IMG/VR virus record: IMGVR_UViG_3300045146_000225
Coordinates: 1 to 64,000 of that record
DNA length: 64,000 nucleotides
Reading direction: 5' to 3' (one strand)
From: a virus
Taxonomy: Duplodnaviria; Heunggongvirae; Uroviricota; Caudoviricetes
Shown: positions 1-64,000 of the stretch, piece after piece
How the letters are laid out: the number at the start of each line of letters is the position of its first letter
Position numbering within the stretch: the first letter of the stretch is position 1
Notes under the pieces: model-generated
Told to the model about the DNA's origin: nothing
The model's input: only the letters and a program-made list of their open reading frames with translations
Databases searched by the model: none
Translations under genes and position numbers: made by a program

Positions 1-507
1 TCTCTAAGGTTAGTCCCATTTAGCCTGTCGATATGCTTCTGTGTTATTTTACTCGCCAAAGATTGCATAAACCTAGGGTCGTTTTCTTTCTCCACAGTAG
101 TGGCAATCCTAGATTTTTCAGCGTACAAGGCTTTAGGTACGAAGTATATATTAGATTCTTCCGTGGTCTTGTAATTTACACCACCACTAGTATCGACAGC
201 AACTCGCATCTTGTAACCATCCTTGCTGAAATCAATATCAACTAGACTGGTCTTATTACCAACCTCAAACGTAACGATACCACTAGCATCGGTTTTAGAA
301 TTTGATTCTTCCGAGAAGAGCACCACACCTTTACTATCCACTATGGACACTTTGATACCGACCAACTTGTTGGCTACTTTGACACCACCGGCAGACCTGA
401 CGGTAGCCTGACCTAGCATAACTCTGTTTGATACTTGGGCGAAAACACCCGAAACGATACACAACGCTGTTAAAACAGCAACGATTTTTGAAATTGAGGT
501 TCTCATA
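1..507 (-). CDS. Secreted protein, 3'-partial. It has a signal peptide followed by a carboxypeptidase-regulatory-like (CarbopepD_reg) beta-sandwich domain. The start codon is at 507 and the gene runs off the window edge.
   Basis: rc of 1-507 translates MRTSISKIVAVLTALCIVSGVFAQ... (a typical Bacteroidota signal peptide), then GIKVSIVDSKGVVLFSEESNSKTDASGIVTFEV. There is no stop inside the window. The six-frame track omits it because it is incomplete. Confidence 0.45.
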
Positions 508-548
508 ATTTTACTTTTTAAATTAATTAATATACGCAAATTTACAAA

Positions 549-1022
549 TTATTTTTTAATTACAGCTACATTATTATATTTTTTTTCAGAAAAAATTAAA
601 ATATATTCACCTGACGGCAAACATGACAAGTCAACAGATGTAGATTCAGATTCCCCAACAACTTCAACACCTATGTTGTTCACAACTCTGTACGGAGACC
701 CAACTCGTACATTAACGACACCTGTCGTGGGGTTCGGGTACACGTTTTCACTACCGCTGTTAAAATCGACAACAGATGTTTTAGGATCAATTGGTTTTGT
801 GTTTTTACTGGTGTCGACAACTTGTCGTTTACCTATCTTGACAGCGTTAGGCGATTGAATACCTTTAGAACCAAGCGTAAAACTAACCTTAACAGATGAT
901 CCTGCTGAAACGAAACCTACTTGTGCAAGTAGCGATGCTGATAACAGCAAACCAGCAACGGAAAAAAATACTCTTTTCATATTATTAATATTTAAAATTA
1001 AGGTGGTGTATAAGCTCCACAC
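549..1022 (-). CDS. Small secreted protein made only of a signal peptide and a type IX secretion system C-terminal sorting domain (Por_Secre_tail).
   Basis: N-terminus MKRVFFSVAGLLLSASLLAQ. C-terminus VYPNPTTGVVNVRV...LPSGEYILIFSEKKYNNVAVIKK matches the YPNP...G.Y...K..K pattern of T9SS C-terminal domains. Confidence 0.5.
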   Translation of the reverse strand: MWSLYTTLILNINNMKRVFFSVAGLLLSASLLAQVGFVSAGSSVKVSFTLGSKGIQSPNAVKIGKRQVVDTSKNTKPIDPKTSVVDFNSGSENVYPNPTTGVVNVRVGSPYRVVNNIGVEVVGESESTSVDLSCLPSGEYILIFSEKKYNNVAVIKK

Positions 1023-1050
1023 AGTTGACCACCTTTATACCAACTGTGTG
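1001..1050 (-). terminator. Two overlapping, mutually exclusive stem-loops between the fibre gene and the T9SS C-terminal-domain gene. On the minus transcript the 3' hairpin is followed by a U-rich run.
   Basis: aggtggt(1001-1007)/accacct(1028-1034) and cacacagttg(1018-1027)/caactgtgtg(1041-1050) share nucleotides. Confidence 0.4.
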
Positions 1051-1110
1051 AAGCAAATTTACAACTTATTTTTTAAAAAACAATAGGATTATGAAAAAAT
1101 AATACATTAA

Positions 1111-3036
1111 TTAGTTATGTATAGCAGTATTATGTATATGGTTATATATTTCCTCCACCGTAACAGTACCAATATTTTTTAATTTAAAATCAATTGTATC
1201 AGCGTCTATCAATAAGCGGGTACCGACTATAGTATTATAGATACCATATAATTGTAGTACTATATAACCATTAGAATTAGCATAACTCGAAAATGTAGCA
1301 CCTGCTTCTCCACTATCAAACGTAAATTTACTAGATCTTACCTCAAACTCTGTACTTGTTTCTAAAATAACATCACTATTAAACGTAATAAAACCGGTTT
1401 TTGTACCAGATGAATTAATATAAATATTAGACCATGAACCACTACCACCATCACCATAATTAACAGTTAGATCACCAGTCACATTCAAAGTAGTGGCTTT
1501 ATTAAAGTCAATTGTACAATCAGATGCGGCAGTATCAAAATAATACTTACCTGTTGATGATTTTAAAGTCAAATTTCCAGTAACATCCAAAGCAGTGGAT
1601 TTATTAAACCCAACAGTAATCGCCGTAGACGAACCTGAGTTAAAATAAACACCACCAGTTGATGGGGAAAACGAAAGATTACCTTGTGTGTTTACGGTAA
1701 CATTTTTATTAAAGTCAATTGTACAATCAGATGCGGCAGTATCAAAATAATACTTACCTGTTGATGATTTTAAAGTCATATCACCAGTCACATCCAAAGT
1801 AGTGGCTTTACTAAACCCAACAGTAATCGCCGTATACGAACTTGAGAAAAAAGAAAAATAACCGGTTGCTGAGGAAAACGTAATATTACCTGGTGTGTTT
1901 ACGAAAACACCTTTATCAAAGCTAATTCCACAATAAGATCCTTCACTATTAAAATAATAATAACCTGTTGATGATTTTAAATATAAACTACCAGAAGTTA
2001 CATTAAACGTAGTAGCTTTATTGTAACTGACAGTGATGCCACTACCGGTAGTATTAAATTCAAAAGCCCCTGCACCAGATTCTAAACTTAAACCTGCACC
2101 AGATTTTATATTTAACTTTTGTCCAGTAGATATAACACCACCTCCACTATCAACACCAACAGATAAAGCATCCCCTTTAAGTATAGTAATACCAGAATCA
2201 AATGCACTATTTGAAACACCATATAAATTATTAACATAAGCTGACGAACCTATAATAACAGAACCATGTCCATTTGAATTGGTAATCGGGTTATGGATAA
2301 AGTTGAAACCAGTTACAATATCCCTCGAAGATTCACCGTGCATGCTGAACACCCCAACCCTCATGTTATTATAAACCGAATGGAAAATCTTCAACGAGTC
2401 ACTATACTCATCAAGCGTATGCTGTTGCCCGGACAATTGCGAGCTAGTCAACAGCAAAGTACCCGTTGTTGGAGTACTCCCTACATTTTCGGTACCCCTC
2501 ACACGACTTATACACAAACTAGGGTTAACATTATAACCAGTGAAATCCGCAGCAGTCAAGCCACCACCGTTCAAGAACATAGTATTATATCCAGTACTTG
2601 GTTCAGTAGTGTACTTTACAACAGTATCATCCTTCGTAAACACATTAGTTGAACCAGATGCGGCTGTTTGTATTATTTCTAAATTATTAACATGGATTTC
2701 AAATAAGAACGGAGTTATAGATGTTATTTTATAAATATTACCATTTTCTAATACGAAAAAATCACCGATGCGTGGGTTATTAGCACCTATAAACGCTTGG
2801 GTTGTACCGCTAATTATATCCACCTCACTATAAACAGGATACGGGTATATAGAATACCCCGTCATACCCATCGGTCCAGTAACACCCTGCATCCCCGGTA
2901 TACCAGTCGCACCCGTATCACCCTTTATGGTCTTTATGTTGTTAGCCAAGTCCATCAACCTCTGGAAGTTGTAGTTGCACTTGTACGTGAGCCTGTCCTG
3001 GTTATCGGAAGGGTTGATATTTAACATCTTTATCAT
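1111..3036 (-). CDS. Tail fibre-like protein with N-terminal collagen Gly-X-Y triplets and three 69-aa beta-rich tandem repeats.
   Basis: GDTGATGIPGMQGVTGPMGMTGY. Protein repeats TAITVGF(S/N)K(A/S)T.LDVTG..TLKSSTGKYYFDTAASDCTIDFNK... The DNA direct repeat has a 207-bp period, starting at 1501 and 1708. Confidence 0.7.
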   Translation of the reverse strand: MIKMLNINPSDNQDRLTYKCNYNFQRLMDLANNIKTIKGDTGATGIPGMQGVTGPMGMTGYSIYPYPVYSEVDIISGTTQAFIGANNPRIGDFFVLENGNIYKITSITPFLFEIHVNNLEIIQTAASGSTNVFTKDDTVVKYTTEPSTGYNTMFLNGGGLTAADFTGYNVNPSLCISRVRGTENVGSTPTTGTLLLTSSQLSGQQHTLDEYSDSLKIFHSVYNNMRVGVFSMHGESSRDIVTGFNFIHNPITNSNGHGSVIIGSSAYVNNLYGVSNSAFDSGITILKGDALSVGVDSGGGVISTGQKLNIKSGAGLSLESGAGAFEFNTTGSGITVSYNKATTFNVTSGSLYLKSSTGYYYFNSEGSYCGISFDKGVFVNTPGNITFSSATGYFSFFSSSYTAITVGFSKATTLDVTGDMTLKSSTGKYYFDTAASDCTIDFNKNVTVNTQGNLSFSPSTGGVYFNSGSSTAITVGFNKSTALDVTGNLTLKSSTGKYYFDTAASDCTIDFNKATTLNVTGDLTVNYGDGGSGSWSNIYINSSGTKTGFITFNSDVILETSTEFEVRSSKFTFDSGEAGATFSSYANSNGYIVLQLYGIYNTIVGTRLLIDADTIDFKLKNIGTVTVEEIYNHIHNTAIHN

Positions 3037-3045
3037 ATAAAAACA

Positions 3046-6000
3046 CTATAACATTTTAACAGAAACATTGAACGCGAACGATGCGGCACCATCGCTTGGT
3101 GAATCGTAAGTGAACGCGAACACCGTGTTACTTACTTTATTTATACTTATACCGTCCGTGATTGTACCACCACTAACGTACTTGACTATACCCGAGCCAA
3201 ACCTGTACAACGCAGTGGAGACAGCAGATATACCGAACGACGGCAATATGTTCTCCCTTATGTACATCTCGACGTACTCGTCCTCGGACATACCACCTAT
3301 GAACTCTGACTTATCGACCGTGCCGTCGAAACCGCCGAATATGAAATCATCGAACGACTTGCTTATACCCATGCCGACAAGCACACGTATTATACCATGC
3401 GACACGTCGAACAAACCGCTGACCTTGCCGTTGACCTCTGAATACGCGACATCGTACCCGTCCGGGATAGACGTGACGACACCTTCAACCTTAACCACCT
3501 CGTAATCCGATACGGATAAACCAGACGGCAACACCATGACGTTGTTAAGGAACGTGTCATCCTCTTGCACGCGCAATGTACCCGGGACAACAACACTATC
3601 CTTGGATGAAGTGTACTTCCTGTGGAACCCGTAATCCCACGACGACAACAACACGTTGTAATCAGCCTTGCCTATGTTGATCTCGTGTATATCCTCGTAG
3701 AACAAATCGCTCGTGTTCTTGTTGTACAACTTGAATATACCACCATCAGATACCTTCACGTGGTTGAAGTTGCGTATCAACCCGAAACCAGCATTAGACG
3801 CATTGAACGACGAGTTCTGCAAGTAAACGCCTTTGTACTTACCGATAGTGAACGTTATGACATCGGAGAACATAGGCTCGTACTTGCCGTTGTACCTGTT
3901 TATAACATACGGGACCCTGTTCTGCGCCGCGTACAGTTCATACGCGGAGAACCCGTTGAAACCATTAACATCAACACCATAAGCATCGAGCTTGTTCGAC
4001 TTATATATCTGCGTAGGACGCTCGAACCTCAATGATATCCCACCGAAATCAACCATGCCAGACATGTTGTTAACCATGTTGTATATGTTCGAGAAAGACA
4101 TGTACGATAACATGTTCTTGTAGTAATTCCTACCACCCATAAGCTGGTACGCGTAGTCTATAGGTAAAACATACGACGTGGAATCGCCACCAGAATCAAC
4201 ACTCCTGCACGATTTGCCCTTATTATCGAAGAATATATTAGAACCACCAGCACCAGTAATGTTATTCATCTCTTGTATAGTACTACCATCGTACAAGTGG
4301 ATACCATACATCTTACTATCACCAGATATTGATGACCTCACGAGCAACGGGTTGTTAACTCCGAAATCGTCGATGTACATACTAACATCATACACGTAAT
4401 TAGGGTACGTGCTGTTATTATAACTACCGTAGTTATACGGTCTAACAAATGTTTCCCCACTACCCATGGTGTTGTACATGTAGCTGGTATTAAAAGTGAA
4501 CGGTAGCTTTATGTTAGAGTACTCCATGTCTTTAGCCGAGAACTTCTTGTCTACAAGCGTGTACAAATCAAGGTACGATAGGGACGTGACATCACGTAAC
4601 CTGTAATCACCATCTATGTTGTAATTATTATTAGCATATAACTTATAAAGATACTTGTACCTTGGTTGTGGAATAGGTGGGTCACCTGGATGATATACCA
4701 GATCATGCACTCCCTTACCCATATTAATACCATCAATAAACACACCATCGTACATTAAAACATTACTGATGTCATCGAGGTATACCGTCGTGCAGAAAAC
4801 GATGTACCCACCATCGGACAAGTTATCCCCCACGATAACATCGAATGTTATGGGCAACACGTCGGTACTGCTCTTGTTGACAACACGCGTCACGCTAGAG
4901 AATAGATACCCATCGTATTTAGATGAATCCCCGACTATAACCTTAACCCCACGGAAGAACGTCTCGCATTCACCGGTGTTCTTGTTGTAACGCAACTTGG
5001 TGTATTGCAACTTGTCTACACCACCGGTTTTAACGGTAAACTTGCCGACAAAATCACCAATACTAAATATACCAGACAGCAACTTCTTACCATTTGATAT
5101 AACGACATCAAGACCACCATATATGTAATCAGCCGATGCCCTATCCCTGTTGCTCACAAGGTAACCCCACTCGTGCGTGTATCCCTGTGTGGATTGACCA
5201 TCTAAATCGAACGACGGGCATATGTTGTTCACGCCGAAAACATACGACGTGTTGAGCCGGTAAGAGTTACCACGGCAATCGAACCCATCCACGTACCTCC
5301 ACTTGCAAGCGTACTTGACCAGCTTGTTGAAATAAGCGTACCCCACGTTAGAATTCTCCTTGTTGTAATCGTATTCGGTTGAAATAGCGTTCTTCGTGAA
5401 CCGGTCGCGGTACATGTAAGCATCGGAGCTCAAATCATGTTCACCCGAAGACAAGTGCAACTTAGACATACCGTTGAAATCGAACAACACCCTGTTGGTA
5501 TCGTGTATAGGGTGTAAATTAAACCTAGGCTGTAGTCTATAAGTCCACATAGAGTATGCCGAAACATTAACATCCTTAAATACAACATCATCAGACAACC
5601 CAAACATAGTATATGTTATGACGTCGTCTGAAAACTTGTACGATTTAACAACATCACCTATCGTATAATTAGCATAATCCTCGTACAAAAACATCCTAAC
5701 ACCAGCATCAACACCATCTATAACCTCGAAAGTGTTTTCAGAGCCACCGACGAACATCGTACCGGTCGGAGTTATGGCGTATTCTTTACCCTCGTACAAC
5801 AATGCACCAGATTTACCACAAACGACATACGCGTGTGTATCATCAATACCACCAATACCGATATTCATCCTAGATATAGGTATCGAAACACCATCAATAG
5901 TGAACAGTTCCTGATCAGGAGATATGTTATCGTACTTAACACCCCTATAATACAACGATACATCACTATTACTAGTAGGCACACATATAGTGTTACCTTT

Positions 6001-9000
6001 TATGACCTCATTGTTTACCAAAGGATATTTATTGACCCCATCTAAAAGAGCAACATTTCCAGGTATAATTAAATATGGAATTCTCACATATACCGTCAAA
6101 TCCCTGAACTTTACCTCAATCCCATCGAACCCAGTATTATCATCCTTAACTATATCACCCCACAGCAAATCATCACGCCTCGTTATATAAAACCACGGGA
6201 TAACGATCGGGTCACCTGACTTGACGGAATAATCGTACGTGCCATTCTCTACACAGAAGTACCCACCAGAGCTGTAATCACCACCATCGTATACCACGGA
6301 ACCATCGCCTATAACGAGGTACGCCGTATCCTTCTTCAACATGTTGCTACCCGGGTACACGTGGTAATACTCGCCGTATTCAGACTCAAGCCCGCTCATA
6401 TAAGACTTGGAATAATAGTCGAAATCGAAGTCACACACAGAGTAAAACGCGAGAACACCGACACCAGCCTTGTACCTCAAGCAAGTCGTGAACGTGCCGC
6501 TAGACAACATCGGCTTCTTGCTGGAACAAACCGCGACGTAATTGGAATACGTTGAGAACTCACGTGATGTTCTCGTTATATAGCCAGCGTACGCGCATAC
6601 CTTATCAACGAGGCAATACCCACCATCAACCCGTATCAACAGCTCACCTATGGAACCAACAAGAGCATCGTAATGCTTCTTGTCGACCAGCACGATGTGA
6701 CCGGACGTGTACCCACCGACAGCATCCATGACATCACCACTCGCCGCCGAACCATTAACAGACATAACACCGTCCAAGCCAGTAGACGAAGTGAACGAAA
6801 CGGAGAACTCGACCTCGTCGCTCGCCTCGTAAGACACGATGTAAACCGATAAACCGTCGTTACACGCGAAGAACCCGCGCACCGGAATCTGGTTTATGCA
6901 GTTAACCAAACCCTCGCAAACCTTGTCACCGACAACGGACTTGCCGACACCGACGAAGTAGTAGTTCGATTCATCGACACCCACATCGTTACGCGAGTAC
7001 ACGAGCTTGACGGAACCGTTATCATCAATCGAGCCTATAAGCTTGAACACGTCACCGTCAACATAACCAGTGTACGAGTAATTGACGCTCGAGTTCGTCT
7101 TGTAAACTAGATACCTCGGCGTGAACTCCACAGCAGACACAACGTTATCAACATTGGCAATTATGACGTGGAAGTACTCGTCTAAAATCTCATCTTTTGT
7201 CTTACCCGAAATATCTACACCCTGCGCATAGTTGTTGATATCGTATATATACTCGTCCATCTTGGTAGCACTATCGAAGTATACAGGCTTGGTCATGACG
7301 CATAGCAACCCATTCCTATCGACCACTCCACCAGTACCGAAACACTTGACGTAATCGTTAACACCGCCCACGACGAACTTCTGCAACACGTTGTTCACGT
7401 AAACCTTCTGCGAACCATCAGAAACATCGACCACGTCGTAATCATCTATAAGCTCGAGAGGTGCCGAACCATCCCACGTGCCAGCGTACTCGGAAGGAAC
7501 GACGAACTTGTTACTGCTCGAATAATTAAACACCACCGCGTTGTAATCACCGGCATCACCATAAAGCAAATCGCTAGACAAACCCGTGGTGAACGTTATA
7601 ACATCATACCTGCTACCATCACCGTTAACCCTGCTGCCACCAACGTGGTTTATAACTATGGTATCAGTGTTAGACGGCACCGACAACATGTCCATCTTCA
7701 CGTGGCAAACACCCATACTATCGGGTACCTTGGCTATACCCGTCACGAATATATCCTTGAATGTACCGGAGAAGTCATTTACATTAACAGACTTGTCGGA
7801 TATTTTCAACGACTTATCAACACCACCATCACCGTGTTCACCGCCAGATATAACCCTGTGTAGCGAACCGTTCCTATCTGACACGACCGGCACGACAAGA
7901 TTTGATGTTGACAACTTGTCCTTGAATATACCGAACTCATCACCGTTCAGACCAGAGAAGAAAAGAGAGACACCTGTGTTATTGTTAACGGTGATGATTT
8001 TAGACGAATACGGGTCTATATCCGAGTACAACCTGGGGGTATTATCAACGCCAGCAACACTGTTGTACGTCACCTGCGAACCAACGTCGGCGAGCAATGA
8101 ACCGTACGTGGACACGTTACAGTAGAAGCCGATGTACCTGTTGTGGTCGAAAACATTAGAAGTGTTATCATCGAAGAGGAACTCCAAGTTGAATATGTTG
8201 GGGTACAGGAGCGAGTGGCGCTTGAACCCCTCCGATATGAACGTCTCGAAGTACTTCAACGTGTGGTCATCCTTGTAGAAATCGTGCAGGTACTCACCGT
8301 AAGACGAGTACACGCCGCTACGCATATCTATACCGTTCCAGTATGTCATCTTACCCTCGTTGAAACTCACATCAATAGGTGTCTGTGGGAAATCATCACC
8401 CGACACGACCTTGCGCAAGTACGCTCCTATCTTGGACTTCGCGGTTAAATCGAACGTCTTTATTATGTTGGAATTCCTAAGAAGGTCGTACATGTAATCA
8501 GTGTTCTTGTACGTGCCAGCCTCGAACTTCCTCTTCAACTCCACGACATCGTAGTTAACAGGCCCGTTTATCTTCAGCACGACGAAATAATCAGGTACAT
8601 CACCACCCTTCACGTACAGCGGCGACAAGTACGAGAACTTCTCGGCGTAGTACCTCGAGTTGAGGTACCTAACACCGGCGAAGTACAGCGAGAAATCGTA
8701 CTGGTCAGCGTAATCTGAAGTAACCCGAGTCGGGTCAACCTTGGTGAACACGTCGAAGAACTGGTCGTTGTTGGCACCACCCCTCGACAGGAACTGCTTT
8801 ATGTTGGCGGGGTACGATGCCCTCGTGTCAAGGACGTAATTCTTGTAAGCCTGCGCAGAGAGAGCACCGTTGGCATCAATCGTGTTCAACCACGCGCCAC
8901 CAGACGAACCGACCGTGAGCTTTATGTTACCCGTGAACAAGGGGTTCGTCCTCACTAGGGAGAACGTAGATTCGTTAGATGAAATATCCCTGAAAAAAAC

Positions 9001-9003
9001 CAT
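3046..9003 (-). CDS. Giant (1985 aa) virion structural protein, a putative long tail fibre or adhesin.
   Basis: Uninterrupted ORF in the late operon, only 13 nt from the upstream gene. The composition is Gly/Ser/Thr/Asn/Tyr/Val-rich and beta-type. Confidence 0.65.
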   Translation of the reverse strand: MVFFRDISSNESTFSLVRTNPLFTGNIKLTVGSSGGAWLNTIDANGALSAQAYKNYVLDTRASYPANIKQFLSRGGANNDQFFDVFTKVDPTRVTSDYADQYDFSLYFAGVRYLNSRYYAEKFSYLSPLYVKGGDVPDYFVVLKINGPVNYDVVELKRKFEAGTYKNTDYMYDLLRNSNIIKTFDLTAKSKIGAYLRKVVSGDDFPQTPIDVSFNEGKMTYWNGIDMRSGVYSSYGEYLHDFYKDDHTLKYFETFISEGFKRHSLLYPNIFNLEFLFDDNTSNVFDHNRYIGFYCNVSTYGSLLADVGSQVTYNSVAGVDNTPRLYSDIDPYSSKIITVNNNTGVSLFFSGLNGDEFGIFKDKLSTSNLVVPVVSDRNGSLHRVISGGEHGDGGVDKSLKISDKSVNVNDFSGTFKDIFVTGIAKVPDSMGVCHVKMDMLSVPSNTDTIVINHVGGSRVNGDGSRYDVITFTTGLSSDLLYGDAGDYNAVVFNYSSSNKFVVPSEYAGTWDGSAPLELIDDYDVVDVSDGSQKVYVNNVLQKFVVGGVNDYVKCFGTGGVVDRNGLLCVMTKPVYFDSATKMDEYIYDINNYAQGVDISGKTKDEILDEYFHVIIANVDNVVSAVEFTPRYLVYKTNSSVNYSYTGYVDGDVFKLIGSIDDNGSVKLVYSRNDVGVDESNYYFVGVGKSVVGDKVCEGLVNCINQIPVRGFFACNDGLSVYIVSYEASDEVEFSVSFTSSTGLDGVMSVNGSAASGDVMDAVGGYTSGHIVLVDKKHYDALVGSIGELLIRVDGGYCLVDKVCAYAGYITRTSREFSTYSNYVAVCSSKKPMLSSGTFTTCLRYKAGVGVLAFYSVCDFDFDYYSKSYMSGLESEYGEYYHVYPGSNMLKKDTAYLVIGDGSVVYDGGDYSSGGYFCVENGTYDYSVKSGDPIVIPWFYITRRDDLLWGDIVKDDNTGFDGIEVKFRDLTVYVRIPYLIIPGNVALLDGVNKYPLVNNEVIKGNTICVPTSNSDVSLYYRGVKYDNISPDQELFTIDGVSIPISRMNIGIGGIDDTHAYVVCGKSGALLYEGKEYAITPTGTMFVGGSENTFEVIDGVDAGVRMFLYEDYANYTIGDVVKSYKFSDDVITYTMFGLSDDVVFKDVNVSAYSMWTYRLQPRFNLHPIHDTNRVLFDFNGMSKLHLSSGEHDLSSDAYMYRDRFTKNAISTEYDYNKENSNVGYAYFNKLVKYACKWRYVDGFDCRGNSYRLNTSYVFGVNNICPSFDLDGQSTQGYTHEWGYLVSNRDRASADYIYGGLDVVISNGKKLLSGIFSIGDFVGKFTVKTGGVDKLQYTKLRYNKNTGECETFFRGVKVIVGDSSKYDGYLFSSVTRVVNKSSTDVLPITFDVIVGDNLSDGGYIVFCTTVYLDDISNVLMYDGVFIDGINMGKGVHDLVYHPGDPPIPQPRYKYLYKLYANNNYNIDGDYRLRDVTSLSYLDLYTLVDKKFSAKDMEYSNIKLPFTFNTSYMYNTMGSGETFVRPYNYGSYNNSTYPNYVYDVSMYIDDFGVNNPLLVRSSISGDSKMYGIHLYDGSTIQEMNNITGAGGSNIFFDNKGKSCRSVDSGGDSTSYVLPIDYAYQLMGGRNYYKNMLSYMSFSNIYNMVNNMSGMVDFGGISLRFERPTQIYKSNKLDAYGVDVNGFNGFSAYELYAAQNRVPYVINRYNGKYEPMFSDVITFTIGKYKGVYLQNSSFNASNAGFGLIRNFNHVKVSDGGIFKLYNKNTSDLFYEDIHEINIGKADYNVLLSSWDYGFHRKYTSSKDSVVVPGTLRVQEDDTFLNNVMVLPSGLSVSDYEVVKVEGVVTSIPDGYDVAYSEVNGKVSGLFDVSHGIIRVLVGMGISKSFDDFIFGGFDGTVDKSEFIGGMSEDEYVEMYIRENILPSFGISAVSTALYRFGSGIVKYVSGGTITDGISINKVSNTVFAFTYDSPSDGAASFAFNVSVKML

Positions 9004-9016
9004 CGCGCTTGTATTT

Positions 9017-12000
9017 TTACTTCAAGTTCTTGATGACGTTGTAAACGCTCTTGGTACCGCTTATGCTAGACGTGTTGACAGAAGAAGTAGCCACGTCAGG
9101 CTTGTGTTTGCACTGGACCGTGATGTCGAACGAGAACACGTCATCGTACCTGCCGCTGTTACCCTGGTACACCTTCTGGTAGATATCTATACCCATCTGC
9201 TTCATGTACGTCACGTTGGTGCGCTTCTTACCAACAGCACTGTACCCACCTACATAACCAAGTTTATCCTGGCACCTGTACTGGAAAACAACGGGTATGT
9301 TAATGGCATTCTCCTGACCGCTCTTCAACTTGGCCGAAGATAGGCTCTGGTGATTACCCTTTATGGAAATAGACTCATAATCCTTCGGCGACAGGTAAAG
9401 GTACGCGCCGCACGTGTACTTGCCTATCAAGTACTCGTCGTTCTCGTTGAACCCTATCTTGGTAGGGTAATTCAACGTTGTAGGTACACCAGAACTGTAT
9501 GTAGTCGCCGCCGAATAAGCCGATTGCTTGAGGTAGTTTATACCCATACCGTTAGTCGTTTCCTCCATCTGCACATCGAAACCAACCGCATGGCATATAG
9601 GCATAACGCTTTGCTTGTACACGTTATTGTTTTGGGTGAACGCCGGTTTGAACACTGCTTTATTGATATCAGAACCGAACATATAATCAGTATCAGGGTT
9701 AGCAGCTTTAAAAGCAGTTAGATACTCCTCCAGCCACGGGCAGTTCTTATCTATACAGAACTCACTCAACGAACCACCACCATTTATGGCAAAAGACCCG
9801 GTAAGGTCAGCATGTCCATTCCATATGTTTACATTCTCGTCCGGCATAGGAATAATTTGGTGAGAACTAGGTGCGATAGGCAACAACATCCTACCATCAG
9901 TCGGTACAGTACCGAAACCAGTATAAAAGGCACCAGTAAAATCATAACTAGAATTAGCAACAACAGGAACGTGGTACAATTCCTTCTCCAATGGGAAATC
10001 GTAATACCTAGAATTGATGAACTGCGACATCGACTGGCCTGACTGGTATCCTACGACGTTCTTGAAACCACCGACATCCGGCGTCTCGTTATGCAACACC
10101 GACATCGGTACCTTATCGTACTTCCTCCACGCGTAATCACCGTCAGTCACGGTAGACGAACTAGGTACAGGCAGACCTATACCAGCACCGAACCTCGAAA
10201 CAAGCTCGAGAGGTACACCGGCAGAGTTCTCTATACTTATTAGGAAATCGTATGAAACTACACCACCTACACCGAGCTTCTCCTGGTCGTAGTACCCTGC
10301 AAAAATACTGACGTTCTCACCGTTGCTAACCAACCGTCTAGTACCATCCTTTTCCACGACGTACACGCGTATCTCACCTATGGAGTTGGTTATGGCAAGC
10401 TCCAAAGCGGCTATCCTGCTCTTGAAATCAGATATAACAGCATACGCGTCGATTATGTTACCCTCCTGTGTGAACATCCCCGACGCTATCGACTCCAGCT
10501 TGTGCGGGTAGTACTTGTCACCCTTCGTTATCGAATCATACAGGTGTATGTCGAGACCCCTAGAGTTTAATTCATCTTGGAAATCAACGAGAGATGACTC
10601 TATAAGCAACCTCTCGGTCAACGTCACATCCTCCTCGCGCATCTCCATCTCGGCGGGGAACTCTATCGGTATTATATCCGACCAATCTGACATCACTGGG
10701 TTAATCGGGTAACCAGCCTCGGACACCGATTTAACCCTGAACTCGACTATCTCACCCTTGTTTATAGGTATATCAATCTGGTTTATGTTAACGACATCTG
10801 GATCCTGCACGTTCTCGTCGCTCCACACGTACAACCCTGTAGCCGAATCGAACTCCTTCTTGCGAATCTTCGAGAAAACCTCCACCCACTCGGAGAAATA
10901 AGCGTTCGTTTGACCATCGCCAGTCAAAGGTATGTTCTTCGCCGAACTAGTACCACCGGACTTGTTCTTGTACCTGTAAGAAACAACGAACTGTATCACC
11001 TCCTGCTTACCGTACTCGTTCTCCACGGGTAACGGCATAGGGAAGAAACCGCGCACCCTGTACTTGGCGGACACGCTAAGGTTTATGTTGGTCTTTATAT
11101 CGAAAGTAAGCTCGTCCAACATGGTGTTGAGCTGCTTCTGCAAACCAGTCTTCTTGTTGAGCAAGTCGGTTATCTTCTTCTGCGTGTTCAACCTGTCCTG
11201 GTCAGTAGCCGTGGCGGAAGTGTTGAGTTTAGCCCTGTAATCGTTTATAACCTTGTTTGTAGACTCTATCTCGTTCTTTATGTTATCCTTGCCCGCTATC
11301 TTGGTCTTCAACTCGGATGTCGACTTGCTGCTCTTTATGTGGTTGTTTATGTTGACAACAGCCATGTCAGCCGCATTCACGACGGGAGCGTTGGGCGTCA
11401 TACCCAAAACTGATGGGATCTGCCTCTCCTTGGCGAAATTCATCAACACGAGACCGAAATCGCTAACGTAATTAGTGTAGTACTCGCCGAGAGACATCGA
11501 CTTGCCACCAGACAACAATATACTCAACTCGTTGGTGTAAACACCGAAACCCTTAGACCACACGTCAGTCGTCATGTCCATCTGCGCGGCTATCGGCTTA
11601 ACGAATATAACCTCGCGTTCAGAGTAACCGACGTTGACCGACAACTCGGGTATCCTGTAAGCCTCCGGTCTAATCTTCAACACGCCAACACCGACGTTTA
11701 TGATGTCCTTGCCGAACGAACGCTCCAACAACACCCTGTTGGTCTGCGAATCAATAGCCCTCACGACGTACTCGCTATCACCAGACGTCACGAGGACATC
11801 GCCCTCCGCAAGGTACGTCTTACCCTTGTTAGCCGATAACACGTCGGTGTAGAACAACACGTCGAGCGTGTAGTACACCCTCTTGACGACGATACCGTCT
11901 ATGGTCGCCGAAGATTCATCAATCCTCAACACGTTGAAAGACCCGCGCCTCCTGTTTATAGAAGACGGCAACTCGTACTCGTTGTCATCTACATCGTACG

Positions 12001-12595
12001 CTATACCGGCATTCCTGAAAGAATCGAGAACATCGTCATACCTGAGCGTGTTGACACCCTTGAGGTTAGAATCGAAGAACCTTATATCATCGGCATCACT
12101 GGAGTTCATTATAACACGCCTCACCGAAAACTTGGACATTGACGTATCACCAACCATACCCGAAACGTTAACGGGTATGCTCAACAGCGGGTTTAAAAAC
12201 GACTCGAACATCCAGTTGCTCTTAGCCCTGAACTCGGTCGGGTTCGAAAGCGATACATCAGACGTGGAGTTAAGCAAGTCAACAAGCTTTGACATCTTCT
12301 GCATTGCGAACGTCCTGATGTTACCATCGGGGTAAGCGAGGTTTATGGTATCGCTGTTGTTCTCTATCATAGAGTGCAGGTCGGACTTCAACCTGTCTAT
12401 ATCGGAGCGCATATTACCATACGACGGTATGTTTATGGTTTGCTTTTTATTGTTGTTATCGTACCACACGACACTCTCGTGATCAGCACGCGATGTCGTT
12501 GATTGTGCGAATTTCAACAAGAACTCGTCAAGTGCCCTGTAGAGGACAACTAGGTTCGACATCATCTGCGACTGGGACATTACACCGTTCATCAA
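9017..12595 (-). CDS. Large (1192 aa) virion structural protein with a central coiled-coil segment. It is the first gene after a T4-type late promoter.
   Basis: A TATAAATA box lies 28-35 nt upstream. The coiled coil is KIAGKDNIKNEIESTNKVINDYRAKLN...LQKQLNTMLDEL. Confidence 0.65.
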   Translation of the reverse strand: MMNGVMSQSQMMSNLVVLYRALDEFLLKFAQSTTSRADHESVVWYDNNNKKQTINIPSYGNMRSDIDRLKSDLHSMIENNSDTINLAYPDGNIRTFAMQKMSKLVDLLNSTSDVSLSNPTEFRAKSNWMFESFLNPLLSIPVNVSGMVGDTSMSKFSVRRVIMNSSDADDIRFFDSNLKGVNTLRYDDVLDSFRNAGIAYDVDDNEYELPSSINRRRGSFNVLRIDESSATIDGIVVKRVYYTLDVLFYTDVLSANKGKTYLAEGDVLVTSGDSEYVVRAIDSQTNRVLLERSFGKDIINVGVGVLKIRPEAYRIPELSVNVGYSEREVIFVKPIAAQMDMTTDVWSKGFGVYTNELSILLSGGKSMSLGEYYTNYVSDFGLVLMNFAKERQIPSVLGMTPNAPVVNAADMAVVNINNHIKSSKSTSELKTKIAGKDNIKNEIESTNKVINDYRAKLNTSATATDQDRLNTQKKITDLLNKKTGLQKQLNTMLDELTFDIKTNINLSVSAKYRVRGFFPMPLPVENEYGKQEVIQFVVSYRYKNKSGGTSSAKNIPLTGDGQTNAYFSEWVEVFSKIRKKEFDSATGLYVWSDENVQDPDVVNINQIDIPINKGEIVEFRVKSVSEAGYPINPVMSDWSDIIPIEFPAEMEMREEDVTLTERLLIESSLVDFQDELNSRGLDIHLYDSITKGDKYYPHKLESIASGMFTQEGNIIDAYAVISDFKSRIAALELAITNSIGEIRVYVVEKDGTRRLVSNGENVSIFAGYYDQEKLGVGGVVSYDFLISIENSAGVPLELVSRFGAGIGLPVPSSSTVTDGDYAWRKYDKVPMSVLHNETPDVGGFKNVVGYQSGQSMSQFINSRYYDFPLEKELYHVPVVANSSYDFTGAFYTGFGTVPTDGRMLLPIAPSSHQIIPMPDENVNIWNGHADLTGSFAINGGGSLSEFCIDKNCPWLEEYLTAFKAANPDTDYMFGSDINKAVFKPAFTQNNNVYKQSVMPICHAVGFDVQMEETTNGMGINYLKQSAYSAATTYSSGVPTTLNYPTKIGFNENDEYLIGKYTCGAYLYLSPKDYESISIKGNHQSLSSAKLKSGQENAINIPVVFQYRCQDKLGYVGGYSAVGKKRTNVTYMKQMGIDIYQKVYQGNSGRYDDVFSFDITVQCKHKPDVATSSVNTSSISGTKSVYNVIKNLK

Positions 12596-12622
12596 TAGTA
12601 TGTTTTTGGAAGCGTATGTACT

Positions 12623-12630
12623 TATTTATA
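12623..12630 (-). promoter_or_regulatory. T4-type late promoter -10 box TATAAATA.
   Basis: The + strand reads tatttata. It sits about 30 nt upstream of the ATG at 12595. A gp55 homolog is present in the window. Confidence 0.55.
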
Positions 12631-12708
12631 CGTGTATTATTCAATACAAAACGAGCACAAACACAACGAAAAACAACCAACCGCTTTACACGAGTTGGTT
12701 GTTCACAA

Positions 12709-12783
12709 GTGGATCATATTGGAATCGAACCAATTACCTACTGATTATGAGTCAGCCGCTCTAACCGATTGAGCTAATGATCC
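12709..12783 (-). tRNA. tRNA-Met (anticodon CAT). It could be an elongator, an initiator, or an Ile2 lysidine-type tRNA.
   Basis: rc gives TGGATCA-TTAGCTCAATCGGTTAGAGC-GGCTGACTCATAATCAGTAGG-TAAT-TGGTTCGATTCCAAT-ATGATCCA. That is a 7-bp acceptor stem, D and T arms, a TTCGATT T-loop and a CAT anticodon. No CCA is encoded. Confidence 0.8.
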
Positions 12784-13006
12784 ATTAAAATCAATCTCTA
12801 ACTATCATGTTACCACATTTCGGACAGAACTTCTCTTTCGTTATGGGACCAACCTTACAACATTCTGTAAAATTAATACCAGCAAAACTAAGTGATTCGC
12901 CACAGGTAACTTTCAAAAGCTTGGTTCTACCAACAACCAAAGTTCTGAAAAACATGATGAAATCATATATGTACACCTTTAACAATATTTTTTTTCTATA
13001 AGTTAG

Positions 13007-13014
13007 AATCACAA
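13007..13014 (-). promoter_or_regulatory. Bacteroidota-type -7 box (TAnnTTTG) facing the tRNA.
   Basis: rc of caaatata is TATATTTG. It is preceded on the transcript by an imperfect hairpin (13040-13075) and a T-run. Confidence 0.4.
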
Positions 13015-13105
13015 AACAAATATACTACTTTTTTTAAATAAAAAACACCGCATGCCTAAAAATATTTTAGGTATGTGGTTCGATTAATAATATTCCTCGT
13101 CAAAC

Positions 13106-13602
13106 TTACCTACCTAGATTAATGAAAGGCGTGTTTGAACCTGAAACTTGCGGCAATTTACCATCCCAGACTTCAATAGCTTTATAATTAACCAAAGTTG
13201 GCGAAATGCTGGCGGCAAGCAATTGGTTCGCTTTAGCCTGTGCTTGCGCGACAAGTAAGATACTCTGCGCATCTCCATTTGCTTTAGCAATAGCAATCTC
13301 AGCTTTTGCTTTTTCTTTAGCAACCTCGTTCTCGGCTGCCTGTGCTTCTTGTGTCATTTTAACCTTCGAATCTAAAGCATCCTTAACACTTTTAGGAATC
13401 CTGATACTTCCAATCAAATATACTTTATCAATTATAATACCTGTATTTTTTAAAGCATAGGTTACTTTATTTTGCAAACTATCTATTAGCTTACCTTTCC
13501 CTTCACCATATACATACTCAACCGGCATAGAGCCACAAATTTTATTCAACTCGTCACGCATCGTATTCCTAACAACTATAGACCTGATGTCGTCTTCACC
13601 GT
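13106..13602 (-). pseudogene. SPFH/band-7 (prohibitin/HflC-like) domain gene, 5'-truncated. Its coding sequence starts directly at the tnpB stop codon.
   Basis: IRSIVVRNTMRDELNKICGSMPVEYVYGEGKGKLIDSLQNKVTYALKNTGIIIDKVYLIGSIRIPKSVKDALDSKVKMTQEAQAAENEVAKEKAKAE matches the SPFH domain plus its Ala/Lys-rich C-terminal helix. There is no N-terminal transmembrane segment and no in-frame start. Confidence 0.5.
13390..13427. repeat. 38-bp direct repeat, copy 1 (inside the SPFH fragment). Copy 2 is at 15193-15230.
   Basis: ttttaggaatcctgatacttccaatcaaatatacttta is identical at both sites. On the minus strand it contains GTATATTTG. Confidence 0.8.
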
Positions 13603-14805
13603 TCAAATGAAATTGGAAGAAATTACCGTATCGCCTGAGTGGTAATAAGGATGTTTCACCAAAAACATTTGTTTGTATTGGGAACCGTAAGTACCCAAAG
13701 CGAACCGAGCCAGTGAATTTGTCGCACCGACAGTATCGGCATCGCGTGAAACACCACACTTCACACAAACAAATTCTCCCTGACTTGCTCGGTTCGCCTT
13801 CTCCCTGTGGTTACAGTATGGGCATGTAATAGAATTACCATAAGCGGACACTCTCCGAAGAGAGACACCGTTCTCCTCGGTTAGCATTTGAATCCTGCTG
13901 TTTATTCTACCAATAGACCAACCAGTGAGAACAGACCGCATATTTTTACTCAGGCGACCTCTGAGTTTACTCTTGCTTTTTAGTTTACTCTTGCTTTTTA
14001 GTTTACTCTTGTTTTTGATTTTCCGGTTGTCCTCTAGGACAAGCAGCCGTAAAGTATCAAATGGAATCTGCTTTATGGAATGATCTATGTATTCAAGGAT
14101 CTCCTCTCTACACGCATGCCATGCTGTTGAATTTCGTTTCTTACGTTTCAGTTTTTGTAGCAGTGGCATCATTTTTGACCCGTAATGGTTTCCTTCATCG
14201 TCATTGATGACATGTACAGCACCAGGATCTACACCAATGATGTTTCCTTCCGTATTCTTTACTTTTTCACATTCAAATGAAAACTGGACATATTTATCGG
14301 TCAAGATAACCGATGCACACAGCGTCCCTTTAGATTTCCATTTGTTGAACATTTTGTTCTTTTTCAATGGAATTGCCACAGAAACTGCTCTCTCACGTGA
14401 ATCAAAACAACGCAAATCAACCAACAGATCGAATCCTTTCAGTTCTGGATTCAGTTGAATATTTACATTCGTACAGCTAAGTAGAATACGACTCGAATTA
14501 TGATGCGGTCGTGAATATGGCTTGTTCAATTCATCAGCACTGCGTTTGGTTCCAAGAACCAAAGCATGTGCTTCAGCGAATGCATTCTTCTTTGCTCTAG
14601 CGGTCAACCACGATTCGCATCTTGATAGGTTCTCTGCTAACAACAAAGATGGTTTCTTCATTCCATTCAATATATCAGATTCGTGATGCTCGATAGCCCA
14701 GGTCACAACTCTATGCATTTCAGATATGAATTCACGGATCGAAGTCAACTTCGATTCTGTTATCCACTTGCCGAAATGGCATTTTGATGATCTAATGTAT
14801 TTCAT
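13603..14805 (-). CDS. tnpB: IS200/IS605-family TnpB (OrfB) RNA-guided nuclease homolog, full length with an intact RuvC triad.
   Basis: IGVDPG (RuvC-I), LVLEDN (RuvC-II), zinc finger CPYCN...CVKCG, and DADTVGATN (RuvC-III). There is a KSKLKS x3 repeat (18-bp DNA repeat, 13967-14020). Confidence 0.85.
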   Translation of the reverse strand: MKYIRSSKCHFGKWITESKLTSIREFISEMHRVVTWAIEHHESDILNGMKKPSLLLAENLSRCESWLTARAKKNAFAEAHALVLGTKRSADELNKPYSRPHHNSSRILLSCTNVNIQLNPELKGFDLLVDLRCFDSRERAVSVAIPLKKNKMFNKWKSKGTLCASVILTDKYVQFSFECEKVKNTEGNIIGVDPGAVHVINDDEGNHYGSKMMPLLQKLKRKKRNSTAWHACREEILEYIDHSIKQIPFDTLRLLVLEDNRKIKNKSKLKSKSKLKSKSKLRGRLSKNMRSVLTGWSIGRINSRIQMLTEENGVSLRRVSAYGNSITCPYCNHREKANRASQGEFVCVKCGVSRDADTVGATNSLARFALGTYGSQYKQMFLVKHPYYHSGDTVISSNFI

Positions 14806-15110
14806 TTCTTCGAGCTATTTATTTTTCTCACTGACTTCTTTGTTTTGTGACTACGCTTTTGATCGCTTATCATTCATACCGGAACCAACTTCATCATATA
14901 CGAATCCAACTTCATAGGTTGTATGGTTCCGACATCCAATTCAAACTCATCTTCCGTTACACGCACTACTTTCATTTGTTTCATTTCCTGCTTTCCTATT
15001 AGTTTATAAAAGTTGGTATTTTTTCCAATTTCTTCTAATAATGTATATTATTTAACATGCAGTTATCAACCCTACACTTGAAAAGAATAATTTGTTTTTC
15101 ATAATTGATT
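13603..15110 (-). mobile_element. tnpB-only (IS1341-like) IS605-family remnant. The left-end-like region lies upstream of tnpB. There is no recognisable right end.
   Basis: About 300 bp of non-coding sequence precedes the tnpB start. The 3' end abuts SPFH coding sequence, which suggests a deletion removed the right end. Confidence 0.45.
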
Positions 15111-15111
15111 G

Positions 15112-15195
15112 TGTTTAAATTAAAAATAAAAACCTAGTTTATGTTTGGACCCCATTTTAAAATGAAATCACATTGCAAATATACAAATATTTTAG
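15112..15195 (-). repeat. Duplicated promoter and leader cassette, copy A (about 84 bp, about 93 % identical to 16015-16098).
   Basis: Contains TATATTTG (15176-15183, minus) and the shared leader ttaaaatgggRNNcaaacataaactaggtttttatttttaat. Confidence 0.7.
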
Positions 15196-15230
15196 GAATC
15201 CTGATACTTCCAATCAAATATACTTTAAAA
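15193..15230. repeat. 38-bp direct repeat, copy 2 (upstream of the tnpB unit, overlapping the stop of 15214-15513).
   Basis: Identical to 13390-13427. Confidence 0.8.
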
Positions 15231-15513
15231 AATCTTCTAAGTATCCTATCGATCCCATTATATAACCATACAATGTGCCATTTACAAGTTTATCGTTTTT
15301 AATAATGCGTTTTTGAATTAGAAATAACTCATAAGTTCCGTACCCATTCTCCCTTAATTTCTTCAAAATATAATCTTTACTATTTGTTGCTGAGTAAATA
15401 AAATAGTCCAGCAATTCATAATCATCGACATTTTCAATATTTCTTTCAATCTTTTGTTTTATGAGATTTAAAGAATCGATATCAAATTTTTGATTTTGTT
15501 CATTCATAATCAT
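15214..15513 (-). CDS. Hypothetical protein (99 aa).
   Basis: ORF with a 4-nt start/stop overlap to the upstream gene. Confidence 0.45.
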   Translation of the reverse strand: MIMNEQNQKFDIDSLNLIKQKIERNIENVDDYELLDYFIYSATNSKDYILKKLRENGYGTYELFLIQKRIIKNDKLVNGTLYGYIMGSIGYLEDFLKYI

Positions 15514-16013
15514 ACAATTGGTTCTTGTGGTGGAGGCATTGTGTTTTTTTGTAATTCCCTTAAATATAAATCTCTCTTTGCTTTAAATTCGGAGAATAGT
15601 TCTTCTGCTTTAGTATCATAATTTTGCAATTTTGAGTTTATTTCTTCATAGTGTTCTTTAAAGTATTTTGCAACTTGATTTTCCGCACTAATATAAGATG
15701 CAACAACAATAGATAATAGCAACGTTACAATGATACCTAAATAAACAAGAAAATCATCCAATCTTTTATTAATTGAATTTAATTTTTCATCAAATTGCTC
15801 AATTTCGCTCTTTAATTCAATGTCTTTTTCTATGTCGCCTTTCTTTTTGTTGAGTGCTAGTGTTTTCTTCATCTCAAATTTGATTTGAGAAACAAGCTTG
15901 TTTTTTTCAAAAGAATATATGGTTAATTGAGCGAGAAAAGCAAAAGCAATACATAATAAGACTATAAACATAACGCTTTTTTGTGAGTCTTTTATTATCA
16001 TTAAAAATTTCAT
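15510..16013 (-). CDS. Membrane protein with two transmembrane segments flanking a coiled coil (167 aa).
   Basis: Hydrophobic segments FIVLLCIAFAFLAQL and LGIIVTLLLSIVVASYI. The promoter box CAAATATA at 16078-16085 is rc TATATTTG. Confidence 0.5.
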   Translation of the reverse strand: MKFLMIIKDSQKSVMFIVLLCIAFAFLAQLTIYSFEKNKLVSQIKFEMKKTLALNKKKGDIEKDIELKSEIEQFDEKLNSINKRLDDFLVYLGIIVTLLLSIVVASYISAENQVAKYFKEHYEEINSKLQNYDTKAEELFSEFKAKRDLYLRELQKNTMPPPQEPIV

Positions 16014-16014
16014 T

Positions 16015-16098
16015 TTATCAATTAAAAATAAAAACCTAGTTTATGTTTGCATCCCATTTTAAAATGAAATCACATTGCAAATATACAAATATTTTAAA
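16015..16098 (-). repeat. Duplicated promoter and leader cassette, copy B. It drives 15510-16013.
   Basis: Same sequence as 15112-15195. Confidence 0.7.
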
Positions 16099-16122
16099 TA
16101 AAAACACCGCACACCTAAAAAT

Positions 16123-16359
16123 ATTTTAGCTGAGCTATCTCAGTCTGAGATTTCCCTGCTTGTACTAAACAAGAAATTTGATACCTTTGTTGTTCGGTTA
16201 TATGAACCAAAGTGCAACTTGTTTTTGGGAGACTTAGGGGGGCAATTTAGCAAATATACCCATCAAGGCAAAGAGGTAATTTCTTACCATCTTTGTTTTG
16301 ATGGATATATTTGATTTTTATTACCATTCCCAAAGTTGCATTTACTACTTGAATCTAAG
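16123..16359 (+). repeat. About 225-bp intergenic repeat element, copy 1. It is an IS30-end-like, MITE-like or structured-RNA candidate.
   Basis: About 90 % identical to 37022-37238. It starts attttagctgagc and ends ccaaagttgcatttactacttgaatctaag. Internal hairpins are present, and there is an internal CAAATATA box. Confidence 0.7.
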
Positions 16360-16416
16360 TTACTATAAGTTTAAAAATTAATATTTAATGAACAACTCAC
16401 CCACGACAAAGCCGAT

Positions 16417-16935
16417 TTAATTATCGAACCAAAAAACAACCCTGACATCCTCTGGTTCTCCAAGTGTTTTTAGTTCTTCAAGGTGTATAAAAAACCATCC
16501 ATCTAAGTTTTGTCTATACGTTAAAACCTTACCTTCACCCTCTTCTGCAAGTGCTGCTCCATTTATACAGTTACCTTCTTTTTTAGTAACCCTTCTATTC
16601 CAAAAGGTCTTGTCATAATCAAACTCTAGCAGCTCTTTTGCTGTTAAATAAGAAGCCGAATGAGCATAACACTCCAAATCTTCGTAATATTGTCTTACTT
16701 CATCACTTAAATCTTCAGGTAATCCTCTAGGTTCACTTATTGGTTCGCAGCGGTCGTAATTTCTAACACCAGCTAAAAAGGCAAACATCGAGTAACTTCT
16801 CCAACAAAATGGATTTCCACTTTTTTCTTTGTTGTAGTATTTTTTCTCATAAGAATCAAGCGAAAAATGGTTATCTACCTTTTCCCAGTTATTGTTTATC
16901 TTCACTTCCGCAAATGAATAAATGTCACATCCCAT
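16417..16935 (-). CDS. Hypothetical protein (172 aa).
   Basis: ORF only. Confidence 0.5.
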   Translation of the reverse strand: MGCDIYSFAEVKINNNWEKVDNHFSLDSYEKKYYNKEKSGNPFCWRSYSMFAFLAGVRNYDRCEPISEPRGLPEDLSDEVRQYYEDLECYAHSASYLTAKELLEFDYDKTFWNRRVTKKEGNCINGAALAEEGEGKVLTYRQNLDGWFFIHLEELKTLGEPEDVRVVFWFDN

Positions 16936-16965
16936 AATATTTGATTTTTAAATTAATGAACTAGT

Positions 16966-17196
16966 CTAAATATTGCGATTAATTATTTCAAAATGTCTAA
17001 AATGCGGCAATGATTCGTCAATTTCATAAGGCATAACTCTACGTTGCATGAAAAAGTAAGGTATACACATCGCGAGTTCATATGTAGTAATATCTTCTTT
17101 AGGTTGCCAAATCATTTCAAGTGGAAATATAATCTTATGACCAAAACATATGTCCAACAATGCAGTTTCTTCTGTATTCGATTTCTCGTGTTCCAT
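16966..17196 (-). CDS. Hypothetical small protein (76 aa).
   Basis: ORF 42 nt downstream of a TATATTTG box (17238-17245, minus). Confidence 0.4.
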   Translation of the reverse strand: MEHEKSNTEETALLDICFGHKIIFPLEMIWQPKEDITTYELAMCIPYFFMQRRVMPYEIDESLPHFRHFEIINRNI

Positions 17197-17265
17197 TTTT
17201 AAATGTTTTTTTTTATTGTTCTCATAAATTTAATTTGCAAATATACTACTTTTTTAAATAAAAAA

Positions 17266-17298
17266 CACCGCATATAAAATTTTTTCCCACATGCGGTG
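17266..17298 (-). terminator. Rho-independent terminator after 17319-19511. A host-type promoter follows immediately.
   Basis: caccgcat...atgcggtg forms an 8-bp stem. On the minus transcript it is followed by UUUUUUAUUU and then GTAGTATATTTG. Confidence 0.6.
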
Positions 17299-17318
17299 CA
17301 AGACAAACATAATCTTAA

Positions 17319-19511
17319 TTAACGCAACCTGTCTACCTCGAACTTCATAGAATCTGAATCGACGCAAGTAACCCTGAACATAGGGGTGACGTAAACGTTA
17401 GCCAACACCGGTGGAGTAACAGTCGTATCGTACCCTATGCCGACGAAATCATCATAGGTGAATCGTTTTATCAACTTGCTGTACGTACCTGCACCCATCT
17501 TGTTGGTCGCGTCCGTCATCAAGAGCACACCACCAACGCTACCAGAACCACCGGCGAACACCACTTTGGTGTCGAACACTATGTCCATCACCTGCCCGCT
17601 GCTCCACGGTACGAGCGTGTCATCAACACGTATGGTGTAATCGCTGGATATGGTGACATCACCCGTGTGCGAGTGCTTCAGGTAATTGCAGTTCTTGTTA
17701 AGCTTAACCGTGTTGACTATATCAGTAGAGAACAAATTGGTCTTGTACGACAGGACATCCGGGTTATACTCCTGCGGGTGGTCAACGAGGTTGTTTATCG
17801 CCGACCTGCTCATGTTGTACGTAACGTCAACTGTAGTCGTGTTCTCCATTATGTTGTTGTACTTCTTGTAAAGGTCAGTTATGAACATCATTACCGACTG
17901 CGAGTTCTCGAATAAAGAACTAGCCGCGGATACAGAGTTTTCCAAAACACCTATCCTTAAAGCCAGCTCTTCCTTGTTCTCGTCGTTAAGGAACAACTGC
18001 TTCAACGTTGTTATCTCGTTGCGCATATCGGTTATGTACGTGATGTTATCCCGGTAAGCCGACGACATGTCGTTCATCGAAGTGAGTGCCTGTATGAACA
18101 GGTCCATCGAGAACGTGTTGTAATCGCCACCGGTCTTCGTGTTAAGCAACTTCACGACACCAGCGTTATCGTGTGAACTGTCACTCTTCAAGTTTATCTT
18201 CTCTGCAAGCGCGTTGCCATTTATCTTGCCGACTAGGTCAGGCTTGTACTTAGCCTTAACATGCACGATGTGTTCAGTGCCCACGCCGACCATGTTCGAC
18301 ACGAACTGCACGCCATACAGGTTGGTTACCGTCTTCACATTAGAAGGATCAGACGAATCAACCATGTCGTAGTATATCAACACCACGTTGTACTCGAAGT
18401 CCTTGGAACCGATATACGAGTTGAAATCATTGAGGTTCTCTATCGAATCGTTACCCTTCGCGAGCTTGTACGAATCGAGATCCCAGTCGATCATTATACC
18501 ATCCAACGTGTTCCTCGGGCACATCACGCTGGTGTTCCCCGAAGTCTTCCTAGACACATCGGTCACAGCAGTACCGAACGCTGGCTCCGTCATGTAAGAG
18601 TTAGGCACCGCGTTGTTGATACCATCTATGAACCACGCACCGCTCTCCCACGCGCCGTTTGTGAACTTCTCGTACACCACGTTCTCATCGCCGTCGTAAT
18701 CGTAATACGACTTTGCGGTCAACCCGAACGGGTGCACATCATCCTCATCCCTACCAGACAAGTACTCTATACTAGACGTGGCGTTAGCGACGTTTACGTA
18801 ATTGGTACCAACCTTGTAATTATCATCGGACACCGACTTGAACAACACGTGAGGTGTAGTACCGTGGTCGGTAGGAACATATATGTACAGCTCCGTGTAA
18901 ACGTTATCGCCCTTGTTGGTATGCACGGCTGATATGTCGTTTATGTACTTGACGACCTTGTTGTAACCAATGAAAGCACCCGAATCCACGTCGAACACCT
19001 CGTCTTCCTCGACGAACCTGCCACCGGTAGCGGCGTTCTCGTACGTGTTACCTGCCCTGAAACGCAAGGCACCCGACTCCTTCAACCACTTGAAGAAAAC
19101 CCTCTCGGAAGTAGTAGACCTGTTGCCGCTCTTGTAAGCAGGCTGCGACATCAACACAGCCTCCATGTTGAGGCAGTAGTTCTGGAAGCTCTCCGCAAGG
19201 TTCATCGACTGCTCGGTTGCACCACCAGCCCTTAACAACGTCGGGTCTATGATTAGAGAATCACCAACCGCGCCCAACTGCATCTTATTCACCACGCTCG
19301 GCTTAACAACCATGTCTCCGTTGACAACATCGAACACGTCGGACTCGGACAACACCCCTATCTCGGGGACACGGAGCAAGGCGAACTTAGAGAACGTGAA
19401 CTTCATGTTCTGCTGGCTCGCTATCAAGTTCGTGTCGTTTATCGCGCTCTGGAATGCGTAAAACACACCAGACCTGTTAGTTATGGGTTTTATCAACGGG
19501 GTTACTGCCAT
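17319..19511 (-). CDS. Virion structural protein (730 aa), a putative baseplate or fibre component.
   Basis: Late operon context. No recognisable motif. Confidence 0.6.
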   Translation of the reverse strand: MAVTPLIKPITNRSGVFYAFQSAINDTNLIASQQNMKFTFSKFALLRVPEIGVLSESDVFDVVNGDMVVKPSVVNKMQLGAVGDSLIIDPTLLRAGGATEQSMNLAESFQNYCLNMEAVLMSQPAYKSGNRSTTSERVFFKWLKESGALRFRAGNTYENAATGGRFVEEDEVFDVDSGAFIGYNKVVKYINDISAVHTNKGDNVYTELYIYVPTDHGTTPHVLFKSVSDDNYKVGTNYVNVANATSSIEYLSGRDEDDVHPFGLTAKSYYDYDGDENVVYEKFTNGAWESGAWFIDGINNAVPNSYMTEPAFGTAVTDVSRKTSGNTSVMCPRNTLDGIMIDWDLDSYKLAKGNDSIENLNDFNSYIGSKDFEYNVVLIYYDMVDSSDPSNVKTVTNLYGVQFVSNMVGVGTEHIVHVKAKYKPDLVGKINGNALAEKINLKSDSSHDNAGVVKLLNTKTGGDYNTFSMDLFIQALTSMNDMSSAYRDNITYITDMRNEITTLKQLFLNDENKEELALRIGVLENSVSAASSLFENSQSVMMFITDLYKKYNNIMENTTTVDVTYNMSRSAINNLVDHPQEYNPDVLSYKTNLFSTDIVNTVKLNKNCNYLKHSHTGDVTISSDYTIRVDDTLVPWSSGQVMDIVFDTKVVFAGGSGSVGGVLLMTDATNKMGAGTYSKLIKRFTYDDFVGIGYDTTVTPPVLANVYVTPMFRVTCVDSDSMKFEVDRLR

Positions 19512-19543
19512 AATGATATGATGCTATTTTGTACCGGTTAAAA

Positions 19544-20467
19544 TTACACGCTTAAATCAACAACGTCCATTGATTTAACCATAACGCCTTTACCGTGGTA
19601 ATACTTGAACGTCAACGTAACAGTGTTCGCACAGTAGAAAGTCGAGAACTTGGGTATGGTTATACTTTGAGCTTGCCCCACTACACCAGTAGCAACACGT
19701 TTATTCATGAACGAACCGGTAGATAGACGAACGGTAACATCACCCATGGTAGATATAGAGGTGGTACCGTTCGTTATATCACCAAAAGCTATGCTGAACA
19801 ACCTGCCGTCCTCGGTATCATCAAGGTCTGTAACATCAACAACAACATCCACTGCATACATGTCGTAATAACCAGCCGTGGCGTTCTGCGGCAAAGTAAC
19901 ATTAAGCAATATATCAGACTTCACGGTATTATTCGGCAAACCATCACCCTTCAAAATAGTGACACCAACGGTGGCTGTAGTAGTAGGAACATCAATAACC
20001 GCAAGAACTGGAGCACTACCGTAACCCTCACGCACTATACCATTAAGGTTAACATCATCGTACGATATATCACCGATAACATTCAAATCACCGTTCACCG
20101 TTACATCACCACTAGTCTCCAGTATATCAAACGCCGCCTTGACCTTACCGTTGGTATCAGCCTTTATACCGTTAGATTTGTCCACTGTACCGTCGGCTTT
20201 CGTGAAAACTATACCGGTAGTCGGGTTACCGCTAGATTCAGCCAACCTGACGTTCACCGACTTAGAGTACACATTATAAAGCGGCTCAGAACCGTAACCC
20301 AACGACGTGTTGCCGTTATTATCGGTGTATAACCTTAAATTGTTGATGGTATTCTCAATGTTTACCCTTAACAACTGCGTGTTGTAATTTATCTTACCCG
20401 CGTACTCCGGTATGTAATCGCTGTTCAACAAATCCTTAACTGTCAAGGAGACCTTATTATATGCCAT
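19544..20467 (-). CDS. Virion structural protein (307 aa).
   Basis: Late operon context. The size and position match T4 gp8 only by analogy. Confidence 0.55.
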   Translation of the reverse strand: MAYNKVSLTVKDLLNSDYIPEYAGKINYNTQLLRVNIENTINNLRLYTDNNGNTSLGYGSEPLYNVYSKSVNVRLAESSGNPTTGIVFTKADGTVDKSNGIKADTNGKVKAAFDILETSGDVTVNGDLNVIGDISYDDVNLNGIVREGYGSAPVLAVIDVPTTTATVGVTILKGDGLPNNTVKSDILLNVTLPQNATAGYYDMYAVDVVVDVTDLDDTEDGRLFSIAFGDITNGTTSISTMGDVTVRLSTGSFMNKRVATGVVGQAQSITIPKFSTFYCANTVTLTFKYYHGKGVMVKSMDVVDLSV

Positions 20468-20485
20468 ATATTTTACACTCTTATT

Positions 20486-23400
20486 TTAACCTAACCTATA
20501 ACTCAACCTGCCCTCGGCGTACTCGATGTACCCGAGCCTATCCTTAACGCAAACGTGGTTCTTGCCGTAGAAACCATGCACGTTACCCGCGTTGTCGACG
20601 ACATCAACAGATATATCGTACATGCCATCGGTATCGAAGAACCACACAAGACACATCGTGTTCCTAACCGTGGCTATAACCGAACCGCTAGAACCATCAA
20701 TTATCTTCCACACCACGCGCTTCTTGCTACTTATGTTATTTATGAAGAAAAACACGTGCTTGTATTGAGGCACGGTGACACAGCCGTTGGTTATCTTGCA
20801 CGTGTTGATGTTTATGAAATTATCCACGAAGTACATCGACAAACCGCCGTACTGAACACCATCAATAACATCGACGTACTTGTTATCCACGTAATAATCC
20901 ATAGACATCGCCCTACCGTTTATCATGTCAACGTAAGGAACGCCAGCGTGTATCAACTCGTACCCTCCGAAACCGCTTTCCTTGAAAGCACTTACAACAC
21001 CATCCACGGCGTAATCCATAGCATCGAACGACATCATCTTCTCGGGAACATACGAACCATCACCCTGTAACCTTAGAACTTCCACGGGCAAGAACCCTTT
21101 ATTGGTCAAGTCCCTGCAACTCGCTATTATGTACCTGAACTCGGACGCACCCTCGTTCGGTTCGTAGATAGAGAACTCGAACATGGCTATACCCGGGTTG
21201 TAATCGTACACAGGCTCGTACACGTAAACACCGTTCTCTATAACAGGGTTACCTTGGTAATCCAGCGCGTTGGTATAACCAGAATAACCGTTGTTCAAAA
21301 GGAAGCAATACGTTTCAAGCGATGTCGGTATCGTTGGTGGTAACACGGGGACAACCCATTCCGGATAACCGTGCGTGGGGTGGTAACCAACACGTATCTT
21401 ATCACCAGCCTTTATACCCTTCAAGTAAAAGCAAGGCACCACATCGTTAGACATGACACAATCGACCGCCCGTATGTGGTACAGGTCACCGACGGGGAAC
21501 GACGCTAAATCCTGAACCCTCAAGCACTTCCTGTCACCAAAACGCAAGTTCTCAACGAACGGGTACGTCGATGTCACGACGCTCTCCCACGCCCTAGTCT
21601 CGCTGTTGTAAACCTCAGCACCCTTCAATTCGGCTGATATGATACACGAGTCTATTATGTTCGGGTCAACCTCGACACCGTTATCTATATCAATGACGTT
21701 CACCCTCGGGCAATAAGCAGCCGACGTGCCGAAATCAGACACCATCACATTGTGGAGGTCACCGGTCATGAACGATGTCTTGTCGTTGGCAACGAAAGCA
21801 GTCACGACACTAGGCGCAACCCTGTTCACGACCACCAGCGACGCGTTGTAAGAGTACGAGTAGTTACCGCTGAAATCCCACACCCTAGCTGATATGTTGT
21901 AATCACCAGAATACGGCAGTATGATGGGAAGCTGCCTCAGAGCATGCACACTGCCCCTCTGCACGAACTCATACTTCCTGTTGTTGTTTACGGAAGTAAC
22001 GTGGGATACGGTCCACTCTATCTCGTACATGTCCTTGTACTTTATAGTCTCGGCGGTGGAGTTAGACAAAATGTTAAGCTCGTCTCCGTTATCCGTGAAG
22101 TGGTGTATATTTATACCATCAAGCTCGGAAACCCTTAGCTCTGGTACATCCAGCGACAATATAACGGGGCAACCTATCGGCTTCATACCATCATCCGTGT
22201 ACTCGTTGCTGTTATCGCGTATCCTGTTGCCGTAATCAGGCAGTATACTGGTGTAGTAATCGTTCACCGCCTGTATCATGCCCGGTATATCAGCCTCGTT
22301 TATTGATTTAGGAGCTACCGGCGGGTTATCGTACAAATCACAGAACGACACCTTCGGGAACTCGAGCATACCATCACCCTTGTACTTGACCTTACTGAAC
22401 GAACTTACATCCGATACCTGGAAAAAAGCACCATCCGGTAAAACCTTAACGGATAACTCGCGGTTGAGGTTAACGACAGGTACCTCTATGGAATCAGACC
22501 ACACGTACGTCTTGAAGCTTATGAAGTACTTCCACTCGCCGATGACATCCTTTATGGTGACATTAACAGGCAAGAACGTGTCGTGGAGCATATCCTTCAA
22601 CTTGTGCAGCTTGTAGAACATCTCCGATGAAGCCATGTCCGTGGTGCTAACCATTATCGGCAAACCATCGGCATCGTACTCGCCCGACTCGACATCGAAC
22701 TGGTACGCCAAGGCAAGGAAACCAGATTTAGAGAACGAGCTATCGAACTTGATGTTCTTGTTGTTCTCTATCATGTTCATGTTGTCTATCTTGCCGTCGT
22801 CAAGCATATCGGCTATGCTCACCAGCATGTACTTGTTGAAATACGACGATTTGGAGTTGACGTTCTTCCAGTACTCCCTTATATCAAGGACACCCTTGTA
22901 CCCGAGGACATCAACGAAGTTCTTCAACCCAATGTACGTGCCGACATACGGGAATATCTCCTCCTTGTTTATTATAAGCTGCTTGCGTATGTCGTTAACC
23001 AGCGTCCAGTCAGGGTAAGCCTCCTTTATATCGTAATCCTTTATACATAAAGAATCCGTCCTGTTGAAACGAATGCCGAAGTTCTCTAGTATGACCCTCA
23101 TGCGCTCGTCCTCGCCGACACCCTCGCCGTAGAACTTCACGTTAAGGAACTTGACCATGGAACCACCCGCCGACACCACGTAGCCGTTAAGGTACCTCTC
23201 GAATATCGACTCCGACGACGGGCAGAAAGCCACGTTTAACTGTAGCGGTAACCTGACACCAGACACGCTCTCGGAGATCGTGACGGAATTAACCTTGTTT
23301 ATGTACGGGTAGCCGTTCGAATCATCATCAACCACGTCGTACAGGAAGAACTCCTGCACCGAATCACCGACCCACTTGAACAACAGCGATTCGCCGGCAG

Positions 23401-23584
23401 ATAGCTCCGGGAAGTAGAAGTTACCGTCCTGCTTCTCCTGCAACACGAACAAGTTGACGTTATCGTACAAGGATAAAGACAGAGGTTGAAGGTACACCTC
23501 GCCAACGAAACAACCATCCGGGTCAACCTCGTAATTACACGGGTACCCGTCCTTATCGAAAAACCTCAAATCATTGACCTGCAT
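20486..23584 (-). CDS. Large virion structural protein (1032 aa), a possible baseplate wedge (gp7-like by size and order only).
   Basis: First gene of the operon. An AATAAATAA element lies about 30 nt upstream (23606-23614). Confidence 0.6.
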   Translation of the reverse strand: MQVNDLRFFDKDGYPCNYEVDPDGCFVGEVYLQPLSLSLYDNVNLFVLQEKQDGNFYFPELSAGESLLFKWVGDSVQEFFLYDVVDDDSNGYPYINKVNSVTISESVSGVRLPLQLNVAFCPSSESIFERYLNGYVVSAGGSMVKFLNVKFYGEGVGEDERMRVILENFGIRFNRTDSLCIKDYDIKEAYPDWTLVNDIRKQLIINKEEIFPYVGTYIGLKNFVDVLGYKGVLDIREYWKNVNSKSSYFNKYMLVSIADMLDDGKIDNMNMIENNKNIKFDSSFSKSGFLALAYQFDVESGEYDADGLPIMVSTTDMASSEMFYKLHKLKDMLHDTFLPVNVTIKDVIGEWKYFISFKTYVWSDSIEVPVVNLNRELSVKVLPDGAFFQVSDVSSFSKVKYKGDGMLEFPKVSFCDLYDNPPVAPKSINEADIPGMIQAVNDYYTSILPDYGNRIRDNSNEYTDDGMKPIGCPVILSLDVPELRVSELDGINIHHFTDNGDELNILSNSTAETIKYKDMYEIEWTVSHVTSVNNNRKYEFVQRGSVHALRQLPIILPYSGDYNISARVWDFSGNYSYSYNASLVVVNRVAPSVVTAFVANDKTSFMTGDLHNVMVSDFGTSAAYCPRVNVIDIDNGVEVDPNIIDSCIISAELKGAEVYNSETRAWESVVTSTYPFVENLRFGDRKCLRVQDLASFPVGDLYHIRAVDCVMSNDVVPCFYLKGIKAGDKIRVGYHPTHGYPEWVVPVLPPTIPTSLETYCFLLNNGYSGYTNALDYQGNPVIENGVYVYEPVYDYNPGIAMFEFSIYEPNEGASEFRYIIASCRDLTNKGFLPVEVLRLQGDGSYVPEKMMSFDAMDYAVDGVVSAFKESGFGGYELIHAGVPYVDMINGRAMSMDYYVDNKYVDVIDGVQYGGLSMYFVDNFININTCKITNGCVTVPQYKHVFFFINNISSKKRVVWKIIDGSSGSVIATVRNTMCLVWFFDTDGMYDISVDVVDNAGNVHGFYGKNHVCVKDRLGYIEYAEGRLSYRLG

Positions 23585-23621
23585 CTAACGGAGAACGCTT
23601 TGGTTTATTTATTAAAGGTTT

Positions 23622-24269
23622 TCATATAGTGTATATCTCACTGTCGCCACCCTGGTTCAACGATAGGAACGACATGCTCGCTATGTAATCAATCTTAACA
23701 TCAATGGAATCGACGTGACCAACACCGTCGATGAAGCAGCACGTAGCGTCGATGTTAGACTTATCGTACTCGAACCACCGCGATAACACGCTACCGCACT
23801 TGTACCTGACGAATATCTTCTTTATCTGGCTATACGACATCGTGTCGCAGAACATCTTCTCCACGCAACTTATCTCCGACACTAGCTTTGGGAAATCAAT
23901 GGCATCATCAATCTCCACCTTGTACTTCTTCTGGTGCTTTATGAACCTGTGCTTGTGTATGACCTTGAACTCCTTGGCATACCCGTTGAATATGAACGAC
24001 GTGAAGAACGAGAACGGGTCGTTGCAATCCTTCTCGTTGAAATTACGCCAGTACTTGCACAAGTCGTGCAACGCTGACTGTATCACGTCTTCCTGGTCCC
24101 TCGGGTCAGGGTAATTCAAGTTGGCGTGTTTAACACCATGCGATGCCATCTTTATGAAGTAATTCACGGCGCCATCGGTAAGGGCATCCCTGCGTTTAGA
24201 CTCGACTATCTCCCTGTAGAAATCAGCCTGGTCTATCCTCAACCTGGTACCTATCTTCTTGTAACCCAA
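23622..24269 (-). CDS. Late sigma factor, gp55-like.
   Basis: YWRNFNEKDCNDPFSFFTSFIFNGYAKEFKVIHKHRFIKHQKKY aligns with T4 gp55 [40 protein letters not shown]. Confidence 0.6.
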   Translation of the reverse strand: MGYKKIGTRLRIDQADFYREIVESKRRDALTDGAVNYFIKMASHGVKHANLNYPDPRDQEDVIQSALHDLCKYWRNFNEKDCNDPFSFFTSFIFNGYAKEFKVIHKHRFIKHQKKYKVEIDDAIDFPKLVSEISCVEKMFCDTMSYSQIKKIFVRYKCGSVLSRWFEYDKSNIDATCCFIDGVGHVDSIDVKIDYIASMSFLSLNQGGDSEIYTI

Positions 24270-24284
24270 AACATCGTTATTTTT

Positions 24285-24989
24285 TTATCCGTTTATCGTC
24301 TTGTATATCTTCATAACAGGCAGACAAGCATCTATGATATCGTTGAACGGCGACTTTATGACAGACTTATCATCCTTTGTAACCCTCAGCACCTTGTCAT
24401 CCTTGTTATCGACTATATAGTTGTAGAACACCGTGCTCTTCAGCTTGGGCAACACGGGATCTTCGATGAACGCGTTGAAGATCTCGGACTTGGCGGCGTT
24501 GCCCTTGCACCCTATGCTGTTCTTCAACTCGCTAGGTGAGAATACGAACAACTTGTTAACATCATTCTTCAATACAGACAACATCAACTCCCGCCTGAAC
24601 ATGCCGGTCGCCTGAGCCGTGTCGAAAACGGCTGAACCTTCAGACGAGTAGCTGTACCCCTCCATCCCGACAAGGGTGTCCGGCAAGTTGCCCGTACAAT
24701 CAATTATCTTGTTTGCCAACACGTTGCTCACGTGCATGTGGTTTATCAACTTGACACGCTCGGATTCCTGGTACGTCATACCATCATAATCAACACACGC
24801 ATTCACGCGTTTGGTAATGGTGAAATTAATATAACCATTGCTTTTTTTCGATAAATCAGACAGCACGTCGAGAGTCTTCTTCGGCATCTTCGTCGGGTTT
24901 ACTATGGAACCGAACCAGTACTCATCAAAATCACGGGTGATGCAATAAGACGCGTGGGTTATCGAGTAATCTATCCCTACTATATACAC
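24285..24989 (-). CDS. RuvC-like Holliday junction resolvase (RNase H fold).
   Basis: MYIVGIDYS (first Asp), GMEGYS (Glu), and C-terminal FNDIIDACL (D-x-x-DA). Confidence 0.5.
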   Translation of the reverse strand: MYIVGIDYSITHASYCITRDFDEYWFGSIVNPTKMPKKTLDVLSDLSKKSNGYINFTITKRVNACVDYDGMTYQESERVKLINHMHVSNVLANKIIDCTGNLPDTLVGMEGYSYSSEGSAVFDTAQATGMFRRELMLSVLKNDVNKLFVFSPSELKNSIGCKGNAAKSEIFNAFIEDPVLPKLKSTVFYNYIVDNKDDKVLRVTKDDKSVIKSPFNDIIDACLPVMKIYKTING

Positions 24990-25107
24990 GTGGTTTATCT
25001 TTTATTTAGAAACGTACACGTGTGTCATATAATTATTGCCGATTAGAAAATCACTACAACTAACAACATTTGGTAGAACTTTATTTTGAAAAACAAATAA
25101 AATGTTT

Positions 25108-25115
25108 TATATTTG
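25108..25115 (+). promoter_or_regulatory. Bacteroidota -7 box TATATTTG. It sits inside a 30-bp cassette that is duplicated at 34899.
   Basis: tatatttgttgttataagtatgtatttttt versus tatatttgttgttataaatatgtattattttt. Confidence 0.55.
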
Positions 25116-25157
25116 TTGTTATAAGTATGTATTTTTTTTAACATAAAACTTTCTTAT

Positions 25158-25397
25158 ATGAAAGATATTAAACAAATGGAAGTAGAAGAACTTCGTAAAG
25201 AAATGGATGACCTTTGGGGATACTTGTATATGACAAAGGAAACAGGAACGTATGATAAATTTGAATGGAACGGATTAGATTATTGGGATGCTGATAGACG
25301 ATATCACAAAATATCACAAGAAGTTATTCTACGAAGTTTATTAGAACACGCTCTTAGCAGAAGAGAAAATAAAATATCAAAAAGCAAATCAAGATGA
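25158..25397 (+). CDS. Small protein (79 aa), translationally coupled to the C5 methyltransferase by an ATGA overlap.
   Basis: ORF with AT-rich codon usage like the methyltransferase. Confidence 0.45.
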   Translation: MKDIKQMEVEELRKEMDDLWGYLYMTKETGTYDKFEWNGLDYWDADRRYHKISQEVILRSLLEHALSRRENKISKSKSR

Positions 25398-26425
25398 AGT
25401 ATAAATTTATAGACTTATTCGCAGGAATTGGAGGTTTTAGAATAGGCTTTGAAGAAGCAGGTTTTAAATGCGTATTCACATCAGAAATTAATCCTCATTG
25501 CCAACAAGTTTACGAAACAAACTTTGGAGAAAAACCATTTGGGGACATTACCAAAATCAATCCAGCAGATATTCCAGATTTTGATATTTTATTAGGAGGG
25601 TTTCCTTGTCAACCATTTAGCATTTCTGGTAAAAAAATGGGATTTGAAGACACAAGGGGAACTTTGTTTTTTGATATTTGCCAAATAATTGACAGCAAAC
25701 AACCCAAAGTTGTGGTTTTAGAAAATGTAAAACATTTAATACACCACGACAAAGGAAGAACTTTTACAGTTATTATAAAAGCTTTAATGGACTTAGGTTA
25801 CAATGTAGCGCATAAAATATTAAATGCTAAAGATTTCGGACTCCCTCAAAACAGAGAAAGAATTTTTATCATCGCAACAAAAAATCATTATTTTGATTTT
25901 GCTAAATTAAAAAAGAAAAAGAAAGTTATATTAAGAGATTTTTTAGACACTGAAGGCGATTTTGAATTTATAGACAAATCAGAATACACTTTAATTGACA
26001 TTCCTAAAAAACAAGAAAGTGGTCTTTTATTCGTAGGATACAGAAATAAAAACACTTGGAAAAATGGCATTAGGGAAAATACTGAACATCTTTCAAGGGT
26101 TCATCGGCAACCAAACAGAATTTATTCAATCGATGGAAATCATCCTACAATTCCCTCACAAGAAACAACAGGAAGATTTTTTATTTACATTCCAGAATTA
26201 GATGCAGTTAGGAAATTAACATTGAATGAATGTTATAAAATAATGGGCTTTAAGCCAAATTTTAAAAAACATTCAAATGTCGGGGAACAATATAAACAAA
26301 TTGGAAATTCTGTTGCTATTCCAGTGATAAGAGCCATTGCTGAAAGTATAAACGAACAAAAATTATTAATCGATGAATCACAAAGACAAATTGTTGGAGA
26401 TTTACAAACTCTCCTTTTCGCTTAA
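25394..26425 (+). CDS. DNA (cytosine-5) methyltransferase.
   Basis: Motif I FAGIGG, motif IV GFPCQPFS, motif VI ENV, and a C-terminal Q.GNSV motif. Confidence 0.9.
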   Translation: MKYKFIDLFAGIGGFRIGFEEAGFKCVFTSEINPHCQQVYETNFGEKPFGDITKINPADIPDFDILLGGFPCQPFSISGKKMGFEDTRGTLFFDICQIIDSKQPKVVVLENVKHLIHHDKGRTFTVIIKALMDLGYNVAHKILNAKDFGLPQNRERIFIIATKNHYFDFAKLKKKKKVILRDFLDTEGDFEFIDKSEYTLIDIPKKQESGLLFVGYRNKNTWKNGIRENTEHLSRVHRQPNRIYSIDGNHPTIPSQETTGRFFIYIPELDAVRKLTLNECYKIMGFKPNFKKHSNVGEQYKQIGNSVAIPVIRAIAESINEQKLLIDESQRQIVGDLQTLLFA

Positions 26426-26491
26426 CGACATTAAAGATATAGATAAGAAAACAAAAAGTTTTATCAAATCTATTGGAGAAAGAATTAATAC

Positions 26492-26728
26492 TCAAAAAGG
26501 TGTTTTTACTGTTTGATTTATAACGTGCATAGGTATTATTTTAGAACCACCACACACATCACACCCAAACATACCACTTGACATGCTAGTTCCACCATAC
26601 CATTGCTTCACCATTACGTGTCCATCACCGTTGCATTTTGGACAAAGTTGGTAAGGCACAGTAGACAACACAGTATAACCACAATTAGTGTGGTTCTGTG
26701 TTTTTGATTCTTTTGTTTTTCTTTCCAT
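26492..26728 (-). CDS. Small Cys-rich protein with a zinc-ribbon-like CPKCNGDG...CDVCGGS.
   Basis: ORF with CxxC pairs. Confidence 0.4.
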   Translation of the reverse strand: MERKTKESKTQNHTNCGYTVLSTVPYQLCPKCNGDGHVMVKQWYGGTSMSSGMFGCDVCGGSKIIPMHVINQTVKTPF

Positions 26729-26984
26729 GTTATATTTTATGATTATTGTAACTATTTACCACCCTTATAATGGGGTTATTGTTGTGAATATCAATATGAT
26801 AGATTTTGTTAAAATAAAATTTAAGTTTTTGTTGACTTTTGTAATAATTTGAATATGAATATTTTAACAAAAGTCAAGTTAAAAAAATAAATTACCTATC
26901 TGTTTCAAGTTCTTACTGTATGCCATATTTTTTACTATTTTAATTATTTACATTCTAATCAGACACTAAATGAAATAGTTGACG

Positions 26985-27209
26985 TTAGAACTCATCCTCA
27001 AACAATTGACAATCTAGGTACATTGATAATACTTTTTGATTTGTAGTTAATCCATATTTACCTTTAAAACACAAAAAGGATCTATCCGAGTACAAATTAA
27101 CGTCCATTACCTTACAGTGTTTACATTTAATACAAGATGTACGAGTGTTAACATCACCTAATATACCATTATTGGTATCATTATCGTTTGATAGTTTATC
27201 GGTATTCAT
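26985..27209 (-). CDS. Small Cys-rich protein (74 aa).
   Basis: ORF with a CIKCKHC motif. Confidence 0.35.
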   Translation of the reverse strand: MNTDKLSNDNDTNNGILGDVNTRTSCIKCKHCKVMDVNLYSDRSFLCFKGKYGLTTNQKVLSMYLDCQLFEDEF

Positions 27210-27524
27210 ATTTTTATCACGTGTTTAAAGTTTATACCTAGTGTTGCCGTGATGATACCAGCATTCAATACCTCCGTTAAAATTACCAAAAGAAACATTT
27301 ACCGCTCCGATATGTTCCGATGGTTCTACTTTCCAATTTCCTCTCGTGTACATATTATTATGATTTAAAGATTAAACAATAAAAGAAGTGCTACACCTAC
27401 AGTTTATTCTTCGGAACACCCCTCTCGTATTCGGTGATGCCGATTATCACCAAGCCGTCAAGCAGCACAAAGGTAATGCTTTTTTTGTTTAAATAATCCA
27501 AATGCTCTGGCGTTTATTTCTAAA

Positions 27525-27740
27525 TTATTTCAAATCTTTCCTCTCGTCGCAGAGTTTCTGGACCAATTTTGCACTGTATGGACGCTTGTTACAGTTCCAG
27601 TTAATCTCCCGGTAAACCGTGCTCATGTCCGTCTCAACTATCTGAGCAATTTTATTTTTCGGTGTTCCTGTTTGGAGCAAAGCATCAATTTGATACCTTT
27701 GCTCTATGGTAGTCGATTTCCCCCGTTTCGTTATTTGCCA
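27525..27740 (-). pseudogene. IS30-family transposase N-terminal HTH fragment. It has no start codon and begins in frame directly after the ligA stop.
   Basis: TIEQRYQIDALLQTGTPKNKIAQIVETDMSTVYREINWNCNKRPYSAKL matches IS30 LSEREEIRAGL...IATALNRSPSTISREVQRNRGRRYYKA. Confidence 0.45.
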
Positions 27741-29809
<2,069 letters not shown>

Positions 29810-29830
29810 TTGTCTGTGTTCCATATTTAA

Positions 29831-29865
29831 CCTGAAAAATGAGTATTCAATAACTCATTTTCAGG
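29831..29865 (-). terminator. Near-perfect 14-bp hairpin after dam.
   Basis: cctgaaaaatgagt attcaata actcattttcagg. Confidence 0.5.
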
Positions 29866-29938
29866 TATCATTTTAACTGGAGTTCTCGGTGATGTTGTAA
29901 CGAATATTACTTTGCTGTCAATCCTTGCCATAATCTAT

Positions 29939-30847
29939 TTAAAATGCTAATTCCGTTTGAAATTCCAATTTTGGATATTTTTTGTTTGCCTCGTTTCCAT
30001 AATTTGAAATTAAAATGTGGCTTGCGGTAGATTTAAACCGATTCCTAATATTTACAGCATAGGATTTACCATATTCATCAACAATCAAATCATTATACAG
30101 TTTATCTGTTAACGGTGTCCTGCCAATTACCATTAATGCCTTACATTTAAGATTCAAAAAACTAATAGCTAATTCAGCATGGTGTTTTTCGTTAAAACCA
30201 TCTTTATACTCAGCATTTCCATAATCAGAGAAAACGCAATCATAAGGAGGGTCTAAAAACATAAAATCATCTTCGTTTGCCATTTCAAAAATATTCTTGT
30301 AATCCAAATTGTATATTTCTGTATTAGCAAGTAACTCACTGTGTGCTTTGGTTACCAAGGAAGTATTGAGGTTAGCATATCTGCCGTAAGGAACGTTAAA
30401 TTCACCTTTTGCATTATACCTAATCATGCCCGAATACGCAGTTTTATTGATAAAAAAGTACAAAAGAGCATCAGAATATTTCTTTTTTGTCAAATCGTTG
30501 AACATATCACGAATTTGGTAATACAAAGTCTCATTTTCGTCATCAACTCTTAAATCAGGTGTTTCTGCTTTTAACTCTTCAAACTTCCTTCGATTGATTA
30601 AGTATGTTTTCTCTATTTCCTGAAGCTCTTTACTAAGTATCTCAAAATCTGATTTAACTCCTTTGTAAAAAGCCATCAATCTCGAGTTAATGTCGTTTAT
30701 TATAGCATTTTTGGGCTCTAAATGAAAGTACAATGCCCCACCTCCAAAAAAGGGTTCAATATACCTTCCTGTGAAATTGGGAATGTGTTTTATTAAATTA
30801 GGTATTTCCTTCGATTTACCGCCCCTATATTTTACAAGTGGTTTCAT
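29939..30847 (-). CDS. dam: DNA adenine methyltransferase, Dam family (D12 class N6-A).
   Basis: N-terminal YRGGKSK...EPFFGGGALYF and motif IV FLDPPY. Confidence 0.85.
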   Translation of the reverse strand: MKPLVKYRGGKSKEIPNLIKHIPNFTGRYIEPFFGGGALYFHLEPKNAIINDINSRLMAFYKGVKSDFEILSKELQEIEKTYLINRRKFEELKAETPDLRVDDENETLYYQIRDMFNDLTKKKYSDALLYFFINKTAYSGMIRYNAKGEFNVPYGRYANLNTSLVTKAHSELLANTEIYNLDYKNIFEMANEDDFMFLDPPYDCVFSDYGNAEYKDGFNEKHHAELAISFLNLKCKALMVIGRTPLTDKLYNDLIVDEYGKSYAVNIRNRFKSTASHILISNYGNEANKKYPKLEFQTELAF

Positions 30848-30852
30848 ATATT

Positions 30853-31155
30853 TTACTTTTTAAATCCAGATTTATACTCAATCGCGCTTTCATGTACAAT
30901 GCCAAGTACCTTTTCTGCATTTTCCTCATCTTTCACAACTGAATAAATCTGTTCAGCTAGCCAAAGATTTAACAGTTGGATTTTGTCGGTTTCTAACAAA
31001 TCGACAAGAATTGAAACTTGTTCCCTTTTTGCACGTCTTTCTCCACGCTAAATTTTGCAATATGTAGCTGTATCTATCTCCAAAGCAGCAGCCAATTGTC
31101 TTTGATGCATTAGTTTTTGTTCCTTTAACTGTCTAATTCTATCAGCAAACAACAC
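30853..31155 (-). pseudogene. XRE/Cro-type HTH controller (C-protein-like) gene with an in-frame TAG at a conserved Glu position. Its stop is 5 nt upstream of the dam ATG.
   Basis: (GTG)LFADRIRQLKEQKLMHQRQLAAALEIDTATYCKI*RGERRAKREQVSILVDLLETDKIQLL... The TAG at 31048-31050 replaces the E of the canonical IsriErG motif. Confidence 0.5.
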
Positions 31156-31452
31156 GTTGTAAATTTTGTCTTAACATTATTTGGCAAATATAAATCTTAA
31201 TATTGGAAAAGTCAATTTTTTTCATACAGTAAATGCTAAATCATTGGCAGGTGGTCTTTTCTTCGGCTTGTTGGTAACGGTCGCTGCTATGAGCGGTGGC
31301 GGGCTTCGTGGCTGCTCCCGTATCCCACGTTACATACCTTACCTGCGAGACGAGACGTTGTTGTACGCTTGTCGTTATTGTTTTCTAATCTAATTATCTC
31401 ATTTTTAACACACTGTCTCCCAGTCCCAGCGATGGAGCGGGATGGACTTGAA

Positions 31453-31508
31453 GGCACATTTGGCATTTTTGGATCGAGGGCAAGCTCTGCGGGAATGCCA
31501 AATGTGCC
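31453..31508. other. Perfect 15-bp stem (ggcacatttggcatt / aatgccaaatgtgcc) inside a 300-bp GC-rich non-coding stretch.
   Basis: Read directly from the sequence. The flanking ORFs have no protein-like features. Confidence 0.4.
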
Positions 31509-31540
31509 TGAACGCGAAGGGATGGTGCACGTTAGCGAAA

Positions 31541-34500
31541 TCATTGTTCCATTACCTTTTTTACAAGTTTATCAATCTTTTCAAGTTCTTCCGCCAAATG
31601 TTTCTTTAAATCGACTCTTATTTTACCTAATACATGAGCAGTTAAATCACCATCTGGTGGATTTAAAATTATGTATTTAATTGTCTTCTCGTGACAAGTT
31701 TTCCCTAATGTGGCGAGTTCGATGTGAAATTCATCTTTGTCACTAAAGAGAGGAAAATAAACATCTAAGATTTTCTTATGAACGTCTCTTGCCCCAAATA
31801 ATCCTTTTGTTTGGAAGTCTTTCATAAGCAAGTTTGGAATAGATGAATTTAAAATGGATGATAAGTAATATGCTTCATTTTCATCATTTGTATAGCAAGC
31901 GTAGGCTTTGCTTTCATTAATAAAATCAAGGTCTATTTTTGTCCTATCAATTACAAGTGCATTAGCATCTTTTGCAGATGCATTATACAAAACACAAAAC
32001 CTTGCATTTAAATTTTGGTCAGTTAATTTGTTCAACCAGTTCAAATAATCTTCTGCGTTTATTTCACTGTTTTTTTCAGTTTTATTTATATCCCAAATTC
32101 GTTCAGCGTTTACAAACCATTTAGAAGCATTTAAAAATCCTTTATTCATTAAATCTTCAGATGTGTGTAAATGGATTTTTTTTTGCTCGTCACTACTTAA
32201 TTCGACGGTTATCGGTAGAGTGACAAAATCAGGTTTATATAGTAGGAATGGGAGAATTGATTTAGAAATTGCCGTTCGATAGATAAATCTACTTTCAATT
32301 TTACCGGAAAAATCTAATCCTTTCCAAGGAGCTTTTGCATCTGCTTTTATTGAATCTGCCGTTTTTATATTAATAATTCTGTCATTGAAATCATCGGGCA
32401 TTTCCTGATTTAAATCGACAAAATAAAATGCTCTCGGGACAATAGTCGCACCTTGTTTGAAACGGTTCTTATATGGATTCACATTTTCCTGTGAACTAGA
32501 TTTCCTGGTCGAAAATGCTGTTGAGTTTCCTTGCTTTGCATAATACCATGTGACAGTAGATTCAGTTAATTTATTTTTGGCAATATCATAATGACAGTTA
32601 TGAGCCGGTAATCTGCCTGAAAACTGTTTTCCTTCTAAACCGGTTGCCTTTATTTTTCTATCGGCATGTGCCTTTTCAGAGATAAGTACACAACTTGGGA
32701 TTCTGAACAAAGGAGTAACATCTGTTAAATCCCAAATATCTATTAAACGAAATCCTTTGGCGACACCACTTCTTGAATTATCATGATGGTCGGCACTAAA
32801 AAATGCCCTTGGTAAAACAAATGCAATTTTACCTTGGTCTTTTAGAAAATAACTACTGCAATATGACTGAAAAATTGCAGCAATTTCTAAGTGCGGATAA
32901 TTAGCTGCTTTTTTCGGTTTAACATCATATTTGATTGCAAGTTTATCAAGAATGTTTTGATAATCTTCATTTTTTATGGAACTATAAGTAAACCAAGGTG
33001 GGTTTCCAATTATGTAATCAAATTTATTTGCTAAGAAATATGGTTTGTACATGTTAGAAATAATGAATTTCCAGATACTATCACTACCTTTTTCTTTAAC
33101 CTTTTTAAACCCCTGATAAATTTTGTAAAAACTATCGACTAATTGAGGCGTCAAACCACTTGTATGTTGATTTAAAATATTTTCGAAAACTGAATTTTCG
33201 ATATTTTTTTTATCCATTGTCTGTTCCGAAAGTTCCTCGCAGACATCCAGCACGGTATCAAATACTTCACCATTTTCTAATACCTGTGCATTTATCATGT
33301 ACTTATCTTTATCGATGTGCATAATAAATTCACCTCCGAATAAATCCCCAATACATTCTGTAGCAAGTAAGGTATTTGCAAGTATTACATTTAGGTGAAC
33401 AGGTTTTCTTGCTTTTGAAATGGTATTACCTAGAGCAAGAAGCAATGTTGTTTTTGCAATTTGAACTGACAAAGGATGAATATCTATACCATAAACTTGA
33501 TCGTTAATTTCTTCAGGTGTAATTTCTTTATTTGTTTCTCTAATTCGGTGAATTATAGCTCGAAGAAATGAGCCACTTCCACATGAAGGGTCAAGAATTT
33601 TGTCTGTTTTTGTAAATTCAAACTCGTTAACTATTCTTTCACAAAGCCAATCGGGAGTATAGTATTCACCGAGAGAATGACGTGTATCTAAATCAATTAA
33701 TTCCTGATAAACACCTTTGAGAATATCTTCATTAACATTGGTAAAATCAAAGGCTGAAATCTCTTGAGCTATTAATCGAAATACTTTTTTAAGCTTTGGA
33801 TAATCGCGGTCCCCGTTTACCCAATGAAAAAAATCATTGTCGACAAAGTTGGAAATATTGTAAGTATGGAAAATGCTACCGTCCAAAACTTTCCGCATTT
33901 CATCATCATCGATATAATCATCATTTGATACAACAGCATATGCAATCATTTTAGAAAATACGCTCAAATACGTATGGATTAAAAAGATATCTTCACGAGC
34001 ATCAAATGAACCGTATGCGATACTAAGAAACTTATGCCATTGTTCATACGAAACTTGAATTACTCCATATTTTTTAGCTTCGTTAAACCAATTATTCAGT
34101 TCTCGAAAAGATTCAATAAAAACTGGACTTTGATATCCAAAAGCTTCTTCTATACTTTTTAAAGTCGCTTTTTGTTTTTCTTCTTTGAATAAAAACCTGT
34201 CAAGCCAATAGTAAAACTCTTCTGAATTGGTTTCATTTAGTACAAAAGATGCACTTTCTACCTCATTCAGGATTAGTTCATGTCCCAATAAAGAATCCAG
34301 TTTATCCAAACAACTAACATCTGGTGCAACGACTTTCCAATTGATAAAGTCCGATGCAATCAATGTGAAATTATACCCGACACCAGATTTGAATTGTCCA
34401 AGTAAATAGCATGCTAATTGTTCTTTGGCATGATTATATGTTGCTTTTAAATCATTCTCAAATTCTATGATAATGGTATTGAACAAAGTATCAGCACTGC

Positions 34501-34705
34501 CACGATGTAACTTGTCCTCACGGGGGATGTTAACTATTGTAGCTTCAGCACCAAGTGTAATTTTATCAATTATTTTTTGAATTTCCTTGTCAGAGGAATA
34601 AAGCCCATTCAATAAATCTTTAAACGCTTCTTTTTTAGTCAATTCATTATTTGAGGCTTTAACCTTTTGATAATATTGTCGAATAAGCTCTTTTTTATCT
34701 ATCAT
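31541..34705 (-). CDS. Type IIL (MmeI-like) restriction-modification fusion protein. It has an N-terminal PD-(D/E)xK nuclease, a gamma-class N6-adenine methyltransferase and a C-terminal target-recognition region.
   Basis: N-terminal GSADTLFNTIIIEFENDLK, motif I DPSCGSGSFL, motif IV GNPPW. Length 1054 aa. Confidence 0.75.
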   Translation of the reverse strand: MIDKKELIRQYYQKVKASNNELTKKEAFKDLLNGLYSSDKEIQKIIDKITLGAEATIVNIPREDKLHRGSADTLFNTIIIEFENDLKATYNHAKEQLACYLLGQFKSGVGYNFTLIASDFINWKVVAPDVSCLDKLDSLLGHELILNEVESASFVLNETNSEEFYYWLDRFLFKEEKQKATLKSIEEAFGYQSPVFIESFRELNNWFNEAKKYGVIQVSYEQWHKFLSIAYGSFDAREDIFLIHTYLSVFSKMIAYAVVSNDDYIDDDEMRKVLDGSIFHTYNISNFVDNDFFHWVNGDRDYPKLKKVFRLIAQEISAFDFTNVNEDILKGVYQELIDLDTRHSLGEYYTPDWLCERIVNEFEFTKTDKILDPSCGSGSFLRAIIHRIRETNKEITPEEINDQVYGIDIHPLSVQIAKTTLLLALGNTISKARKPVHLNVILANTLLATECIGDLFGGEFIMHIDKDKYMINAQVLENGEVFDTVLDVCEELSEQTMDKKNIENSVFENILNQHTSGLTPQLVDSFYKIYQGFKKVKEKGSDSIWKFIISNMYKPYFLANKFDYIIGNPPWFTYSSIKNEDYQNILDKLAIKYDVKPKKAANYPHLEIAAIFQSYCSSYFLKDQGKIAFVLPRAFFSADHHDNSRSGVAKGFRLIDIWDLTDVTPLFRIPSCVLISEKAHADRKIKATGLEGKQFSGRLPAHNCHYDIAKNKLTESTVTWYYAKQGNSTAFSTRKSSSQENVNPYKNRFKQGATIVPRAFYFVDLNQEMPDDFNDRIINIKTADSIKADAKAPWKGLDFSGKIESRFIYRTAISKSILPFLLYKPDFVTLPITVELSSDEQKKIHLHTSEDLMNKGFLNASKWFVNAERIWDINKTEKNSEINAEDYLNWLNKLTDQNLNARFCVLYNASAKDANALVIDRTKIDLDFINESKAYACYTNDENEAYYLSSILNSSIPNLLMKDFQTKGLFGARDVHKKILDVYFPLFSDKDEFHIELATLGKTCHEKTIKYIILNPPDGDLTAHVLGKIRVDLKKHLAEELEKIDKLVKKVMEQ

Positions 34706-34898
34706 AAATTATTAAAATTAGTTTTTCAAATGTAAAGAATTCATCTCAATAATCCGGGTGAGCGTTGGCATTTTCTTTTTTTGTCTTTTAATCAGTCGTT
34801 AATTATCTGCTGTGTCTGTTTTTTCGGCTTGCGTACAACAATAACAAATATACCATGTTAATATTGTGACTTTTTAATTAAGTTAACGTATAATATGG

Positions 34899-34906
34899 TA
34901 TATTTG
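34899..34906 (+). promoter_or_regulatory. TATATTTG box, the second copy of the duplicated promoter cassette.
   Basis: See 25108. Confidence 0.55.
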
Positions 34907-34928
34907 TTGTTATAAATATGTATTATTT

Positions 34929-35189
34929 TTGTTTTACCTTTTAAAAATAAATATTATGAATTACGAAGAACTGAGAAAAGAGAAGTGGATGAGGGAAAAT
35001 TCACCAAAATCACAATTACTTGGTAATAATTTTTTACCGATGAATCCAGAAGTAGGTTTTTTCATAACAGTAGAGGGACTACAAATATCACAAGACTTCT
35101 TTAAAGAAGAATATGAACAAATAAGTAAATCATATTATTCTGTTATGAAAAAACTGGATGAATATTATAAAAACTCAAAACAAAAATAA
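34929..35189 (+). CDS. Hypothetical small protein. The true start is probably the ATG at 34957.
   Basis: ORF downstream of the promoter box. Confidence 0.4.
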   Translation: MFYLLKINIMNYEELRKEKWMRENSPKSQLLGNNFLPMNPEVGFFITVEGLQISQDFFKEEYEQISKSYYSVMKKLDEYYKNSKQK

Positions 35190-35359
35190 TATTACGTATA
35201 ACGGCTGGCAATAAGGCAAGTGGCTGATTACGGACTACGAACCTATCAATTTGCACTGCCGTTTGAGCGGGTTAGGTACTTTAAATAACCACAGAACCCG
35301 CCATTTGCTTTATTGCGTGTTATGGTTTCGGTTTTTATTATCAATCTAAAAATATTAAA

Positions 35360-35635
35360 ATGACAACAGAAGAATTTGCAATTAAACAAGCCGAAATGAG
35401 TAATGAAGAACTCATTAAACTGGCAGATAAACAGGTTTCAGAACTTGCTAAAACTGGTGGTAGGAGTCATAAAATGTCAGTTCCTCCACAAATTACCGAT
35501 ACTGATATGATTTTTTGTGAACTTATCAAACGGTTTGAAAAATTAATATCTAATCCAATTTGTCAAAACTGCGGAAAATATAAAACAATACAAGGCAATG
35601 GTATTATGTACCAACTTTGTGAGTGCGGTTCTTAA
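35360..35635 (+). CDS. Small protein with a C-terminal zinc ribbon (CQNCG...CECG).
   Basis: ORF. Confidence 0.45.
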   Translation: MTTEEFAIKQAEMSNEELIKLADKQVSELAKTGGRSHKMSVPPQITDTDMIFCELIKRFEKLISNPICQNCGKYKTIQGNGIMYQLCECGS

Positions 35636-36166
35636 ACTGAACCATAACGGTTGGCGGTATGCGCCGTAGGGGATTTCGGAGCTGCGTCTGTATCACCCGT
35701 TACGAACCTTGATGCGAGCTGAAACGCTTGATATACCACTAAAACCCCTATGGCGTATGACCGCTTGTTACCTGCTGGGCTTTATTTTTTTCATCTTTCA
35801 ATGTTTGCCAATCTCACTGTCAGCGTAGGCTTGCATGCTCTTTTGCAATTTTTGGTCAAGCGTTGGCTCGTGTGGCTTGCAAATGTGCTGCAATGTGGGT
35901 TGGTTATTCATTCTTGTTTTTCTGTCATTTTTTTTAGCAAATTGTCCGCTGAGTCGTTTTCTAACCTTGCTGCCAACTTACTTATATGCGTACCTGAAGA
36001 AACAGGTGAAGTCAGACCTGACTCTGTACGAAATCCAGCAAATTTTAAGCGTCTCAATTTTTTTTTTCAAAAACACCTATAAATGAACTACTTAACCAAG
36101 TAAAAATCGAAAATAAAAGAACATACAGTTGTAATCAGTTGAATTTGTTTGACTTATAACGCAATG

Positions 36167-36571
36167 CTAGTGATTTACAATAGTAAAAGCTATGAGCAAT
36201 CCAATTCCAGCAACTAAGGTACCAATCATAAATTCATTAAACCACGTAATCCAGTCACTGTCTTTTACTGTAAAATCATTATTCTCAACTTTTTTAATAC
36301 GTTTCATAATCAACCGAGCTGAGATATAATGTGCTAAAAATCCTATCAAGATTGTAAGACCAAAAAGGATCAGAGCGATATAATATAACCACAAAAGTTT
36401 AGCCTCTTTGATAGGAACAATATCTTTCAAAAAAGTTAAACTAATTGCAAGAGCACCGCTACTCAGATATAAAGCTTGAGAATCAAATTTTTCAATACTA
36501 TATCTAAAATCAGTGTATAAATCTGCAATGTATTTATTCTTAATTTCTTTTAGTTCTTCTTCTGGTGTCAT
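36167..36571 (-). CDS. Membrane protein with 3-4 transmembrane segments (134 aa). It is flanked by 20-bp direct repeats at 35975 and 36604.
   Basis: Hydrophobic segments. AT-rich codon usage. Confidence 0.5.
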   Translation of the reverse strand: MTPEEELKEIKNKYIADLYTDFRYSIEKFDSQALYLSSGALAISLTFLKDIVPIKEAKLLWLYYIALILFGLTILIGFLAHYISARLIMKRIKKVENNDFTVKDSDWITWFNEFMIGTLVAGIGLLIAFTIVNH

Positions 36572-36755
36572 AATATCTGGTTTCGTTATTTATGCTTGTA
36601 CCTAACTTACTTATATGCTTACCAAAGGTGCGAATTTACTACATATGTTTGTTGTATATGCGTACTTTTTTGTTGCCAAATATAGCACAAATATATGTTT
36701 TTTTTAAATATCATCGAATGGGGATTTGATTTTTTTTTGCAATTCTTTGTTACGA

Positions 36756-36823
36756 CAGAAGGTGAATGGGATGGCACAAGAGCATACGGTGAAACGCTGT
36801 TGGCTGGTAGAAAAACACTTGAA
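36756..36823 (+). repeat. 68-bp identical duplicate of an internal segment of gene 37772-38350 (the other copy is at 37937-38004).
   Basis: cagaaggtgaatgggatggcacaagagcatacggtgaaacgctgttggctggtagaaaaacacttgaa at both sites. Confidence 0.85.
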
Positions 36824-36871
36824 GGTAGATTCAAGCTTCAAATGCAACTTTAGTAAGTGCAAATTTATAAT

Positions 36872-37024
36872 TTAAAAATTCAATGTACGAAGAAAATTTA
36901 TGTTTTTTTTTCGCGGTAGCGTATTAAGTTTATCCTTAACACGCTTAATATCCTCATCAGTAATATTTTCAAAAGATGATTTCTTGGGAAAATACTGCCG
37001 AATCAAGCCATTCACATTCTCATT
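36872..37024 (-). pseudogene. IS30-family transposase C-terminal fragment. An IS-end-like sequence extends to 36823.
   Basis: NENVNGLIRQYFPKK...LNTLPRKKNINF matches the IS30 C-terminus NENTNGLIRQYFPKK...LNNRPRKTLKF. The adjacent sequence ggtagattcaagcttcaaatgcaactttag matches 22 of 30 positions of the 225-bp element terminus. Confidence 0.55.
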
Positions 37025-37238
37025 TTAGCTGAGCTTCTCAGTCTTGGATTTCCCTGCTTGTACTAAACAAGAAATTTGATACCTTTGTTGTTCGGTTATA
37101 TGAGCAAAAGTGCAACTTGTCTTGGGAGACTTAGGGGGGTAATTTAGCAAATAGATGGTGAGAAATTACCCCTTTGTTTTGAAAAATATTTGATTTTTAT
37201 TACCATTCCCAAAGTTGCATTTACTACTTGAATCTAAG
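37022..37238 (+). repeat. About 225-bp repeat element, copy 2.
   Basis: See 16123-16359. Confidence 0.7.
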
Positions 37239-37771
37239 ATTTCTTTACCTATGGTTTCTAATAATACTTTGGCGTTTTCTAATGAGTGGCTAAAATCAGA
37301 TTCAATATGCGTTTCTATTCTGCCAATGTAAATTGACAGTTCAACCCAACGACCATATTGCTCTATTGTTTTTTTAACTTATTCATTAAATTTCTATACT
37401 AACATCACCATTCAATATTTTTGGCTACAAATTGTTTTTTATGGTTTTGAGTGTTGATATTTGACCGAGGTTAAAAATTACCTTATCATATAACTCACCA
37501 ATTTGAATAGAGTATTCCTTTATTTCTTCTTCACTTAAAATTGAAAACCCGCAATAGAATATGATGACAAATGTTCTTAATGCTATTTGTCATTGTAGAG
37601 AAAATAATTTGTTCGAATAAACTGAAGAAAAATTATGCGTTTGTAGAGATGGCAATCAGGTTTGGTGTGTATTTGATAGAGATAAAGAAGAAACTGAATT
37701 CATATACAGCCAATCAGCAACACACAAATGGTTATCTAACCGCAACATAAATAAAATAAAACACACAGTAC

Positions 37772-38350
37772 ATGCGGCTAATAGAAACAACAATATTGGA
37801 ATACATCAACCCAATTAAAAAAACAGACGTGTTTTACCACGGATCAACAGACAAAAACATGAGCGGTAAGAACGGCATACATGTCGGAACTAAATTAGCA
37901 GCAACACAAGCACTACAAGCAAGGATAGGTGTTCCGGCAGAAGGTGAATGGGATGGCACAAGAGCATACGGTGAAACGCTGTTGGCTGGTAGAAAAACAC
38001 TTGAACTTAAAAACACGGAGTTAGGATACAACTGCACTACCGGATATAATTGCGGGAAAGATTTACCAGAAGAAGATTATTATCCCACACAAAGAGAATA
38101 TAGAGCGTCATTCTCAGATGGAACCCCCATTCCGTTCAATTGCAAACCAATCGTGTTCCCTGTTAAAATCACAGGACAAATGACAAACACGCAATCTTAC
38201 CCCCACACCGACGACAAAGCAAACTCCATGATGAAAAGGAACTTAAAAATGGGCAACGCTAAAAGTGGTTACTACTACACCAATATAGCGCAGGATTCCG
38301 GCTCGATATCTGCGGTAGTCCCAGACAAGTCATTCCTCGAAATACTGTAA
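37772..38350 (+). CDS. Hypothetical protein (192 aa).
   Basis: ORF. A terminator hairpin follows. Confidence 0.5.
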   Translation: MRLIETTILEYINPIKKTDVFYHGSTDKNMSGKNGIHVGTKLAATQALQARIGVPAEGEWDGTRAYGETLLAGRKTLELKNTELGYNCTTGYNCGKDLPEEDYYPTQREYRASFSDGTPIPFNCKPIVFPVKITGQMTNTQSYPHTDDKANSMMKRNLKMGNAKSGYYYTNIAQDSGSISAVVPDKSFLEIL

Positions 38351-38362
38351 CAGCAAACAAAA

Positions 38363-38398
38363 AACTCTGGTTGTACCTTAACAACCAGAGTTTTTTTT
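38363..38398. terminator. Bidirectional rho-independent terminator between 37772-38350 (+) and nrdJ (-).
   Basis: aactctggttg taccttaa caaccagagtt, followed by a T-run and preceded by an A-run. Confidence 0.65.
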
Positions 38399-38411
38399 GT
38401 TTAAACCATAA

Positions 38412-40928
38412 CTAGCTACCACACTTTGGGATACCGCAGTCCTTGCACAACAAGCAACCCTCCTGATAAATCAAGTTGGTGCTGCCGCAGTTATCGCACT
38501 TGTGCTTCTTGCCAGCCACCGTACCGTTCTTTATGTACGACTTCAAAGCCTTGACAACACCGAACTTCCACGTGGATATAGAATCGGAATCGAAGTGCAT
38601 GGACCAGACAAGGTCAACGACATCGGCAACAGGCATACCGTGCCTCAAAACACCAGAAATCAATCTGGCATAGTTCCAGTACACGCTGTCGAAAATCCTC
38701 GATATACCGTCTAACGTTGTCTTGTACCCCTGCTTGTCGGTGTACGTGAAATCATACCTTGACGTACCGTCTTCGAGCTTGACCTTTGTGATGACACCGT
38801 GCTTCACCGATGTCGGGATGTTCATGGTATCCTCGTCTATCTTACCGGTGAACACCTCGTACGGGTTGCCATCCTTGATACCGACGAACGCTATCCACTT
38901 CTCCTTGTTGTTGTTGAACCTGACGATATCGGCATCTAAAAACTTACCCCTCTTGATGACACTAACCTCGGTCTTCTTGGGTGTTTTATCCGAAATCAAC
39001 ACGCCGTCACGCGACCCCGCGCGGTATATGGTTATACCCTTGCACCCGTACTTCCAGCCAGCCTCGTATATGCTAGACACCGTCTCGACCGTTGTTTCCT
39101 CGGGAACGTTAACCGTGACGCTTATGGAGTGGTCGATATGCTTCTGTACCATACCCTGCATCTTTACCTTCGATGTCCAATCAACGTCAGCACTAGTCGC
39201 CTTGTAATATGGTGAGCCAGCAACAATAGCATCGAGTTCCTCCACAGACAACGAGTTTATCTTGTCCTCCGTGTAACCCTTTATCTTCATGTAATCCACG
39301 AACTTGTGGTGGAACACGTAGTACTCGCTGAACGCGTCACCAGTTGAATCCACGAAATCAACTCTCGTGCTCTTGTCGTTGGGGTTGATCTTGCGCCTGC
39401 GCTTGTAGTAAGGCAAGAAGCAAGGCTCGATACCCGATGATGTCTGTGTCATCAAGCTCAACGTCCCGGTAGGCGCACACGTCAACAAGCATATGTTCCT
39501 GCGACCGTACTTGACCATATCATTGTACAACCCCTCGTCCTCCTCGCGTATACGGGCGATGAACGGGTTGTTCTCCTCGCGCTTGGGGTCGTAAATCTTG
39601 AAACTACCCCTGTCCTTAGCCATATCAACTGAAGACCTGTAAGCCTCCAGCTTCATAACCCTGTGTATCTCCTCGGAGAAGTCGTTGGCTTCATCAGAAC
39701 CGTAGCGCAAGCCAAGAGCGGCAAGCATATCACCCTCGGCTGTTATACCGAATCCACTCCTGCGGATATTCGTGCATTTACCACGGATACCAACCCACAG
39801 CGAACGCTCGCATTCCTTCACTTGATTGCTCTCGGGGTCAGAATCTATCTTGGCTATGATCCTGTCAACCTTCTCCAGCTCCAAAGTTATGAGGTTATCG
39901 ATGAAACGCTGGCCCTTGAAGCAATGCTCCTTGAACAAGGACCAGTTGAACGTTGCCATATCGGTGAACGGGTCGTTAACATACGAGTAAAGGTTGATTG
40001 ACATCAGGATGCAACTAGAACCACCATCGAGAGGTATCTCGCCGCAAGGGTTGGTAGATATAGTCTTGTGACCGAGGTCGGCGTAGCAATCAGACACCGA
40101 TTCACGTATGATGGTATCCCAGAAAAGTATACCGGGTTCAGCCGACTTCCAAGCGTTGTACACTATCTTAGCCCACAGCTTGGACGCGTCTATATCCTTG
40201 ACAACAGACGGCGCGTCTGAATCAACAGGGAACTGCTGCGTGTACTTGTAGCCGTACAACGCCGCATTCATGAAATCATCGTCTATCTTAACCGATATGT
40301 TCGCACCGGTAACCTTGCCGTCAACCAGCTTGGCGTTTATGAAGTTCTCTGCTTCGGGGTGGCGGATACTTAGGCTCAACATCAAGGCGCCGCGCCTGCC
40401 ATCCTGCGCAACCTCTCTGGTCGTGTTACTGTACCTCTCCATGAACGGGACTATACCTGTCGATGTCAACGCGCTGTTCTTTACAGGCGAACCCTTCGGG
40501 CGTATGTGGCTCAAGTCAGTACCAACACCACCCCTGCGCTTCTGCAACTGCGCTATCATCTCGTCGACACGGAATATACCGCCGTAAGAATCAGACTTAC
40601 CCTCGTTACAAACCACGTAGCAGTTGGCGAGAGAAGTCACCTGCATATCGTTACCGATACCGGTCATACCACCACCACCGAAAACGAGGTACTTGAAGTT
40701 GGCGAGCAAAGCGTAGCACTCGTCAAGACCGATAGGGTTAGGGAACATGCTCTCCACGCGTGCCATTTCCCTGGCTATACGCCAATGCATGTCGTCCGGT
40801 GATTTCTCGTACAGATTACCATCGGAATCTTTCATGCAATACTTGTTTATCCATACGTCAGCGGCGAGAGTGTCATTGTTAAAATACGCGAGAGTCTCGC
40901 GCAATACTTCCTCGTGAGTGTAACTCAT
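38412..40928 (-). CDS. nrdJ: Ribonucleotide reductase, class II (adenosylcobalamin-dependent, NrdJ-like), monomeric type.
   Basis: No ATP-cone and no adjacent small subunit. Active-site NPCGEIPL. Gly-rich FGGGGMTGIG. C-terminal CDNCGS...CLLCKDCG Cys pairs. Confidence 0.7.
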   Translation of the reverse strand: MSYTHEEVLRETLAYFNNDTLAADVWINKYCMKDSDGNLYEKSPDDMHWRIAREMARVESMFPNPIGLDECYALLANFKYLVFGGGGMTGIGNDMQVTSLANCYVVCNEGKSDSYGGIFRVDEMIAQLQKRRGGVGTDLSHIRPKGSPVKNSALTSTGIVPFMERYSNTTREVAQDGRRGALMLSLSIRHPEAENFINAKLVDGKVTGANISVKIDDDFMNAALYGYKYTQQFPVDSDAPSVVKDIDASKLWAKIVYNAWKSAEPGILFWDTIIRESVSDCYADLGHKTISTNPCGEIPLDGGSSCILMSINLYSYVNDPFTDMATFNWSLFKEHCFKGQRFIDNLITLELEKVDRIIAKIDSDPESNQVKECERSLWVGIRGKCTNIRRSGFGITAEGDMLAALGLRYGSDEANDFSEEIHRVMKLEAYRSSVDMAKDRGSFKIYDPKREENNPFIARIREEDEGLYNDMVKYGRRNICLLTCAPTGTLSLMTQTSSGIEPCFLPYYKRRRKINPNDKSTRVDFVDSTGDAFSEYYVFHHKFVDYMKIKGYTEDKINSLSVEELDAIVAGSPYYKATSADVDWTSKVKMQGMVQKHIDHSISVTVNVPEETTVETVSSIYEAGWKYGCKGITIYRAGSRDGVLISDKTPKKTEVSVIKRGKFLDADIVRFNNNKEKWIAFVGIKDGNPYEVFTGKIDEDTMNIPTSVKHGVITKVKLEDGTSRYDFTYTDKQGYKTTLDGISRIFDSVYWNYARLISGVLRHGMPVADVVDLVWSMHFDSDSISTWKFGVVKALKSYIKNGTVAGKKHKCDNCGSTNLIYQEGCLLCKDCGIPKCGS

Positions 40929-41032
40929 ATTTACATTTTTTTAAATTAGAAAAGACAAAAATTCCCTCCAAAGTTACTAATTTAATAATAACTTCAAAAG
41001 AAATCTTTAAAAAATATAGGTTATTTATAATG

Positions 41033-41314
41033 TTACTTGACCTCTTCAGCCGGCAGGTTTACCTTCACGCGAGACACTATCATCAGGTAGTCCAACTGCG
41101 TCTTCTTGTTGAAATAATTGTTGATTAAATCGTTGACCGAATTGAAGTCAACGGTACCGTTCTTGAACTCCTCTATCTTTTTATCCATTTCCACTTTCGA
41201 CGACTCGGTCTCTGAACGCAAACGCTCTATGTCGGCATCTACCGTCTCTGGATTGTACTGGATGTCCGATTTGAAATCCTCTAAAAGCATATCCGATAAC
41301 GAAGGAACACGCAT
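41033..41314 (-). CDS. Hypothetical protein (93 aa).
   Basis: ORF. Confidence 0.4.
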   Translation of the reverse strand: MRVPSLSDMLLEDFKSDIQYNPETVDADIERLRSETESSKVEMDKKIEEFKNGTVDFNSVNDLINNYFNKKTQLDYLMIVSRVKVNLPAEEVK

Positions 41315-41383
41315 GGTGATTTGTATTTTAATTATTTATTCGAGTCGTGTGTATTGTGTACTGAAAGCACATACATGAACTAC

Positions 41384-41602
41384 TTATATACAAGTTGGAG
41401 AAACATTTTTTTCACAATTTATACACCAAGAAATTGATATTGTCACATCACATGCCATTATTCCAACATACACATTTCTTTCTGGTGATATTTGTACTTT
41501 ATCAAAGTTATTTTCATCTGTATCTGTTAAAATATATTTTAAACCACAACCCATACATAACAAAGTAGCAACACCATCGTGTTTTTCTAATAAGTTTTCC
41601 AT
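41384..41602 (-). CDS. Small Cys-rich protein (72 aa).
   Basis: ORF. CMGCG...CINCEK. Confidence 0.4.
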   Translation of the reverse strand: MENLLEKHDGVATLLCMGCGLKYILTDTDENNFDKVQISPERNVYVGIMACDVTISISWCINCEKNVSPTCI

Positions 41603-41673
41603 ATTTTTAAAGTTTACTTTATTAATACCAGCAACAACACCAAACCAATATCAAATGAAAACGACAACGAAAT

Positions 41674-41961
41674 TTACCAACAATTCACGAAACGAATTTT
41701 ATGCACATCATCAGGTATTTCGGAAACAATGATTTCATATACATCTGCATAATCTTCTGTGTATTTACTATACGGCACAGCAACCTCTATTTTTTCATAC
41801 AGTAAACACTTATCAACATATTTACTACCAAAATATTCTGCCGTTTCTTTTGGTAGTTCTGAAACACCAGCCTCAATACACGCAATTAAAACTTTCGAAT
41901 GTTTCTTGTATTTTATATCTTCGGATGAAACATAACCTTGGATTCTCGTTAACATTCCCAT
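41674..41961 (-). CDS. Hypothetical protein (95 aa).
   Basis: ORF. Confidence 0.4.
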   Translation of the reverse strand: MGMLTRIQGYVSSEDIKYKKHSKVLIACIEAGVSELPKETAEYFGSKYVDKCLLYEKIEVAVPYSKYTEDYADVYEIIVSEIPDDVHKIRFVNCW

Positions 41962-42013
41962 TTTATTATAGTTTTTTAAATTAATAATTACAAATATATG
42001 AACATATTAAACA

Positions 42014-42238
42014 TCATAATACAAAATCAAAGTGCGACAACCACACATTGTATTTTCCAGAAAACACCTGACCACATCCATCCACTTCCGTGACTTCAAT
42101 GAATCCATTTTCCATTGATTCAACCAAAGACTTTAAAATGCGAATCGAGTATATTGATTCATACACTGGCAAATCTTTTAAATCATCTTCGCTGTACAGA
42201 CTTTCGAGAGTCTCGTGTATTTTTAATCTAACTTTCAT
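42014..42238 (-). CDS. Hypothetical protein (74 aa).
   Basis: ORF. Confidence 0.4.
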   Translation of the reverse strand: MKVRLKIHETLESLYSEDDLKDLPVYESIYSIRILKSLVESMENGFIEVTEVDGCGQVFSGKYNVWLSHFDFVL

Positions 42239-42808
42239 GTTTATACGTGTATGTTAACTAATTGACATATGAACACAGAACTCTGTCTGCTATTAATCCG
42301 GATTCTATATTCACCAGTTGGTGTCCGTTTTAAGCCTTTAAGTTGGTTTCGCAACCACTCAGCACACGCATCAGATTTTCCCTGATTAAGGCAAAACATT
42401 ACTTATGACCACACCTTGAGAAATTGCGGTGAATCCACATCCCAATATTTTCAGGGCAAGGAATTGAAACACACCAGCGGAAATACGGAAACAAGCCGGT
42501 GACACCTACCCCCCAGTGCGTATCCGTAACAATTGAAACTTCAAAACACGGCTCATCAATCGTCCACATCGTGAAAAACAACCATCTGAACGAGAAACTG
42601 CTAGTGTTGTGTTCGTCAGCTTTACTGCACTCGACAACAGGCACCAGCGGGAAGATGTTCTTGTTGTACCACTTTTGAACTCTGTTGGTTCCAGAAGATG
42701 ATTGACACATTTTTGATAATAATTATATTTTATTATTTAATCACACATATTCATTTATATCTGAAACCATTATGTTGGTTAAACAAATTAGCAACTAAAC
42801 ATATCTAA

Positions 42809-43756
42809 TTAATTTGAAACGTGACTATCCACGAGCGACTTGAAAATGTGTGCTATTACATCGACAGTCCATCCGTTTCCAAGCATATTGTATCTTTCGG
42901 TATCCGTAACAACTCCAGTATAATTATCTGGCACAGTCTGTAATCTTTCAACTTCAACCGGTGTTAATCTTCTGTAATAACCAAGAACATCGAATATTTC
43001 AACTAACGCTTTTGGATAAAAATTCTTACCGGTGCTGTGTGCTAATTCAGTAGTTAATGTAGGTACTTTACCGGTCGCTTTATAACTTTTAGGTAAAAAC
43101 TTCATTAATGTTTCAACTCTTTCATCTTTAATGTTGTATTTAACATCCACGACTGGCTCTAATATATCTTTTAGCGTAACATTGGTTTTAGTTGGTTTAA
43201 CAACATTGGGTATATTTGTCCAATAATATCTCGGTCTATTCTGTGCTGTAATATCACCACTGCAAATGAACACAGGTTCAAGACCAATAGCATCACTCAA
43301 TACCTTTTTCCATTTATCGCTCATTTTAACGTTTTCCAATAAGAAATATCTTGGCTTTAAAATAGTCAAAGCATACATATATTCCCAAAACAAGTAGGAT
43401 TGCCCTTGAAATTCAAAACCATTATTCTTCAGCGATAGATAATGCTCCAATGTCAATATCTCAACATTATCTTTTGTCGTCATGCCATTTCGTTTACCAG
43501 CGAATGAAAAGGATTGACACGGACTCCCTCCGATTAATAAATCAATCTTGGGTAAATTATCGTAATTGATGTTCTTCACATCACCAAGCTGTATCGTTTT
43601 AGGATAATTGGATTGTGTTACCTTCATCGCTGGTTTGTTAATCTCACTCGCAAAATAGTTTTCGTATTCGATACCAACTCGATTAAGAGCTATTTGACCA
43701 CACGATTGCCCGTCAAACAAACTAAGCACATTCGTTATTTTTTCCATATTATACAA
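42809..43756 (-). CDS. DNA (cytosine-5) methyltransferase, the second one in the window.
   Basis: Motif I LFDGQSCG, motif IV GGSPCQSFSFAGKR, motif VI LLENV. Confidence 0.85.
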   Translation of the reverse strand: MYNMEKITNVLSLFDGQSCGQIALNRVGIEYENYFASEINKPAMKVTQSNYPKTIQLGDVKNINYDNLPKIDLLIGGSPCQSFSFAGKRNGMTTKDNVEILTLEHYLSLKNNGFEFQGQSYLFWEYMYALTILKPRYFLLENVKMSDKWKKVLSDAIGLEPVFICSGDITAQNRPRYYWTNIPNVVKPTKTNVTLKDILEPVVDVKYNIKDERVETLMKFLPKSYKATGKVPTLTTELAHSTGKNFYPKALVEIFDVLGYYRRLTPVEVERLQTVPDNYTGVVTDTERYNMLGNGWTVDVIAHIFKSLVDSHVSN

Positions 43757-44060
43757 CTTGCGTTTTACATATTTTTTTTGAAACGTAAACTATTAACCGT
43801 ATATTTTAGCAGAGAATGAAGCCCAGCAGCATGATAACTCACGTTATCTTTATAATTACCATTATGGTCTAAATCTCTAAAAAAAAATAATATCTCATTT
43901 TGAGAAAAATAACCACACTGCAAATATACAACAATAATTATAGGTAATAATAAGTTGTTATAATTATTTTTTTTATTAAAAAATAACATACTTTTGTTTC
44001 AAATTTCATCACCAATGATGATGTGTTAATCACACACAGGTAAGCAATACGAAACGGTAA

Positions 44061-44540
44061 TTGGTAGGACACTCGTTGATGAACTTGTCTGGGAAAAAAT
44101 CCAGTGAACATACCATACATATTAAACTTAACCAATTAAATAGCAACGAAATGGATTTACAAAAATTAAGGGACTGGTTCGATTCGGAAGAAGGTATAAA
44201 GCATATCACCGACATCAAAAACAAAAACAAGGTAGAAGCTAGACAACTAGAAAGACTATACGAGTCTGGATGTTTTGAAAAGTTAACAGAAAAAGCAATC
44301 GAAAAATATAACAGCAGCGAATACCGAGACAGATGGTACAATAGAGGTATCGCTCCACCAGAAGATTTGTTGTTTTTTCTTTTCGATTACGCAAAAAAAT
44401 ATGGGCGTGAATGCAGCGAGGAAGAATGGATTAAACATGGTAACGCATTCTTATCTGGTTTGTTCTTCTGCAACGGATATTACTTCAACATGATGAATGG
44501 TCAAGGTAGTGCCATCATAGTCACGAAATGTTCAATTTAA
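44061..44540 (+). CDS. Hypothetical protein. The start is possibly the ATG at 44150.
   Basis: ORF. Confidence 0.4.
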   Translation: MVGHSLMNLSGKKSSEHTIHIKLNQLNSNEMDLQKLRDWFDSEEGIKHITDIKNKNKVEARQLERLYESGCFEKLTEKAIEKYNSSEYRDRWYNRGIAPPEDLLFFLFDYAKKYGRECSEEEWIKHGNAFLSGLFFCNGYYFNMMNGQGSAIIVTKCSI

Positions 44541-44824
44541 CAGTTAATTTTTAATCAAAATGAATGCAGTAGAAAAATTACAAAAAAAATACGAAATAGG
44601 ACAAGCAATATTTAAACAATTATTTCAACTTAATGATGTTGATTTAAAAGAAAAACTAATTTCTATTACAGATGGAAATCATAAAAATATTCTAACAAAT
44701 AATTGCGATTGCGTAAGGACTATTCGTAATTCTGACCGTTTGATTTAAACCAGTTAACGATAAAACACAAAAAACCTCGCCGGACACATCACACGCCCAG
44801 CGAGGTAAAAAAAGAGAAAGGGGA

Positions 44825-46009
44825 TTACTTTAGAAAATCAAAGTACACTTGTTTCCCTATAACGTCAACATCGGTGACACACACCAGCTTGTAAACGTCG
44901 AGGTACTTCTTGATTGAATTGTGCGGGATGTTAAGGGTACACGCTGGTTTACCACCTGATAATATCACGAATTGCTGTGTTTTCTCGCTGTACTCGTAAT
45001 CGTACTCACCACCGACAAGCTTGTTCTTGTACTCCTGGTAACACAACGATGTCTGGTCAACGCTCTCAGCGTTTAAAGTAAGGTTTATCCTGTACTCGCC
45101 ATTATCTTTGATAGACACGTTCTTGATGTATATATCAACCTCGTCGCCTGACCTTAAATGCCTTGTTTCCTCATTGTAATCCTTGAAGTCGAACATGTGG
45201 ACAAGCCCGGTGAATATACCCTCGAACTCTATGAACAGACCTATCTTGCTCGGGTTACTCGTCAGCGTTCCACGGTATCGCTTACCGAACTCTAGGTTGT
45301 TGATTCTCTTGGGGATTTCATTCTTGATAAACTTCTTGTGGGAAACGACGAACAGGTTGGAGAACTTGTCGAAATTATCGACCATTACACTAACGGTCTT
45401 GCCTATGTACGACTCGAAATTGTATATCACGTTAGGTGCTGCGTGTGCACCAGGTAAGAAGCAATCGACGTTGGAGTTGTACTTTGCTATGAAACCACCC
45501 TTGACGAGTTCAACGATCTTGACATCGAACGGCGTATTCTCCTTGTGTAATTTACCTAACACGTCAAAAGATTCTACCTTCTGGTATTTCTTTATGGAAC
45601 CATAGATGGCACCGTTGGCGTTGAGCGTGGTTATAACTTTAAACGAAGTCCGTGACATCATGTCAACATCACTCGTTTTGAACTCGGAAAATGGTACGAT
45701 AACTAATGTTTTACTTGATAATTCCTCGCAATAAGCCATTTTATTATCAACATCGAGTTTTTTGATACTAACCGAGTAAATATCACCGGATACAAGATCC
45801 TTACTCGCGACATTTAAACAACCACTTACACGGTTGTACTTGTTGTATAATTCTTGAGCGTAACTTTCCTTGCACAGTATTCTTGTGTTGCTGTTATCAT
45901 CCTTATGTAATTTAACATTGGTATTATACTTACATTTAGGTTGGTCGAAAAGGTAATCAAATTGCGGGTCTGGTAAAACCAGAGTGAAACCGTTTTTAAA
46001 TTTAGCCAT
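44825..46009 (-). CDS. Protein with about four S1 (OB-fold) RNA-binding domains, resembling ribosomal protein bS1.
   Basis: GTLTSNPSKIGLFIEFEGIFTGLVHMFDF...LRSGDEVDIYIKNVSIKDNGEYRINLTL and three further G..V.G.V blocks. Confidence 0.45.
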   Translation of the reverse strand: MAKFKNGFTLVLPDPQFDYLFDQPKCKYNTNVKLHKDDNSNTRILCKESYAQELYNKYNRVSGCLNVASKDLVSGDIYSVSIKKLDVDNKMAYCEELSSKTLVIVPFSEFKTSDVDMMSRTSFKVITTLNANGAIYGSIKKYQKVESFDVLGKLHKENTPFDVKIVELVKGGFIAKYNSNVDCFLPGAHAAPNVIYNFESYIGKTVSVMVDNFDKFSNLFVVSHKKFIKNEIPKRINNLEFGKRYRGTLTSNPSKIGLFIEFEGIFTGLVHMFDFKDYNEETRHLRSGDEVDIYIKNVSIKDNGEYRINLTLNAESVDQTSLCYQEYKNKLVGGEYDYEYSEKTQQFVILSGGKPACTLNIPHNSIKKYLDVYKLVCVTDVDVIGKQVYFDFLK

Positions 46010-46077
46010 TTAAAAAGATTTAAAAATTAATACTAAATATTTAACGTTTTAATATATTAAATAATTATTTTTTCGAG

Positions 46078-46200
46078 AGTAAAATTTCACTTTTTAAACT
46101 AAAAAATTATTTTTTTGGAAGCAAAATTTCACTTTTTAAACTAAAAATTTATTTTTTTGAAAGTAAAATTTCACTTTTTTAAACTAAAAATTTATTTTTA
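46078..46200. repeat. 3 x 41-bp direct repeats (gtaaaatttcactttttaaactaaaaatttatttttttg).
   Basis: Seen directly in the sequence. Confidence 0.85.
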
Positions 46201-46467
46201 CACACAGGTACACATGCACACAGGTACACACACGTACATGCGCACACATGCACACACATGCACACACGTACATGCGCACACATGCACACACGTACATGCG
46301 CACACATGCGCACACGCATTTATATATAATACTAGTATTATATATAAATGTATATAAATATAATTAATATAATTAAATATAAATTAAATATAATAAGTAT
46401 AATAAGTATAAATTAAATATAATAAATATAATAAGTATAATAAGTATAATAAGTATAATATTCGCGC

Positions 46468-47070
46468 GCGGACGTACGTATGCAAGACGTGGTTTTTTTT
46501 TCGAGTTCGGTCATAAAACAAAAACCAAGAAACTACAAATAACAGCAGCATACATTCCTTTCGAACAGAAACGATGTTTTTTTCAATTCAAATACAAAAA
46601 CAGTACATTGACACGTCTTAATATGTTTTATTCGATTTAAACGCATTTATGAACGTCGGTTTTTTCGTGTTTTTGAAACCAACAAGATTTTTCACAAAAA
46701 AAACATGCCTCGCACACGCGGACGTACGTATGCAAGACGTGGTTTTTTTTTCGAGTTATTTTTCACAAAAAAAACATGCCTCGCACACGCGGACGTACGT
46801 ATGCAAGACGTGGTTTTTTTTTCGAGTTCGGTCATAAAACAAAAACCAAGAAACTACAAATAACAGCAGCATACATTCCTTTCGAACAGAAACGATGTTT
46901 TTTTCAATCCAAATACAAAAACAGTACATTGACACGTCTTGATGTGTTTTATTCGATTTAAACGCATTTATGAGCGTTTGTTTTTTTCGTGTTTTTGAAA
47001 AACCAACAAGATTTTTCACAAAAAAAAACATGCCTCGCACACGCGGACGTACGTATGCATGGCATGTTTT
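46468..47070. repeat. Two roughly 250-bp direct repeat units, each preceded by a GC-rich palindromic core and followed by A-run / hairpin / T-run elements.
   Basis: Spacing of core copies is 250, 71 and 254 bp. The units are more than 95 % identical. Confidence 0.85.
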
Positions 47071-47319
47071 TTCCGTTATTTTAAAAACTATTGGAATTTA
47101 ACAACGACCCAAAATGGAATGTATGTAACTTAACGATGGTTTCTTGTGCGTATCAAAAAAACAAGTTTTCTTACCCTAAATGCGAGTGTAGCGTGAATTT
47201 CTACACGAGAGATGCCGTTTCTTTCCTGTGCGAGAATAAACGTAACAAATTGACAACCACTTGTTAAAAAAAACAAAAATATATTTAATTGCATTTAGCA
47301 TTTTTTAATAAAAAAGTAG

Positions 47320-47327
47320 TATATTTG
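47320..47327 (+). promoter_or_regulatory. TATATTTG box for the helicase gene.
   Basis: aaaaagtagtatatttgcag. Confidence 0.5.
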
Positions 47328-47383
47328 CAGTAGCAAAATATACAATCAAATTGTTTGAGTTCAACGTCATAGCGAATTGCCAG

Positions 47384-48910
47384 ATGATCCAATGCGTCAA
47401 AGCCCCTTCCGAGAAGGAATACAAGGCTTTGAAGAAGCATTTCAGCCTTAGACAGAAGGGGTATTTCCTTAAACCTGCGTTCAGGAAAGGTTTCTGGGAC
47501 GGGTACGACCACTTCTTCAACGACGTTTACCTACCGATAGGGTTGTGGGGCGAGTTGCAGGATTACGTGGTATCGAACGGGTACGATTTCAACATAAACG
47601 GGCTAGACAAGTTCTTGAACTTCACCCTCGATAGGGATATGGTGTTTGATTTCATAGCAACTTTGTTTGAGAACACGGGTATAAACCCTAGGTGGTACCA
47701 GTACGAGTCGATTTACAGGATTTTGAAGTACAGGTACTCTGCGCAGCAGCTATCAACATCTTCCGGCAAGACGATGATATCTTTCGCCGTGTACGCTTAC
47801 CTTAAACACACAGGTGCGGTTGACAAGAATAACAAGTTCCTTATGATTGTGCCTAGGAGCGGGCTTGTGAAGCAGACTTACGAGAAGTTCATAGGCGGTT
47901 ACGACAACGGGACCGTAAAGGTCGAGGCGATGATGGTAGGTGGTGGCGTGAAGTTCGACATCGACATGTTCAACAATTGCGATTGCGTCATCTCGACGTA
48001 CCAGTCGTTGAACAACCTGCCGTTATCCTTGTTCTCGAAGGTCAAGACCATAAACGTGGACGAGGCTCATACTGCCAAGACGGAATCAATATGCAGTATA
48101 ATAAAGGCAAGTACGCCGCTGAGGTACAGGTTCGGGTGTTCTGGTACTCTCGTCGAGGCACGTGGGTATTCTGAATATTACAAGAACCTCGAGCAGCTTG
48201 GGCCGCTCACTATGGTCTACGACGCGAAGGACTTGATTGATGATGGTTACGCGCCGAACGTTAAAATAATCCAGCTTCACCTCGATTATTCGAGGAGGAT
48301 GCAGGAGGGTAACATCTCGGGGTACATGGAGTACAGGAGAAAGAAGCCGAGCCCCAACACTGACGAGGAGCTGATTTACTTCAAGTCGTTGTACACCATA
48401 GAGCGCGACATGATATTGAACGACGAGATAAGGTTCAACGCTATAATGAATTATGTCATGGGGTTGGACAAGAACACGCTCATACTTTTCAATGATGTCA
48501 AGAACGAACACGGCGTCAGGATATGCCAGTACTTGGGTGACCGAGGTGTCACGTGCGATTACATAGACGGTGGTACTAAGAACTCGGACAGGGAACTTTA
48601 CATATCAAAGATAGAGGGCAGTAGCAAGATGATGCTCGTCGCATCGTACGGCACGTTCTCGACAGGTATAGACTTGAAGAACGTGCATTACATAGTTGAG
48701 ATGGAATCGTTCAAGTCACCAACGCTCATAGGCCAGAGCATAGGGCGCGGCTTACGTGAGTTCAAGGGCAAGAAGGAGGTCGTTATCATAGACGTTATCG
48801 ATGGGCTGTACAAGCATACTGTTAACCAGAGCAAGGATAGGGAGAAGCTGTACAACAAGCAGGATTACTCGATAGAGAGGGTGGATATCGTGCTTGATGT
48901 GAAAAATTAA
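47384..48910 (+). CDS. SF2 DEAH-box DNA helicase (UvsW-like role suggested by context). The ORF track uses a TTG at 47351; the ATG at 47384 is the more likely start.
   Basis: Walker A SSGKTMISFAVYAY. Motif II INVDEAHTAK. Motif VI-like GQSIGRGLR. Confidence 0.75.
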   Translation: MIQCVKAPSEKEYKALKKHFSLRQKGYFLKPAFRKGFWDGYDHFFNDVYLPIGLWGELQDYVVSNGYDFNINGLDKFLNFTLDRDMVFDFIATLFENTGINPRWYQYESIYRILKYRYSAQQLSTSSGKTMISFAVYAYLKHTGAVDKNNKFLMIVPRSGLVKQTYEKFIGGYDNGTVKVEAMMVGGGVKFDIDMFNNCDCVISTYQSLNNLPLSLFSKVKTINVDEAHTAKTESICSIIKASTPLRYRFGCSGTLVEARGYSEYYKNLEQLGPLTMVYDAKDLIDDGYAPNVKIIQLHLDYSRRMQEGNISGYMEYRRKKPSPNTDEELIYFKSLYTIERDMILNDEIRFNAIMNYVMGLDKNTLILFNDVKNEHGVRICQYLGDRGVTCDYIDGGTKNSDRELYISKIEGSSKMMLVASYGTFSTGIDLKNVHYIVEMESFKSPTLIGQSIGRGLREFKGKKEVVIIDVIDGLYKHTVNQSKDREKLYNKQDYSIERVDIVLDVKN

Positions 48911-48921
48911 ATGTCGATGAT

Positions 48922-49989
48922 ATGGATAGAGGTTTTGTAAGAATAAGCAAGAATGGCGATAAGCTGTTGGGAATTGATAAACTGTCAACTAGATTAACAA
49001 TACCCGACGGTGTTACAATCATACATAAAATGGCTTTAAGAGATTGCGAGTGCCTGGTTGAAGTCACGATACCTGATACGGTGACCCGTATCGGTGATGG
49101 TGCGTTCATGAATTGCATTAGCTTGAAACGGGTGAACATACATTGTAAAACGGTATGGTTCGGGAACAATATGTTCCATGGGTGTACATCGTTAGAGGAA
49201 GTGAATGTAACGGGGACGTTATTGAGTATAGGTAGTTCTGCTTTCGAAGGTTGTTGCAGTTTAAAATCAATCAATATACCGGACACGGTAAATAGAATAG
49301 GATCCGCTGCTTTTATGGGTTGTTCCAGCTTAAAGTTTATCAAAATACCATTATCTGTCGATAGCATCGCCAATAACACATTCCGCGGTTGCACCTGTCT
49401 AACGTTGATAGATATGCATGACTCGATAAAGAGCATAGGTAGTTCTGCATTCAGAGAGTGTACCGGGTTGACATCGATAACGATACCACGTTCGCTGGTG
49501 AAGATAGAGGAACACACGTTCCAATCATGTTCTAGTTTGAAAGATATAACCATCCCCGTTTCGGTTGAACGCGTGTGTTGTTTTGCTTTCAATGGCTGCG
49601 ACGGCTTGATATCCGTCGATATATTGAATTCTAATGTGAACGTATCACCTCTGGTGTTTAAAGGGTGTAACAGCTTAACGTCAATTACCATAAAAGGAGT
49701 AAAGTACAATATCACTTCTGGGCGTAATGGTAATATATGCACGTACAGTGATTCGTACATGCACGACGTTAACTATGGTGGCGTGGACAAAGTTAAGGTG
49801 TTCGCTGGTGTCAGGTATATCATTGATGTTATAAATGGCGAGGTTTCACTATCGCACGAGACTGTTATGGTTTACGATGAAAAGAAGGAATTCCATATAC
49901 ACGGCGATACGCTAGTTTCCGTCATGGAGACGTTGATTTCAGAGATTGAATTGAAAAGATTGTTTAACCATGCGGTGATTCATGGTTAA
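48922..49989 (+). CDS. Leucine-rich repeat protein of the BspA type (LRR_5).
   Basis: About 23-residue repeats IPDTVTRIGDGAFMNCISLKRVNI / IPDTVNRIGSAAFMGCSSLKFIKI ... Confidence 0.7.
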   Translation: MDRGFVRISKNGDKLLGIDKLSTRLTIPDGVTIIHKMALRDCECLVEVTIPDTVTRIGDGAFMNCISLKRVNIHCKTVWFGNNMFHGCTSLEEVNVTGTLLSIGSSAFEGCCSLKSINIPDTVNRIGSAAFMGCSSLKFIKIPLSVDSIANNTFRGCTCLTLIDMHDSIKSIGSSAFRECTGLTSITIPRSLVKIEEHTFQSCSSLKDITIPVSVERVCCFAFNGCDGLISVDILNSNVNVSPLVFKGCNSLTSITIKGVKYNITSGRNGNICTYSDSYMHDVNYGGVDKVKVFAGVRYIIDVINGEVSLSHETVMVYDEKKEFHIHGDTLVSVMETLISEIELKRLFNHAVIHG

Positions 49990-50052
49990 ATTACAAAAAA
50001 AAATAATATGGTGATATATTGTTTTTTTTTAGTATATTTGCACTGTAATTTT

Positions 50053-50060
50053 AAAGTTAA
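50053..50060 (+). promoter_or_regulatory. TATATTTG box.
   Basis: agtatatttgcactg, 8 nt before the ATG at 50068. Confidence 0.5.
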
Positions 50061-50067
50061 AAGTATT

Positions 50068-50709
50068 ATGGAGAATAAAGAGAAGATGAGCCTACACAGG
50101 GCTTTAGCCGAGTTGAAAGTGATTGATTCGAGGATCGAAAAGACCATAGACCTGTTGGAACCAACTGGTATTATGCAGAAAGATAAACTGGTCAACGGCA
50201 GGTACAAGAAGGAAGAGTTCGTAGCCAATGCTATTTCTAAGTACCAGTCGGTAACGGACTTGATAGCACGCAAGAATAAGATAAAGGCTGCTATTGTAGC
50301 GGCAAATAGCGTGACGTACGTAGAGATTAACGGTGTAAGGATGACGATTTCGGATGCCATTAACTTCAAGTCTGTGATTTCTTTGAAGAAGAACCTTTGG
50401 GGTGCATTGAGTAAAAAACACAGTGTTGTAAATGCCAAGTTGAACATCGAGAATGAGAAGGTCAACATGACCGCGTTGGAGAACGCAAAGCTCGTCCTTG
50501 GTAAATCGGATGAAGGTAAGGTAAAACCAACAGACGCTGATGTTAAGGCTATAATTGAACCGTTCGTTACGAGAAACGAGTACCACATCGTGGATCCTAT
50601 CGGTGTAGAGAGCGTGATCGATAAGCTTTACAACGAGATAACCGGGTTCGAGCTAGAGGTGGATGCTGCTCTTAGTGAGATAAACGCTGTGACGTTCATA
50701 GTTATTTAA
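50068..50709 (+). CDS. Hypothetical protein (213 aa). The likely start is the ATG at 50068 inside the track ORF 50008-50709.
   Basis: ORF plus promoter. Confidence 0.5.
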   Translation: MENKEKMSLHRALAELKVIDSRIEKTIDLLEPTGIMQKDKLVNGRYKKEEFVANAISKYQSVTDLIARKNKIKAAIVAANSVTYVEINGVRMTISDAINFKSVISLKKNLWGALSKKHSVVNAKLNIENEKVNMTALENAKLVLGKSDEGKVKPTDADVKAIIEPFVTRNEYHIVDPIGVESVIDKLYNEITGFELEVDAALSEINAVTFIVI

Positions 50710-50718
50710 CGCTATAAG

Positions 50719-50986
50719 ATGCCGATACGAAAAACAAGAATATAACCACCTAATCTCAACAGGGTAAGTTTGAGAGACTACTACAAATAGCACATTAAGT
50801 TGTACTTACAACTACCAACTCAAAGGTTAAGGTTTAACGATTAAAGTGTAAAGTTTAAGTGTCAAAGTTCTTTTATCATCAAAGGTTATAAGTTAAAAGC
50901 GTAAAGGTCTTTAAAACCCGTGGTTTAGTTTCGAGAGTGTTGGTTATTTAACTCGTTGTTTTGCACACGGCTGTATCGGCATCTTA
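50719..50986. repeat. 11-bp inverted repeats (gatgccgatac / gtatcggcatc) bracketing a 250-bp AT-rich block of degenerate AAAGKT repeats, upstream of the gp32 gene.
   Basis: Seen directly in the sequence. Confidence 0.6.
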
Positions 50987-51041
50987 TTTTTAGTTTTTAT
51001 ATTTTTTTAGTTTTTTTATTAATTTTTAATTTTTTTAAAAT

Positions 51042-52388
51042 ATGAGTAACGGTTTGAGTTTTAATTTTTCATCTGTGCAGACAACTGATTTTTCTAATGG
51101 TGGTGGGTACCAGCAGGATTCAAACTTGTGGCAGTGTAAATCGTCTAACGGTAAGAACAACGAGTACGATGCTATCATCAGGTTTCTTCCGTACATGTTC
51201 GACATCAACAAGTCGAAGTACACTAAGAACATAGTTAGTGTTAAGAACCCCATGAATCCAAAGGAATTCTTAGTTTTTGATTGTCCTAGGAACAATGGTA
51301 AGGCTTCTATTTTCAGTAATTTGAACGAAATACTGAGAACAATCGTTAATAATAACAATAAACATGACACTGCCGAGACTGCTGAAATCAAGAAATGGTT
51401 CAGCAGGTATATGCAGTCACATTCTATTGTTTATATCATGACTGACAATTTTAACCCTTCTAACCAGAACACGGTTAAGATTTTCAAGTATGGTTCAAAG
51501 ATTAACGATATATTGACTGACGCCGAGAAGGGTACCGGTACTATCAAGCCTTTCAAACCTTTTGACTTGGTTAACGGTAAGGATTTCTACTACATCGCGA
51601 AGAAGGGATTCGATACGTATGACAAGTATGATGGTGCGAGGTTCATGGATAATAACAAGCCTTTCCAGTTCTTATTGCCTGACGGTTCTATGTATTATGT
51701 TGCCCAAGAGCATTTGAACGCGATAGAGGCTGGTCATACAGCGAACCAACCTATCGTGTGGTTGTACAACGAGATTGTTCCGAAGATGGATGCTTATTTC
51801 CACAAAGACCCATCGCAGGAGACAATCGCTAAGGCTTGTGGTTATCTACGTATTATCCTTAGCAGATTCCCAGGTATCTACAACAAGTTGATTGAAGTTA
51901 CCAATGATGATTTCGCTAAATCTTGTCTTGTTAATGCCGTTGGTCAAGCATCTCATTTTCAAATACCAACTGTTGGTAACACTCAGTTCGATATAAACAC
52001 TAACCAGGTCGTTGAGAACAATGCTGCGCAATTTACCCAGCAGCCTGCTCAACAGCAAGTGCAGCAACCTGTTCAACAGCAACAGTGGTCTCAGCCAGCA
52101 CCACAACAAGTGCAGCAGCCTGTTCAACAGCAGTGGTCTCAACCTGCACCACAACAAGTGCAGCAACCTGCTCAACAGCAATGGACTCAACCTGCACCAC
52201 AACAAGTGTATCAACCTGCTCAACAGCAACAGTGGTCTCAACCAGCACCACAGATGCCTAGTTTAGATGGTGGTTTCGCACCTCAGCCAGCAATGCAGCA
52301 TCAACCAAAGAATGATTTATCATTCCTAGATGCTCCGCAAGAAGTTAATATTGATCCAAGATTCGCAAACGCGATGTCAACGCTGTAA
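51042..52388 (+). CDS. Single-stranded DNA-binding protein, T4 gp32-like, with an inserted Gln/Pro-rich tandem repeat before the C-terminal tail.
   Basis: NGKNNEYDAIIRFLPY aligns with T4 gp32 GNGQAVIRFLPS. There are 4 x QQP.QQQ(Q)WSQPAPQQVQQP repeats (DNA 52020-52260). Confidence 0.65.
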   Translation: MSNGLSFNFSSVQTTDFSNGGGYQQDSNLWQCKSSNGKNNEYDAIIRFLPYMFDINKSKYTKNIVSVKNPMNPKEFLVFDCPRNNGKASIFSNLNEILRTIVNNNNKHDTAETAEIKKWFSRYMQSHSIVYIMTDNFNPSNQNTVKIFKYGSKINDILTDAEKGTGTIKPFKPFDLVNGKDFYYIAKKGFDTYDKYDGARFMDNNKPFQFLLPDGSMYYVAQEHLNAIEAGHTANQPIVWLYNEIVPKMDAYFHKDPSQETIAKACGYLRIILSRFPGIYNKLIEVTNDDFAKSCLVNAVGQASHFQIPTVGNTQFDINTNQVVENNAAQFTQQPAQQQVQQPVQQQQWSQPAPQQVQQPVQQQWSQPAPQQVQQPAQQQWTQPAPQQVYQPAQQQQWSQPAPQMPSLDGGFAPQPAMQHQPKNDLSFLDAPQEVNIDPRFANAMSTL

Positions 52389-52543
52389 TTAACTCTATTA
52401 ATATCCTAGATTTAATTTATTTTTGAATGTTAGTAAAACATTTTTAAATACTTTGCATTATGAAAACAATACTTGTATTGGCCTTTTTGCTGGTAGGTGT
52501 CCATGTACTGACGGTTGATTGCAAGTAATGTATCTGTTTCAAA

Positions 52544-52583
52544 ACACACGCTGGTATGGTAGTACCAGCGTGTGTTTTTTTTT
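52544..52583 (+). terminator. Rho-independent terminator after the gp32 gene.
   Basis: 13-bp perfect stem acacacgctggta/taccagcgtgtgt followed by T8. Confidence 0.75.
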
Positions 52584-52721
52584 GTAATAAATCATAATTG
52601 CGACAAGTTAGGAATTGAAAATCTAAGACGTGCAAGTAAAGCAGAAATTCACAATTTATTAAAACATGAAATTGAGAACGACTGTCTTTAGCATGAACGC
52701 TAACGGTCGCAGGTATGTTTA

Positions 52722-53078
52722 GTGTCTGATTTAGAATTACAAACTTTAAAAATACAAATAACAATGAAAAAAGAAAAAAACTTGAATAAACCACAGAAAC
52801 AGGCATTAAATATACATGTTGTTATACGCAGGTTTTCTAACTGGTTTAAAAGAAATTTTATTTGTTCAACAATTTTTAGCAATGGACATATTCCAGAACC
52901 ATTTTTAACTGAAACCGAATTTTCAATTCATACTAAAATATGTAAAAGATGTAAGTATGTTTTAGGCTTAGGTACATGGAAACATATCCCACCTCCACCA
53001 AATTCAACACCAGAACAAATAAAATCATTTCAAAAATATAAAGAGGGACAATTGGACGAATTACGTAGGTCTGTTTAA
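52722..53078 (+). CDS. Hypothetical protein (118 aa).
   Basis: ORF with a CKRCKY motif. Confidence 0.4.
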   Translation: MSDLELQTLKIQITMKKEKNLNKPQKQALNIHVVIRRFSNWFKRNFICSTIFSNGHIPEPFLTETEFSIHTKICKRCKYVLGLGTWKHIPPPPNSTPEQIKSFQKYKEGQLDELRRSV

Positions 53079-53126
53079 ACTTGCGTATAACTTACTTATA
53101 TGCTCACCTAATATTAAAAAAAATAG

Positions 53127-53134
53127 TATATTTG
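53127..53134 (+). promoter_or_regulatory. TATATTTG box.
   Basis: 15 nt before the ATG at 53150. Confidence 0.5.
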
Positions 53135-53149
53135 TAAAAAATTCTGACA

Positions 53150-53452
53150 ATGGTAGAGAATAATACAGATGAGAAGAAACTGCTGTTCGGTTCTATAAGT
53201 TACGAGACCGAATCTGAATTAGAAGAATTGAAGGGGCATATATCCACGTACGGCGAGCCTACTATTTGCGTACATCTTTTGAGTGAAGCACTAAAAAAGG
53301 GTAAGTCGGCTGGTGTCTATACCGAATTTGAATCTAATATCATAGAGTTGTGTGTCGGTTCTTTATTCACGTTGGTGGATTTGTTATTAAAACAAGAACC
53401 GGTAAAAGAAGATGAACAAGTAAAAGAAAAAGAGGATGAATGTAGTAATTGA
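53150..53452 (+). CDS. Acidic small protein (100 aa).
   Basis: ORF overlapping the next gene by 17 nt. Confidence 0.45.
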   Translation: MVENNTDEKKLLFGSISYETESELEELKGHISTYGEPTICVHLLSEALKKGKSAGVYTEFESNIIELCVGSLFTLVDLLLKQEPVKEDEQVKEKEDECSN

Positions 53453-54599
53453 CGGTAACTCGCTTATAAATGTCGTCATCGGTGCCACGATGCACACGTC
53501 GCAAGATACTGATTTGAATAGACCGTTCTTCATGGTCAACGGTAAATGGGTCATAAAGGATGGCGCTAACAAGTATTACGGTTCTGCTATAATGCGGTAC
53601 ATATCAAACATAGTGTACACGATAGGTTACGTTGATAACATATACATAGCCTTGGATTCTAAATCTTGGCGCAAGGTATATTACGACAAGTACAAGGATA
53701 CGATGTCGTGGAGACCTGATTACGCCGAAATACAGAAGGGATACAAGGGTACGCGTGTGTCTGATTCGGAGAAGAAGGTGCAGATGGTCGAGTTGATGAA
53801 GCACATATCTGGAAATATAATAGGTGAGCTGTCTAAACATATTGGTGGTGTCAAGATCGTATCAGACCAAGGGTTAGAGGGTGATGATATCGTGTTCTTG
53901 CTCGTCGATATGTTGAAGAAGAAAGGTGATGTTCTCGTGTGGTCAAACGATTCCGATTTACACCAGCTTATAGACAAGAATGTGGTTGTTGTAGGTGGTA
54001 ACGATAGCAAGACAAACACGAAGAAGATGTTCAGGTGTAGTCCCGATATGGTTCAAAAACCCAAGAGCGGGTTCAGCCTATCATATTCATCTAGCGATAT
54101 ACATACGGTGTTCGACGCTCTTGTTAAGAATGGTACTTACGGGGAGAAGATAGTTGACCCGCACGTTGAATTGCTCGCCAAGGTTATAACGGGTGATTCC
54201 GATTCTGATAATATCCCGCCGTGTCACTGTATCCTGTCTAAAACCGGAAAGATAATCAACGCCACGAGGGTCAAGGTTGCCGATAAGGTGATTAAATCGT
54301 TAATGGATGTGGGGCAAACGCCAGCTTCTGTCCTTGGAAAGATTGATATGTCAGACATGGAGATGTTGTCTGAAATTGCATCGCTCGTTTGCGAGTTCAT
54401 AGGTGATGAGGGGTATGACGATGCTAGGGTTGCTGATGTTGTTAACTGTATAAAGTTCAATTACAGGTTGGTGGCGTTGACGAGGAACACGGTACCAGCA
54501 CCGTTCGTCGAGTATTTCGACACATATGAGTTGTTCGAGGGTAAATGTTTCAATTACTATATGTTTGTAGAATATATGCGTGGTAATTACAAGTATTAG
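53436..54599 (+). CDS. rnh: RNase H / 5'-3' flap exonuclease (T4 rnh-like).
   Basis: IYIALDSKSWRKVYYDKYK aligns with T4 RNase H IVLCIDNAKSGYWRRDFAYYYKK. LEGDDIVFLLV...WSNDSDLHQL aligns with YEADDHIAVLV...ISSDGDFTQL. Confidence 0.65.
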   Translation: MNVVIDGNSLINVVIGATMHTSQDTDLNRPFFMVNGKWVIKDGANKYYGSAIMRYISNIVYTIGYVDNIYIALDSKSWRKVYYDKYKDTMSWRPDYAEIQKGYKGTRVSDSEKKVQMVELMKHISGNIIGELSKHIGGVKIVSDQGLEGDDIVFLLVDMLKKKGDVLVWSNDSDLHQLIDKNVVVVGGNDSKTNTKKMFRCSPDMVQKPKSGFSLSYSSSDIHTVFDALVKNGTYGEKIVDPHVELLAKVITGDSDSDNIPPCHCILSKTGKIINATRVKVADKVIKSLMDVGQTPASVLGKIDMSDMEMLSEIASLVCEFIGDEGYDDARVADVVNCIKFNYRLVALTRNTVPAPFVEYFDTYELFEGKCFNYYMFVEYMRGNYKY

Positions 54600-54630
54600 G
54601 AGTTTGTAAAATATTATTATTTAAAGAAAA

Positions 54631-55818
54631 ATGAAGCAATATTTAGATTTACTATCGCATATCCTTGAAAACGGGTACAAGAAGTCTGACAGGACTGGCA
54701 CGGGTACTATTTCTTCTTTCGGACACCAGATGAGGTTCGATCTGTCAGAGGGTTTCCCTCTGTTGACCACGAAGAAGTTACATACTAAATCAATATTCGC
54801 CGAGTTGTTGTGGTTCATAAGCGGCGATACTAACAACAACAACCTGGTTAGCGATGGTGTGAAGATATGGAACGAGTGGGCTGATAAAAACGGTAATCTC
54901 GGTAAGATTTATTCAGCTCAGTGGAGGTACGTTAAGTCCACAAGCGGGAGGTTTATACCGGTTGATAAGAAACACCCAGTTCACGTCGATTACAAGTACG
55001 AACCAGCGATAGCGTTGAAGCGCGGTAAGAATGTTGATATAGTTTACAACCTATGGGCTACGATCATGAACGCTTGTCATTGTACATCGTATGGTTTGTA
55101 TAATGTATATGGTGGTTATGGTGTTACGGTTAACCCAGAATGGCACAATTTAGGTAGGTTTATCAAAGATATAAGTAAAATAAAGGGGTATTCTTATTGG
55201 ATTAAAGATCCTAAAAGATACGAGTTATCGTATAACTACTTCGGTGCGGCACAGTACGGTAAAGATACATCTATATTCGTTGACCGTAGGTGTAATTATT
55301 TAAAACATGTTGAAACTGAAGGATATTGTTTATATAGGGAAGAAGAATGGATAGACCAGCTCGATGTCGCTATAAACGATATAAAGAACAACTCCGATTC
55401 GAGGAGGATAATAGTCAATTCTTGGAACGTATCCGAGCTTGATGACATGGCTTTACCGCCGTGCCATTCGTTCTTCCAGTTCTACGTCGCTGGTGGTAAG
55501 CTATCTTGCCAGATGTACCAGAGGAGCGGTGACATGTTCCTCGGTGTCCCTTTCAACATAGCTTCTTATGCTTTGTTAACACACATGGTTGCCAAGGAAT
55601 GCGGTCTTGAAGTCGGTGAGTTCATCCATACGCTTGGTGATGCTCACATATACATGAACCACGTGGAGCAATGCAAGATGCAGTTAAAGAGGGATACAAG
55701 GGAGTTACCTAGGCTTGTTCTAAGTGATGGTGTTGGTTTCTTCGATTACACGTTGGATGATATACGCATCGAGGGGTACGACCCACACCCGCATATAAAG
55801 GGTGATGTTAGTGTTTAA
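54631..55818 (+). CDS. thyA: Thymidylate synthase (ThyA family) with a roughly 110-aa insertion in the small domain.
   Basis: DRTGTGT, QWR, catalytic [12 protein letters not shown], and [15 protein letters not shown] (Asn gives dUMP specificity). It is 395 aa against roughly 265-315 for typical enzymes. Confidence 0.85.
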
Positions 55819-55822
55819 ACAA

Positions 55823-55856
55823 AAAGGGTGTTGTTTTTAAAAACAACACCCTTTCC
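55823..55856. terminator. Bidirectional terminator between thyA (+) and the acidic-protein gene (-).
   Basis: aaagggtgttgttttt aaaa acaacaccctttcc, a perfect 14-16-bp stem. Confidence 0.75.
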
Positions 55857-55859
55857 ATA

Positions 55860-56534
55860 TTAAAATTCATCTTCTGGTTCTTCTTCGAAGCTTGTATCTT
55901 CTGGTTCCCCACCTTGTGGTTCCTCGCCTAAGTTATCCTCGTCGGTAATATCACCAGATTCGTCGCCGGACATATCGTCTTCTCCGAAACTAGCGTTATC
56001 TTCCATTTCCTGGTCTGTGGTTTCGCCGTCGGTTGGCTCTAGCTCGTCGAACGTGGTGTCATCTTCACCAAAATCAGATGTATCACCGCCGTCATCTACT
56101 GGTGTTTCCTCATCAATATCTATGTTGACATCACCATCACCTTGCTCGTCCTCGAACTCGTCGATATCACCTTTCATTTCCTCGTAACCATCTTCTTTAT
56201 CGCCGGATTTATCGTCTGGTAGAAGACCTACCTTCTCGTACCAGTAGCCCGGGTCCTTTACGAAATCACTGAAAGACGGTACTTGTATGTCCATGCCGAA
56301 CTCGTCAACGTAATGTGGTGCGGTTCCTTCTTCTTGTTCTGGTTCACCTTCGTTTTCTTGTGATTCTACCGGTTGTATTTCCTCGAAACCAAGGTCGACA
56401 TCGGTATCTGTATCATCACCTTCTTGTGTTGTGTCGTCTATCTGTGCAGTATCATCCTGAACATCTTGTACATCACCTTGAACGTCATCTTGTGGTGTGT
56501 CTTGTACTTGTACGTCTTCTGTTTCTTCCTCCAT
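55860..56534 (-). CDS. Hyper-acidic, low-complexity protein (224 aa, about 45 % Asp+Glu).
   Basis: MEEETEDVQVQDTPQDDVQGDVQDVQDD...EEEPEDEF. Confidence 0.55.
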   Translation of the reverse strand: MEEETEDVQVQDTPQDDVQGDVQDVQDDTAQIDDTTQEGDDTDTDVDLGFEEIQPVESQENEGEPEQEEGTAPHYVDEFGMDIQVPSFSDFVKDPGYWYEKVGLLPDDKSGDKEDGYEEMKGDIDEFEDEQGDGDVNIDIDEETPVDDGGDTSDFGEDDTTFDELEPTDGETTDQEMEDNASFGEDDMSGDESGDITDEDNLGEEPQGGEPEDTSFEEEPEDEF

Positions 56535-56551
56535 GTCGATATATGTTTTTT

Positions 56552-57010
56552 TTAAATGCTGTTTATTGCCTCTGCGAACGGTATTATGAATATGAAAATC
56601 CTGAATATGAAGATGGTGGTCGGGCTTAATATGTTTAGTCCGGACAACATCATTTTTATCTTACCTGTAATCGAAGAGTCTGAATCGTAAAGGTAATGTG
56701 TGCCTTGTATGAGATTGTATGTTATGTCGTAAACAAGGAATCTTGTACATGCCATGGCGTATATTACGAACCATATCTCACGGGCGGTTTCCCAAGTTGT
56801 AAACGTTTTCCAAGCATCGAATGTAGTGGCGAAAGGTATCAGCAACAGCATCATGAACAGTACAGCCGCTTGTGCTGCGTGTGATATTAAACTGTAAGTC
56901 TTTGTCAACCCATCTCTACATGTAAGTTGTTTATGCCTGTACGAGTAGCCGACGGCATCCATTATGTTTATAGCCGTGAACGCTACTACCAGTAATAATT
57001 TCTCCATCAA
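56552..57010 (-). CDS. Membrane protein with about 4 transmembrane segments (152 aa).
   Basis: Hydrophobic segments. Co-transcribed with the sheath gene. Confidence 0.45.
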   Translation of the reverse strand: MMEKLLLVVAFTAINIMDAVGYSYRHKQLTCRDGLTKTYSLISHAAQAAVLFMMLLLIPFATTFDAWKTFTTWETAREIWFVIYAMACTRFLVYDITYNLIQGTHYLYDSDSSITGKIKMMLSGLNILSPTTIFIFRIFIFIIPFAEAINSI

Positions 57011-57289
57011 TTACTCTGTGTTTTTAAAATTACTTATGATGTCCTTGGATACTTTCTTCTTGTACCCTAGCAACCCAGCACCTATGGTTATGACTATTAT
57101 CGATGCATACACGTGTTCTGCACTCATGCTATAATACGCGGCACCGAGTATGCTGAAAATGAAACCAAGTAAACCAACTGTTATGCACATCAACCCGGAT
57201 ACACCTGTTGCCGATGTCTTACCGTTGCTGTTGCTCGTCAACTCACCGAAGTTGAACTTCTTTATATCCCCTATCATGCCCATGTCCAC
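57011..57289 (-). CDS. Small membrane protein with 2 transmembrane segments (92 aa, holin-like topology).
   Basis: GVSGLMCITVGLLGFIFSILGAAYY and ASIIVITIGAGLLGY. Confidence 0.45.
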   Translation of the reverse strand: MDMGMIGDIKKFNFGELTSNSNGKTSATGVSGLMCITVGLLGFIFSILGAAYYSMSAEHVYASIIVITIGAGLLGYKKKVSKDIISNFKNTE

Positions 57290-57345
57290 GTTGTGTATTT
57301 TTAAACAAGATGTCGGTGGCTGTTACACCACCGACATCGTTATGC

Positions 57346-60153
57346 TTATACCGCGCTGAACCCGCTTTGAGCGATTGATAGCTGACCACCTGGGCGTGTC
57401 ACTGTTATCTTGTTGATGAACTTGTGGATACCCCTGTTGAAGTCAACCGTAACGTCTAGCACTGCCGAGTTGTTCTCGAGAATGTAGGTGTCGTTGTTGT
57501 TCTCGTCTATCTGTATCGTGTACCCTGCTATGCCGTTGTTGTTGAATACTCCTTCTAGGTAGTTGTCTATTAGGGTATAGACACGCGACCTTGTGATAGG
57601 AGTGTTGTACTTGAACAGGAAGTTGAACAATATGTTCTCGATGTTCTTCTCTATCGTGATGAGCGTGTCGCGGACGTGAGCGTTGTTGAGTGCAGATTTA
57701 ACTCTGTTGTAAGCAGTGTTATTCGTGAACAACATCACACCACCCTTGCGCTTTTTGACGAGGAGGTTGTACCCTTTTGGCTCGAGTAAACCGCGGTCTG
57801 AATCGGTGAGTTCGTACTCGACACCAAGCACATCGAAGTCTGTTATCCTACCAGCGTTACCAGCTATGATGGTGTAAGGAGCATTGGCCTTGAACTTCTT
57901 GATATACGCGTTGCATGTATATGGTGAAGGTATCATAAGCTTCTCCTTGCCGTCGTCGTTTATCACGAGGTTGGGGAACGTGTAGTGTGCGAAAGACTCG
58001 ATGGGTACACCGTTAACGGTGTCGGAACCGAATGCGAACGTGTAGCTAGGGTTTAACGCCAAGTTACCACCTTCCGATATGTACTCGACGTTTACGATTC
58101 CACCCGAAGTGATGTCGATGAACGACGGGTCAACAGAGTTCTCGAACTCCTTCATAGAAGGCGCGTTCGTGAACAACATCGCTTGACCGTGCGTTGCGGC
58201 GAGCTTGCTGAGGTTGTACTTCGAACTAGCCTTAATGTCACCCTTGTACGAATCGACTATGTAACGTATGTCTATCGCGTCGCTCTCGGATATAGCTTGT
58301 GCGATGTTCGTGGTGAACAATGTTGACATTATGCTCTCCTGGTTCGAACCGTTAGGTAGGAGGTCGCTTGTTATAGCGAACGGTATCATCTTTGTACCAT
58401 TGAGTGTAGTGACCTGTTTAGACAAGCTCTTGTATACGATGAACTTGTTTCCAGAAATGTCTATACCTTCTACGGAAGGTGAAGCACTTGGTAAAGTCTC
58501 GATGTATAGGAAAGTTATTAACCCTTCTTTTACTTTAGATACTTTTGTTATGCGGGACATCCTTGGTCTACCATCTGTCACGGCTACCTTGATGTAATTT
58601 CCTACCTTGATGTATTCCTTGCTTATGTCATAAGCTTTTTTTTCAGTAGCGTCAGGTGTTTGCCCAACTTCTTCGAACTGCGTAACATCTAATTTCAAGA
58701 CGTTTGGTTTAGACAACTCGTATGAATCGAATATGTTTGTTGCAACGACGTTGCTATAATCAGATGCGGATGAAACTGTTATAGTTATATCATCACCATC
58801 TGAACCTAGTGTTGTTAATGTTGTCAACTGTGCATCGCTGTACGCCGATATGTTTATAACCTTTAAAGAAGCATCTGTTGATTCTTCTATTTTAAGATAT
58901 TTGTTCGTACCAGCTGTATCGCCGTTCTTCAAGAAACCGTACTCGTATAGCTTGTACAGGTTGCTGTCTTGGTAAGCTCTAACACCATAGTTCGACCCGC
59001 CAATCAGGTATGATTTTATGAGTGTTGCTGTTACTGGTGTGGCAGCAGTCGATACCATGTATTTAAGTGTGTTGCTTGTTATACCTCTGTACGATAGTGT
59101 GTCGATTATCTTAACGTTGTTGGCTGTTAAATCCACGTCGATGTAATTAGCACTATCAAGTAAACCGTGTCCAACTAGGTCGAGGCGTTTTGTCTCTACA
59201 TCGGTATTGTTGTAAGTACCGGATGTCAAATCAATCATATCTAGGTTGTCGGCATCAATAGCACACACCATCTGCGATATCGGGAACATGTTGTTGAATT
59301 TCCGGTCTATTGATATAATGGTACCGGTGTTATCTTTGAAGTCGGGTATGATGCTTCCCTCCACGTTAACTATAACGTTGGTTGTCTTCAACTGCAAGAA
59401 CTCTCCAATGGTTGATGTCTTCAACCCTGTAGTCGTGAAGTATTTAGAGAACACTGGGTCTGCTGCCAACTTGCGGTAATTTGTCCAGTCGCCGTCAACT
59501 ACAACTACACGCACGATGAAATCCGATATGTAATCATCGGGGTGAAGGTATGATGGAACTTCGACGTTTGCGCCTAGAGCCGCGTACCACTCGTTCACCG
59601 TGATATCGTAGCCGTTCGAGCTACCTTTCATGACGAACACGGTGGTCGTGCGCTGGCTGGTGTTTGCGAATGATAGGACGTGCGTTTTGTCTAATGTGCT
59701 CGTGTTGTTCTTGGTCCTGTTAAGCTCAGCGTCGCTGGCGTACCACAGTTTCTGGCGGTTGAACAGCTTGAACACCTCAACATCTGCCGACGCGTTGTTA
59801 ACGTCAGCACATTCCGTGTTGATGGTCGCTATGCTACCCCTGTGCGTGTTGCCTGGACCGCTGGTGGTGTCGATAGGTAAAACGTTAAGTGCGTAAACCG
59901 GTCCCTCGCGGAGCAATATCTCCAACGACTTGTGGAAGTAGCTGCCCTTCTTCTCGAGCATCTTGTCGTTGCTACCGTATATGTTCTTCGCTTGAGCGTC
60001 AGTGTTTATCTTGACGATAGTGTTGAACGGGCCTTTTTTAGACGAACCGATAAGCAGCCTCCCGTATTCGCTTACCTCGGATATTGTTGTACTGGCATCG
60101 TACTCGAACGTGTACACCCCAGACGCTTTCAGCGCATCTAAGTTTATATTCAT
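57346..60153 (-). CDS. Contractile tail sheath protein (gp18-like) with large insertions.
   Basis: C-terminal NGIAGYTIQIDENNNDTYILENNSAVLDVTVDFNRGIHKFINKITV aligns with T4 gp18 GGIYEYRVVCDTTNNTPSVIDRNEFVATFYIQPARSINYITLNFV. HVRDTLITIEKNI aligns with INVRRLFNMLKTNI. Confidence 0.75.
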   Translation of the reverse strand: MNINLDALKASGVYTFEYDASTTISEVSEYGRLLIGSSKKGPFNTIVKINTDAQAKNIYGSNDKMLEKKGSYFHKSLEILLREGPVYALNVLPIDTTSGPGNTHRGSIATINTECADVNNASADVEVFKLFNRQKLWYASDAELNRTKNNTSTLDKTHVLSFANTSQRTTTVFVMKGSSNGYDITVNEWYAALGANVEVPSYLHPDDYISDFIVRVVVVDGDWTNYRKLAADPVFSKYFTTTGLKTSTIGEFLQLKTTNVIVNVEGSIIPDFKDNTGTIISIDRKFNNMFPISQMVCAIDADNLDMIDLTSGTYNNTDVETKRLDLVGHGLLDSANYIDVDLTANNVKIIDTLSYRGITSNTLKYMVSTAATPVTATLIKSYLIGGSNYGVRAYQDSNLYKLYEYGFLKNGDTAGTNKYLKIEESTDASLKVINISAYSDAQLTTLTTLGSDGDDITITVSSASDYSNVVATNIFDSYELSKPNVLKLDVTQFEEVGQTPDATEKKAYDISKEYIKVGNYIKVAVTDGRPRMSRITKVSKVKEGLITFLYIETLPSASPSVEGIDISGNKFIVYKSLSKQVTTLNGTKMIPFAITSDLLPNGSNQESIMSTLFTTNIAQAISESDAIDIRYIVDSYKGDIKASSKYNLSKLAATHGQAMLFTNAPSMKEFENSVDPSFIDITSGGIVNVEYISEGGNLALNPSYTFAFGSDTVNGVPIESFAHYTFPNLVINDDGKEKLMIPSPYTCNAYIKKFKANAPYTIIAGNAGRITDFDVLGVEYELTDSDRGLLEPKGYNLLVKKRKGGVMLFTNNTAYNRVKSALNNAHVRDTLITIEKNIENILFNFLFKYNTPITRSRVYTLIDNYLEGVFNNNGIAGYTIQIDENNNDTYILENNSAVLDVTVDFNRGIHKFINKITVTRPGGQLSIAQSGFSAV

Positions 60154-60213
60154 GTATCCTTACTTTTTATTTATTTATTTGACACGGAGGTGTGAAAAAT
60201 GGAAAATTCCATG

Positions 60214-60221
60214 TATATTTG
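60214..60221 (+). promoter_or_regulatory. TATATTTG box.
   Basis: catgtatatttgctag, about 24 nt before the ATG at 60245. Confidence 0.5.
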
Positions 60222-60244
60222 CTAGAATTTAAAAATTTAAAACC

Positions 60245-60541
60245 ATGGAATACAAAGACAACCTACCAGTGAAGTACCTGACTGACACGTACAGGTTAAT
60301 TGATGGTTACCCACGTGACAGCGGTGACGTGGTTATAACAATAGTGCAAGCTATAAGGTCTTCTAGGAAGATTAAAAAATCGTGGTGCGCTGATGATTAC
60401 GTGTTTAGCTCAGACTTGTTCTTGCAGAATTTCGACATGGAAGTACTTGACGACTGCATATCTTGTGGTCTCGTCTTGAAGAAGAGCGATGGTGTGTTAT
60501 ATTTCTCGAACGATGGGCTGGGGTTGATTTTCAAGGCGTGA
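60245..60541 (+). CDS. Hypothetical protein (98 aa).
   Basis: ORF plus promoter. Confidence 0.45.
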   Translation: MEYKDNLPVKYLTDTYRLIDGYPRDSGDVVITIVQAIRSSRKIKKSWCADDYVFSSDLFLQNFDMEVLDDCISCGLVLKKSDGVLYFSNDGLGLIFKA

Positions 60542-60667
60542 TGGTAAAGATACAGTATCGTTGTAAATGGTGGTATCTTCAATAAATAACAAAAACTAGC
60601 ACTTGGATAACCGATAATTATATCCAGTATAGGAAAAGTATAGTGTAAAAAATACAATCGTGTTTAT

Positions 60668-61201
60668 ATGTCATATGTCGTCAGCGAGAATATAACTAAC
60701 AGGCTTGTCCTCCACAAGGATGATTCCGTTAACTCGGTAAAGGTTTGCGTCGAGGATACCAGACCGCTCCTTTACATTATGCCGTTCGTGCTTGATTCCG
60801 TGAACTCGAAGATAAAGCACGTGTACTTACACAAGAGGCAGGACATGTTCGGCGATACGGTAACGTCTGTTCTTGGCGTGAACACGGTTAACTTCAACAC
60901 TAACCTCGATGTTGTCAACGCGTTCGTGTCGAAGTTCTTCAGCATACCGCAGAACAAGATAGATACCGAGCGTGTGTTCTACCTCGGTGATGTCGATGTA
61001 GCCATGTCAGTTTTCAAATCATCTTACACGTGTTACGGTGTCAACATAACTGGGCTTATCGGTGATGACGAGGTGGAGTTCAACATAGGTGATGACGGTA
61101 CCATGTGCAGGGTGTCGTATTACGACATCACGAAGGGTCATTACATGGATAACATGACCATGGCTATAACGTTCCAGTTGATGTCGTACTTCATGTTGTG
61201 A
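60668..61201 (+). CDS. Hypothetical protein (177 aa).
   Basis: ORF. Confidence 0.5.
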   Translation: MSYVVSENITNRLVLHKDDSVNSVKVCVEDTRPLLYIMPFVLDSVNSKIKHVYLHKRQDMFGDTVTSVLGVNTVNFNTNLDVVNAFVSKFFSIPQNKIDTERVFYLGDVDVAMSVFKSSYTCYGVNITGLIGDDEVEFNIGDDGTMCRVSYYDITKGHYMDNMTMAITFQLMSYFML

Positions 61202-61269
61202 TTTTATACAATATGAAAAACATATTGTTTTTTTAAGTATATTAGCGGTATAATTAAAAACTATTTTTT

Positions 61270-61719
61270 ATGACTAGAAACGAATGGGTATCGACGCACG
61301 TGTGTTGTCCGAAGTGCGGGTCGCTTTCGATTATGAAATCGGACAAGGACGTTCCCGATGTTGATGATTACATCGACGAGGTTAATTCCGCCAAGTGTAC
61401 CGCTTGCGGTTGGAAGGGTATGGTGAAGCAGCTGGTTGATGACCCCAACAGGCTTGCCGGTGTTGAAACGCTCAATGTTGCTATACGTACCATGGACAAG
61501 GACGGTGATGTTTTCATCAGCGCGAGGGATACCATTGGTTCTATATTACAATTCGGGTCTGTGCTGATCGCTAACCTGCAAGATGAGTCTGCGAAGCAAT
61601 ACACTAAGAATATATTGACAGAAATCATAAAGATGATCAGTTCGACCGATGCGCACCATATGAAAGCCAAGTTGTTGGCTCAGGCTGATATACTTGAAGA
61701 AGGTGCATCACAGGAGTAA
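61270..61719 (+). CDS. Hypothetical protein with an N-terminal zinc ribbon (CCPKCGS...CTACGW).
   Basis: ORF. Confidence 0.5.
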   Translation: MTRNEWVSTHVCCPKCGSLSIMKSDKDVPDVDDYIDEVNSAKCTACGWKGMVKQLVDDPNRLAGVETLNVAIRTMDKDGDVFISARDTIGSILQFGSVLIANLQDESAKQYTKNILTEIIKMISSTDAHHMKAKLLAQADILEEGASQE

Positions 61720-62189
61720 TGTTGCTTAGGTAAATGTGTATGTTATAACGATGAGTAAATGTAGAATAATAGAGAGGACACTTCCTTGCGAAAGGAAAAT
61801 ATTCATTATCCAACAGAAGCATTTTTTATTTTTCTGGAAGTGGATTGATGCTAGTTGCAACCTGTTTGCTAAAAGTAACGATAGCTTTCTCACATTAGAA
61901 GAAGCAAAACTTAACTTGTGCCATTTCGATGGTAGTAAATCTTATGAGAAAATTATTTGGGAATAATAACTTAAATATGAAGTGCTATGTCTTACGATGT
62001 ATCCGTGTCCGAAGATGGTGTTCTTTCATTATCTTTCAAGGAACACTATGTTGATAACATGTACTGGTGTACTGATTTCGATATAACGTTCGAAATGTTG
62101 CCGTCATTCATGAATATGTTCGGTGATATAGTTTTCGACAATAAGTTATCTATAAGTGAGGTTTGTTTGTTCGTTGATGAATTCAAAAA

Positions 62190-62456
62190 ATGCAATTATC
62201 CGTGAATATTTACTTTGATTCTTTGGTGTTATGTATAATCGTCTTGCCGTTCTTGTTATTCTTCTTGACCGTGTTCTCGAAACACGAGGTGCTATGCAAG
62301 GACTATGGTAATAATGTTGTTATTGATAAAACCAATGGCAAGTTCTTGTGGGTGTCGTACAAGAAGACTGTGTGTGAGACTAGAATAGTCAGAATTGTCG
62401 TAGAATACAAGGTGTTGTGGTTCACGTATAATAGAGTATATTTCAAGTATTTGTAA
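62190..62456 (+). CDS. Small transmembrane protein, paralog 1 of 3 tandem copies.
   Basis: N-terminal transmembrane helix plus a conserved K.GKFLWV.Y..T...V.I...EY....Y...FKY C-terminus. Confidence 0.45.
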   Translation: MQLSVNIYFDSLVLCIIVLPFLLFFLTVFSKHEVLCKDYGNNVVIDKTNGKFLWVSYKKTVCETRIVRIVVEYKVLWFTYNRVYFKYL

Positions 62457-62487
62457 ATTTTAACACGTAATCATTTAATTAAAATCT

Positions 62488-62742
62488 ATGTTGTTTTATT
62501 ATTTCATTTTTTCGTCCGTGGTTATTTTATCGGTTATGATGTTCGTCTATAAATCATTTTTGGATCCACATAACCTGTACTGTAAAAAATGTGGCACTAG
62601 CTCTATCATTTCCGTGGTTAAAGGTAGGCGGCTGTGGGTTAATTACACAGAAACAACCAGCGAGGTCAATATCGTTAGGAACACGAAAGAGTACAAGTTC
62701 CTTGGTTTAACGTACACCAAGATCTTTTTCAAGTACGTTTAA
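62488..62742 (+). CDS. Small transmembrane protein, paralog 2.
   Basis: Same architecture. It has an extra CKKCG pair. Confidence 0.45.
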   Translation: MLFYYFIFSSVVILSVMMFVYKSFLDPHNLYCKKCGTSSIISVVKGRRLWVNYTETTSEVNIVRNTKEYKFLGLTYTKIFFKYV

Positions 62743-62748
62743 TTAAAA

Positions 62749-63018
62749 ATGTTTTTTATGGTAATTTGGTTTGTTTATATCTGTGTTCTTATAATGTTAA
62801 TGCTCTATAACGTTTCATTCTCTAAGTATGAAAAAACAGAGGAGTATAATAAAACGAGTAAGGCTGTAAAGTATACAAAGGATGGTAAATTCTTGTGGAT
62901 TCGTTACAACAAGATTGTTAGCGTTGTTGATATCACGGAATCATTTGTTGTTATAGAATATGAAATATTCTTGTTCAAGAAATGTGTTGTCTTTATAACA
63001 ACCAGTAAAGATCGTTAA
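62749..63018 (+). CDS. Small transmembrane protein, paralog 3.
   Basis: Same architecture. Confidence 0.45.
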   Translation: MFFMVIWFVYICVLIMLMLYNVSFSKYEKTEEYNKTSKAVKYTKDGKFLWIRYNKIVSVVDITESFVVIEYEIFLFKKCVVFITTSKDR

Positions 63019-63036
63019 TTTTTAATTACAACCAAT

Positions 63037-64000
63037 ATGGCAAAAGCAAGTGCTTTCGAGAAATTAAATTCAATGGTGTCCAAGAAGCTGGACGATGGTA
63101 AGAACGGGTTCAGGATATTCGAGAGGTTCGGTAAGGTCACCGACTACATATCCTTGAACAACTACATGTTGAACGCCCAGATTTCAGGTGATTTGTTCCT
63201 CGGTTTACCCAACACGCGGAGCTTGGAGTGGGCTGGTAAATCTGGTACAGGTAAGACTATAATGTGCCTGAACATGATGCAGGATGCCCAGCGTAAGGGT
63301 TACTGTATTTATTACATCGATACCGAGGGTGCGATAGACGAGGGCCAGTTCGATAACTTCGGTATAGATGACTCGCCCAGTTGCTTGCAGCACATCCGTA
63401 ACATAAGCACGTTCGAGAAGCTGATAGAGTGTGTTAACACCATCATCGACAACGTTCGCAAGGTGCGTGCCGAATTGTCGGAAGACGAGGAGATGAAGGT
63501 GATGATAGTGATAGACTCTATCGGCATGTTGAACGCGTCCACCGCTCTCGAAAATGCGCTTAAAGGCAAGTACGCCGAGGACATGGGTAAGCGTGCCAAG
63601 CTCACTAAGGAGCTTTTCAGGAATATAACACTGCCTTTGTCGAACCTTGGTATCCCGCTCGTGTTCACCAACCACACGTCCAACAGCCTCGATTTATTCG
63701 CGATCGACAAAGAGGTTATGTCTTCAGGCGAGGGACCAACGTTCGCGGCTAGTTTCATCACGCTTCTCGGCAAGGCCAACTACCTTAAAGAGGAATCTGG
63801 CGACGGTGAGAAGAACAAGACAGGCGTGTTGTTGCGTGCTAGGAGTCACAAGAACCGTGGTGTTGTTCCAATGGATGTGAAGTTCCACTTGTCTTGGAAA
63901 AAAGGTATGAATCCTTATGTCGGGTTAGACCAGTTCATAGGGTGGGATAACTGCGGTGTTGATTTCGGGACGATAATGACAAAGGTTGACTTCGACAAGA
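63037..64000 (+). CDS. uvsX: UvsX/RecA-family recombinase, 3'-partial (it runs off the window).
   Basis: Walker A GKSGTGKT. DSIGMLNASTALENALKGKYAEDMGKRAKLTKELFRNITLPLSNLGIPLVFTNHT aligns with T4 UvsX DSLGNLASKKETEDALNEKVVSDMTRAKTMKSLFRIVTPYFSTKNIPCIAINHT. Confidence 0.8.
   Translation, partial: MAKASAFEKLNSMVSKKLDDGKNGFRIFERFGKVTDYISLNNYMLNAQISGDLFLGLPNTRSLEWAGKSGTGKTIMCLNMMQDAQRKGYCIYYIDTEGAIDEGQFDNFGIDDSPSCLQHIRNISTFEKLIECVNTIIDNVRKVRAELSEDEEMKVMIVIDSIGMLNASTALENALKGKYAEDMGKRAKLTKELFRNITLPLSNLGIPLVFTNHTSNSLDLFAIDKEVMSSGEGPTFAASFITLLGKANYLKEESGDGEKNKTGVLLRARSHKNRGVVPMDVKFHLSWKKGMNPYVGLDQFIGWDNCGVDFGTIMTKVDFDK

Follow-up and report, generated by a model that had tools for sequence, protein, structure and literature searches.

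A probable transposase-deleted IS607-family insertion with an intact TnpB and omega-RNA in an accessory gene of a large phage

The 64,000-nucleotide stretch of phage DNA analysed here (IMG/VR record IMGVR_UViG_3300045146_000225, positions 1 to 64,000; hereafter the window) carries at 13598–15072, on the minus strand, what sequence comparison identifies as a 1,475-bp insertion of the IS607 family that is non-autonomous because its transposase gene, tnpA, has been deleted. The explanation that best accounts for the observations, at a probability of about 0.72, is a transposase-deleted IS607-family insertion that retains an intact, selected TnpB and its omega-RNA. The element is most likely selfish cargo, a possibility raised in an earlier note on this DNA and one that fits the data.

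The extent of the element is defined by homology breakpoints in at least six independent copies elsewhere, since homology to loci L119, L120/L162/L014, L121/L095, L096-100 and L012 begins and stops precisely at 15072 and 13598. The left end (14993–15072, minus strand) starts with GGGTTGATAAC, and a GGGTT start is found in 14 independent insertions with unrelated 5' flanks. The right end, at 13598, is the conserved terminus ...TTTCATTTGAACGGT (...GAACGGT), which lies 5 nt beyond the tnpB stop codon and is common to about 28 independent insertions; the earlier statement that no right end follows tnpB was thus mistaken. Taken together, left GGGTT... and right ...GAACGGT termini occur in 11–28 independent insertions whose flanks are unrelated to each other, and HMMs of the left and right ends each find one match in the window. 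As is characteristic of IS607 elements, the insertion lacks both terminal inverted repeats and a target-site duplication, and GG is present in both the ends and the target. The empty sites of insertions in dihydrofolate reductase (DHFR) and methyltransferase genes rebuild in frame as left flank, GGGT and right flank.

Full-length relatives share a gene order of a small ORF, TnpA (a MerR-type helix-turn-helix and a resolvase domain) and TnpB, with tnpB following tnpA on one strand and extending to the right end (L096-L100, L012 and many other loci). The TnpA of L096 scores 190 bits on the NCBIfam model for IS607 transposase (NF033518; cut-off 110), and a TnpA-like segment is present in 50 of 116 loci. 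The window copy retains only remnants of this serine recombinase with its N-terminal MerR-like helix-turn-helix (approximately 14806–14903, minus strand), comprising ...YVYDEVGSGMNDKR... and the last ~50 nt of tnpA, as identified by blastn to L100. Because tnpA is encoded in full-length relatives with identical ends, these remnants indicate that the window copy is a non-autonomous derivative of the IS607 family, and the IS605 reRNA covariance model suggested earlier belongs to the wrong family.

Deletions make the segment that separates the left end from tnpB differ between copies, with lengths of 216–475 nt. In comparison with the 864-bp segment of L100 (blastn), the window retains positions 21–140, which is the aligned stretch (the window and its closest copies also share the initial 20 nt of the left end), positions 560–598 and the last ~53 nt. 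What is left of the small ORF located ahead of tnpA in full-length copies (14874–14984, minus strand; alignment to L012 and L100) has become part of a 36-codon ORF, and a 36-aa gene is called at the matching place in L199. The deletions that record the decay of tnpA are nested among copies, and L119 and L120 have one deletion architecture in common, which could reflect gene conversion instead of transposition. No full-length tnpA copy was found from the same samples.

The tnpB gene (13603–14805, minus strand) is an intact ORF of 400 aa. Its product scores 39.2 bits on Pfam Cas12f1-like_TNB (PF07282; cut-off 26.3) and 54.8 bits (E = 9e-15) on NCBIfam guided_TnpB, for which the cut-off is 100, and PDB profile matches are limited to the C-terminal RuvC and zinc-finger part. 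The RuvC triad (D193, E258, D357) and the zinc finger (C328/C331/C347/C350), which the earlier note had correctly read as intact, are all present and are invariant in 37 family members. An AlphaFold model (pLDDT 87.5, pTM 0.75) is matched by Foldseek along its full length to AsCas12f, ISFba1 TnpB and ISDra2 TnpB (E 1e-15 to 1e-11, TM 0.48–0.61). Four transposase-less copies all keep full ORFs and give a dN/dS of 0.14–0.27 at a dS of ~0.09; judged by these codon comparisons, tnpB is under purifying selection without tnpA, and the frameshifted decay in relatives that would have spoken against a functional gene was not seen among these copies.

Within tnpB, an 18-nt tandem repeat of three units (13964–14029), recognized by repeat search and alignment, adds 12 aa (KSKLKS twice) after RuvC-II. 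The number of units ranges from 1 to 3 between copies, L119 also carries the expansion, and in L012 tnpB is interrupted at the same loop. The expansion forms a disordered segment (residues 264–283) in the model and, being lysine-rich and located beside RuvC-II, could lower TnpB activity. Guide- and TAM-dependent cleavage by TnpB and processing of the omega-RNA are predicted activities, and the insertion sites point to a putative GGGT TAM. Repressor-type TldR relatives of TnpB do not have an intact RuvC triad (PMC10705468), and a domesticated TnpB of this type was ruled out by the intact triad and by guides that are the local flank at each insertion.

The predicted omega-RNA scaffold (13598–13798, minus strand) overlaps the 3' end of tnpB and stops at the right end, so that it lies wholly inside the last ~200 nt of the element. 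The consensus fold of 27 elements contains 41 pairs, with 97.4% of cells paired as against at most 42% when partners were slid, and compensatory changes occur in 18 of the 41 pairs as against 1–4 in slid-partner controls. Every one of the 41 pairs is intact in the window, where the single-sequence fold of the region has a z of -3.67. An omega-RNA-like structure at the 3' end of tnpB, on which the earlier interpretation had been made to depend, is accordingly present with strong covariation support. A scan of 12000–16500 against Rfam (E <= 1) returned tRNA only and no omega-RNA, RAGATH-18 or group I intron family. An IStron was considered and not adopted, as no group I intron was found in that interval, and a RAGATH-18-type IS607 TnpB was likewise set aside, as the motif is absent and the element stops 5 nt after the tnpB stop codon.

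From its position beside the right end, the guide segment is predicted to be GAAGACGACATCAGGTCTAT (13578–13597, minus strand), the first 20 nt of the SPFH gene sequence beyond the element. The right end directly abuts this sequence, and the earlier expectation of an SPFH-derived guide was right. Allowing up to 3 mismatches, the guide occurs only once in the window, its exact 20 nt have no match in IMG/VR, and at every other insertion the guide is likewise the local flank. No second target was found in the window, the fetched loci or IMG/VR, which leaves the suggestion of a programmable nuclease retargeted by the phage without support.

The gene into which the element is inserted encodes an SPFH/Band-7 protein, of which the C-terminal ~163 codons remain (13106–13597, minus strand; Pfam Band_7 profile positions 90–175 of 176, and homologues) and the N-terminal ~125 codons are missing. 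It is interrupted at ...YRK/G/EDD... (slashes mark the junction), where full-length homologues of 280–286 aa read ...MFQTYRKG/EEDIRGIVVRN. What remains of the gene starts directly after the element, whose right end is separated from the tnpB stop codon by 5 nt. The missing N-terminal half was not found in the window or the fetched loci, searches of the protein database for it returned nothing but SPFH genes from other phages, unrelated to this one and either split or truncated, and no intact SPFH allele of the window lineage was found. An SPFH protein with 75% identity (P0104) was rejected as context because it belongs to a different, integrase-bearing phage and is not informative.

On the other side, the left flank (15073–15117, minus strand) consists of a short leader, with an ATG at 15100–15102, that encodes MKNKLFFSSVG and is interrupted by the left end; L200-L204 have a 33-aa ORF called at this place. 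A promoter and a signal-peptide-like start lie upstream of the element in the correct place and orientation. With a GGGT core, the two flanks do not form one reading frame. An in-frame leader-SPFH fusion across a GGT core was dropped, since the DHFR and methyltransferase insertions give a GGGT core and such a frame is a one-in-three coincidence. The flanking genes of 730, 1192 and 1985 aa have no functional Pfam or PHROG assignment and lie side by side and in synteny in the closest relative, from which the 4.7 kb at 12596–17318 is regarded as an accessory island; the earlier placement of the locus in a late structural region is not borne out.

The 38-nt direct repeat that drew attention to the locus is real and exact, with no chance matches in 100 shuffles. 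Its native copy (13390–13427), identified by repeat search and SPFH alignment, encodes the conserved SPFH residues DKVYLIGSIRIPK, and its ectopic copy (15190–15227) overlaps the stop codon of ORF99 and replaces the terminator hairpin of sister cassettes. The repeats do not bound the element as had been thought, but lie 118 bp beyond 15072 and 171 bp beyond 13598, and other copies of the element lack such a repeat; a target-site duplication or terminal direct repeats were rejected on these two grounds. Adjoining the ectopic copy, and overlapping it by 5 nt (TAAAA), is a promoter cassette (15118–15194, minus strand) of 77 nt that is 97% identical to 16020–16096. This cassette is indeed a duplicate upstream of tnpB on the strand of tnpB, as the earlier note had described, but it is outside the element. 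A circle-integration footprint or a simple tandem duplication was also rejected, as either needs extra replacements and leaves the 5-nt promoter overlap unexplained. On sequence grounds, the repeats look like a recombination scar unrelated to the element, a microhomology patch and not a target duplication. The composite patch of 38 and 77 bp would derive from the copying of sequences 1.8 kb downstream and 0.9 kb upstream, with joins at the microhomologies CCTAAAA/TAAAA and AAAGTA..TATTTG, an architecture that suggests template switching or a short ectopic conversion event rather than the mechanism of transposition. No relatives of ORF99 were found in IMG/VR, and a sigma-70 promoter scan gave no enrichment.

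At least four copies of the element occur in the phage population, the others being located in DHFR, in a DNA methyltransferase gene and beside a Pnkp-ligase gene. The arrangement in the window was recovered at 99.9% identity in separate assemblies of other samples (L202, L203), and its right flank runs on into the syntenic 1192-aa gene. Two further loci (L200/L201) match the window at 99.3–99.4% from 21513 to the right end at 13598 and then enter the DHFR-C or the Pnkp-ligase gene; their differences from the window include an indel of the 18-nt repeat unit within tnpB. SNP patterns within the element are mosaic. More widely, viral and metagenome contigs commonly carry close relatives of this TnpB: one peptide pattern finds 127 relatives in metagenome contigs as against 3 distant ones (27–34% identity) in 185,579 reference genomes, this pattern together with a second gives 18 matches in viral contigs, and the neighbourhoods of TnpB relatives look phage-like. 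A search of the GenBank phage collection (blastn, distant mode) gave tRNA matches only.

In the favoured account, the element inserted at a GGGT core within the phage SPFH accessory gene, at the codons ...YRK/G/EDD, and transcripts leaving the right end would carry a guide of ~16–20 nt derived from SPFH. The intact SPFH allele, which is the empty target, would read ..AAG GGT GAAGACGAC.., and the TnpB-omega-RNA complex would cut it where GGGT is followed by a guide match (GAAGACGACATCAGG...), as other TnpBs do. With an occupied copy as template, recombinational repair would then re-establish the element or spread it, also into co-infecting relatives, and this cycle of cutting and repair is proposed to be the reason why tnpB and the omega-RNA are kept under purifying selection while tnpA decays. 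Movement to new sites would depend on TnpA provided in trans by a full-length copy. A deletion immediately beside the left end best accounts for the missing 5' half of SPFH; the promoter and signal-peptide-like start are still in the right place and orientation.

Against this account must be weighed the idea that the element is an inert relic, a dead insertion whose TnpB is non-functional (for instance through the 12-aa expansion) and whose ORF persists only through recency. The loss of tnpA, the lysine-rich tandem expansion beside RuvC-II, the broken and truncated host SPFH gene and the interruption of tnpB at the same loop in L012 would all suit a relic. Nevertheless, such a history is improbable given the dN/dS values of the four transposase-less copies with full ORFs, the retention of every catalytic and zinc-binding residue and of all omega-RNA pairs, and the location of the expansion in a modelled disordered loop and its recurrence in L119. 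It is less probable still that the phage has domesticated TnpB and directs it, as a programmable nuclease or repressor, at its host or competitors, with the duplicated promoter serving expression. A phage promoter cassette recently copied directly upstream, purifying selection on tnpB without tnpA and the apparent confinement of the clade to phage-like contigs are what this would lead one to expect; however, the guide is, like that of each other insertion, just the sequence of the flank, here SPFH, and has no second match in the window, the fetched loci or IMG/VR, the RuvC triad is intact, unlike that of TldR repressors (PMC10705468), and the copies lie in different broken genes instead of one conserved locus.

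The odd left flank and truncated SPFH gene may alternatively have come about by recombination between copies at different loci, or by chimeric assembly across the repeat, an origin we consider somewhat unlikely, if less so than a relic. The passage of L200/L201 into DHFR-C or Pnkp-ligase at the right end, the mosaic SNPs and the out-of-frame flanks around the GGGT core are consistent with it, but at least two other samples independently yielded the window arrangement, with its right flank entering the syntenic 1192-aa gene, the reciprocal product (the SPFH N-terminal half beside a left end) was not found, and the upstream promoter and signal-peptide-like start are correctly oriented. It is also possible, though less likely than not, that this TnpB clade is an IS607 lineage confined essentially to large phage genomes and, after transposase loss, persists and spreads there as an RNA-guided homing endonuclease by cutting empty alleles in co-infecting relatives, with recombination between copies reshuffling accessory modules; the alternative right flanks in L200/L201 suggest this last component.

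Among characterized systems, the nearest is ISFba1 and its IS607 TnpB (PMC11061315; PDB 8iaz). As in ISFba1-type elements, relatives of the window element encode a serine-recombinase TnpA followed by TnpB, terminal inverted repeats and target duplication are absent, the ends and target are G-rich, TnpB has ~390–400 aa, a zinc finger and the RuvC D-E-D triad, the flank at the right end supplies the guide, and the Foldseek match to 8iaz runs along the full length. ISFba1, however, has a RAGATH-18-derived reRNA downstream of tnpB, whereas the window omega-RNA lies inside the tnpB ORF and has no Rfam RAGATH-18 match; the putative target core of the window clade is GGGT, as against reported IS607 TAMs of AGGAG and GAGGG (PMC11061315); and ISFba1-type elements reside in gut bacterial genomes, whereas the window clade is found in phage-like contigs, with tnpA lacking from the window copy. 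In ISDra2 of the IS200/IS605 family (PDB 8h1j, 8exa), the omega-RNA also overlaps the tnpB 3' end and stops at the right end, the neighbouring flank serves as guide and the TnpB fold is alike, and a homing role in element maintenance has been described (PMC10055086); in contrast, ISDra2 uses a Y1 HUH transposase instead of a serine recombinase, its ends and TAM differ, and sequence similarity between the two TnpBs is marginal (E ~1e-3).

Fanzor2 and the IS607-like elements of giant eukaryotic viruses (PDB 9b0l; PMC3627910) provide a structural match and a precedent for an IS607-type TnpB relative residing and multiplying in large viral genomes, but their hosts are eukaryotic viruses, whereas the window is from a bacteriophage and has the canonical TnpB layout; in Fanzors the catalytic glutamate is rearranged (PMC13565253). 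The free-standing Seg and Mob homing endonucleases of T-even phages are selfish, occupy accessory regions and spread in co-infection (PMC13565253). They resemble the window element as selfish nucleases in an accessory region of a large lytic phage and differ from it in that targeting in the window would be RNA-guided and transposon ends are kept; homing here is proposed from sequence. T4-type phages also possess mobile promoter and stem-loop cassettes, and as in those phages, repeated regulatory cassettes mark module-shuffling junctions in the window.

TnpB is the ancestor of Cas12, and in bacterial IS605 and IS607 elements it has been demonstrated to act naturally as a homing nuclease. Spread from one co-infecting phage to another, termed "non-restorative homing," has so far been mostly a proposal (PMC13565253). 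At the locus described here, exact flanking repeats appear as microhomology patches that can be unrelated to the mobile element between them, and the element itself represents a compact TnpB clade (~380–400 aa) whose guide scaffold is embedded in the ORF and absent from Rfam. With several transposase-less copies that retain an intact, apparently selected tnpB and omega-RNA, and with defined ends, guides and a candidate GGGT TAM in a population of one lytic-type large phage, the locus would offer a natural test system for non-restorative homing.

The tnpB gene of the window (13603-14805, minus strand) lies in a 1,475-bp insertion that runs on the minus strand from a left end at 15072 to a right end at 13598, borders that were set by homology breakpoints with copies elsewhere. 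TnpB relatives were gathered from viral and metagenome contigs, and through exact-protein look-ups, and copies with 93-97% DNA identity were found in unrelated surroundings at the loci L119, L120 (= L162 = L014), L121 (= L095), L096-100, and L012. For each of these copies, homology with the window begins at 15072/15073 and breaks off at 13598. The earlier note had stated that no right end follows tnpB; the right end exists and is the 3' end of tnpB itself, reading ...TTTCATTTGAACGGT, with its terminus 5 nt beyond the stop codon. Approximately 28 independent insertions with unrelated downstream sequences end in GAACGGT, relatives with an earlier ORF stop retain the same terminal ~30 nt as non-coding sequence, and the left end starts with GGGTT in 14 independent insertions. 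A left-end HMM and a right-end HMM each match the window once, so no solo ends are present in it. The 38-nt direct repeats that had been taken to bound the element lie 118 bp outside its left end and 171 bp outside its right end and are therefore not its borders; the element has neither inverted terminal repeats nor a target duplication. Joining the left flank, GGGT, and the right flank yields a continuous reading frame for a DHFR gene (L121) and a DPPY DNA methyltransferase gene (L119), and target position -1 is a purine at 10 of 11 sites. This preference (GGGT core, purine at -1) fits the published behavior of IS607 (PMC13565253), whose insertions go into GG or G-rich sites.

The 400-aa ORF contains a Pfam Cas12f1-like TNB domain above cut-off and matches NCBIfam guided_TnpB at E = 9e-15, with a score under that model's cut-off; by its sequence, the protein belongs to a divergent clade. 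The RuvC triad (D193, E258, and D357) and four zinc-type cysteines (C328, C331, C347, and C350) are invariant in a 37-member family alignment and are all present in the window. An AlphaFold model (pLDDT 87.5, pTM 0.75) matches, across its own full length, AsCas12f, OsCas12f, ISFba1 IS607 TnpB, ISDra2 TnpB, and mimivirus Fanzor2, and the earlier description of an intact TnpB is borne out by the full ORF, the preserved residues, and this Cas12f/TnpB-like predicted fold. Just after RuvC-II, an 18-nt tandem repeat inside tnpB, numbering 1 to 3 among copies, gives rise to a 12-aa insertion (KSKLKS twice) that is disordered in the model. In L012, a full-length relative, the same lysine-rich loop is the site at which a ~190-nt insertion splits tnpB (8819-9004), and an additional 178-codon ORF (7465-8001) lies between tnpA and tnpB. 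The tnpB frame is open in all four transposase-less copies (window, L119, L120, and L121), with pairwise dN/dS values of 0.14-0.27 at a dS of ~0.09, which argues that purifying selection on tnpB persists after the loss of tnpA.

Full-length relatives encode, in order, a 54-codon ORF, a 206-aa TnpA that combines a MerR-type helix-turn-helix domain with a resolvase domain, and TnpB. With the NCBIfam IS607 transposase model (cut-off 110) their TnpA reaches 190 bits, and a TnpA-like segment occurs upstream of tnpB in 50 of 116 loci surveyed. From the left end to tnpB the window has a segment of 267 bp, versus 864 bp in a full-length copy, of which the window retains positions 21-140 (the extent of the blastn alignment; the left end's first 20 nt also occur in the closest copies), positions 560-598, and the last ~53 nt, with the TnpA peptide YVYDEVGSGMNDKR preserved among these remnants. 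More of the segment is retained in L121 than in the window, and less in L119 and L120, a gradation that points to stepwise decay of tnpA within the phage population. At two other loci, L013 (7838-8001) and L210 (18393-18545), a small ribbon-helix-helix gene (NikA/MobC-like) stands in the place of tnpA upstream of tnpB, reminiscent of the Arc repressor that a recent preprint describes for IS605 elements (bioRxiv 10.64898/2026.09.24.754181).

Alignment of the last 220 nt to the right end from 27 elements (55-100% protein identity) gave a consensus fold of six helices and 41 pairs, in which a long-range helix pairs 13666-13671 with 13604-13609, adjoining the terminus. Standard pairs occupy 97.4% of cells, versus 32-42% with partners slid by 1-3 columns, compensatory changes affect 18 pairs, versus 1-4 in the slid controls, and the observed covariation score was reached by none of 500 shuffles. 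All 41 consensus pairs are intact in the window scaffold (13598-13798, minus strand), whose single-sequence fold has z = -3.67; an omega-RNA-like structure, sought at the 3' end of tnpB, is thus found there with covariation. No Rfam family matches the scaffold, and RAGATH-18 is absent. Published RAGATH-18-type IS607 reRNA lies outside the ORF, with TAMs AGGAG or GAGGG (PMC11061315), whereas the window scaffold lies inside the ORF and the inferred target core is GGGT. The predicted guide, positioned next to the right end at 13578-13597, is the flanking SPFH sequence (GAAGACGACATCAGGTCTAT), in agreement with the SPFH-derived guide proposed earlier. A second guide match was found neither in the window (≤3 mismatches), nor outside the same phage among 210 fetched loci, nor in IMG/VR, and the suggestion that the phage has retargeted TnpB consequently has no support.

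The truncated SPFH/Band-7 gene reported directly after the tnpB ORF was found as a C-terminal half running on the minus strand from the element end to 13106. Full-length homologues are lipoproteins of 280-286 aa that read ...MFQTYRKG|EEDIRGIVVRN..., and the window fragment begins exactly G-EDDIRSIVVRN, which places the insertion site at AAG GGT GAA, a GGGT core. The first ~125 SPFH codons of this lineage were not found in the window, in any fetched locus, or in the protein database. The left flank instead consists of a promoter cassette copy and a short leader (ATG at 15100-15102, peptide MKNKLFFSSVG) that resembles the signal-peptide starts of homologues (cf. MKNKNLLYLIA...FSSSC in P0114), a likeness too short to prove kinship, and that is out of frame with the SPFH fragment given the GGGT core. 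On the most economical reading, the missing codons would have been lost when sequence next to the left end was deleted inside a single SPFH gene, this being the type of product expected when an IS607 end recombines with a nearby GG. Alternatively, the left flank could stem from recombination between element copies at different loci, as favored by two ENA contigs, L200 and L201, that match the window from 21513 to 13598 at 99.3-99.4% identity and then diverge into the C-terminal part of DHFR and Pnkp-ligase/Hen1 genes, respectively, with mosaic SNPs inside the element across window-, L120-, and L121-type copies. These joins may be either assembly chimeras across the 1.4-kb repeat or real recombinants; however, the window arrangement itself was assembled independently in two other samples at 99.9% identity (L202 and L203), and its right flank runs on into the syntenic 1192-aa gene.

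Truncation or splitting of SPFH genes without a mobile element is common in related phage contigs (L211 301-1168; proteins P0104, P0105, P0109, P0113, and P0116), and this accessory gene seems to decay frequently. The right end also provides a TTG overlapping the tnpB stop codon (ATTTGAACGGT; window 13603-13609; junctions in L014/L120 and L095/L121) that shares its frame with the gene fragment behind it at three of the four sites (SPFH, DHFR, and Pnkp-ligase), the products beginning MNG..., and the fragments are annotated by gene callers. Translational coupling via this codon is conceivable, but the pattern is expected by chance in ~1 of 9 cases.

The 38-nt repeat itself exists as reported, in exact copies: the native one (13390-13427) is SPFH coding sequence for conserved residues DKVYLIGSIRIPK, the second (15190-15227) overlaps the stop codon of ORF99, and shuffles gave no chance 38-nt matches. 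Its interpretation as a target duplication was rejected, other element copies having nothing like it. The duplicated promoter cassette was likewise recovered, as a 77-nt copy (15118-15194) 97% identical to 16020-16096, which the second 38-nt copy adjoins with a 5-nt overlap (TAAAA). Sister intergenic cassettes (~13003-13085, 16064-16150, and 17224-17290) comprise a terminator hairpin, a T-run, and then GTATATTTG, and the cassette upstream of the element (15162-15202) belongs to the same family. The GTATATTTG motif is found 15 times in the window, where 1.06 occurrences are expected, on the strand of local gene orientation; beyond these cassettes, its sites include 34845, 34898, 43210, 43921, 47319, 50032, 53126, and 60213. 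In Bacteroidota the -7 promoter element is TAnnTTTG, and the likeness of the cassette motif to it could be a clue to the host. Upstream of the element, the 38-nt copy takes the place of the cassette hairpin; its 5' 13 nt (TAAAGTATATTTG) are similar to cassette sequence AAAGTAGTATATTTG, and its 3' 7 nt (CCTAAAA) are identical to the hairpin's 5' arm (ACCTAAAATATTT). These microhomologies suggest that two adjacent segments, the 38-nt one with its source 1.8 kb downstream and the 77-nt one with its source 0.9 kb upstream, were copied and joined there, a patch of the kind expected from serial template switching or from short ectopic conversion.

The closest relative, with 51% identity in the 730-aa protein, has its counterparts of the 730-aa and 1192-aa genes side by side, which argues that the 4.7 kb at 12596-17318 form an accessory island. 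The island is AT-rich (26-40% GC versus ~48% in the flanking genes) and holds a tRNA-Met gene (12709-12783). The large genes on either side carry no functional Pfam or PHROG annotation, which leaves the 'structural' label of the earlier note unsupported. Other genes of the window specify NAD-dependent DNA ligase, ribonucleotide reductase, a UvsW-like helicase, and a methyltransferase, a set typical of a large lytic-type phage. Among other repeats, one of ~130-240 nt (93-100% identity) occurs 21 kb apart at 16123-16359, upstream of the ORF167 cassette, and at 37022-37238, with a perfect 30-nt inverted copy at 29780-29809 and a related piece in the L119 contig. A 76-nt repeat (97% identity) occurs at 36748-36823 and, 1.2 kb away, at 37930-38005, and an ORF carries a Q/P-rich 24-nt periodic repeat (52041-52252). 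A dense tandem-repeat block at 46053-47073, made up of 42-nt units, AT-rich 9-nt units, and two 286-nt repeats, with a ACACATGC-type run of low complexity (46186-46325), may represent a replication origin or a packaging region.

Distribution was scanned with one identical peptide pattern, which yielded 127 relatives in metagenome contigs and only three distant ones (27-34% identity), two from Thermoplasmata MAGs, in 185,579 bacterial and archaeal species, each represented by one genome; viral contigs, scanned with this and a second pattern, gave 18. The inspected neighborhoods look phage-like, and on several contigs there are two to five copies, for the most part lacking tnpA, which suggests a phage-resident IS607 lineage, provisionally, one peptide pattern being a limited probe. 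Five copies of a 52%-identical TnpB share one contig (L153-L158 on Ga0268262_10000013, 205 kb = L102-L106 in IMG/VR, 152 kb); tnpA is absent near four of the five, and their right end is different and shorter (...GAGGTAACTAT), without the GAACGGT terminus.

The object is thus a non-autonomous IS607-family element of an ordinary kind, with a real, intact TnpB and omega-RNA. Its selfish maintenance through RNA-guided cutting of empty sites is the best-supported reading, which we infer from the known biology of the family (PMC10055086, PMC11061315, PMC13565253) and from the selection seen here on both tnpB and the omega-RNA. The earlier idea of selfish cargo agrees with the data. What lifts the interest above routine is the multi-copy, transposase-less, and apparently phage-restricted population, which makes homing between co-infecting phages directly testable.

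Follow-up and report, generated by a model that had tools for sequence, protein, structure and literature searches.

Gene context and copies of the repeat

The window analysed in this work is the whole stretch of 64,000 nucleotides that spans positions 1 to 64,000 of the IMG/VR record IMGVR_UViG_3300045146_000225. Its genes, which include those for a tail sheath, a helicase, a thymidylate synthase, an RNR, an NAD-dependent ligase (ligA), several methyltransferases and a TnpB, are phage-like, and it has promoter boxes of Bacteroidota type. Some features of the window are recorded here independently of the repeat. The thymidylate synthase ORF (54631-55818, plus strand, 395 aa) has an HNH-endonuclease-like insert at about aa 138-225, as judged from PHROG matches. 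Dense simple repeats fill 46053-46460: a 42-nt unit occurs three times, 46186-46325 is a run of the ACACATGC/ACACGTAC type, and AT-rich repeats of 9 nt occupy 46363-46458. This block is followed by a 286-nt tandem pair (46467-47073). A 400-aa TnpB / Cas12f1-like ORF with a TNB domain occupies 13603-14805 on the minus strand, 1.3 kb from the first copy of the repeat; the same gene recurs in the contigs L008 and L044 at 93-96 % nucleotide identity, again near an IS30 mini-element. Four intergenic modules (13003-13080, 15118-15202, 16020-16129 and 17224-17290) combine a palindrome of terminator type (CACCGCA..CCTAAAAATATTTTAGG..) with a promoter box of the Bacteroidota type (minus-strand TATATTTG) after it, and the part of one of them at 16092-16129 is cut short by copy 1.

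A structured repeat of 225 bp, present twice at about 90 % identity, had been described in this window by the initial annotation, and the two copies are real (Table 1). They lie in direct orientation within the one genome, and their global alignment (237 nt versus 217 nt) comprises 205 matches, 12 mismatches and 20 gap columns, i.e. 94.5 % identity over aligned columns and 86.5 % when gaps are counted; every large gap falls within a single hairpin region. Of the terminal 30-mer CCAAAGTTGCATTTACTACTTGAATCTAAG the window has exactly three occurrences, on the minus strand at 16330-16359 and 37209-37238 and on the plus strand at 29780-29809; shuffled sequence gave 0 matches even with three mismatches permitted. 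The third occurrence, already noted as a recurrence of the last 30 bp, is therefore an exact match, with the correction that it is inverted relative to the other two. The likeness of this terminus to what had been called an "IS30 end" was measured as 81 % over 31 nt between the IRL and the IRR of the window (36824-36853; complementary stretch 36826-36856).

The minus-oriented TATATTTG box of copy 1 (16251-16258) and the direct IR-like motif inside the repeat (16208-16238) were both recovered, and the full-length parent described below has this motif too. Since the repeat, the threefold 30-mer, the IR likeness, the box and the motif all held, the earlier description was accurate. Its internal hairpins (cttgt/acaag and ggtt/aacc) also exist and are located in the remnant of the N-terminal transposase coding sequence; the dominant stem-loop at 16251-16313 had not been singled out.

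Exact-protein look-up retrieved near-identical contigs, whose identity over the elements is about 100 %; all carry the three pieces unchanged and several break at the IR. As every one of these relatives carries all three pieces, no empty site was found among them, and a ligA-based search of IMG/VR for more distant phage relatives returned none, so that it provided no empty site either. In blastn, neither the element nor the segment 27000-40000 matched any of 50,697 phage records. The parent and other derivatives were present in other (metagenome) contigs.

Table 1. Positions of the IS30-derived features of the window, and of two full-length relatives
Feature	Position	Strand	Description
Copy 1	16123-16359	-	One-ended left-end fragment of an IS30-family element; parent nt 1-230 plus 3 nt matching the form-A deletion junction; without IRR
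IRL of copy 1	16330-16359	-	CTTAGATTCAAGTAGTAAATGCAACTTTGG; same sequence as in the full-length IS; shares the TAGATTCAA..GT.AA.GCAAC core with the E. coli IS30 IRs
Leader hairpin	16251-16313	-	MFE structure with about 27 predicted pairs and small internal loops; 3' arm holds the TATATTTG box (16251-16258)
Remnant transposase ORF	16115-16210	-	Opens with TTG (16208-16210); MVHITEQQRYQISCLVQAGKSQTEIAQLK is followed by 2 foreign codons and a stop
Flank of copy 1	16092-16129		Palindrome of terminator type, truncated (CACCGCACACCTAAAAATATTTTAG); meets the IS fragment at the common heptamer CTAAAAT
Solo IRL	29780-29809	+	Exactly 30 nt, parent nt 1-30 only; tip at 29780
Partial duplicate	36748-36823	+	76 nt, 97 % identical to 37930-38005 inside ORF 37772-38350 (repeat family D13); ends exactly at the IRR tip
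Form-A mini-IS, MITE-like	36824-37238	-	415 bp; IRL 37209-37238, IRR 36824-36853
Copy 2	37022-37238	-	Left portion of the 415-bp unit
Mini-IS, 5' part	37025-37238	-	Parent nt 1-230 (blastn)
Mini-IS, 3' part	36828-37025	-	Parent nt 931-1126 (blastn)
Mini-IS deletion junction	~37022-37028	-	GCTCAGCTAA joined to AATGAGAAT; out of frame; 2-3 nt A-run microhomology
Full-length parent IS	L052:856-1985		1130 bp; IRL identical to the window 30-mer, same leader, intact transposase
Second full-length relative	L014:2279-3398		About 1120 bp; 328-aa transposase

An IS30-family parent and its derivatives

Far from being self-contained, the 225-bp repeat is the left end of an IS30-family IS. Read on the minus strand, it corresponds to nt 1-230 of such an element, comprising the IRL, a leader with a hairpin and the TATATTTG box, and the first 28 transposase codons (HTH_38 domain). 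The parent was recovered by a metagenome scan for the IRL, and additional full-length copies were found in the metagenome contigs L057 and L058. A search with the remnant peptides returned only other remnants (54-160 aa); the exact IRL 30-mer was absent from the genome contigs and viral contigs searched, and a 50-mer of the coding part from the viral contigs searched. Using a degenerate IR pattern, the IR type was found in MAGs of Chitinophagales, Saprospiraceae, Flavobacterium, Flavobacteriaceae and Cytophagia, often at contig ends, and the full-length relative in L014 was located as well.

The parent transposase (325/342 aa), whose ORF ends inside the IRR, scored 297 bits against the NCBIfam model transpos_IS30 (NF033563, cutoff 80), matched Pfam HTH_38 (5e-11) and rve (1e-10), and is 33 % identical to InsI of E. 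coli IS30 (E = 1e-48). IS30 transposases typically have HTH_38 as their DNA-binding domain at the N-terminus. The parent IRs share TAGATTCAA..GT.AA.GCAAC with both IRs of E. coli IS30, and the window IRL and IRR both align to its IRL TGTAGATTCAATTGGTCAACGCAAC and its IRR TGTAGATTCAATCTGTCAATGCAAC, taken from the E. coli K-12 annotation (MG1655); the IR core string had no relevant match in the literature. A size of about 1.0-1.25 kb with one near-full-length ORF was found for the parent and for the relative in L014, while the window copies (415, 237 and 30 bp) fall short of an intact element in size and ORF and are derivatives. Neither a TSD of 2-3 bp nor a consistent longer flanking repeat was seen at the eight complete copies inspected. 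As the transposase, the IRs and the architecture are all of the IS30 type, and the TSD is the sole defining feature unseen, the parent of the window pieces belongs to the IS30 family on protein, IRs and architecture. The flanks of complete copies may have been swapped by recombination, as suggested by L057 and L045, which share one flank only.

The remnant peptide of copy 1 matched Pfam HTH_38 at E = 5.5e-4 over profile positions 4-28 of 44; a match of only 29 aa is expected to fall below the Pfam cutoff, as this one does. A tblastn search with the L052 transposase gave 89 % identity to this remnant over aa 9-46. In blastn, parent nt 1-230 aligned to 16359-16126 at 93.2 %. Copy 1 is closer still to the 5' part of a complete form-A mini-IS in the contig L048 (96.2 %, versus 86.5-94.5 % to copy 2), which argues against a simple duplication within the genome. 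No IRR was found for copy 1 within 1400 nt; having a single end, it is an immobile fragment and not a MITE. The hairpin on its flank has intact paralogues at 13045-13080 (repeat family D15) and near 17260; the absent arm would have started with ...CCTAAAAT. Copy 1 breaks at parent nt 230, as do copy 2 and the L048 element, and the next 3 nt of the form-A junction are also common to them. Since independent deletions are not expected to stop at the same parent nucleotide, copy 1 and form A probably share an origin. Most likely, copy 1 descends from a form-A mini-IS that would have lost its right part and its IRR in a deletion at the 7-nt CTAAAAT microhomology; this scenario rests on the shared breakpoint and the microhomology, no intermediate having been observed.

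Copy 2 and the adjoining "IS30 end" are one contiguous, internally deleted IS, and matching the IRL/IRR pattern returns the same length of 415. The deletion has removed parent nt ~231-930, about 700 bp from within the transposase gene; both IRs are kept, and the first 28 and the last ~65 transposase codons are retained. The C-terminal remnant NENVNGLIRQYFPKK... (37024 down to 36831, minus strand) matched positions 229-267 of 267 of NF033563 (E = 5.9e-13); the query was a translation corrected by eye for a frameshift, and the profile match is confined to its first ~39 residues, before the A-run frameshift. This additional frameshift, in an A-run of the mini-IS tail, is seen both in the two tblastn frames and in the ORF list. 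As the mini-IS is still recognisably coding-derived, it is a young deletion derivative and not an amplified MITE family. It is short, has no functional transposase and has both IRs, as expected of a two-ended MITE, a description that neither 16123-16359 nor 29780-29809 fits. Its IRR tip reads GGTAG... versus GGCGG... in the parent (2 of the first 4 nt differ), so that it may no longer be a substrate for the transposase. The duplicate of 76 nt that abuts this tip suggests a rearrangement associated with insertion, namely an earlier insertion into ORF 37772-38350 or a paralogue, followed by rearrangement.

The solo IRL lies 12 nt upstream of the ligA ATG (29766-29768, minus strand) and was present in all six near-identical contigs examined; a similar solo IRL of 36 nt occurs in L044/L051. 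We infer that it is the scar of an IS copy upstream of ligA whose body was deleted. On the other side of the gene, right after the ligA stop, a 67-codon open frame without an ATG (27537-27737, minus strand) matched HTH_38 (E = 2e-5). With 38 % identity to the N-terminal end of the parent IS30 transposase, it is a second, divergent IS30-type relic. Together with the solo IRL, this relic gives ligA IS30 remnants on both sides. That ligA is the cargo of a decayed composite transposon is unsupported, the downstream relic being only 38 % identical and without IR or leader. To read the segment 29780-37238, which has outward-facing IRLs and contains Dam and Eco57I-like genes, as a composite transposon would be speculation; no TSD and no variant without the segment were found.

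Several derivatives occur in other contigs. The form-A junction recurs in L048 (3692-4123, 432 bp) and in L047, with flanks that are unrelated on both sides. The same junction within different flanks in L048 indicates that the 415-bp derivative appears to have moved, or to have been moved, in one piece; one and the same internal deletion thus stands at several unrelated sites, with the caveats that copy number is small and that recombination could also move copies. A second mini-IS, form B (301-304 bp), joins the IRL plus 68 nt to ...SWERGANEN..., with one junction at at least three sites. Further sizes in related contigs are ~115 bp and the solo IRL of 36 nt. The ~115-bp mini-element (L045:10915 / L048:6318 / L047:6834) consists of the IRL, about 48 nt of leader and a perfect 38-nt palindrome of the IRR tip, TGGCGGATTCAAGCTGCATTTGCAGCTTGAATCCGCCA.

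The contigs bearing these pieces encode an Eco57I-like enzyme and SMC/Rad50-like, PNK-like, NUDIX, TnpB and LeuRS proteins, and have both a promoter-like repeat and the TnpB region in common with the window. They (L044-L048, with many copies and with LeuRS among their genes) are presumably related large phages. The LeuRS is a 926-aa leucyl-tRNA synthetase (L045:1460-4240, minus strand), on a contig that otherwise resembles a large phage related to the window. Full-length copies, too, were found in phage-like contexts. That of L057 shares 219 nt of its left flank, at 99.7 %, with the form-B site at L045:4547, and differs in its right flank (a primase Zn-ribbon gene versus LeuRS); that of L058 lies inside the tail of another copy. 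On account of this one-flank sharing and this nesting, the IS copies sit at mosaic boundaries. Three IRL tips (L045:8464, L045:10915 and L043:5193) adjoin the same phage promoter-like sequence (...TGCGTACCTTTTGTTGCCWAATATAG abutting CTTAG), the IS standing 1 nt from a minus-strand TATATTTG box. Positions 36596-36686 of the window are an uninterrupted version of that sequence, and the coincidence could be due to target preference or to block duplication.

One 36-kb contig carries five IS30-derived pieces. This density, the one-flank sharing, the nesting and the three IRLs at one promoter box have led us to consider that the mini-elements may transpose actively within the large Bacteroidota phage lineage and act as portable homology between phages. 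We hold this reading to be tentative and rather unlikely; if true, the mini-elements would help to drive module shuffling (mosaicism) and would occasionally rewire phage promoters or terminators.

Leader hairpin and alternative readings

The dominant structure of the repeat lies between the IRL and the transposase start, in a leader of about 120 nt in copy 1. Folding, which the initial annotation had proposed as a check, indeed gave a strong structure: relative to shuffled controls, the z-score of the MFE of the whole element is -6.7 for the minus strand and -4.6 for the plus strand, a signal that comes mainly from the IS leader hairpin. The TATATTTG box in its 3' arm we take, from the Bacteroidota consensus, to be the -7 promoter element of the transposase gene. 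The parent in L052 carries the same leader hairpin and box, and a hairpin at the same position, with other stem sequences, is found in IS30 relatives of Chitinophagales, Saprospiraceae and Cytophagia MAGs; a consensus of six sequences has 12 pairs, 3 of them with compensatory changes. The inner stem-loop is flipped in copy 1 (GGTAAGAAATTACC versus GGTAATTTCTTACC), the loop being GGTAA-GAAA-TTACC as against GGTAA-TTTC-TTACC in L052. In copy 2, 20 nt of the hairpin are lost and the box is degenerate (TCTATTTG). Both the hairpin and the promoter box are inherited from the leader of the parent IS, and the earlier proposal of a mobile promoter module accordingly found no support.

The alternative that retains most weight, which we nevertheless judge improbable, is that the pieces are domesticated regulatory modules: the left end would have been kept as its leftward promoter (toward ORF 15510-16013), its terminator-like hairpin on the plus strand, or the IRL at ligA controls phage genes. 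Copy 1 does keep an intact TATATTTG box (TAnnTTTG) and the most perfect version of the hairpin, with a terminator-like site called at 16287-16304 on the plus strand, but hairpin and box are unchanged from the parent IS, and neither has been spared in copy 2. ORF 15510-16013, moreover, owns a promoter module, which is repeated at four intergenic sites (D9, D12). The IRL tip adjoins a phage promoter box (CTAAG, then C, then TATATTTGG) at three places in other contigs, yet there is no TAnnTTTG box between the solo IRL and the ligA ATG. All pieces are kept in all near-identical strains, a retention that, among strains of roughly 100 % identity, is uninformative on selection.

The second alternative is a simple duplication of non-mobile DNA within the genome, the solo 30-mer having arisen by chance or by partial gene conversion. 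Two direct-orientation copies in one genome and the lack of visible TSDs would suit it. It had been anticipated that absence of the repeat from any other genome would favour such a local duplication, but other contigs contain a full-length parent IS and further deletion derivatives, the same junction stands amid unrelated flanks, copy 1 is nearer to the L048 copy than to copy 2, and the 30-mer occurs exactly three times where none is expected. The external copies refute a local duplication, and we give it very little credence.

Least credible of all is a small structured RNA gene (an sRNA or a cis-regulatory RNA) duplicated in the phage, as had also been suggested: the low folding energy on both strands would agree with it, but the structure is one long DNA palindrome of the IS leader, with 20 nt gone in copy 2, the remainder of the element is transposase coding sequence, and the proposed Rfam scan of the element, once run, returned no family at gathering thresholds, only a plant miRNA model appearing at E <= 1 (MIR476, E = 0.23, 21 bits versus 80). 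The sole Rfam match at gathering score in the window is a tRNA-Met (12709-12783).

Proposed history and comparison with known systems

We consider it highly probable that the repeat is debris of an IS30-family IS in a large tailed Bacteroidota phage, comprising a gutted 415-bp copy, a one-ended fragment and a 30-bp scar. According to this history, an autonomous parent (about 1130 bp, with 30-bp IRs and an HTH_38 + DDE/rve transposase), of a lineage common in Bacteroidota, would have entered a large tailed phage of such hosts. The 415-bp derivative would be non-autonomous and MITE-like, and full-length copies, whether in the host or in a co-infecting phage, may have supplied the transposase that mobilised it in trans. 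A form-A mini-IS may then have inserted beside a terminator hairpin, where a deletion between two CTAAAAT heptamers would have removed its tail, the IRR and one hairpin arm, leaving copy 1. Another IS copy, upstream of ligA, would have been deleted down to a 30-nt IRL. The suggestion of a MITE-like IS30 derivative in the initial annotation thus stands as regards the IS30 origin and the two-ended element at 36824-37238, and fails for copy 1 and the solo IRL, which are one-ended relics.

None of the window pieces encodes a functional protein. Their present-day effects are likely passive, i.e. dispersed homology for recombination and the disruption of one terminator hairpin. For annotation, a "structured repeat" has been resolved to ordinary transposon debris, which avoids the label of an sRNA or a novel mobile promoter. 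Genomes of Chitinophagales, Saprospiraceae, Flavobacterium and Cytophagia carry this IS lineage with its IRs, which offers a host range link for an uncultured phage. One contig family, furthermore, displays a miniaturisation series, from 1130 bp to 415, ~300 and ~115 bp and on to solo IRs of 36 and 30 nt, with microhomology at two junctions.

Elements of the IS30 family are already well known, and so are deletion derivatives of them and MITEs. Like the parent, E. coli IS30 has only one transposase (InsI), a DDE enzyme that combines an HTH_38 at its N-terminus with an rve core; in both elements the IRs measure about 26-30 bp and share TAGATTCAA..GT.AA.GCAAC, and the ORF ends inside the IRR. E. 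coli IS30A is 1221 bp long (MG1655 annotation), as compared with 1130 bp for the parent, which belongs to a Bacteroidota lineage and has a shorter transposase (325 versus 383 aa). In contrast to E. coli IS30, the parent lineage has a leader of 120-170 nt in which a hairpin is conserved and which carries a promoter box of the TAnnTTTG type; no TSD of 2-3 bp could be detected at any copy examined, and the window holds deletion derivatives only.

MITEs common to phages and their hosts (vMITEs), Bacteroidota included, have already been surveyed (PMC11602168). Like these bacterial MITEs and vMITEs, the element at 36824-37238 is small, lacks a functional transposase and has both IRs of a co-occurring autonomous IS; form A likewise shows the same internal junction at more than one site, and the host phylum, Bacteroidota, is the same. 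The window elements differ from bacterial MITEs in their very low copy number, in the lack of visible TSDs and in being coding-derived.

Phage IS30 elements, such as that of the Staphylococcus prophage phiPV83, resemble the present case in that an IS30-family element resides in a phage genome. IS30-type transposases were detected by tblastn in 46 of the 50,697 phage records, at no more than 40 % identity to the parent transposase; given this rarity, a phage lineage with several such pieces is mildly notable for work on virus-transposon relationships. The known phage elements are intact transposase genes, mostly in temperate phages, whereas here multiple truncated derivatives are found in a large, myovirus-like genome.

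What the first reader, a model, noticed from the sequence alone, without database searches (positions are those of the whole stretch)
29939..34705. MmeI-like Type IIL restriction-modification fusion, an amber-interrupted controller gene and Dam, carried by a lytic T4-like phage
The 1054-aa protein has an N-terminal D-x9-E-x-E-x-D-x-K nuclease-like motif. It also has gamma-class N6-adenine methyltransferase motifs (DPSCGSGSFL, NPPW) and a long C-terminal region, which is the MmeI/Type IIL single-chain layout. Directly downstream on the same strand lies an XRE-type HTH gene whose stop is 5 nt from the dam ATG, a controller-protein arrangement. All three genes use AT-rich codons unlike the phage core. 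A phage carrying a potentially active restriction enzyme plus several protective methyltransferases suggests inter-phage warfare or host-DNA targeting. It could alternatively be a domesticated methyltransferase-only enzyme.
Basis: partly seen in the sequence, partly recalled or inferred. Interest (0 to 1): 0.7.

Follow-up and report, generated by a model that had tools for sequence, protein, structure and literature searches.

The report
Phage island: restriction enzyme plus stolen methylase
A large phage of Bacteroidota carries a 7.5-kb, transposon-bracketed island that holds an intact single-chain restriction-modification enzyme next to the wreck of a second, unrelated restriction system from which only the protective Dam methylase survives; this is a clean example of known phage behaviour, not a new kind of system.

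Summary
The sequence observations are real. There is an intact 1054-aa gene (31541-34705, minus strand), an HTH gene interrupted by TAG, and a dam gene that starts 5 nt after the HTH stop. All three are AT-rich relative to the phage core.

The three-gene interpretation is wrong.
- **The 1054-aa protein.** It is a stand-alone Type IIG restriction-modification fusion: a PD-(D/E)XK nuclease (fold closest to BpuSI and DrdV), a gamma-class N6-adenine methyltransferase, and a target-recognition region. It belongs to a large family that is solitary in bacterial chromosomes. It is not a member of the MmeI family.
- **The HTH and dam genes.** They come from a separate, mobile controller-methylase-endonuclease cassette of Bacteroidota whose endonuclease is of the AlwI family. 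The window copy is 93% identical in DNA to the bacterial copies.
- **State of that cassette in the phage.** The controller has ATG->GTG at its start and GAG->TAG at codon 36. The endonuclease has an ochre codon and is cut off after about 45 codons at an IS30-family terminal repeat. Only dam is intact (dN/dS about 0.09).
- **The island.** Perfect 30-nt IS30-family inverted repeats (29780-29809 and 37209-37238) bracket it.
- **Population.** The island is fixed at 99.8-99.9% identity in contigs from several other datasets.
- **TAG.** It is an ordinary stop codon in this phage.

Verdict: partly supported, moderately interesting, a new member of known kinds.

The parts
31541..34705 (-). Intact stand-alone Type IIG restriction-modification gene (1054 aa). 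Domains: nuclease about residues 1-140, helical connector about 140-320, gamma-class N6A methyltransferase about 320-680, recognition and C-terminal region about 680-1054.
   Evidence: PADLOC REase_MTase_IIG, 3e-68; AF2 pLDDT 90.8.
34286..34705 (-). N-terminal PD-(D/E)XK nuclease domain. Key residues: E54, D72 (34492-34490), E81 (34465-34463), E83, Q96xxxY100, D119.
31351..31540 (.). 190-nt spacer of phage-core composition (GC 0.479). It contains a perfect 15-16 bp hairpin at 31452-31509. Its origin is unknown. It is probably a sliver of native phage DNA between two separate insertions.
   Evidence: hairpin; no homology to any fetched locus; GC; no Rfam match.
29795..31350 (-). Remnant of a mobile bacterial controller-methylase-endonuclease restriction cassette with an AlwI-family endonuclease. 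It is 93% identical in DNA to Bacteroidota copies over 29795-31269. Homology extends to 31350 in two loci.
30853..31155 (-). Controller (XRE-type HTH) pseudogene. Its start codon is ATG->GTG and codon 36 is GAG->TAG (31050-31048), inside the recognition helix.
   Evidence: dN/dS is 0.35-0.39 against the closest bacterial copies, versus 0.03-0.07 between bacterial copies. The TAG is shared by all five related contigs.
29939..30847 (-). Intact Dam-family N6-adenine methyltransferase (302 aa), predicted to be GATC-specific.
   Evidence: 93-95% identical to bacterial copies; closest solved structures are DpnM and EcoDam; the GATC-contact residues align; dN/dS about 0.09.
29810..29931 (-). Stump of the AlwI-family endonuclease gene. 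ATG at 29931; CAA->TAA at codon 35 (29829-29827); homology ends at 29795, inside the IS30 repeat.
29780..29809 (-). Solo IS30-family terminal inverted repeat, which is the left boundary of the island. Its inner 15 nt overlap the endonuclease gene by microhomology.
36826..37238 (.). Internally deleted IS30-family element: a degenerate repeat at 36826-36856, transposase fragments at 36872-37015 and 37025-37150 (minus strand), and a perfect repeat at 37209-37238. This is the right boundary of the island.
   Evidence: NF033563, 7.1e-11; full-length copy with a 339-aa transposase in a Saprospiraceae genome bin.
34706..36825 (.). Rest of the island. It holds small ORFs of unknown function (34929-35189 +, 35360-35635 +, 36167-36571 -). 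It also holds matches to the Bacteroidota -7 promoter consensus TAnnTTTG, at about 34729-34736 on the minus strand upstream of the restriction gene and at 34899-34906 on the plus strand. A 76-nt copy of part of gene 37772-38350 lies at 36748-36823.

Best explanation
The region is a mosaic accessory island of 7,459 bp (29780-37238) in a large Bacteroidota myophage. It is bracketed by inverted copies of an IS30-family terminal repeat. It joins two unrelated pieces of bacterial restriction-modification DNA.

**Piece 1: the 1054-aa gene.** It is an intact, self-sufficient Type IIG enzyme. One chain carries a PD-(D/E)XK nuclease, a gamma-class N6-adenine methyltransferase and a recognition region. 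In bacteria it works as a solitary gene. I infer that in the phage it methylates its own recognition site on phage DNA. That would protect the phage from the homologous enzymes common in Bacteroidota. Because every nuclease residue is preserved, I also infer that it probably still cuts unmodified DNA, meaning host DNA or competing phages.

**Piece 2: the front of a controller-methylase-endonuclease cassette.** The phage kept only the antidote. The Dam-family methylase is intact and under purifying selection, and it most likely methylates GATC. That would protect the phage from GATC or GGATC-type restriction, including the very cassette it came from. The controller is dead (nonsense codon, weakened start codon). 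The endonuclease is dead (ochre codon, truncated at the IS30 repeat).

**Shown:** gene integrity and decay, the origins of both pieces, the repeat boundaries, and fixation in the phage population.

**Inferred:** methylation specificities, nuclease activity, the selective benefit, and IS30-mediated assembly.
For: **Solitary state of the enzyme in bacteria.**

**Family and domains.**

**No decay in the restriction gene.** It keeps 127 of 128 positions that are at least 85% conserved in 62 homologues.

**Separate origin of HTH+dam.**
- Eight bacterial loci begin with the same HTH(100 aa)-Dam(302 aa) pair. In the five that extend far enough, a 559-aa AlwI-family endonuclease follows (split into two ORFs in one of them). 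The other three end inside or just after the start of the downstream gene.
- The window is 88-93% identical in DNA to these loci over 29795-31269 or 31350.
- The bacterial endonuclease scores 207 bits against RE_AlwI and matches N.BspD6I at 4.6e-50.

**Lesions.**
- Controller: ATG->GTG and GAG->TAG.
- Endonuclease: CAA->TAA, and truncation at the repeat.
- dam dN/dS is about 0.09. The controller is at 0.35-0.39, versus 0.03-0.07 among bacterial copies.

**Dam specificity.** The closest solved relatives are the GATC methylases DpnM (2.5e-26) and EcoDam, with the contact residues aligned.

**Selective context.** GATC (observed/expected 0.25) and GGCC (0.17) are the two most avoided 4-nt palindromes in the window.

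**IS30 identity.**
- Three perfect 30-nt copies, none expected by chance.
- A transposase fragment matches NF033563 at 7.1e-11.
- The same end occurs in nine Bacteroidota genome-bin contigs, often at contig ends.
- A full element is present in L023.

**TAG is a normal stop codon.**

**Fixation.** The same island, TAG codon and repeats occur at 99.8-99.9% identity in contigs from a JGI sample, two ENA assemblies and a Logan run. A second Logan run is 100% identical.
Against: - No biochemical or methylome data exist, so both methylation specificities and the nuclease activity are inferences.
- Position 83 of the nuclease motif is E, not the canonical K. E is the majority state in the family, and BamHI uses E at the equivalent position (from memory), but activity is unproven.
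- The only amino-acid polymorphisms in the restriction gene among phage contigs (G34V, C99G, L168I) all fall in the N-terminal 170 residues. Only one synonymous change is seen alongside them. This hints at relaxed or changing constraint on the nuclease part.
- There is no target-site duplication next to the outer repeats. The island therefore need not have moved as one transposon, and it could have been built by recombination or deletion between IS copies.
- No island-free relative of the phage was found, so insertion is inferred from composition and homology, not from an empty site.
- GATC is still strongly avoided although the phage has dam. Either dam arrived recently or protection is incomplete.
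Confidence: 0.6

Rival explanations
1. The 1054-aa protein is kept only as a methyltransferase. The phage needs the methyl mark to escape homologous host enzymes. The nuclease is silent, inactive or irrelevant during infection.
For: - Homologues at 65-84% identity are common in Bacteroidota and Ignavibacteria, the likely host range, so the mark alone would be useful.
- The neighbouring cassette shows this phage keeps methylases and loses nucleases.
- All three amino-acid polymorphisms lie in the nuclease and connector part.
- Position 83 is E rather than the canonical K.
Against: - D72, E81, E83, Q96, Y100 and D119 are all intact, and 127 of 128 conserved positions are retained.
- The controller and endonuclease genes next door have already picked up stop codons.
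- E at position 83 is the majority state in the bacterial family, where the enzyme is presumably active.
Confidence: 0.3
2. The island is selfish cargo. It is a recently arrived IS30-bounded transposon whose restriction gene behaves as an addiction or hitch-hiking element with no benefit to the phage.
For: - Perfect inverted repeats bracket the island.
- IS30 debris is present at three sites in the window.
- The AT-rich composition is foreign to the phage core.
Against: - The island is fixed with identical structure in contigs from several datasets.
- dam is under purifying selection while its neighbours decay.
- The transposase is deleted and there is no target-site duplication, so the unit is not currently mobile on its own.
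Confidence: 0.1
3. One reading: one three-gene MmeI-like system in which the HTH protein controls the 1054-aa enzyme and Dam is its companion methylase. The amber codon would act as a regulatory or recoded feature.
For: All three genes are on the same strand and adjacent. The 5-nt spacing between the HTH stop and the dam start is real.
Against: - The enzyme is solitary in every bacterial locus examined.
- HTH+dam belongs to an AlwI-type cassette at 93% DNA identity.
- A 190-nt stretch of unrelated, core-like DNA separates the two pieces.
- The amber replaces a conserved GAG.
- TAG is used as a stop codon by the largest ORFs that look like real genes.
Confidence: 0.03

Closest known systems
Type IIG restriction-modification enzymes BpuSI and DrdV (solved structures 3S1S, 7LO5)
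   Same: - Single chain, with the same domain order: N-terminal PD-(D/E)XK nuclease, helical connector, gamma-class N6A methyltransferase, recognition domain.
- The whole-chain model also hits both.
   Different: - Sequence identity is only 8-15%.
- Whole-chain TM-scores are 0.3-0.4.
- The third catalytic position is E here, whereas the canonical residue is K.
MmeI family (Type IIL; PMC2731913, PMC4833311)
   Same: - Stand-alone single-chain enzyme with no companion methylase.
- The N-terminal acidic residues are spaced much like MmeI E51/D70/E80 (E54/D72/E81 here).
- The domain order is the same.
   Different: - It fails the family's own criterion of similarity along the whole length.
- Only the methyltransferase motif region aligns: Pfam MmeI_Mtase scores 34 bits over 56 residues, and a family profile matches MmeI at 2.6e-09 over profile positions 305-393.
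- K82 of MmeI corresponds to E83 here.
- Methylation of only one strand is untested.
Orphan methyltransferases captured by virulent phages, for example the lactococcal 936-type phage methylase that protects against DpnII (PMC4190342)
   Same: A lytic-type phage carries a Dam-like methylase of bacterial restriction-system origin, presumably to escape GATC-type restriction.
   Different: Here the donor cassette is still recognisable at 93% DNA identity. Its dead controller and truncated endonuclease are still attached, so the capture and decay can be read directly from the sequence.
Controller-protein-regulated Type II restriction systems
   Same: A small XRE-type HTH gene sits immediately upstream of, and is co-oriented with, the methylase and endonuclease genes in the bacterial cassette. 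PADLOC 'Control_protein' matches at 4.2e-05.
   Different: In the phage the controller is a pseudogene and its endonuclease partner is gone. It is unrelated to the neighbouring Type IIG gene.
IS30-family insertion sequences and composite transposons (compare the IS30-bounded 'IScream' prophages, PMC12823448)
   Same: IS30-family terminal repeats lie in inverted orientation around a block of cargo genes, and one copy has decayed.
   Different: - The repeats bracket an island inside a phage genome, not the whole phage.
- No intact transposase is present and no target-site duplication was found.
- The host group is Bacteroidota, not Clostridia.

Membership tests
Type IIG restriction-modification enzyme | Nuclease, methyltransferase and recognition functions in one polypeptide | tested here: met
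   - The N-terminal domain has a PD-(D/E)XK fold.
- Pfam finds Eco57I and N6_Mtase, with motifs DPSCGSGSF and NPPW.
- PADLOC REase_MTase_IIG matches at 3e-68 over residues 200-1009.
- The confident full-length model hits MmeI, DrdV, BpuSI and PglX.
Type IIG restriction-modification enzyme | Functions without a separate methylase or specificity subunit | tested here: met
   In four sets of bacterial loci (five independent places for P0010, plus loci for P0050, P0006 and P0003), the homologues are flanked by housekeeping or unrelated genes.
Type IIG restriction-modification enzyme | AdoMet-dependent cleavage at a fixed distance from an asymmetric site | not testable with these tools
   This needs purified protein and cleavage mapping.
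MmeI family / Type IIL | Sequence similarity to MmeI along the entire length (criterion of PMC2731913) | tested here: not met
   - Among MmeI-named Pfam families, only MmeI_Mtase is hit, at residues 369-424.
- A family profile matches MmeI (5HR4) only over profile positions 305-393, at 2.6e-09. That is no better than its matches to CamA or Type I M subunits.
MmeI family / Type IIL | PD-ExK residues equivalent to D70, E80 and K82 | tested here: inconclusive
   D72 and E81 are invariant, but position 83 is E here (E in 42 and K in 21 of 63 members). The MmeI nuclease domain could not be aligned by sequence.
MmeI family / Type IIL | Host protection by methylation of one strand only | not testable with these tools
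   This needs methylome data or biochemistry.
Controller-protein-regulated restriction system (as a unit with the 1054-aa gene) | Controller gene genetically linked to the enzyme it regulates in other genomes | tested here: not met
   No HTH gene lies immediately next to any homologue of the 1054-aa gene. The HTH gene is instead always linked to Dam, and to an AlwI-family endonuclease wherever the contig extends that far.
Controller-protein-regulated restriction system (as a unit with the 1054-aa gene) | Intact HTH reading frame | tested here: not met
   GAG->TAG at codon 36 and ATG->GTG at the start codon. TAG is a normal stop codon in this phage.
Dam family (D12-class N6A methyltransferase, GATC) | Family model above its curated threshold, with the catalytic DPPY motif | tested here: met
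   TIGR00571 scores 203.6 bits against a cutoff of 114.85. Pfam MethyltransfD12 matches at 1.2e-40. DPPY is visible in the alignment.
Dam family (D12-class N6A methyltransferase, GATC) | GATC specificity | tested here: inconclusive
   - The best solved relatives are the GATC enzymes DpnM and EcoDam.
- The stretch aligned with EcoDam LCRYNLRGEFNVPFGRY reads MIRYNAKGEFNVPYGRY. This keeps the residues I recall as GATC contacts: R124, N126, N132, P134, R137, Y138 (numbering from memory).
- No methylome data are available.
IS30-family insertion sequence | IS30-type DDE transposase | tested here: inconclusive
   - Only fragments remain in the window.
- The 47-aa C-terminal piece matches NF033563 at 7.1e-11, which is 42 bits and below the 80-bit full-length cutoff.
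- A 339-aa IS30-like ORF adjoins the same repeat in L023. It was recognised by eye from its NGLVRQYIPKK motif, not scanned.
IS30-family insertion sequence | Terminal inverted repeats | tested here: met
   - Perfect 30-nt copies lie at 16330, 29780 (inverted) and 37209, with a degenerate partner at 36826.
- Matching repeats flank the full element in L023.
IS30-family insertion sequence | Short target-site duplication flanking the inserted unit | tested here: not met
   The flanks are ...CCTG|IR and IR|ATTT..., with no duplication around either the island or the mini-element.
T4-like phage | T4-type core genes and closest relatives among T4-like phages | tested here: inconclusive
   - A gp55-like late sigma factor, UvsW-like helicase, gp32-like SSB and tail sheath are present.
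- The best relatives of a 1192-aa conserved protein are Lak, Flavobacterium, Tenacibaculum and Chryseobacterium large phages, at 26-32% identity.

The most novel reading that the evidence does not exclude
The phage uses an active stand-alone Type IIG restriction enzyme offensively. Its own DNA enters the cell already methylated, while the enzyme cuts unmodified host DNA or co-infecting phages. This cargo would have been delivered into a virulent-type phage genome by an IS30-family composite element that host transposase can still move in trans.
Probability: 0.25. Interest if true: 0.65.

Novelty: new member of a known kind. Interest (0 to 1): 0.4.

Why it matters
- **A readable record of methylase capture.** The donor cassette is still 93% identical in DNA to the bacterial copies. 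Its controller and endonuclease are caught in the act of decaying while the methylase stays under selection.
- **A concrete test case.** The intact Type IIG gene is fixed in a large Bacteroidota phage. Does a phage that shows no lysogeny genes in this window use a restriction enzyme against its host or its rivals?
- **A route of gene flow.** IS30-family elements appear to carry defence and counter-defence genes between Bacteroidota chromosomes and their phages.
- **A caution for annotation.** Adjacent restriction-related genes on one strand need not form one system.

Tried and rejected
- **Stop-codon recoding.** Treating TAG as a sense codon barely raises ORF coverage (47.2 to 48.5 kb). TAG terminates the 1985-aa, 838-aa (ribonucleotide reductase) and 387-aa ORFs. 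The only tRNA in the window is tRNA-Met. Rejected.
- **A conserved element downstream of the restriction gene.** Bacterial loci also have 450-630 nt gaps after the gene, but these gaps do not align with the window's spacer. Rejected.
- **A structured RNA in the GC-rich spacer.** There is no Rfam match. Folding z-scores are -0.9 and -2.2. Only one strong hairpin is present. Left unexplained.
- **An island-free relative of the phage.** None was found.
  - INPHARED megablast gave no match.
  - Ligase-based scans of IMG/VR and of metagenomes gave nothing close.
  - Loci found through ribonucleotide reductase are only 39-58% identical and not syntenic.
- **Target-site duplication around the repeats.** None found.
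- **Paralogy among the small island ORFs.** None found.
- **The Haloferax HVO_A0006 paper (PMC4389544).** It lists a Melioribacter Type IIG homologue, but that is a different 1042-aa protein with PD-x14-EAK, not this family.

Full report
**1.

The minus strand carries a 1054-aa ORF (31541-34705), a 302-aa ORF (29939-30847), and between them an XRE-type HTH frame (30853-31155) broken by TAG at 31050-31048.
- Pfam finds Eco57I (8.5e-17), N6_Mtase (7.4e-16) and a short MmeI_Mtase match in the large protein. It finds MethyltransfD12 (1.2e-40) in the small one, and HTH_31 (3.1e-07) in the read-through HTH.
- The HTH stop lies 5 nt before the dam ATG.
- The cassettes have GC 0.32-0.34, against 0.48-0.50 for the adjacent ligase and ribonucleotide reductase genes.

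**2. The setting is a phage**

The window encodes a tail sheath, a tail fibre protein, a gp55-like late sigma factor, a RuvC-like resolvase, a UvsW-like helicase, a gp32-like SSB, ribonucleotide reductase and ThyA.
- Many large ORFs have no Pfam match.
- The nearest detectable relatives of a conserved 1192-aa protein are large phages of Bacteroidota (Lak, Flavobacterium MaF61, Tenacibaculum pT24, Chryseobacterium), at 26-32% identity.
- 'T4-like' is therefore true only in the loose sense of shared replication and late-transcription modules. Lifestyle cannot be read from the window.
- Matches to TAnnTTTG, which I recall as the Bacteroidota -7 promoter consensus, precede several genes, including the restriction gene.

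**3. The 1054-aa protein**

It belongs to a large family. There are 6014 cluster representatives at E <= 0.001 and 1052 at E <= 1e-30, and members of about 1055 aa are 65-84% identical across Bacteroidales, Ignavibacteria, Melioribacter and Chitinophagales.

*Nuclease motif.* In an alignment of 63 diverse members, D72, E81 and D119 are invariant. E21, E54, G69, F82, A93, Q96, L97 and Y100 are at least 90% conserved. Position 83 is E in 42 and K in 21. This is the PD-(D/E)XK residue set plus a QxxxY motif.

*Structure.*
- AlphaFold2 gives a confident model (pLDDT 90.8, pTM 0.87).
- The whole chain resembles CamA, PglX, M.BseCI, MmeI, DrdV, LlaBIII and BpuSI, at TM-scores of 0.3-0.4 normalised to the query.

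*Family assignment.*
- PADLOC's REase_MTase_IIG model matches residues 200-1009 at 3e-68.
- By sequence, MmeI is matched only over the methyltransferase motif region. The protein therefore has the MmeI, DrdV and BpuSI layout but is not a member of the MmeI family as its authors define it (PMC2731913).

*Integrity.* The window copy keeps 127 of the 128 positions that are at least 85% conserved in the other 62 sequences. That places it among the four best-conserved of the 63 sequences.

**4. The enzyme is a solitary gene in bacteria**

Loci for four homologues (72%, 68%, 75% and 83% identical) show it between housekeeping or unrelated genes, with no HTH gene or dam beside it. DNA homology to the window stops at the ends of the coding sequence.

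**5. HTH and dam come from elsewhere**

- Dam homologues at 93-95% identity are abundant in Bacteroidota.
- Their loci all begin with the same HTH(100 aa)-Dam(302 aa) pair with the same 5-nt spacing. Where the contig extends far enough, a 559-aa AlwI-family endonuclease follows. Many of the contigs are only about 3.1 kb long, or lie next to IS110, IS91 or tyrosine-recombinase genes.
- The endonuclease scores 207 bits against RE_AlwI and is homologous to N.BspD6I.
- Window 29795-31269 is 92-93% identical in DNA to six of these loci. Two more distant loci are 88% identical, and their homology extends to 31350.

Against the bacterial copies, the window shows three lesions:
- The controller start codon is GTG, not ATG.
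- Controller codon 36 is TAG, not GAG. This Glu lies in the KIERGER recognition helix.
- The endonuclease gene has CAA->TAA at codon 35. Its homology ends after about 45 codons, at 29795.

dam is intact, with dN/dS of about 0.09 against bacterial copies. The controller is at 0.35-0.39 against its closest relatives, compared with 0.03-0.07 among bacterial copies (small counts).

TAG is an ordinary stop codon here. It ends the 1985-aa, 838-aa and 387-aa ORFs, and reading it as sense adds almost no ORF coverage.

**6. Boundaries**

- The endonuclease stump runs straight into a 30-nt sequence (29780-29809). The same sequence recurs perfectly at 37209-37238 in inverted orientation and at 16330-16359. 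None is expected by chance.
- The copy at 37209 ends an internally deleted IS30-family element (36826-37238). Its C-terminal transposase fragment matches NF033563 at 7.1e-11.
- The same end occurs in nine Bacteroidota genome-bin contigs, often at contig ends. In a Saprospiraceae contig it flanks a full element with a 339-aa transposase and a matching inverted repeat.
- The island 29780-37238 (7,459 bp) is thus bracketed by inverted IS30-family ends.
- There is no target-site duplication. The inner 15 nt of the left repeat overlap the endonuclease gene by microhomology. Recombination or deletion at IS copies is therefore as likely as a single transposition.
- Between the two cassettes lies 190 nt (31351-31540) of core-like GC (0.479) with a perfect hairpin and no detectable relatives. 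I read it as a sliver of native phage DNA between two separate insertions, but it remains unexplained.

**7. Population evidence**

- The island, the TAG codon and both repeats recur at 99.8-99.9% identity over up to 14-16 kb in contigs from a JGI sample, two ENA assemblies and a Logan run. A second Logan contig is 100% identical over its 5.9 kb.
- Window and variants differ in the restriction gene by G34V, C99G and L168I plus one synonymous change.
- The ribonucleotide reductase differences are mostly synonymous.
- All three replacements fall in the first 170 of 1054 residues. The chance of that under uniform placement is about 0.004 (my arithmetic). None touches a catalytic residue.

**8. 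Likely working**

GATC (observed/expected 0.25) and GGCC (0.17) are the two most avoided 4-nt palindromes in the window. This phage lineage has therefore long faced GATC- and GGCC-specific restriction.
- It carries a Dam-family enzyme whose closest solved relatives are the GATC methylases DpnM and EcoDam, with the contact residues aligned (residue roles from memory). It also carries a Dcm-type C5 methyltransferase and a further methyltransferase-like gene.
- I conclude that dam is a captured antidote. From memory, AlwI cleavage at GGATC is blocked by Dam methylation, which fits a GATC methylase protecting against this cassette's endonuclease.
- For the Type IIG enzyme, the mark it writes would protect the phage from the homologous enzymes of its hosts. 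Because the nuclease residues are all intact while neighbouring genes decay, I favour an enzyme that is still active as a nuclease. This step is inferred.

**9. Comparison and novelty**

- Phage-borne orphan methylases of restriction-system origin are well known, for example the lactococcal 936-type phages (PMC4190342).
- Phage-borne restriction systems are also known, mainly in temperate phages: P1 EcoP1I and the staphylococcal phi42 Sau42I (both from memory).
- About eight IMG/VR contigs hold near-full-length relatives of this enzyme family at 25-32% identity.
- IS30-bounded prophages have been described in Clostridia (PMC12823448). That arrangement differs from this one.
- The finding is therefore a new member of known kinds. 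Its modest extra value lies in the legible decay series and the IS30 bracketing.

Noticed in passing
whole window; 25394-26425 (+), 42809-43756 (-): GATC (observed/expected 0.25) and GGCC (0.17) are by far the most avoided 4-nt palindromes. Besides dam, the phage encodes a Dcm-type C5 methyltransferase and a second methyltransferase-like gene (phrog_116).
   Followed up: partly
16123-16359 and 15118-16096: A second copy of the IS30-family transposase-proximal end (85% identical to 37022-37238, with a perfect 53-nt terminus) abuts a two-gene AT-rich cassette (15214-16013). That cassette is flanked by 77-nt direct repeats that are 97% identical.
   Followed up: partly
13603-14805 (-): A 400-aa ORF carries a Cas12f1-like TNB domain (TnpB-like). 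This is another transposon-derived gene inside the phage genome.
   Followed up: no
27525-27701 (-): A third decayed IS30-like transposase N-terminal fragment lies just 3' of the NAD-dependent ligase gene. The ligase (GC 0.48) is therefore flanked by IS30 debris on both sides.
   Followed up: partly
36748-36823 and 37930-38005: A 76-nt stretch from inside the 192-aa gene (37772-38350) is duplicated at 97% identity. The copy ends 2 nt from the degenerate IS30 repeat. This suggests an IS-associated rearrangement.
   Followed up: partly
31351-31540: A spacer of core-like GC carries a perfect 15-16 bp hairpin (GGCACATTTGGCATT ... AATGCCAAATGTGCC, 31452-31509). An 85-aa ORF here has an ATG that overlaps the restriction gene's TGA (ATGA). 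No homologue and no RNA family were found.
   Followed up: partly
54631-55818 (+): The thymidylate synthase (395 aa) carries an inserted HNH-endonuclease-like segment at about residues 135-225.
   Followed up: no
46050-47073: A dense field of tandem repeats: three 42-nt units, ACACATGC-type units of 8-14 nt, and AT-rich 9-nt units. It is followed by a 286-nt repeat present twice at 83% identity. This may be an origin or a regulatory region.
   Followed up: no
52041-52252 within 51042-52388 (+): The gp32-like SSB gene has a 24-nt repeat array that encodes a Q/P-rich C-terminal tract.
   Followed up: no
35954-35994, 36583-36623, 53068-53108; 25098-25139, 34889-34930: Two recurring intergenic motifs were seen: AACTTACTTATATGC(N)TACC, and a 42-nt motif containing TATATTTG. 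They are possibly phage or Bacteroidota-type promoters.
   Followed up: no
L095 (ENA ERZ27250193), equivalent to window 28397 and 38353-38391: One population variant of the same phage has a nonsense mutation in the ligase gene (G458*). It also has a cluster of about 25 differences in the terminator-like spacer between the 192-aa gene and the ribonucleotide reductase gene.
   Followed up: no
L009 and L097 (Logan contigs): Both 5,903-bp contigs end exactly at window position 29780, the outer end of the IS30 repeat. This is expected if the 30-nt repeat breaks k=31 assemblies.
   Followed up: yes

Follow-up and report, generated by a model that had tools for sequence, protein, structure and literature searches.

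An in-frame TAG in a phage-borne helix-turn-helix gene is best explained as a nonsense mutation in the regulator of a decaying restriction-modification cassette

Introduction

Phages use orphan methyltransferases for self-protection, and the decay of restriction-modification (RM) systems to solitary methylases is well known, as is the carriage of such methylases by phages. In the crAss-like and Lak phages of Bacteroidota, TAG is read as an amino acid.

Where RM systems have a C protein, its gene and its binding sites follow described patterns. In PvuII, as reported in PMC2175313, the C gene and the endonuclease gene are cotranscribed. Sorokin et al. 2009 (PMC2632904) set out the pattern usual for C proteins, in which a double C-box of 35 bp precedes the promoter, and the same source gives a non-palindromic 'motif 9' for the Bacteroidetes homologues of C.

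Here we analyse a stretch of 64,000 nucleotides from a virus of the Caudoviricetes (IMG/VR record IMGVR_UViG_3300045146_000225, positions 1 to 64,000), which we call the window. An earlier note, made from the sequence without database searches, had drawn attention to a small helix-turn-helix (HTH) gene upstream of dam that carries a TAG in frame. It offered two alternatives: a freshly pseudogenised regulator, whose loss would leave dam or the restriction gene deregulated, or a gene that is read through by suppression of the stop. We put the probability at roughly 90% that the TAG arose as a plain nonsense mutation, now fixed, in the regulator of a decaying Type II RM cassette that a Bacteroidota phage acquired from bacteria.

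Results

PHROG and Pfam searches identify the window as phage DNA, with matches to the proteins of the tail sheath and tail fibre, a late sigma factor, a RuvC-like resolvase, a helicase, an SSB, thymidylate synthase, ribonucleotide reductase and an NAD-dependent ligase. Its G+C content is a mosaic: core genes stand at about 0.47 (long conserved genes range over about 0.45-0.49), and accessory islands, made up of small or acquired genes, drop to about 0.33, as at 14-17 kb, 24-27 kb, 30-38 kb and 42-47 kb. The HTH-dam cassette sits in a low-GC island that runs from about 29.8 to 38.3 kb. Elsewhere, the thymidylate synthase gene (54631-55818, plus strand) has an HNH endonuclease-like insert at residues ~138-225 of 395, which suggests a homing-endonuclease or intein-like insertion. 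A 400-aa ORF at 13603-14805 (minus strand) matches the phage-borne transposase families phrog_506 and phrog_12300, so that the phage may harbour a mobile element there. Two large minus-strand ORFs, 3046-9003 (1985 aa) and 9017-12595 (1192 aa), match PHROGs of unknown function only (phrog_31887, phrog_29329). DNA methyltransferase genes are also found at 25394-26425 (plus strand, with a match to the Pfam C5 DNA_methylase family) and at 42809-43756 (minus strand, with matches to methyltransferase PHROGs and C5-type PADLOC models); counting dam and a 1054-aa enzyme described below, there are at least four methyltransferase domains in the 64 kb.

The HTH gene occupies 30853..31155 on the minus strand and, apart from the premature stop, spells a protein of 100 aa. 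From its translation and Pfam matches we annotate it as a pseudogene of an XRE/controller-type HTH regulator. The minus-strand translation of 30853-31155 reads VLFADRIRQLKEQKLMHQRQLAAALEIDTATYCKI up to the TAG and continues with RGERRAKREQVSILVDLL, to end in KSGFKK and a second stop; in full, the product of 31155..30853 is VLFADRIRQLKEQKLMHQRQLAAALEIDTATYCKI, stop, RGERRAKREQVSILVDLLETDKIQLLNLWLAEQIYSVVKDEENAEKVLGIVHESAIEYKSGFKK, stop. When Glu is restored at the premature stop, the protein matches Pfam HTH_31 (E 6.5e-9, 36.4 bits against a cut-off of 27) and HTH_3 (E 3e-6, 27.6 bits against a cut-off of 23), and the identification as an XRE HTH protein, first made in the earlier note, is correct.

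The premature TAG is codon 36 (31048..31050, minus strand) and takes the place of an invariant GAG (Glu36). A database search returned 1233 homologues of the HTH protein, the closest of which are 100 aa long and 90-93% identical. Among the matches listed, residue 36 is Glu in 120 of 120 homologues. At the DNA level, codon 36 is GAG in all nine of the closest relatives examined (AAAATTGAGCGTGGA, versus AAAATTTAGCGTGGA in the window), and the stop is therefore one G>T transversion away from them. The earlier note had thus rightly placed the TAG at the conserved Glu of the HTH and rightly derived it from GAG in one step.

We next considered the product in structural terms, using an AlphaFold model made for an intact homologue of 93% identity (pLDDT 95.2). 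Of the six helices in the model, H29-36 is the recognition helix, which ends with residue 36. The window copy has no intact ORF for this helical bundle, as the stop falls after helix 3 of 6. The 35-residue product would lack helices 4-6 and be unable to form the six-helix fold, so no regulator is made, and the window copy is a pseudogene of the XRE family rather than a functional member. The start codon is GTG in the window and ATG in the relatives. The TAG aside, the ORF is interrupted neither by a further stop nor by an indel. Its own stop codon is followed after 5 nt by the ATG of dam, with the same 5-nt spacing in the nearest bacterial relatives, which confirms the tight coupling of the two genes that had been noticed before.

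The window and the bacterial cassette are homologous, at about 92% nucleotide identity, only across 29795..31279 (minus strand), as delimited by blastn against the relatives L001-L007 and by boundary alignments. The left (5') boundary (GTTACCAACAAGCCGAAGAAAAGAC...) is the point at which bacterial copies in unrelated contexts start to resemble each other, and the phage therefore holds the natural 5' end of the cassette. The right (3') end is truncated.

Within these limits, dam (29939..30847, minus strand) is intact and encodes a Dam-family (D12 class) N6-adenine DNA methyltransferase of 302 aa. The assignment comes from Pfam (MethyltransfD12, PF02086, E 1.2e-40), NCBIfam (TIGR00571, 203.6 bits against a cut-off of 114.85) and PADLOC (MTase_II, E 1e-75). 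The protein is 93-94% identical in amino acid sequence to its counterparts in the bacterial cassettes and keeps both catalytic motif I (FxGxG, within EPFFGGGALYF) and motif IV (DPPY, within FLDPPYD). It is the product of the sole surviving gene of the phage cassette. In one assembly of the same phage, L107 (JGI 3300045016), a deletion of about 30 bp at window positions ~30106-30135 cuts Dam to 237 aa; dam may be dispensable in part of the population, or the contig may be mis-assembled.

Downstream of dam, alignment with relatives identified a remnant of about 47 codons of an AlwI-family restriction endonuclease gene (29795..29931, minus strand). The stump runs for 34 codons before CAA>TAA at codon 35 and a 1-nt insertion (window MARIDSKVIFVTTSPRTPVKMIPENELLNTHFSG and stop, versus MARIDSKVIFVTTSPRTPAKMIPEIELLNTHFSGQKWNTDTQ... 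in the 559-aa proteins of relatives, which match Pfam RE_AlwI), and homology stops at about codon 47, 26 nt before ligA. The deregulated restriction gene that the earlier note had envisaged does not exist in this cassette, since the cognate gene is reduced to this stump with a nonsense codon of its own.

A second viral contig carries a cassette of the same type (L022:5447-7610, IMGVR_UViG_3300045902_000325). There a transposase-like remnant adjoins the HTH gene, which a 5' truncation has cut to 47 aa; the AlwI-family gene is broken up, and an intact Dam of 304 aa (82% identical) is encoded. L022 has arrived at the end state of the window cassette independently.

On the other side of the cassette, a GC-rich spacer (31280-31540) separates its left end from a gene for a 1054-aa protein (31541-34705, minus strand). 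In some pipelines the spacer is given an 85-aa ORF, and a perfect hairpin, about 15 bp long, lies within it at 31453-31508; a search of 31280-31540 for structured RNA gave no Rfam match at E <= 1 and an unremarkable folding z-score of -1.37. The 1054-aa protein has Eco57I, N6_Mtase and MmeI_Mtase domains and a Type IIG restriction enzyme-methyltransferase as its best PADLOC match (E 3e-68), and is a possible single-chain RM enzyme in the phage. This Eco57I/MmeI-like gene lies outside the cassette: nucleotide homology stops at 31279, and in those bacterial relatives that were examined the cassette is not preceded by this gene.

To place the phage cassette in its family, we turned to bacterial genomes. 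A scan of one genome per species recovered 383 relatives of the HTH protein, nearly all of them in Bacteroidota, and operon layouts were counted for the best 80 of the 383, in Bacteroidota genomes. The bacterial HTH proteins are 100-103 aa long. Of these 80, 53 have an ATGA overlap between the HTH gene and its downstream neighbour, and in 6 the two genes are separated by 5 nt. Of the 76 downstream neighbours scanned in bacteria, 74 encode a DNA methyltransferase (64 D12, 9 C5 and 1 N6_N4), and the third gene encodes a restriction endonuclease in at least 63 of 69 (54 AlwI, 6 NgoBV and 3 HaeII). In the closest homologues the order is HTH (100 aa), a 5-nt gap, a D12 methyltransferase (302 aa) and an RE_AlwI endonuclease (559 aa). 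The three-gene unit recurs in differing chromosomal contexts, including the complete chromosome of Gaoshiqia hydrogeniformans Z1-71.

Because the HTH family is paired with varied sets of methyltransferase and endonuclease, we regard it as an RM-associated regulator, for which 'controller-type' is a fair description by context. The family is one of small HTH proteins in Type II RM clusters; in the window, only the methyltransferase of the cluster is left. The term had been used in the earlier note, and the RM operon context supports it, while the link to controller proteins by sequence and structure is weak (see Discussion).

The cassette has a promoter of Bacteroidota type at 31185..31215 (minus strand), recognised from its sequence, its match to TANNTTTG and its conservation in relatives. 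It consists of a predicted -33 box, TTGAC (31215..31211, minus strand), and a predicted -7 box, TATATTTG (31192..31185, minus strand). The -7 box was identified by its fit to TAnnTTTG, the consensus of Bacteroidota promoters at -7, and in close relatives TTGAC stands about 20 nt upstream of it. The upstream regions of 69 unique relatives have in common the motif TATATTTGCCAAATAATGTCAAGAC(A/T)AA, which ends 6-17 nt 5' of the start codon and is flanked by variable sequence; its first eight bases correspond to the -7 box. The bases that follow the -7 box are at least 90% conserved at nearly every position, across taxa and enzyme types, and TATATTTGCCAAATAATGTCAAGAC precedes the HTH family across Bacteroidota (L025-L104) whichever methylase or endonuclease follows. 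Judging by this conservation, the motif is probably a -7 promoter box together with an operator, and we infer that the conserved bases 3' of the -7 box are the operator of the regulator. A description of TATATTTGCCAAATAATGTCAAGAC was not found in the literature compared, where motif 9 of PMC2632904 is given as a figure logo only.

In the window the putative operator, defined by its conservation in 69 unique upstream sequences, reads TTGCCAAATAATGTTAAGAC (31168..31187, minus strand), the phage variant of TTGCCAAATAATGTCAAGAC. It shares 31185..31187 with the 3' end of the -7 box and extends over the likely start of transcription. The difference is a C>T change: the window has T at 31173, and all 69 unique relatives have C. 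There is one copy of the motif per cassette in the window and in the Gaoshiqia locus, and no second copy was found near the methyltransferase or endonuclease genes of either. Most probably, the HTH protein binds this 20-bp site and autoregulates the operon, and the position of the site, directly 3' of the -7 box and across the likely start, suggests autorepression. No internal dam promoter was seen, in that TAnnTTTG does not occur on the minus strand from 30848 to 31184, so that transcripts of dam most likely start at the cassette promoter and run through the pseudogene, or else read in from the gene upstream.

The TAG is not the only change in the phage copy of the regulator. On the window branch the protein has acquired M1V, R11K, Q15L, P17H, E36 to stop, A51V, D59I, D85G and V91A. 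Several of these fall on conserved residues: residue 11 is R in 111 of 112 homologues and K, as in the window, in none; residue 17 is P in 116 of 118 and H in 1 of 118; and V51 and A91 are each found in no homologue. The window branch of the HTH gene carries 9 synonymous and 10 non-synonymous changes, versus 16 and 5 on the bacterial HTH branches, and the window branch of dam carries 23 and 13, with a low dN/dS. The non-synonymous excess in the HTH gene is not significant (Fisher p = 0.10 against the bacterial HTH branches and p = 0.26 against dam); as a trend, it suggests relaxed constraint on the HTH gene and purifying selection on dam. As the frame is open apart from the TAG, inactivation of the HTH gene may be recent.

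The following course of events would account for these observations. In the bacterial cassette, one promoter would drive the HTH gene, the methyltransferase (usually Dam-family D12) and the endonuclease (usually AlwI-family). In the phage, the restriction gene has shrunk by deletion to a 47-codon stump; the regulator has ceased to function, with translation ending behind the recognition helix, the start codon weakened and substitutions at positions that the family conserves at 94-100%; and the putative operator has been mutated at an invariant base. The methylase would then probably be transcribed without regulation from the old cassette promoter, through the pseudogene, and, as a solitary phage enzyme, probably pre-methylate phage DNA against a matching host endonuclease. 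With the endonuclease gone, the regulator is without its main purpose, which is to balance endonuclease against methylase. Its loss would be either neutral decay in the wake of the vanished restriction gene or an advantage, should it relieve repression of the methylase. Between the two alternatives offered at the outset, the TAG, the further lesions in the phage copy and the context of the cassette family all speak for a pseudogenised regulator.

A stronger version of this account holds that the TAG and the operator C>T change were positively selected, in that the loss of an autorepressor would render the protective methylase constitutive and strongly expressed; the stop would then be a functional change in regulation rather than neutral decay. 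It would refine the main explanation without contradicting it, and we consider it possible, if rather doubtful. Two separate hits have fallen on the inferred circuit, one on the regulator and one on an invariant base of its putative site, and that site lies directly 3' of the -7 box and across the likely start, which is a typical position for repression. Moreover, dam is intact with a low dN/dS, and L022 has lost its regulator too and kept dam. However, once the regulator was dead an operator hit would bring no gain, and neutral drift fits equally well; the regulator may be a repressor or an activator; and dam itself is disrupted in one variant (L107).

We also asked whether the TAG might be decoded, by a suppressor tRNA or an alternative code, to give a full-length regulator, perhaps only during a single stage of infection. 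On either side of the TAG the frame is open, with no stop or indel in the rest of the ORF, and TAG is the rarest stop in the window: 45 greedily chosen ORFs end in TAA (32), TGA (9) or TAG (4). However, the four ORFs that end in TAG include the ribonucleotide reductase gene and the 1985-aa gene, and gene spacing after them and the other two is normal. When TAG, TGA and TAA were each read through in turn, stop-to-stop ORF coverage of the window rose less with TAG than with the TGA control. Split-ORF candidates are no commoner for TAG than for TGA (9 versus 12), all the TAG ones are short, and the HTH gene is the sole candidate with recognisable homology. One long TGA candidate, at 41118-41981 (plus strand), was rejected as the antisense of a row of small minus-strand genes. 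The tail sheath, tail fibre, ligase, helicase, ThyA and methylase genes are all free of in-frame TAG, and the remark in the earlier note that no other gene needs TAG read-through stands, with no conserved gene carrying an in-frame TAG.

Searches with ARAGORN and Rfam found no tRNA with a CUA anticodon in the 64-kb window, where the sole tRNA is a tRNA-Met (12709-12783); this was the search for a suppressor tRNA that the earlier note had proposed, carried out within the window. The evidence as a whole covers the 64-kb window of the phage genome, and there the features of TAG-reassigned phages (many in-frame TAGs, longer ORFs and a tRNA(CUA)) are missing. In addition, the HTH protein is otherwise damaged, the putative operator is mutated and the cognate restriction gene is gone, which would leave a read-through product with little to regulate. 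We consider read-through or recoding very improbable, and the suppression suggested earlier finds no support, given that TAG ends real genes, that reading through it brings no gain and that the window has no tRNA(CUA). The same low probability attaches to a narrower form of the idea, in which a suppressor tRNA from outside the window or from the host would yield a conditional regulator, acting as a single-gene translational switch on the methylase operon with the standard code elsewhere.

The comparison with relatives leads back to a plain nonsense mutation. Bacterial relatives carry GAG at codon 36 and show no signs of suppression, which is the outcome that the earlier note had associated with a simple nonsense pseudogene. 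No related phage with an intact HTH gene was found. An exact-pattern scan around the TAG and a LigA scan, both of viral contigs, gave no match, nor did megablast of 27000-38500 against the GenBank phage collection or two pattern scans of metagenome contigs. The phage lineage was reached only through exact-protein look-ups, and all the copies found in this way have the TAG.

At least ten assemblies (JGI, ENA and Logan) contain the TAG-bearing sequence at 100% identity, over stretches of 1.8-5.1 kb. The phage assemblies are nearly clonal, with 0-2 substitutions over 5 kb and the one deletion of about 30 bp in L107, so they are not independent evolutionary events and give no independent support for selection. 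Gene callers applied to the other assemblies give a 48-aa C-terminal fragment, not the 100-aa gene. In one assembly, L010 (ENA ERZ27250193), GGA>TGA at window position 28397 splits the NAD-dependent ligase gene into 457 + 217 aa. A sequencing or assembly artefact, with GAG in the true phage, is the least probable explanation of all: the few single-base differences between phage assemblies belong without exception to the G>T or C>A class, like GAG>TAG itself, and such changes can arise from oxidative damage in library preparation, but the TAG is present in every one of the at least ten assemblies, from differing pipelines (JGI, ENA/MEGAHIT and Logan) and runs, in which the 48-aa fragment was called independently.

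Discussion

Altogether, the window offers a clean snapshot of an RM cassette that was captured by a phage and stripped to a solitary methylase. The event is of a known kind, to which the window adds a new example, and its significance taken alone is small. The order of decay would be the restriction gene first or alongside, followed by the regulator and its binding site. The cassette relatives also name a likely donor lineage (Gaoshiqia, Lentimicrobiaceae and other Bacteroidota), which gives a host range for an otherwise unplaced phage. A by-product of the analysis is the delineation of a widespread Bacteroidota regulator family, with its operon layout and an almost invariant 20-bp promoter-proximal site, which makes the family an easy target for work on RM regulation outside Proteobacteria.

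How does the locus compare with phages that recode TAG? It resembles the crAss-like and Lak phages in having a Bacteroidota host, as judged from the relatives of the cassette and the promoter type, and in having an in-frame TAG in a recognisable gene. Unlike in those phages, there is no genome-wide signal in the window, where TAG terminates genes and no suppressor tRNA is found, and no structural or replication gene of the window has an in-frame TAG.

In function, the nearest counterparts of the family are the C proteins of Type II RM systems (for example C.AhdI, C.BclI, C.PvuII and C.Esp1396I), which share with it a small XRE HTH protein that heads an RM operon and a conserved site at its own promoter. 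In a Foldseek search of the PDB with the HTH model, C.AhdI (1y7y) was the top structural match (30% identity over 59 columns, rmsd 1.6 A, E 5.7e-3), and C.BclI and C.EcoT38IS were also among the matches; the match to C.AhdI is no better than those to generic phage repressors such as P22 c2, 434 and DdrO. The PADLOC Control_protein model matches the window protein weakly (E 3.2e-6, residues 2-41), and a sequence profile search of the PDB with the HTH protein found no C protein. In length, too, the family differs from C proteins: the chains of C.AhdI and C.BclI have 69-77 residues, whereas the members of the HTH family have 100-103 aa, with two extra C-terminal helices.

There are also differences in operon layout and in the binding site. 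Unlike the PvuII arrangement reported in PMC2175313, the HTH gene of this family lies directly upstream of the methyltransferase, to which it is translationally coupled, and the endonuclease is third. In place of double C-boxes, the family has one site of about 20 bp with weak dyad symmetry (TTGnCA-N5-TGnCAA), directly 3' of the -7 box, when set against the motif classes presented in PMC2632904. In travelling with different pairs of methyltransferase and endonuclease, it behaves as a modular RM regulator.

What the phage has kept is most like the solitary ('orphan') methyltransferases that derive from degraded RM systems. As in those cases, the methyltransferase is intact and the cognate endonuclease has been deleted or fragmented, and the phage carries other methyltransferases as well. 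Unlike the usual orphan methyltransferases, it retains the intermediates of decay, namely an endonuclease stump, a nonsense-mutated regulator and a mutated putative operator, and its donor cassette is known, at about 92% nucleotide identity.
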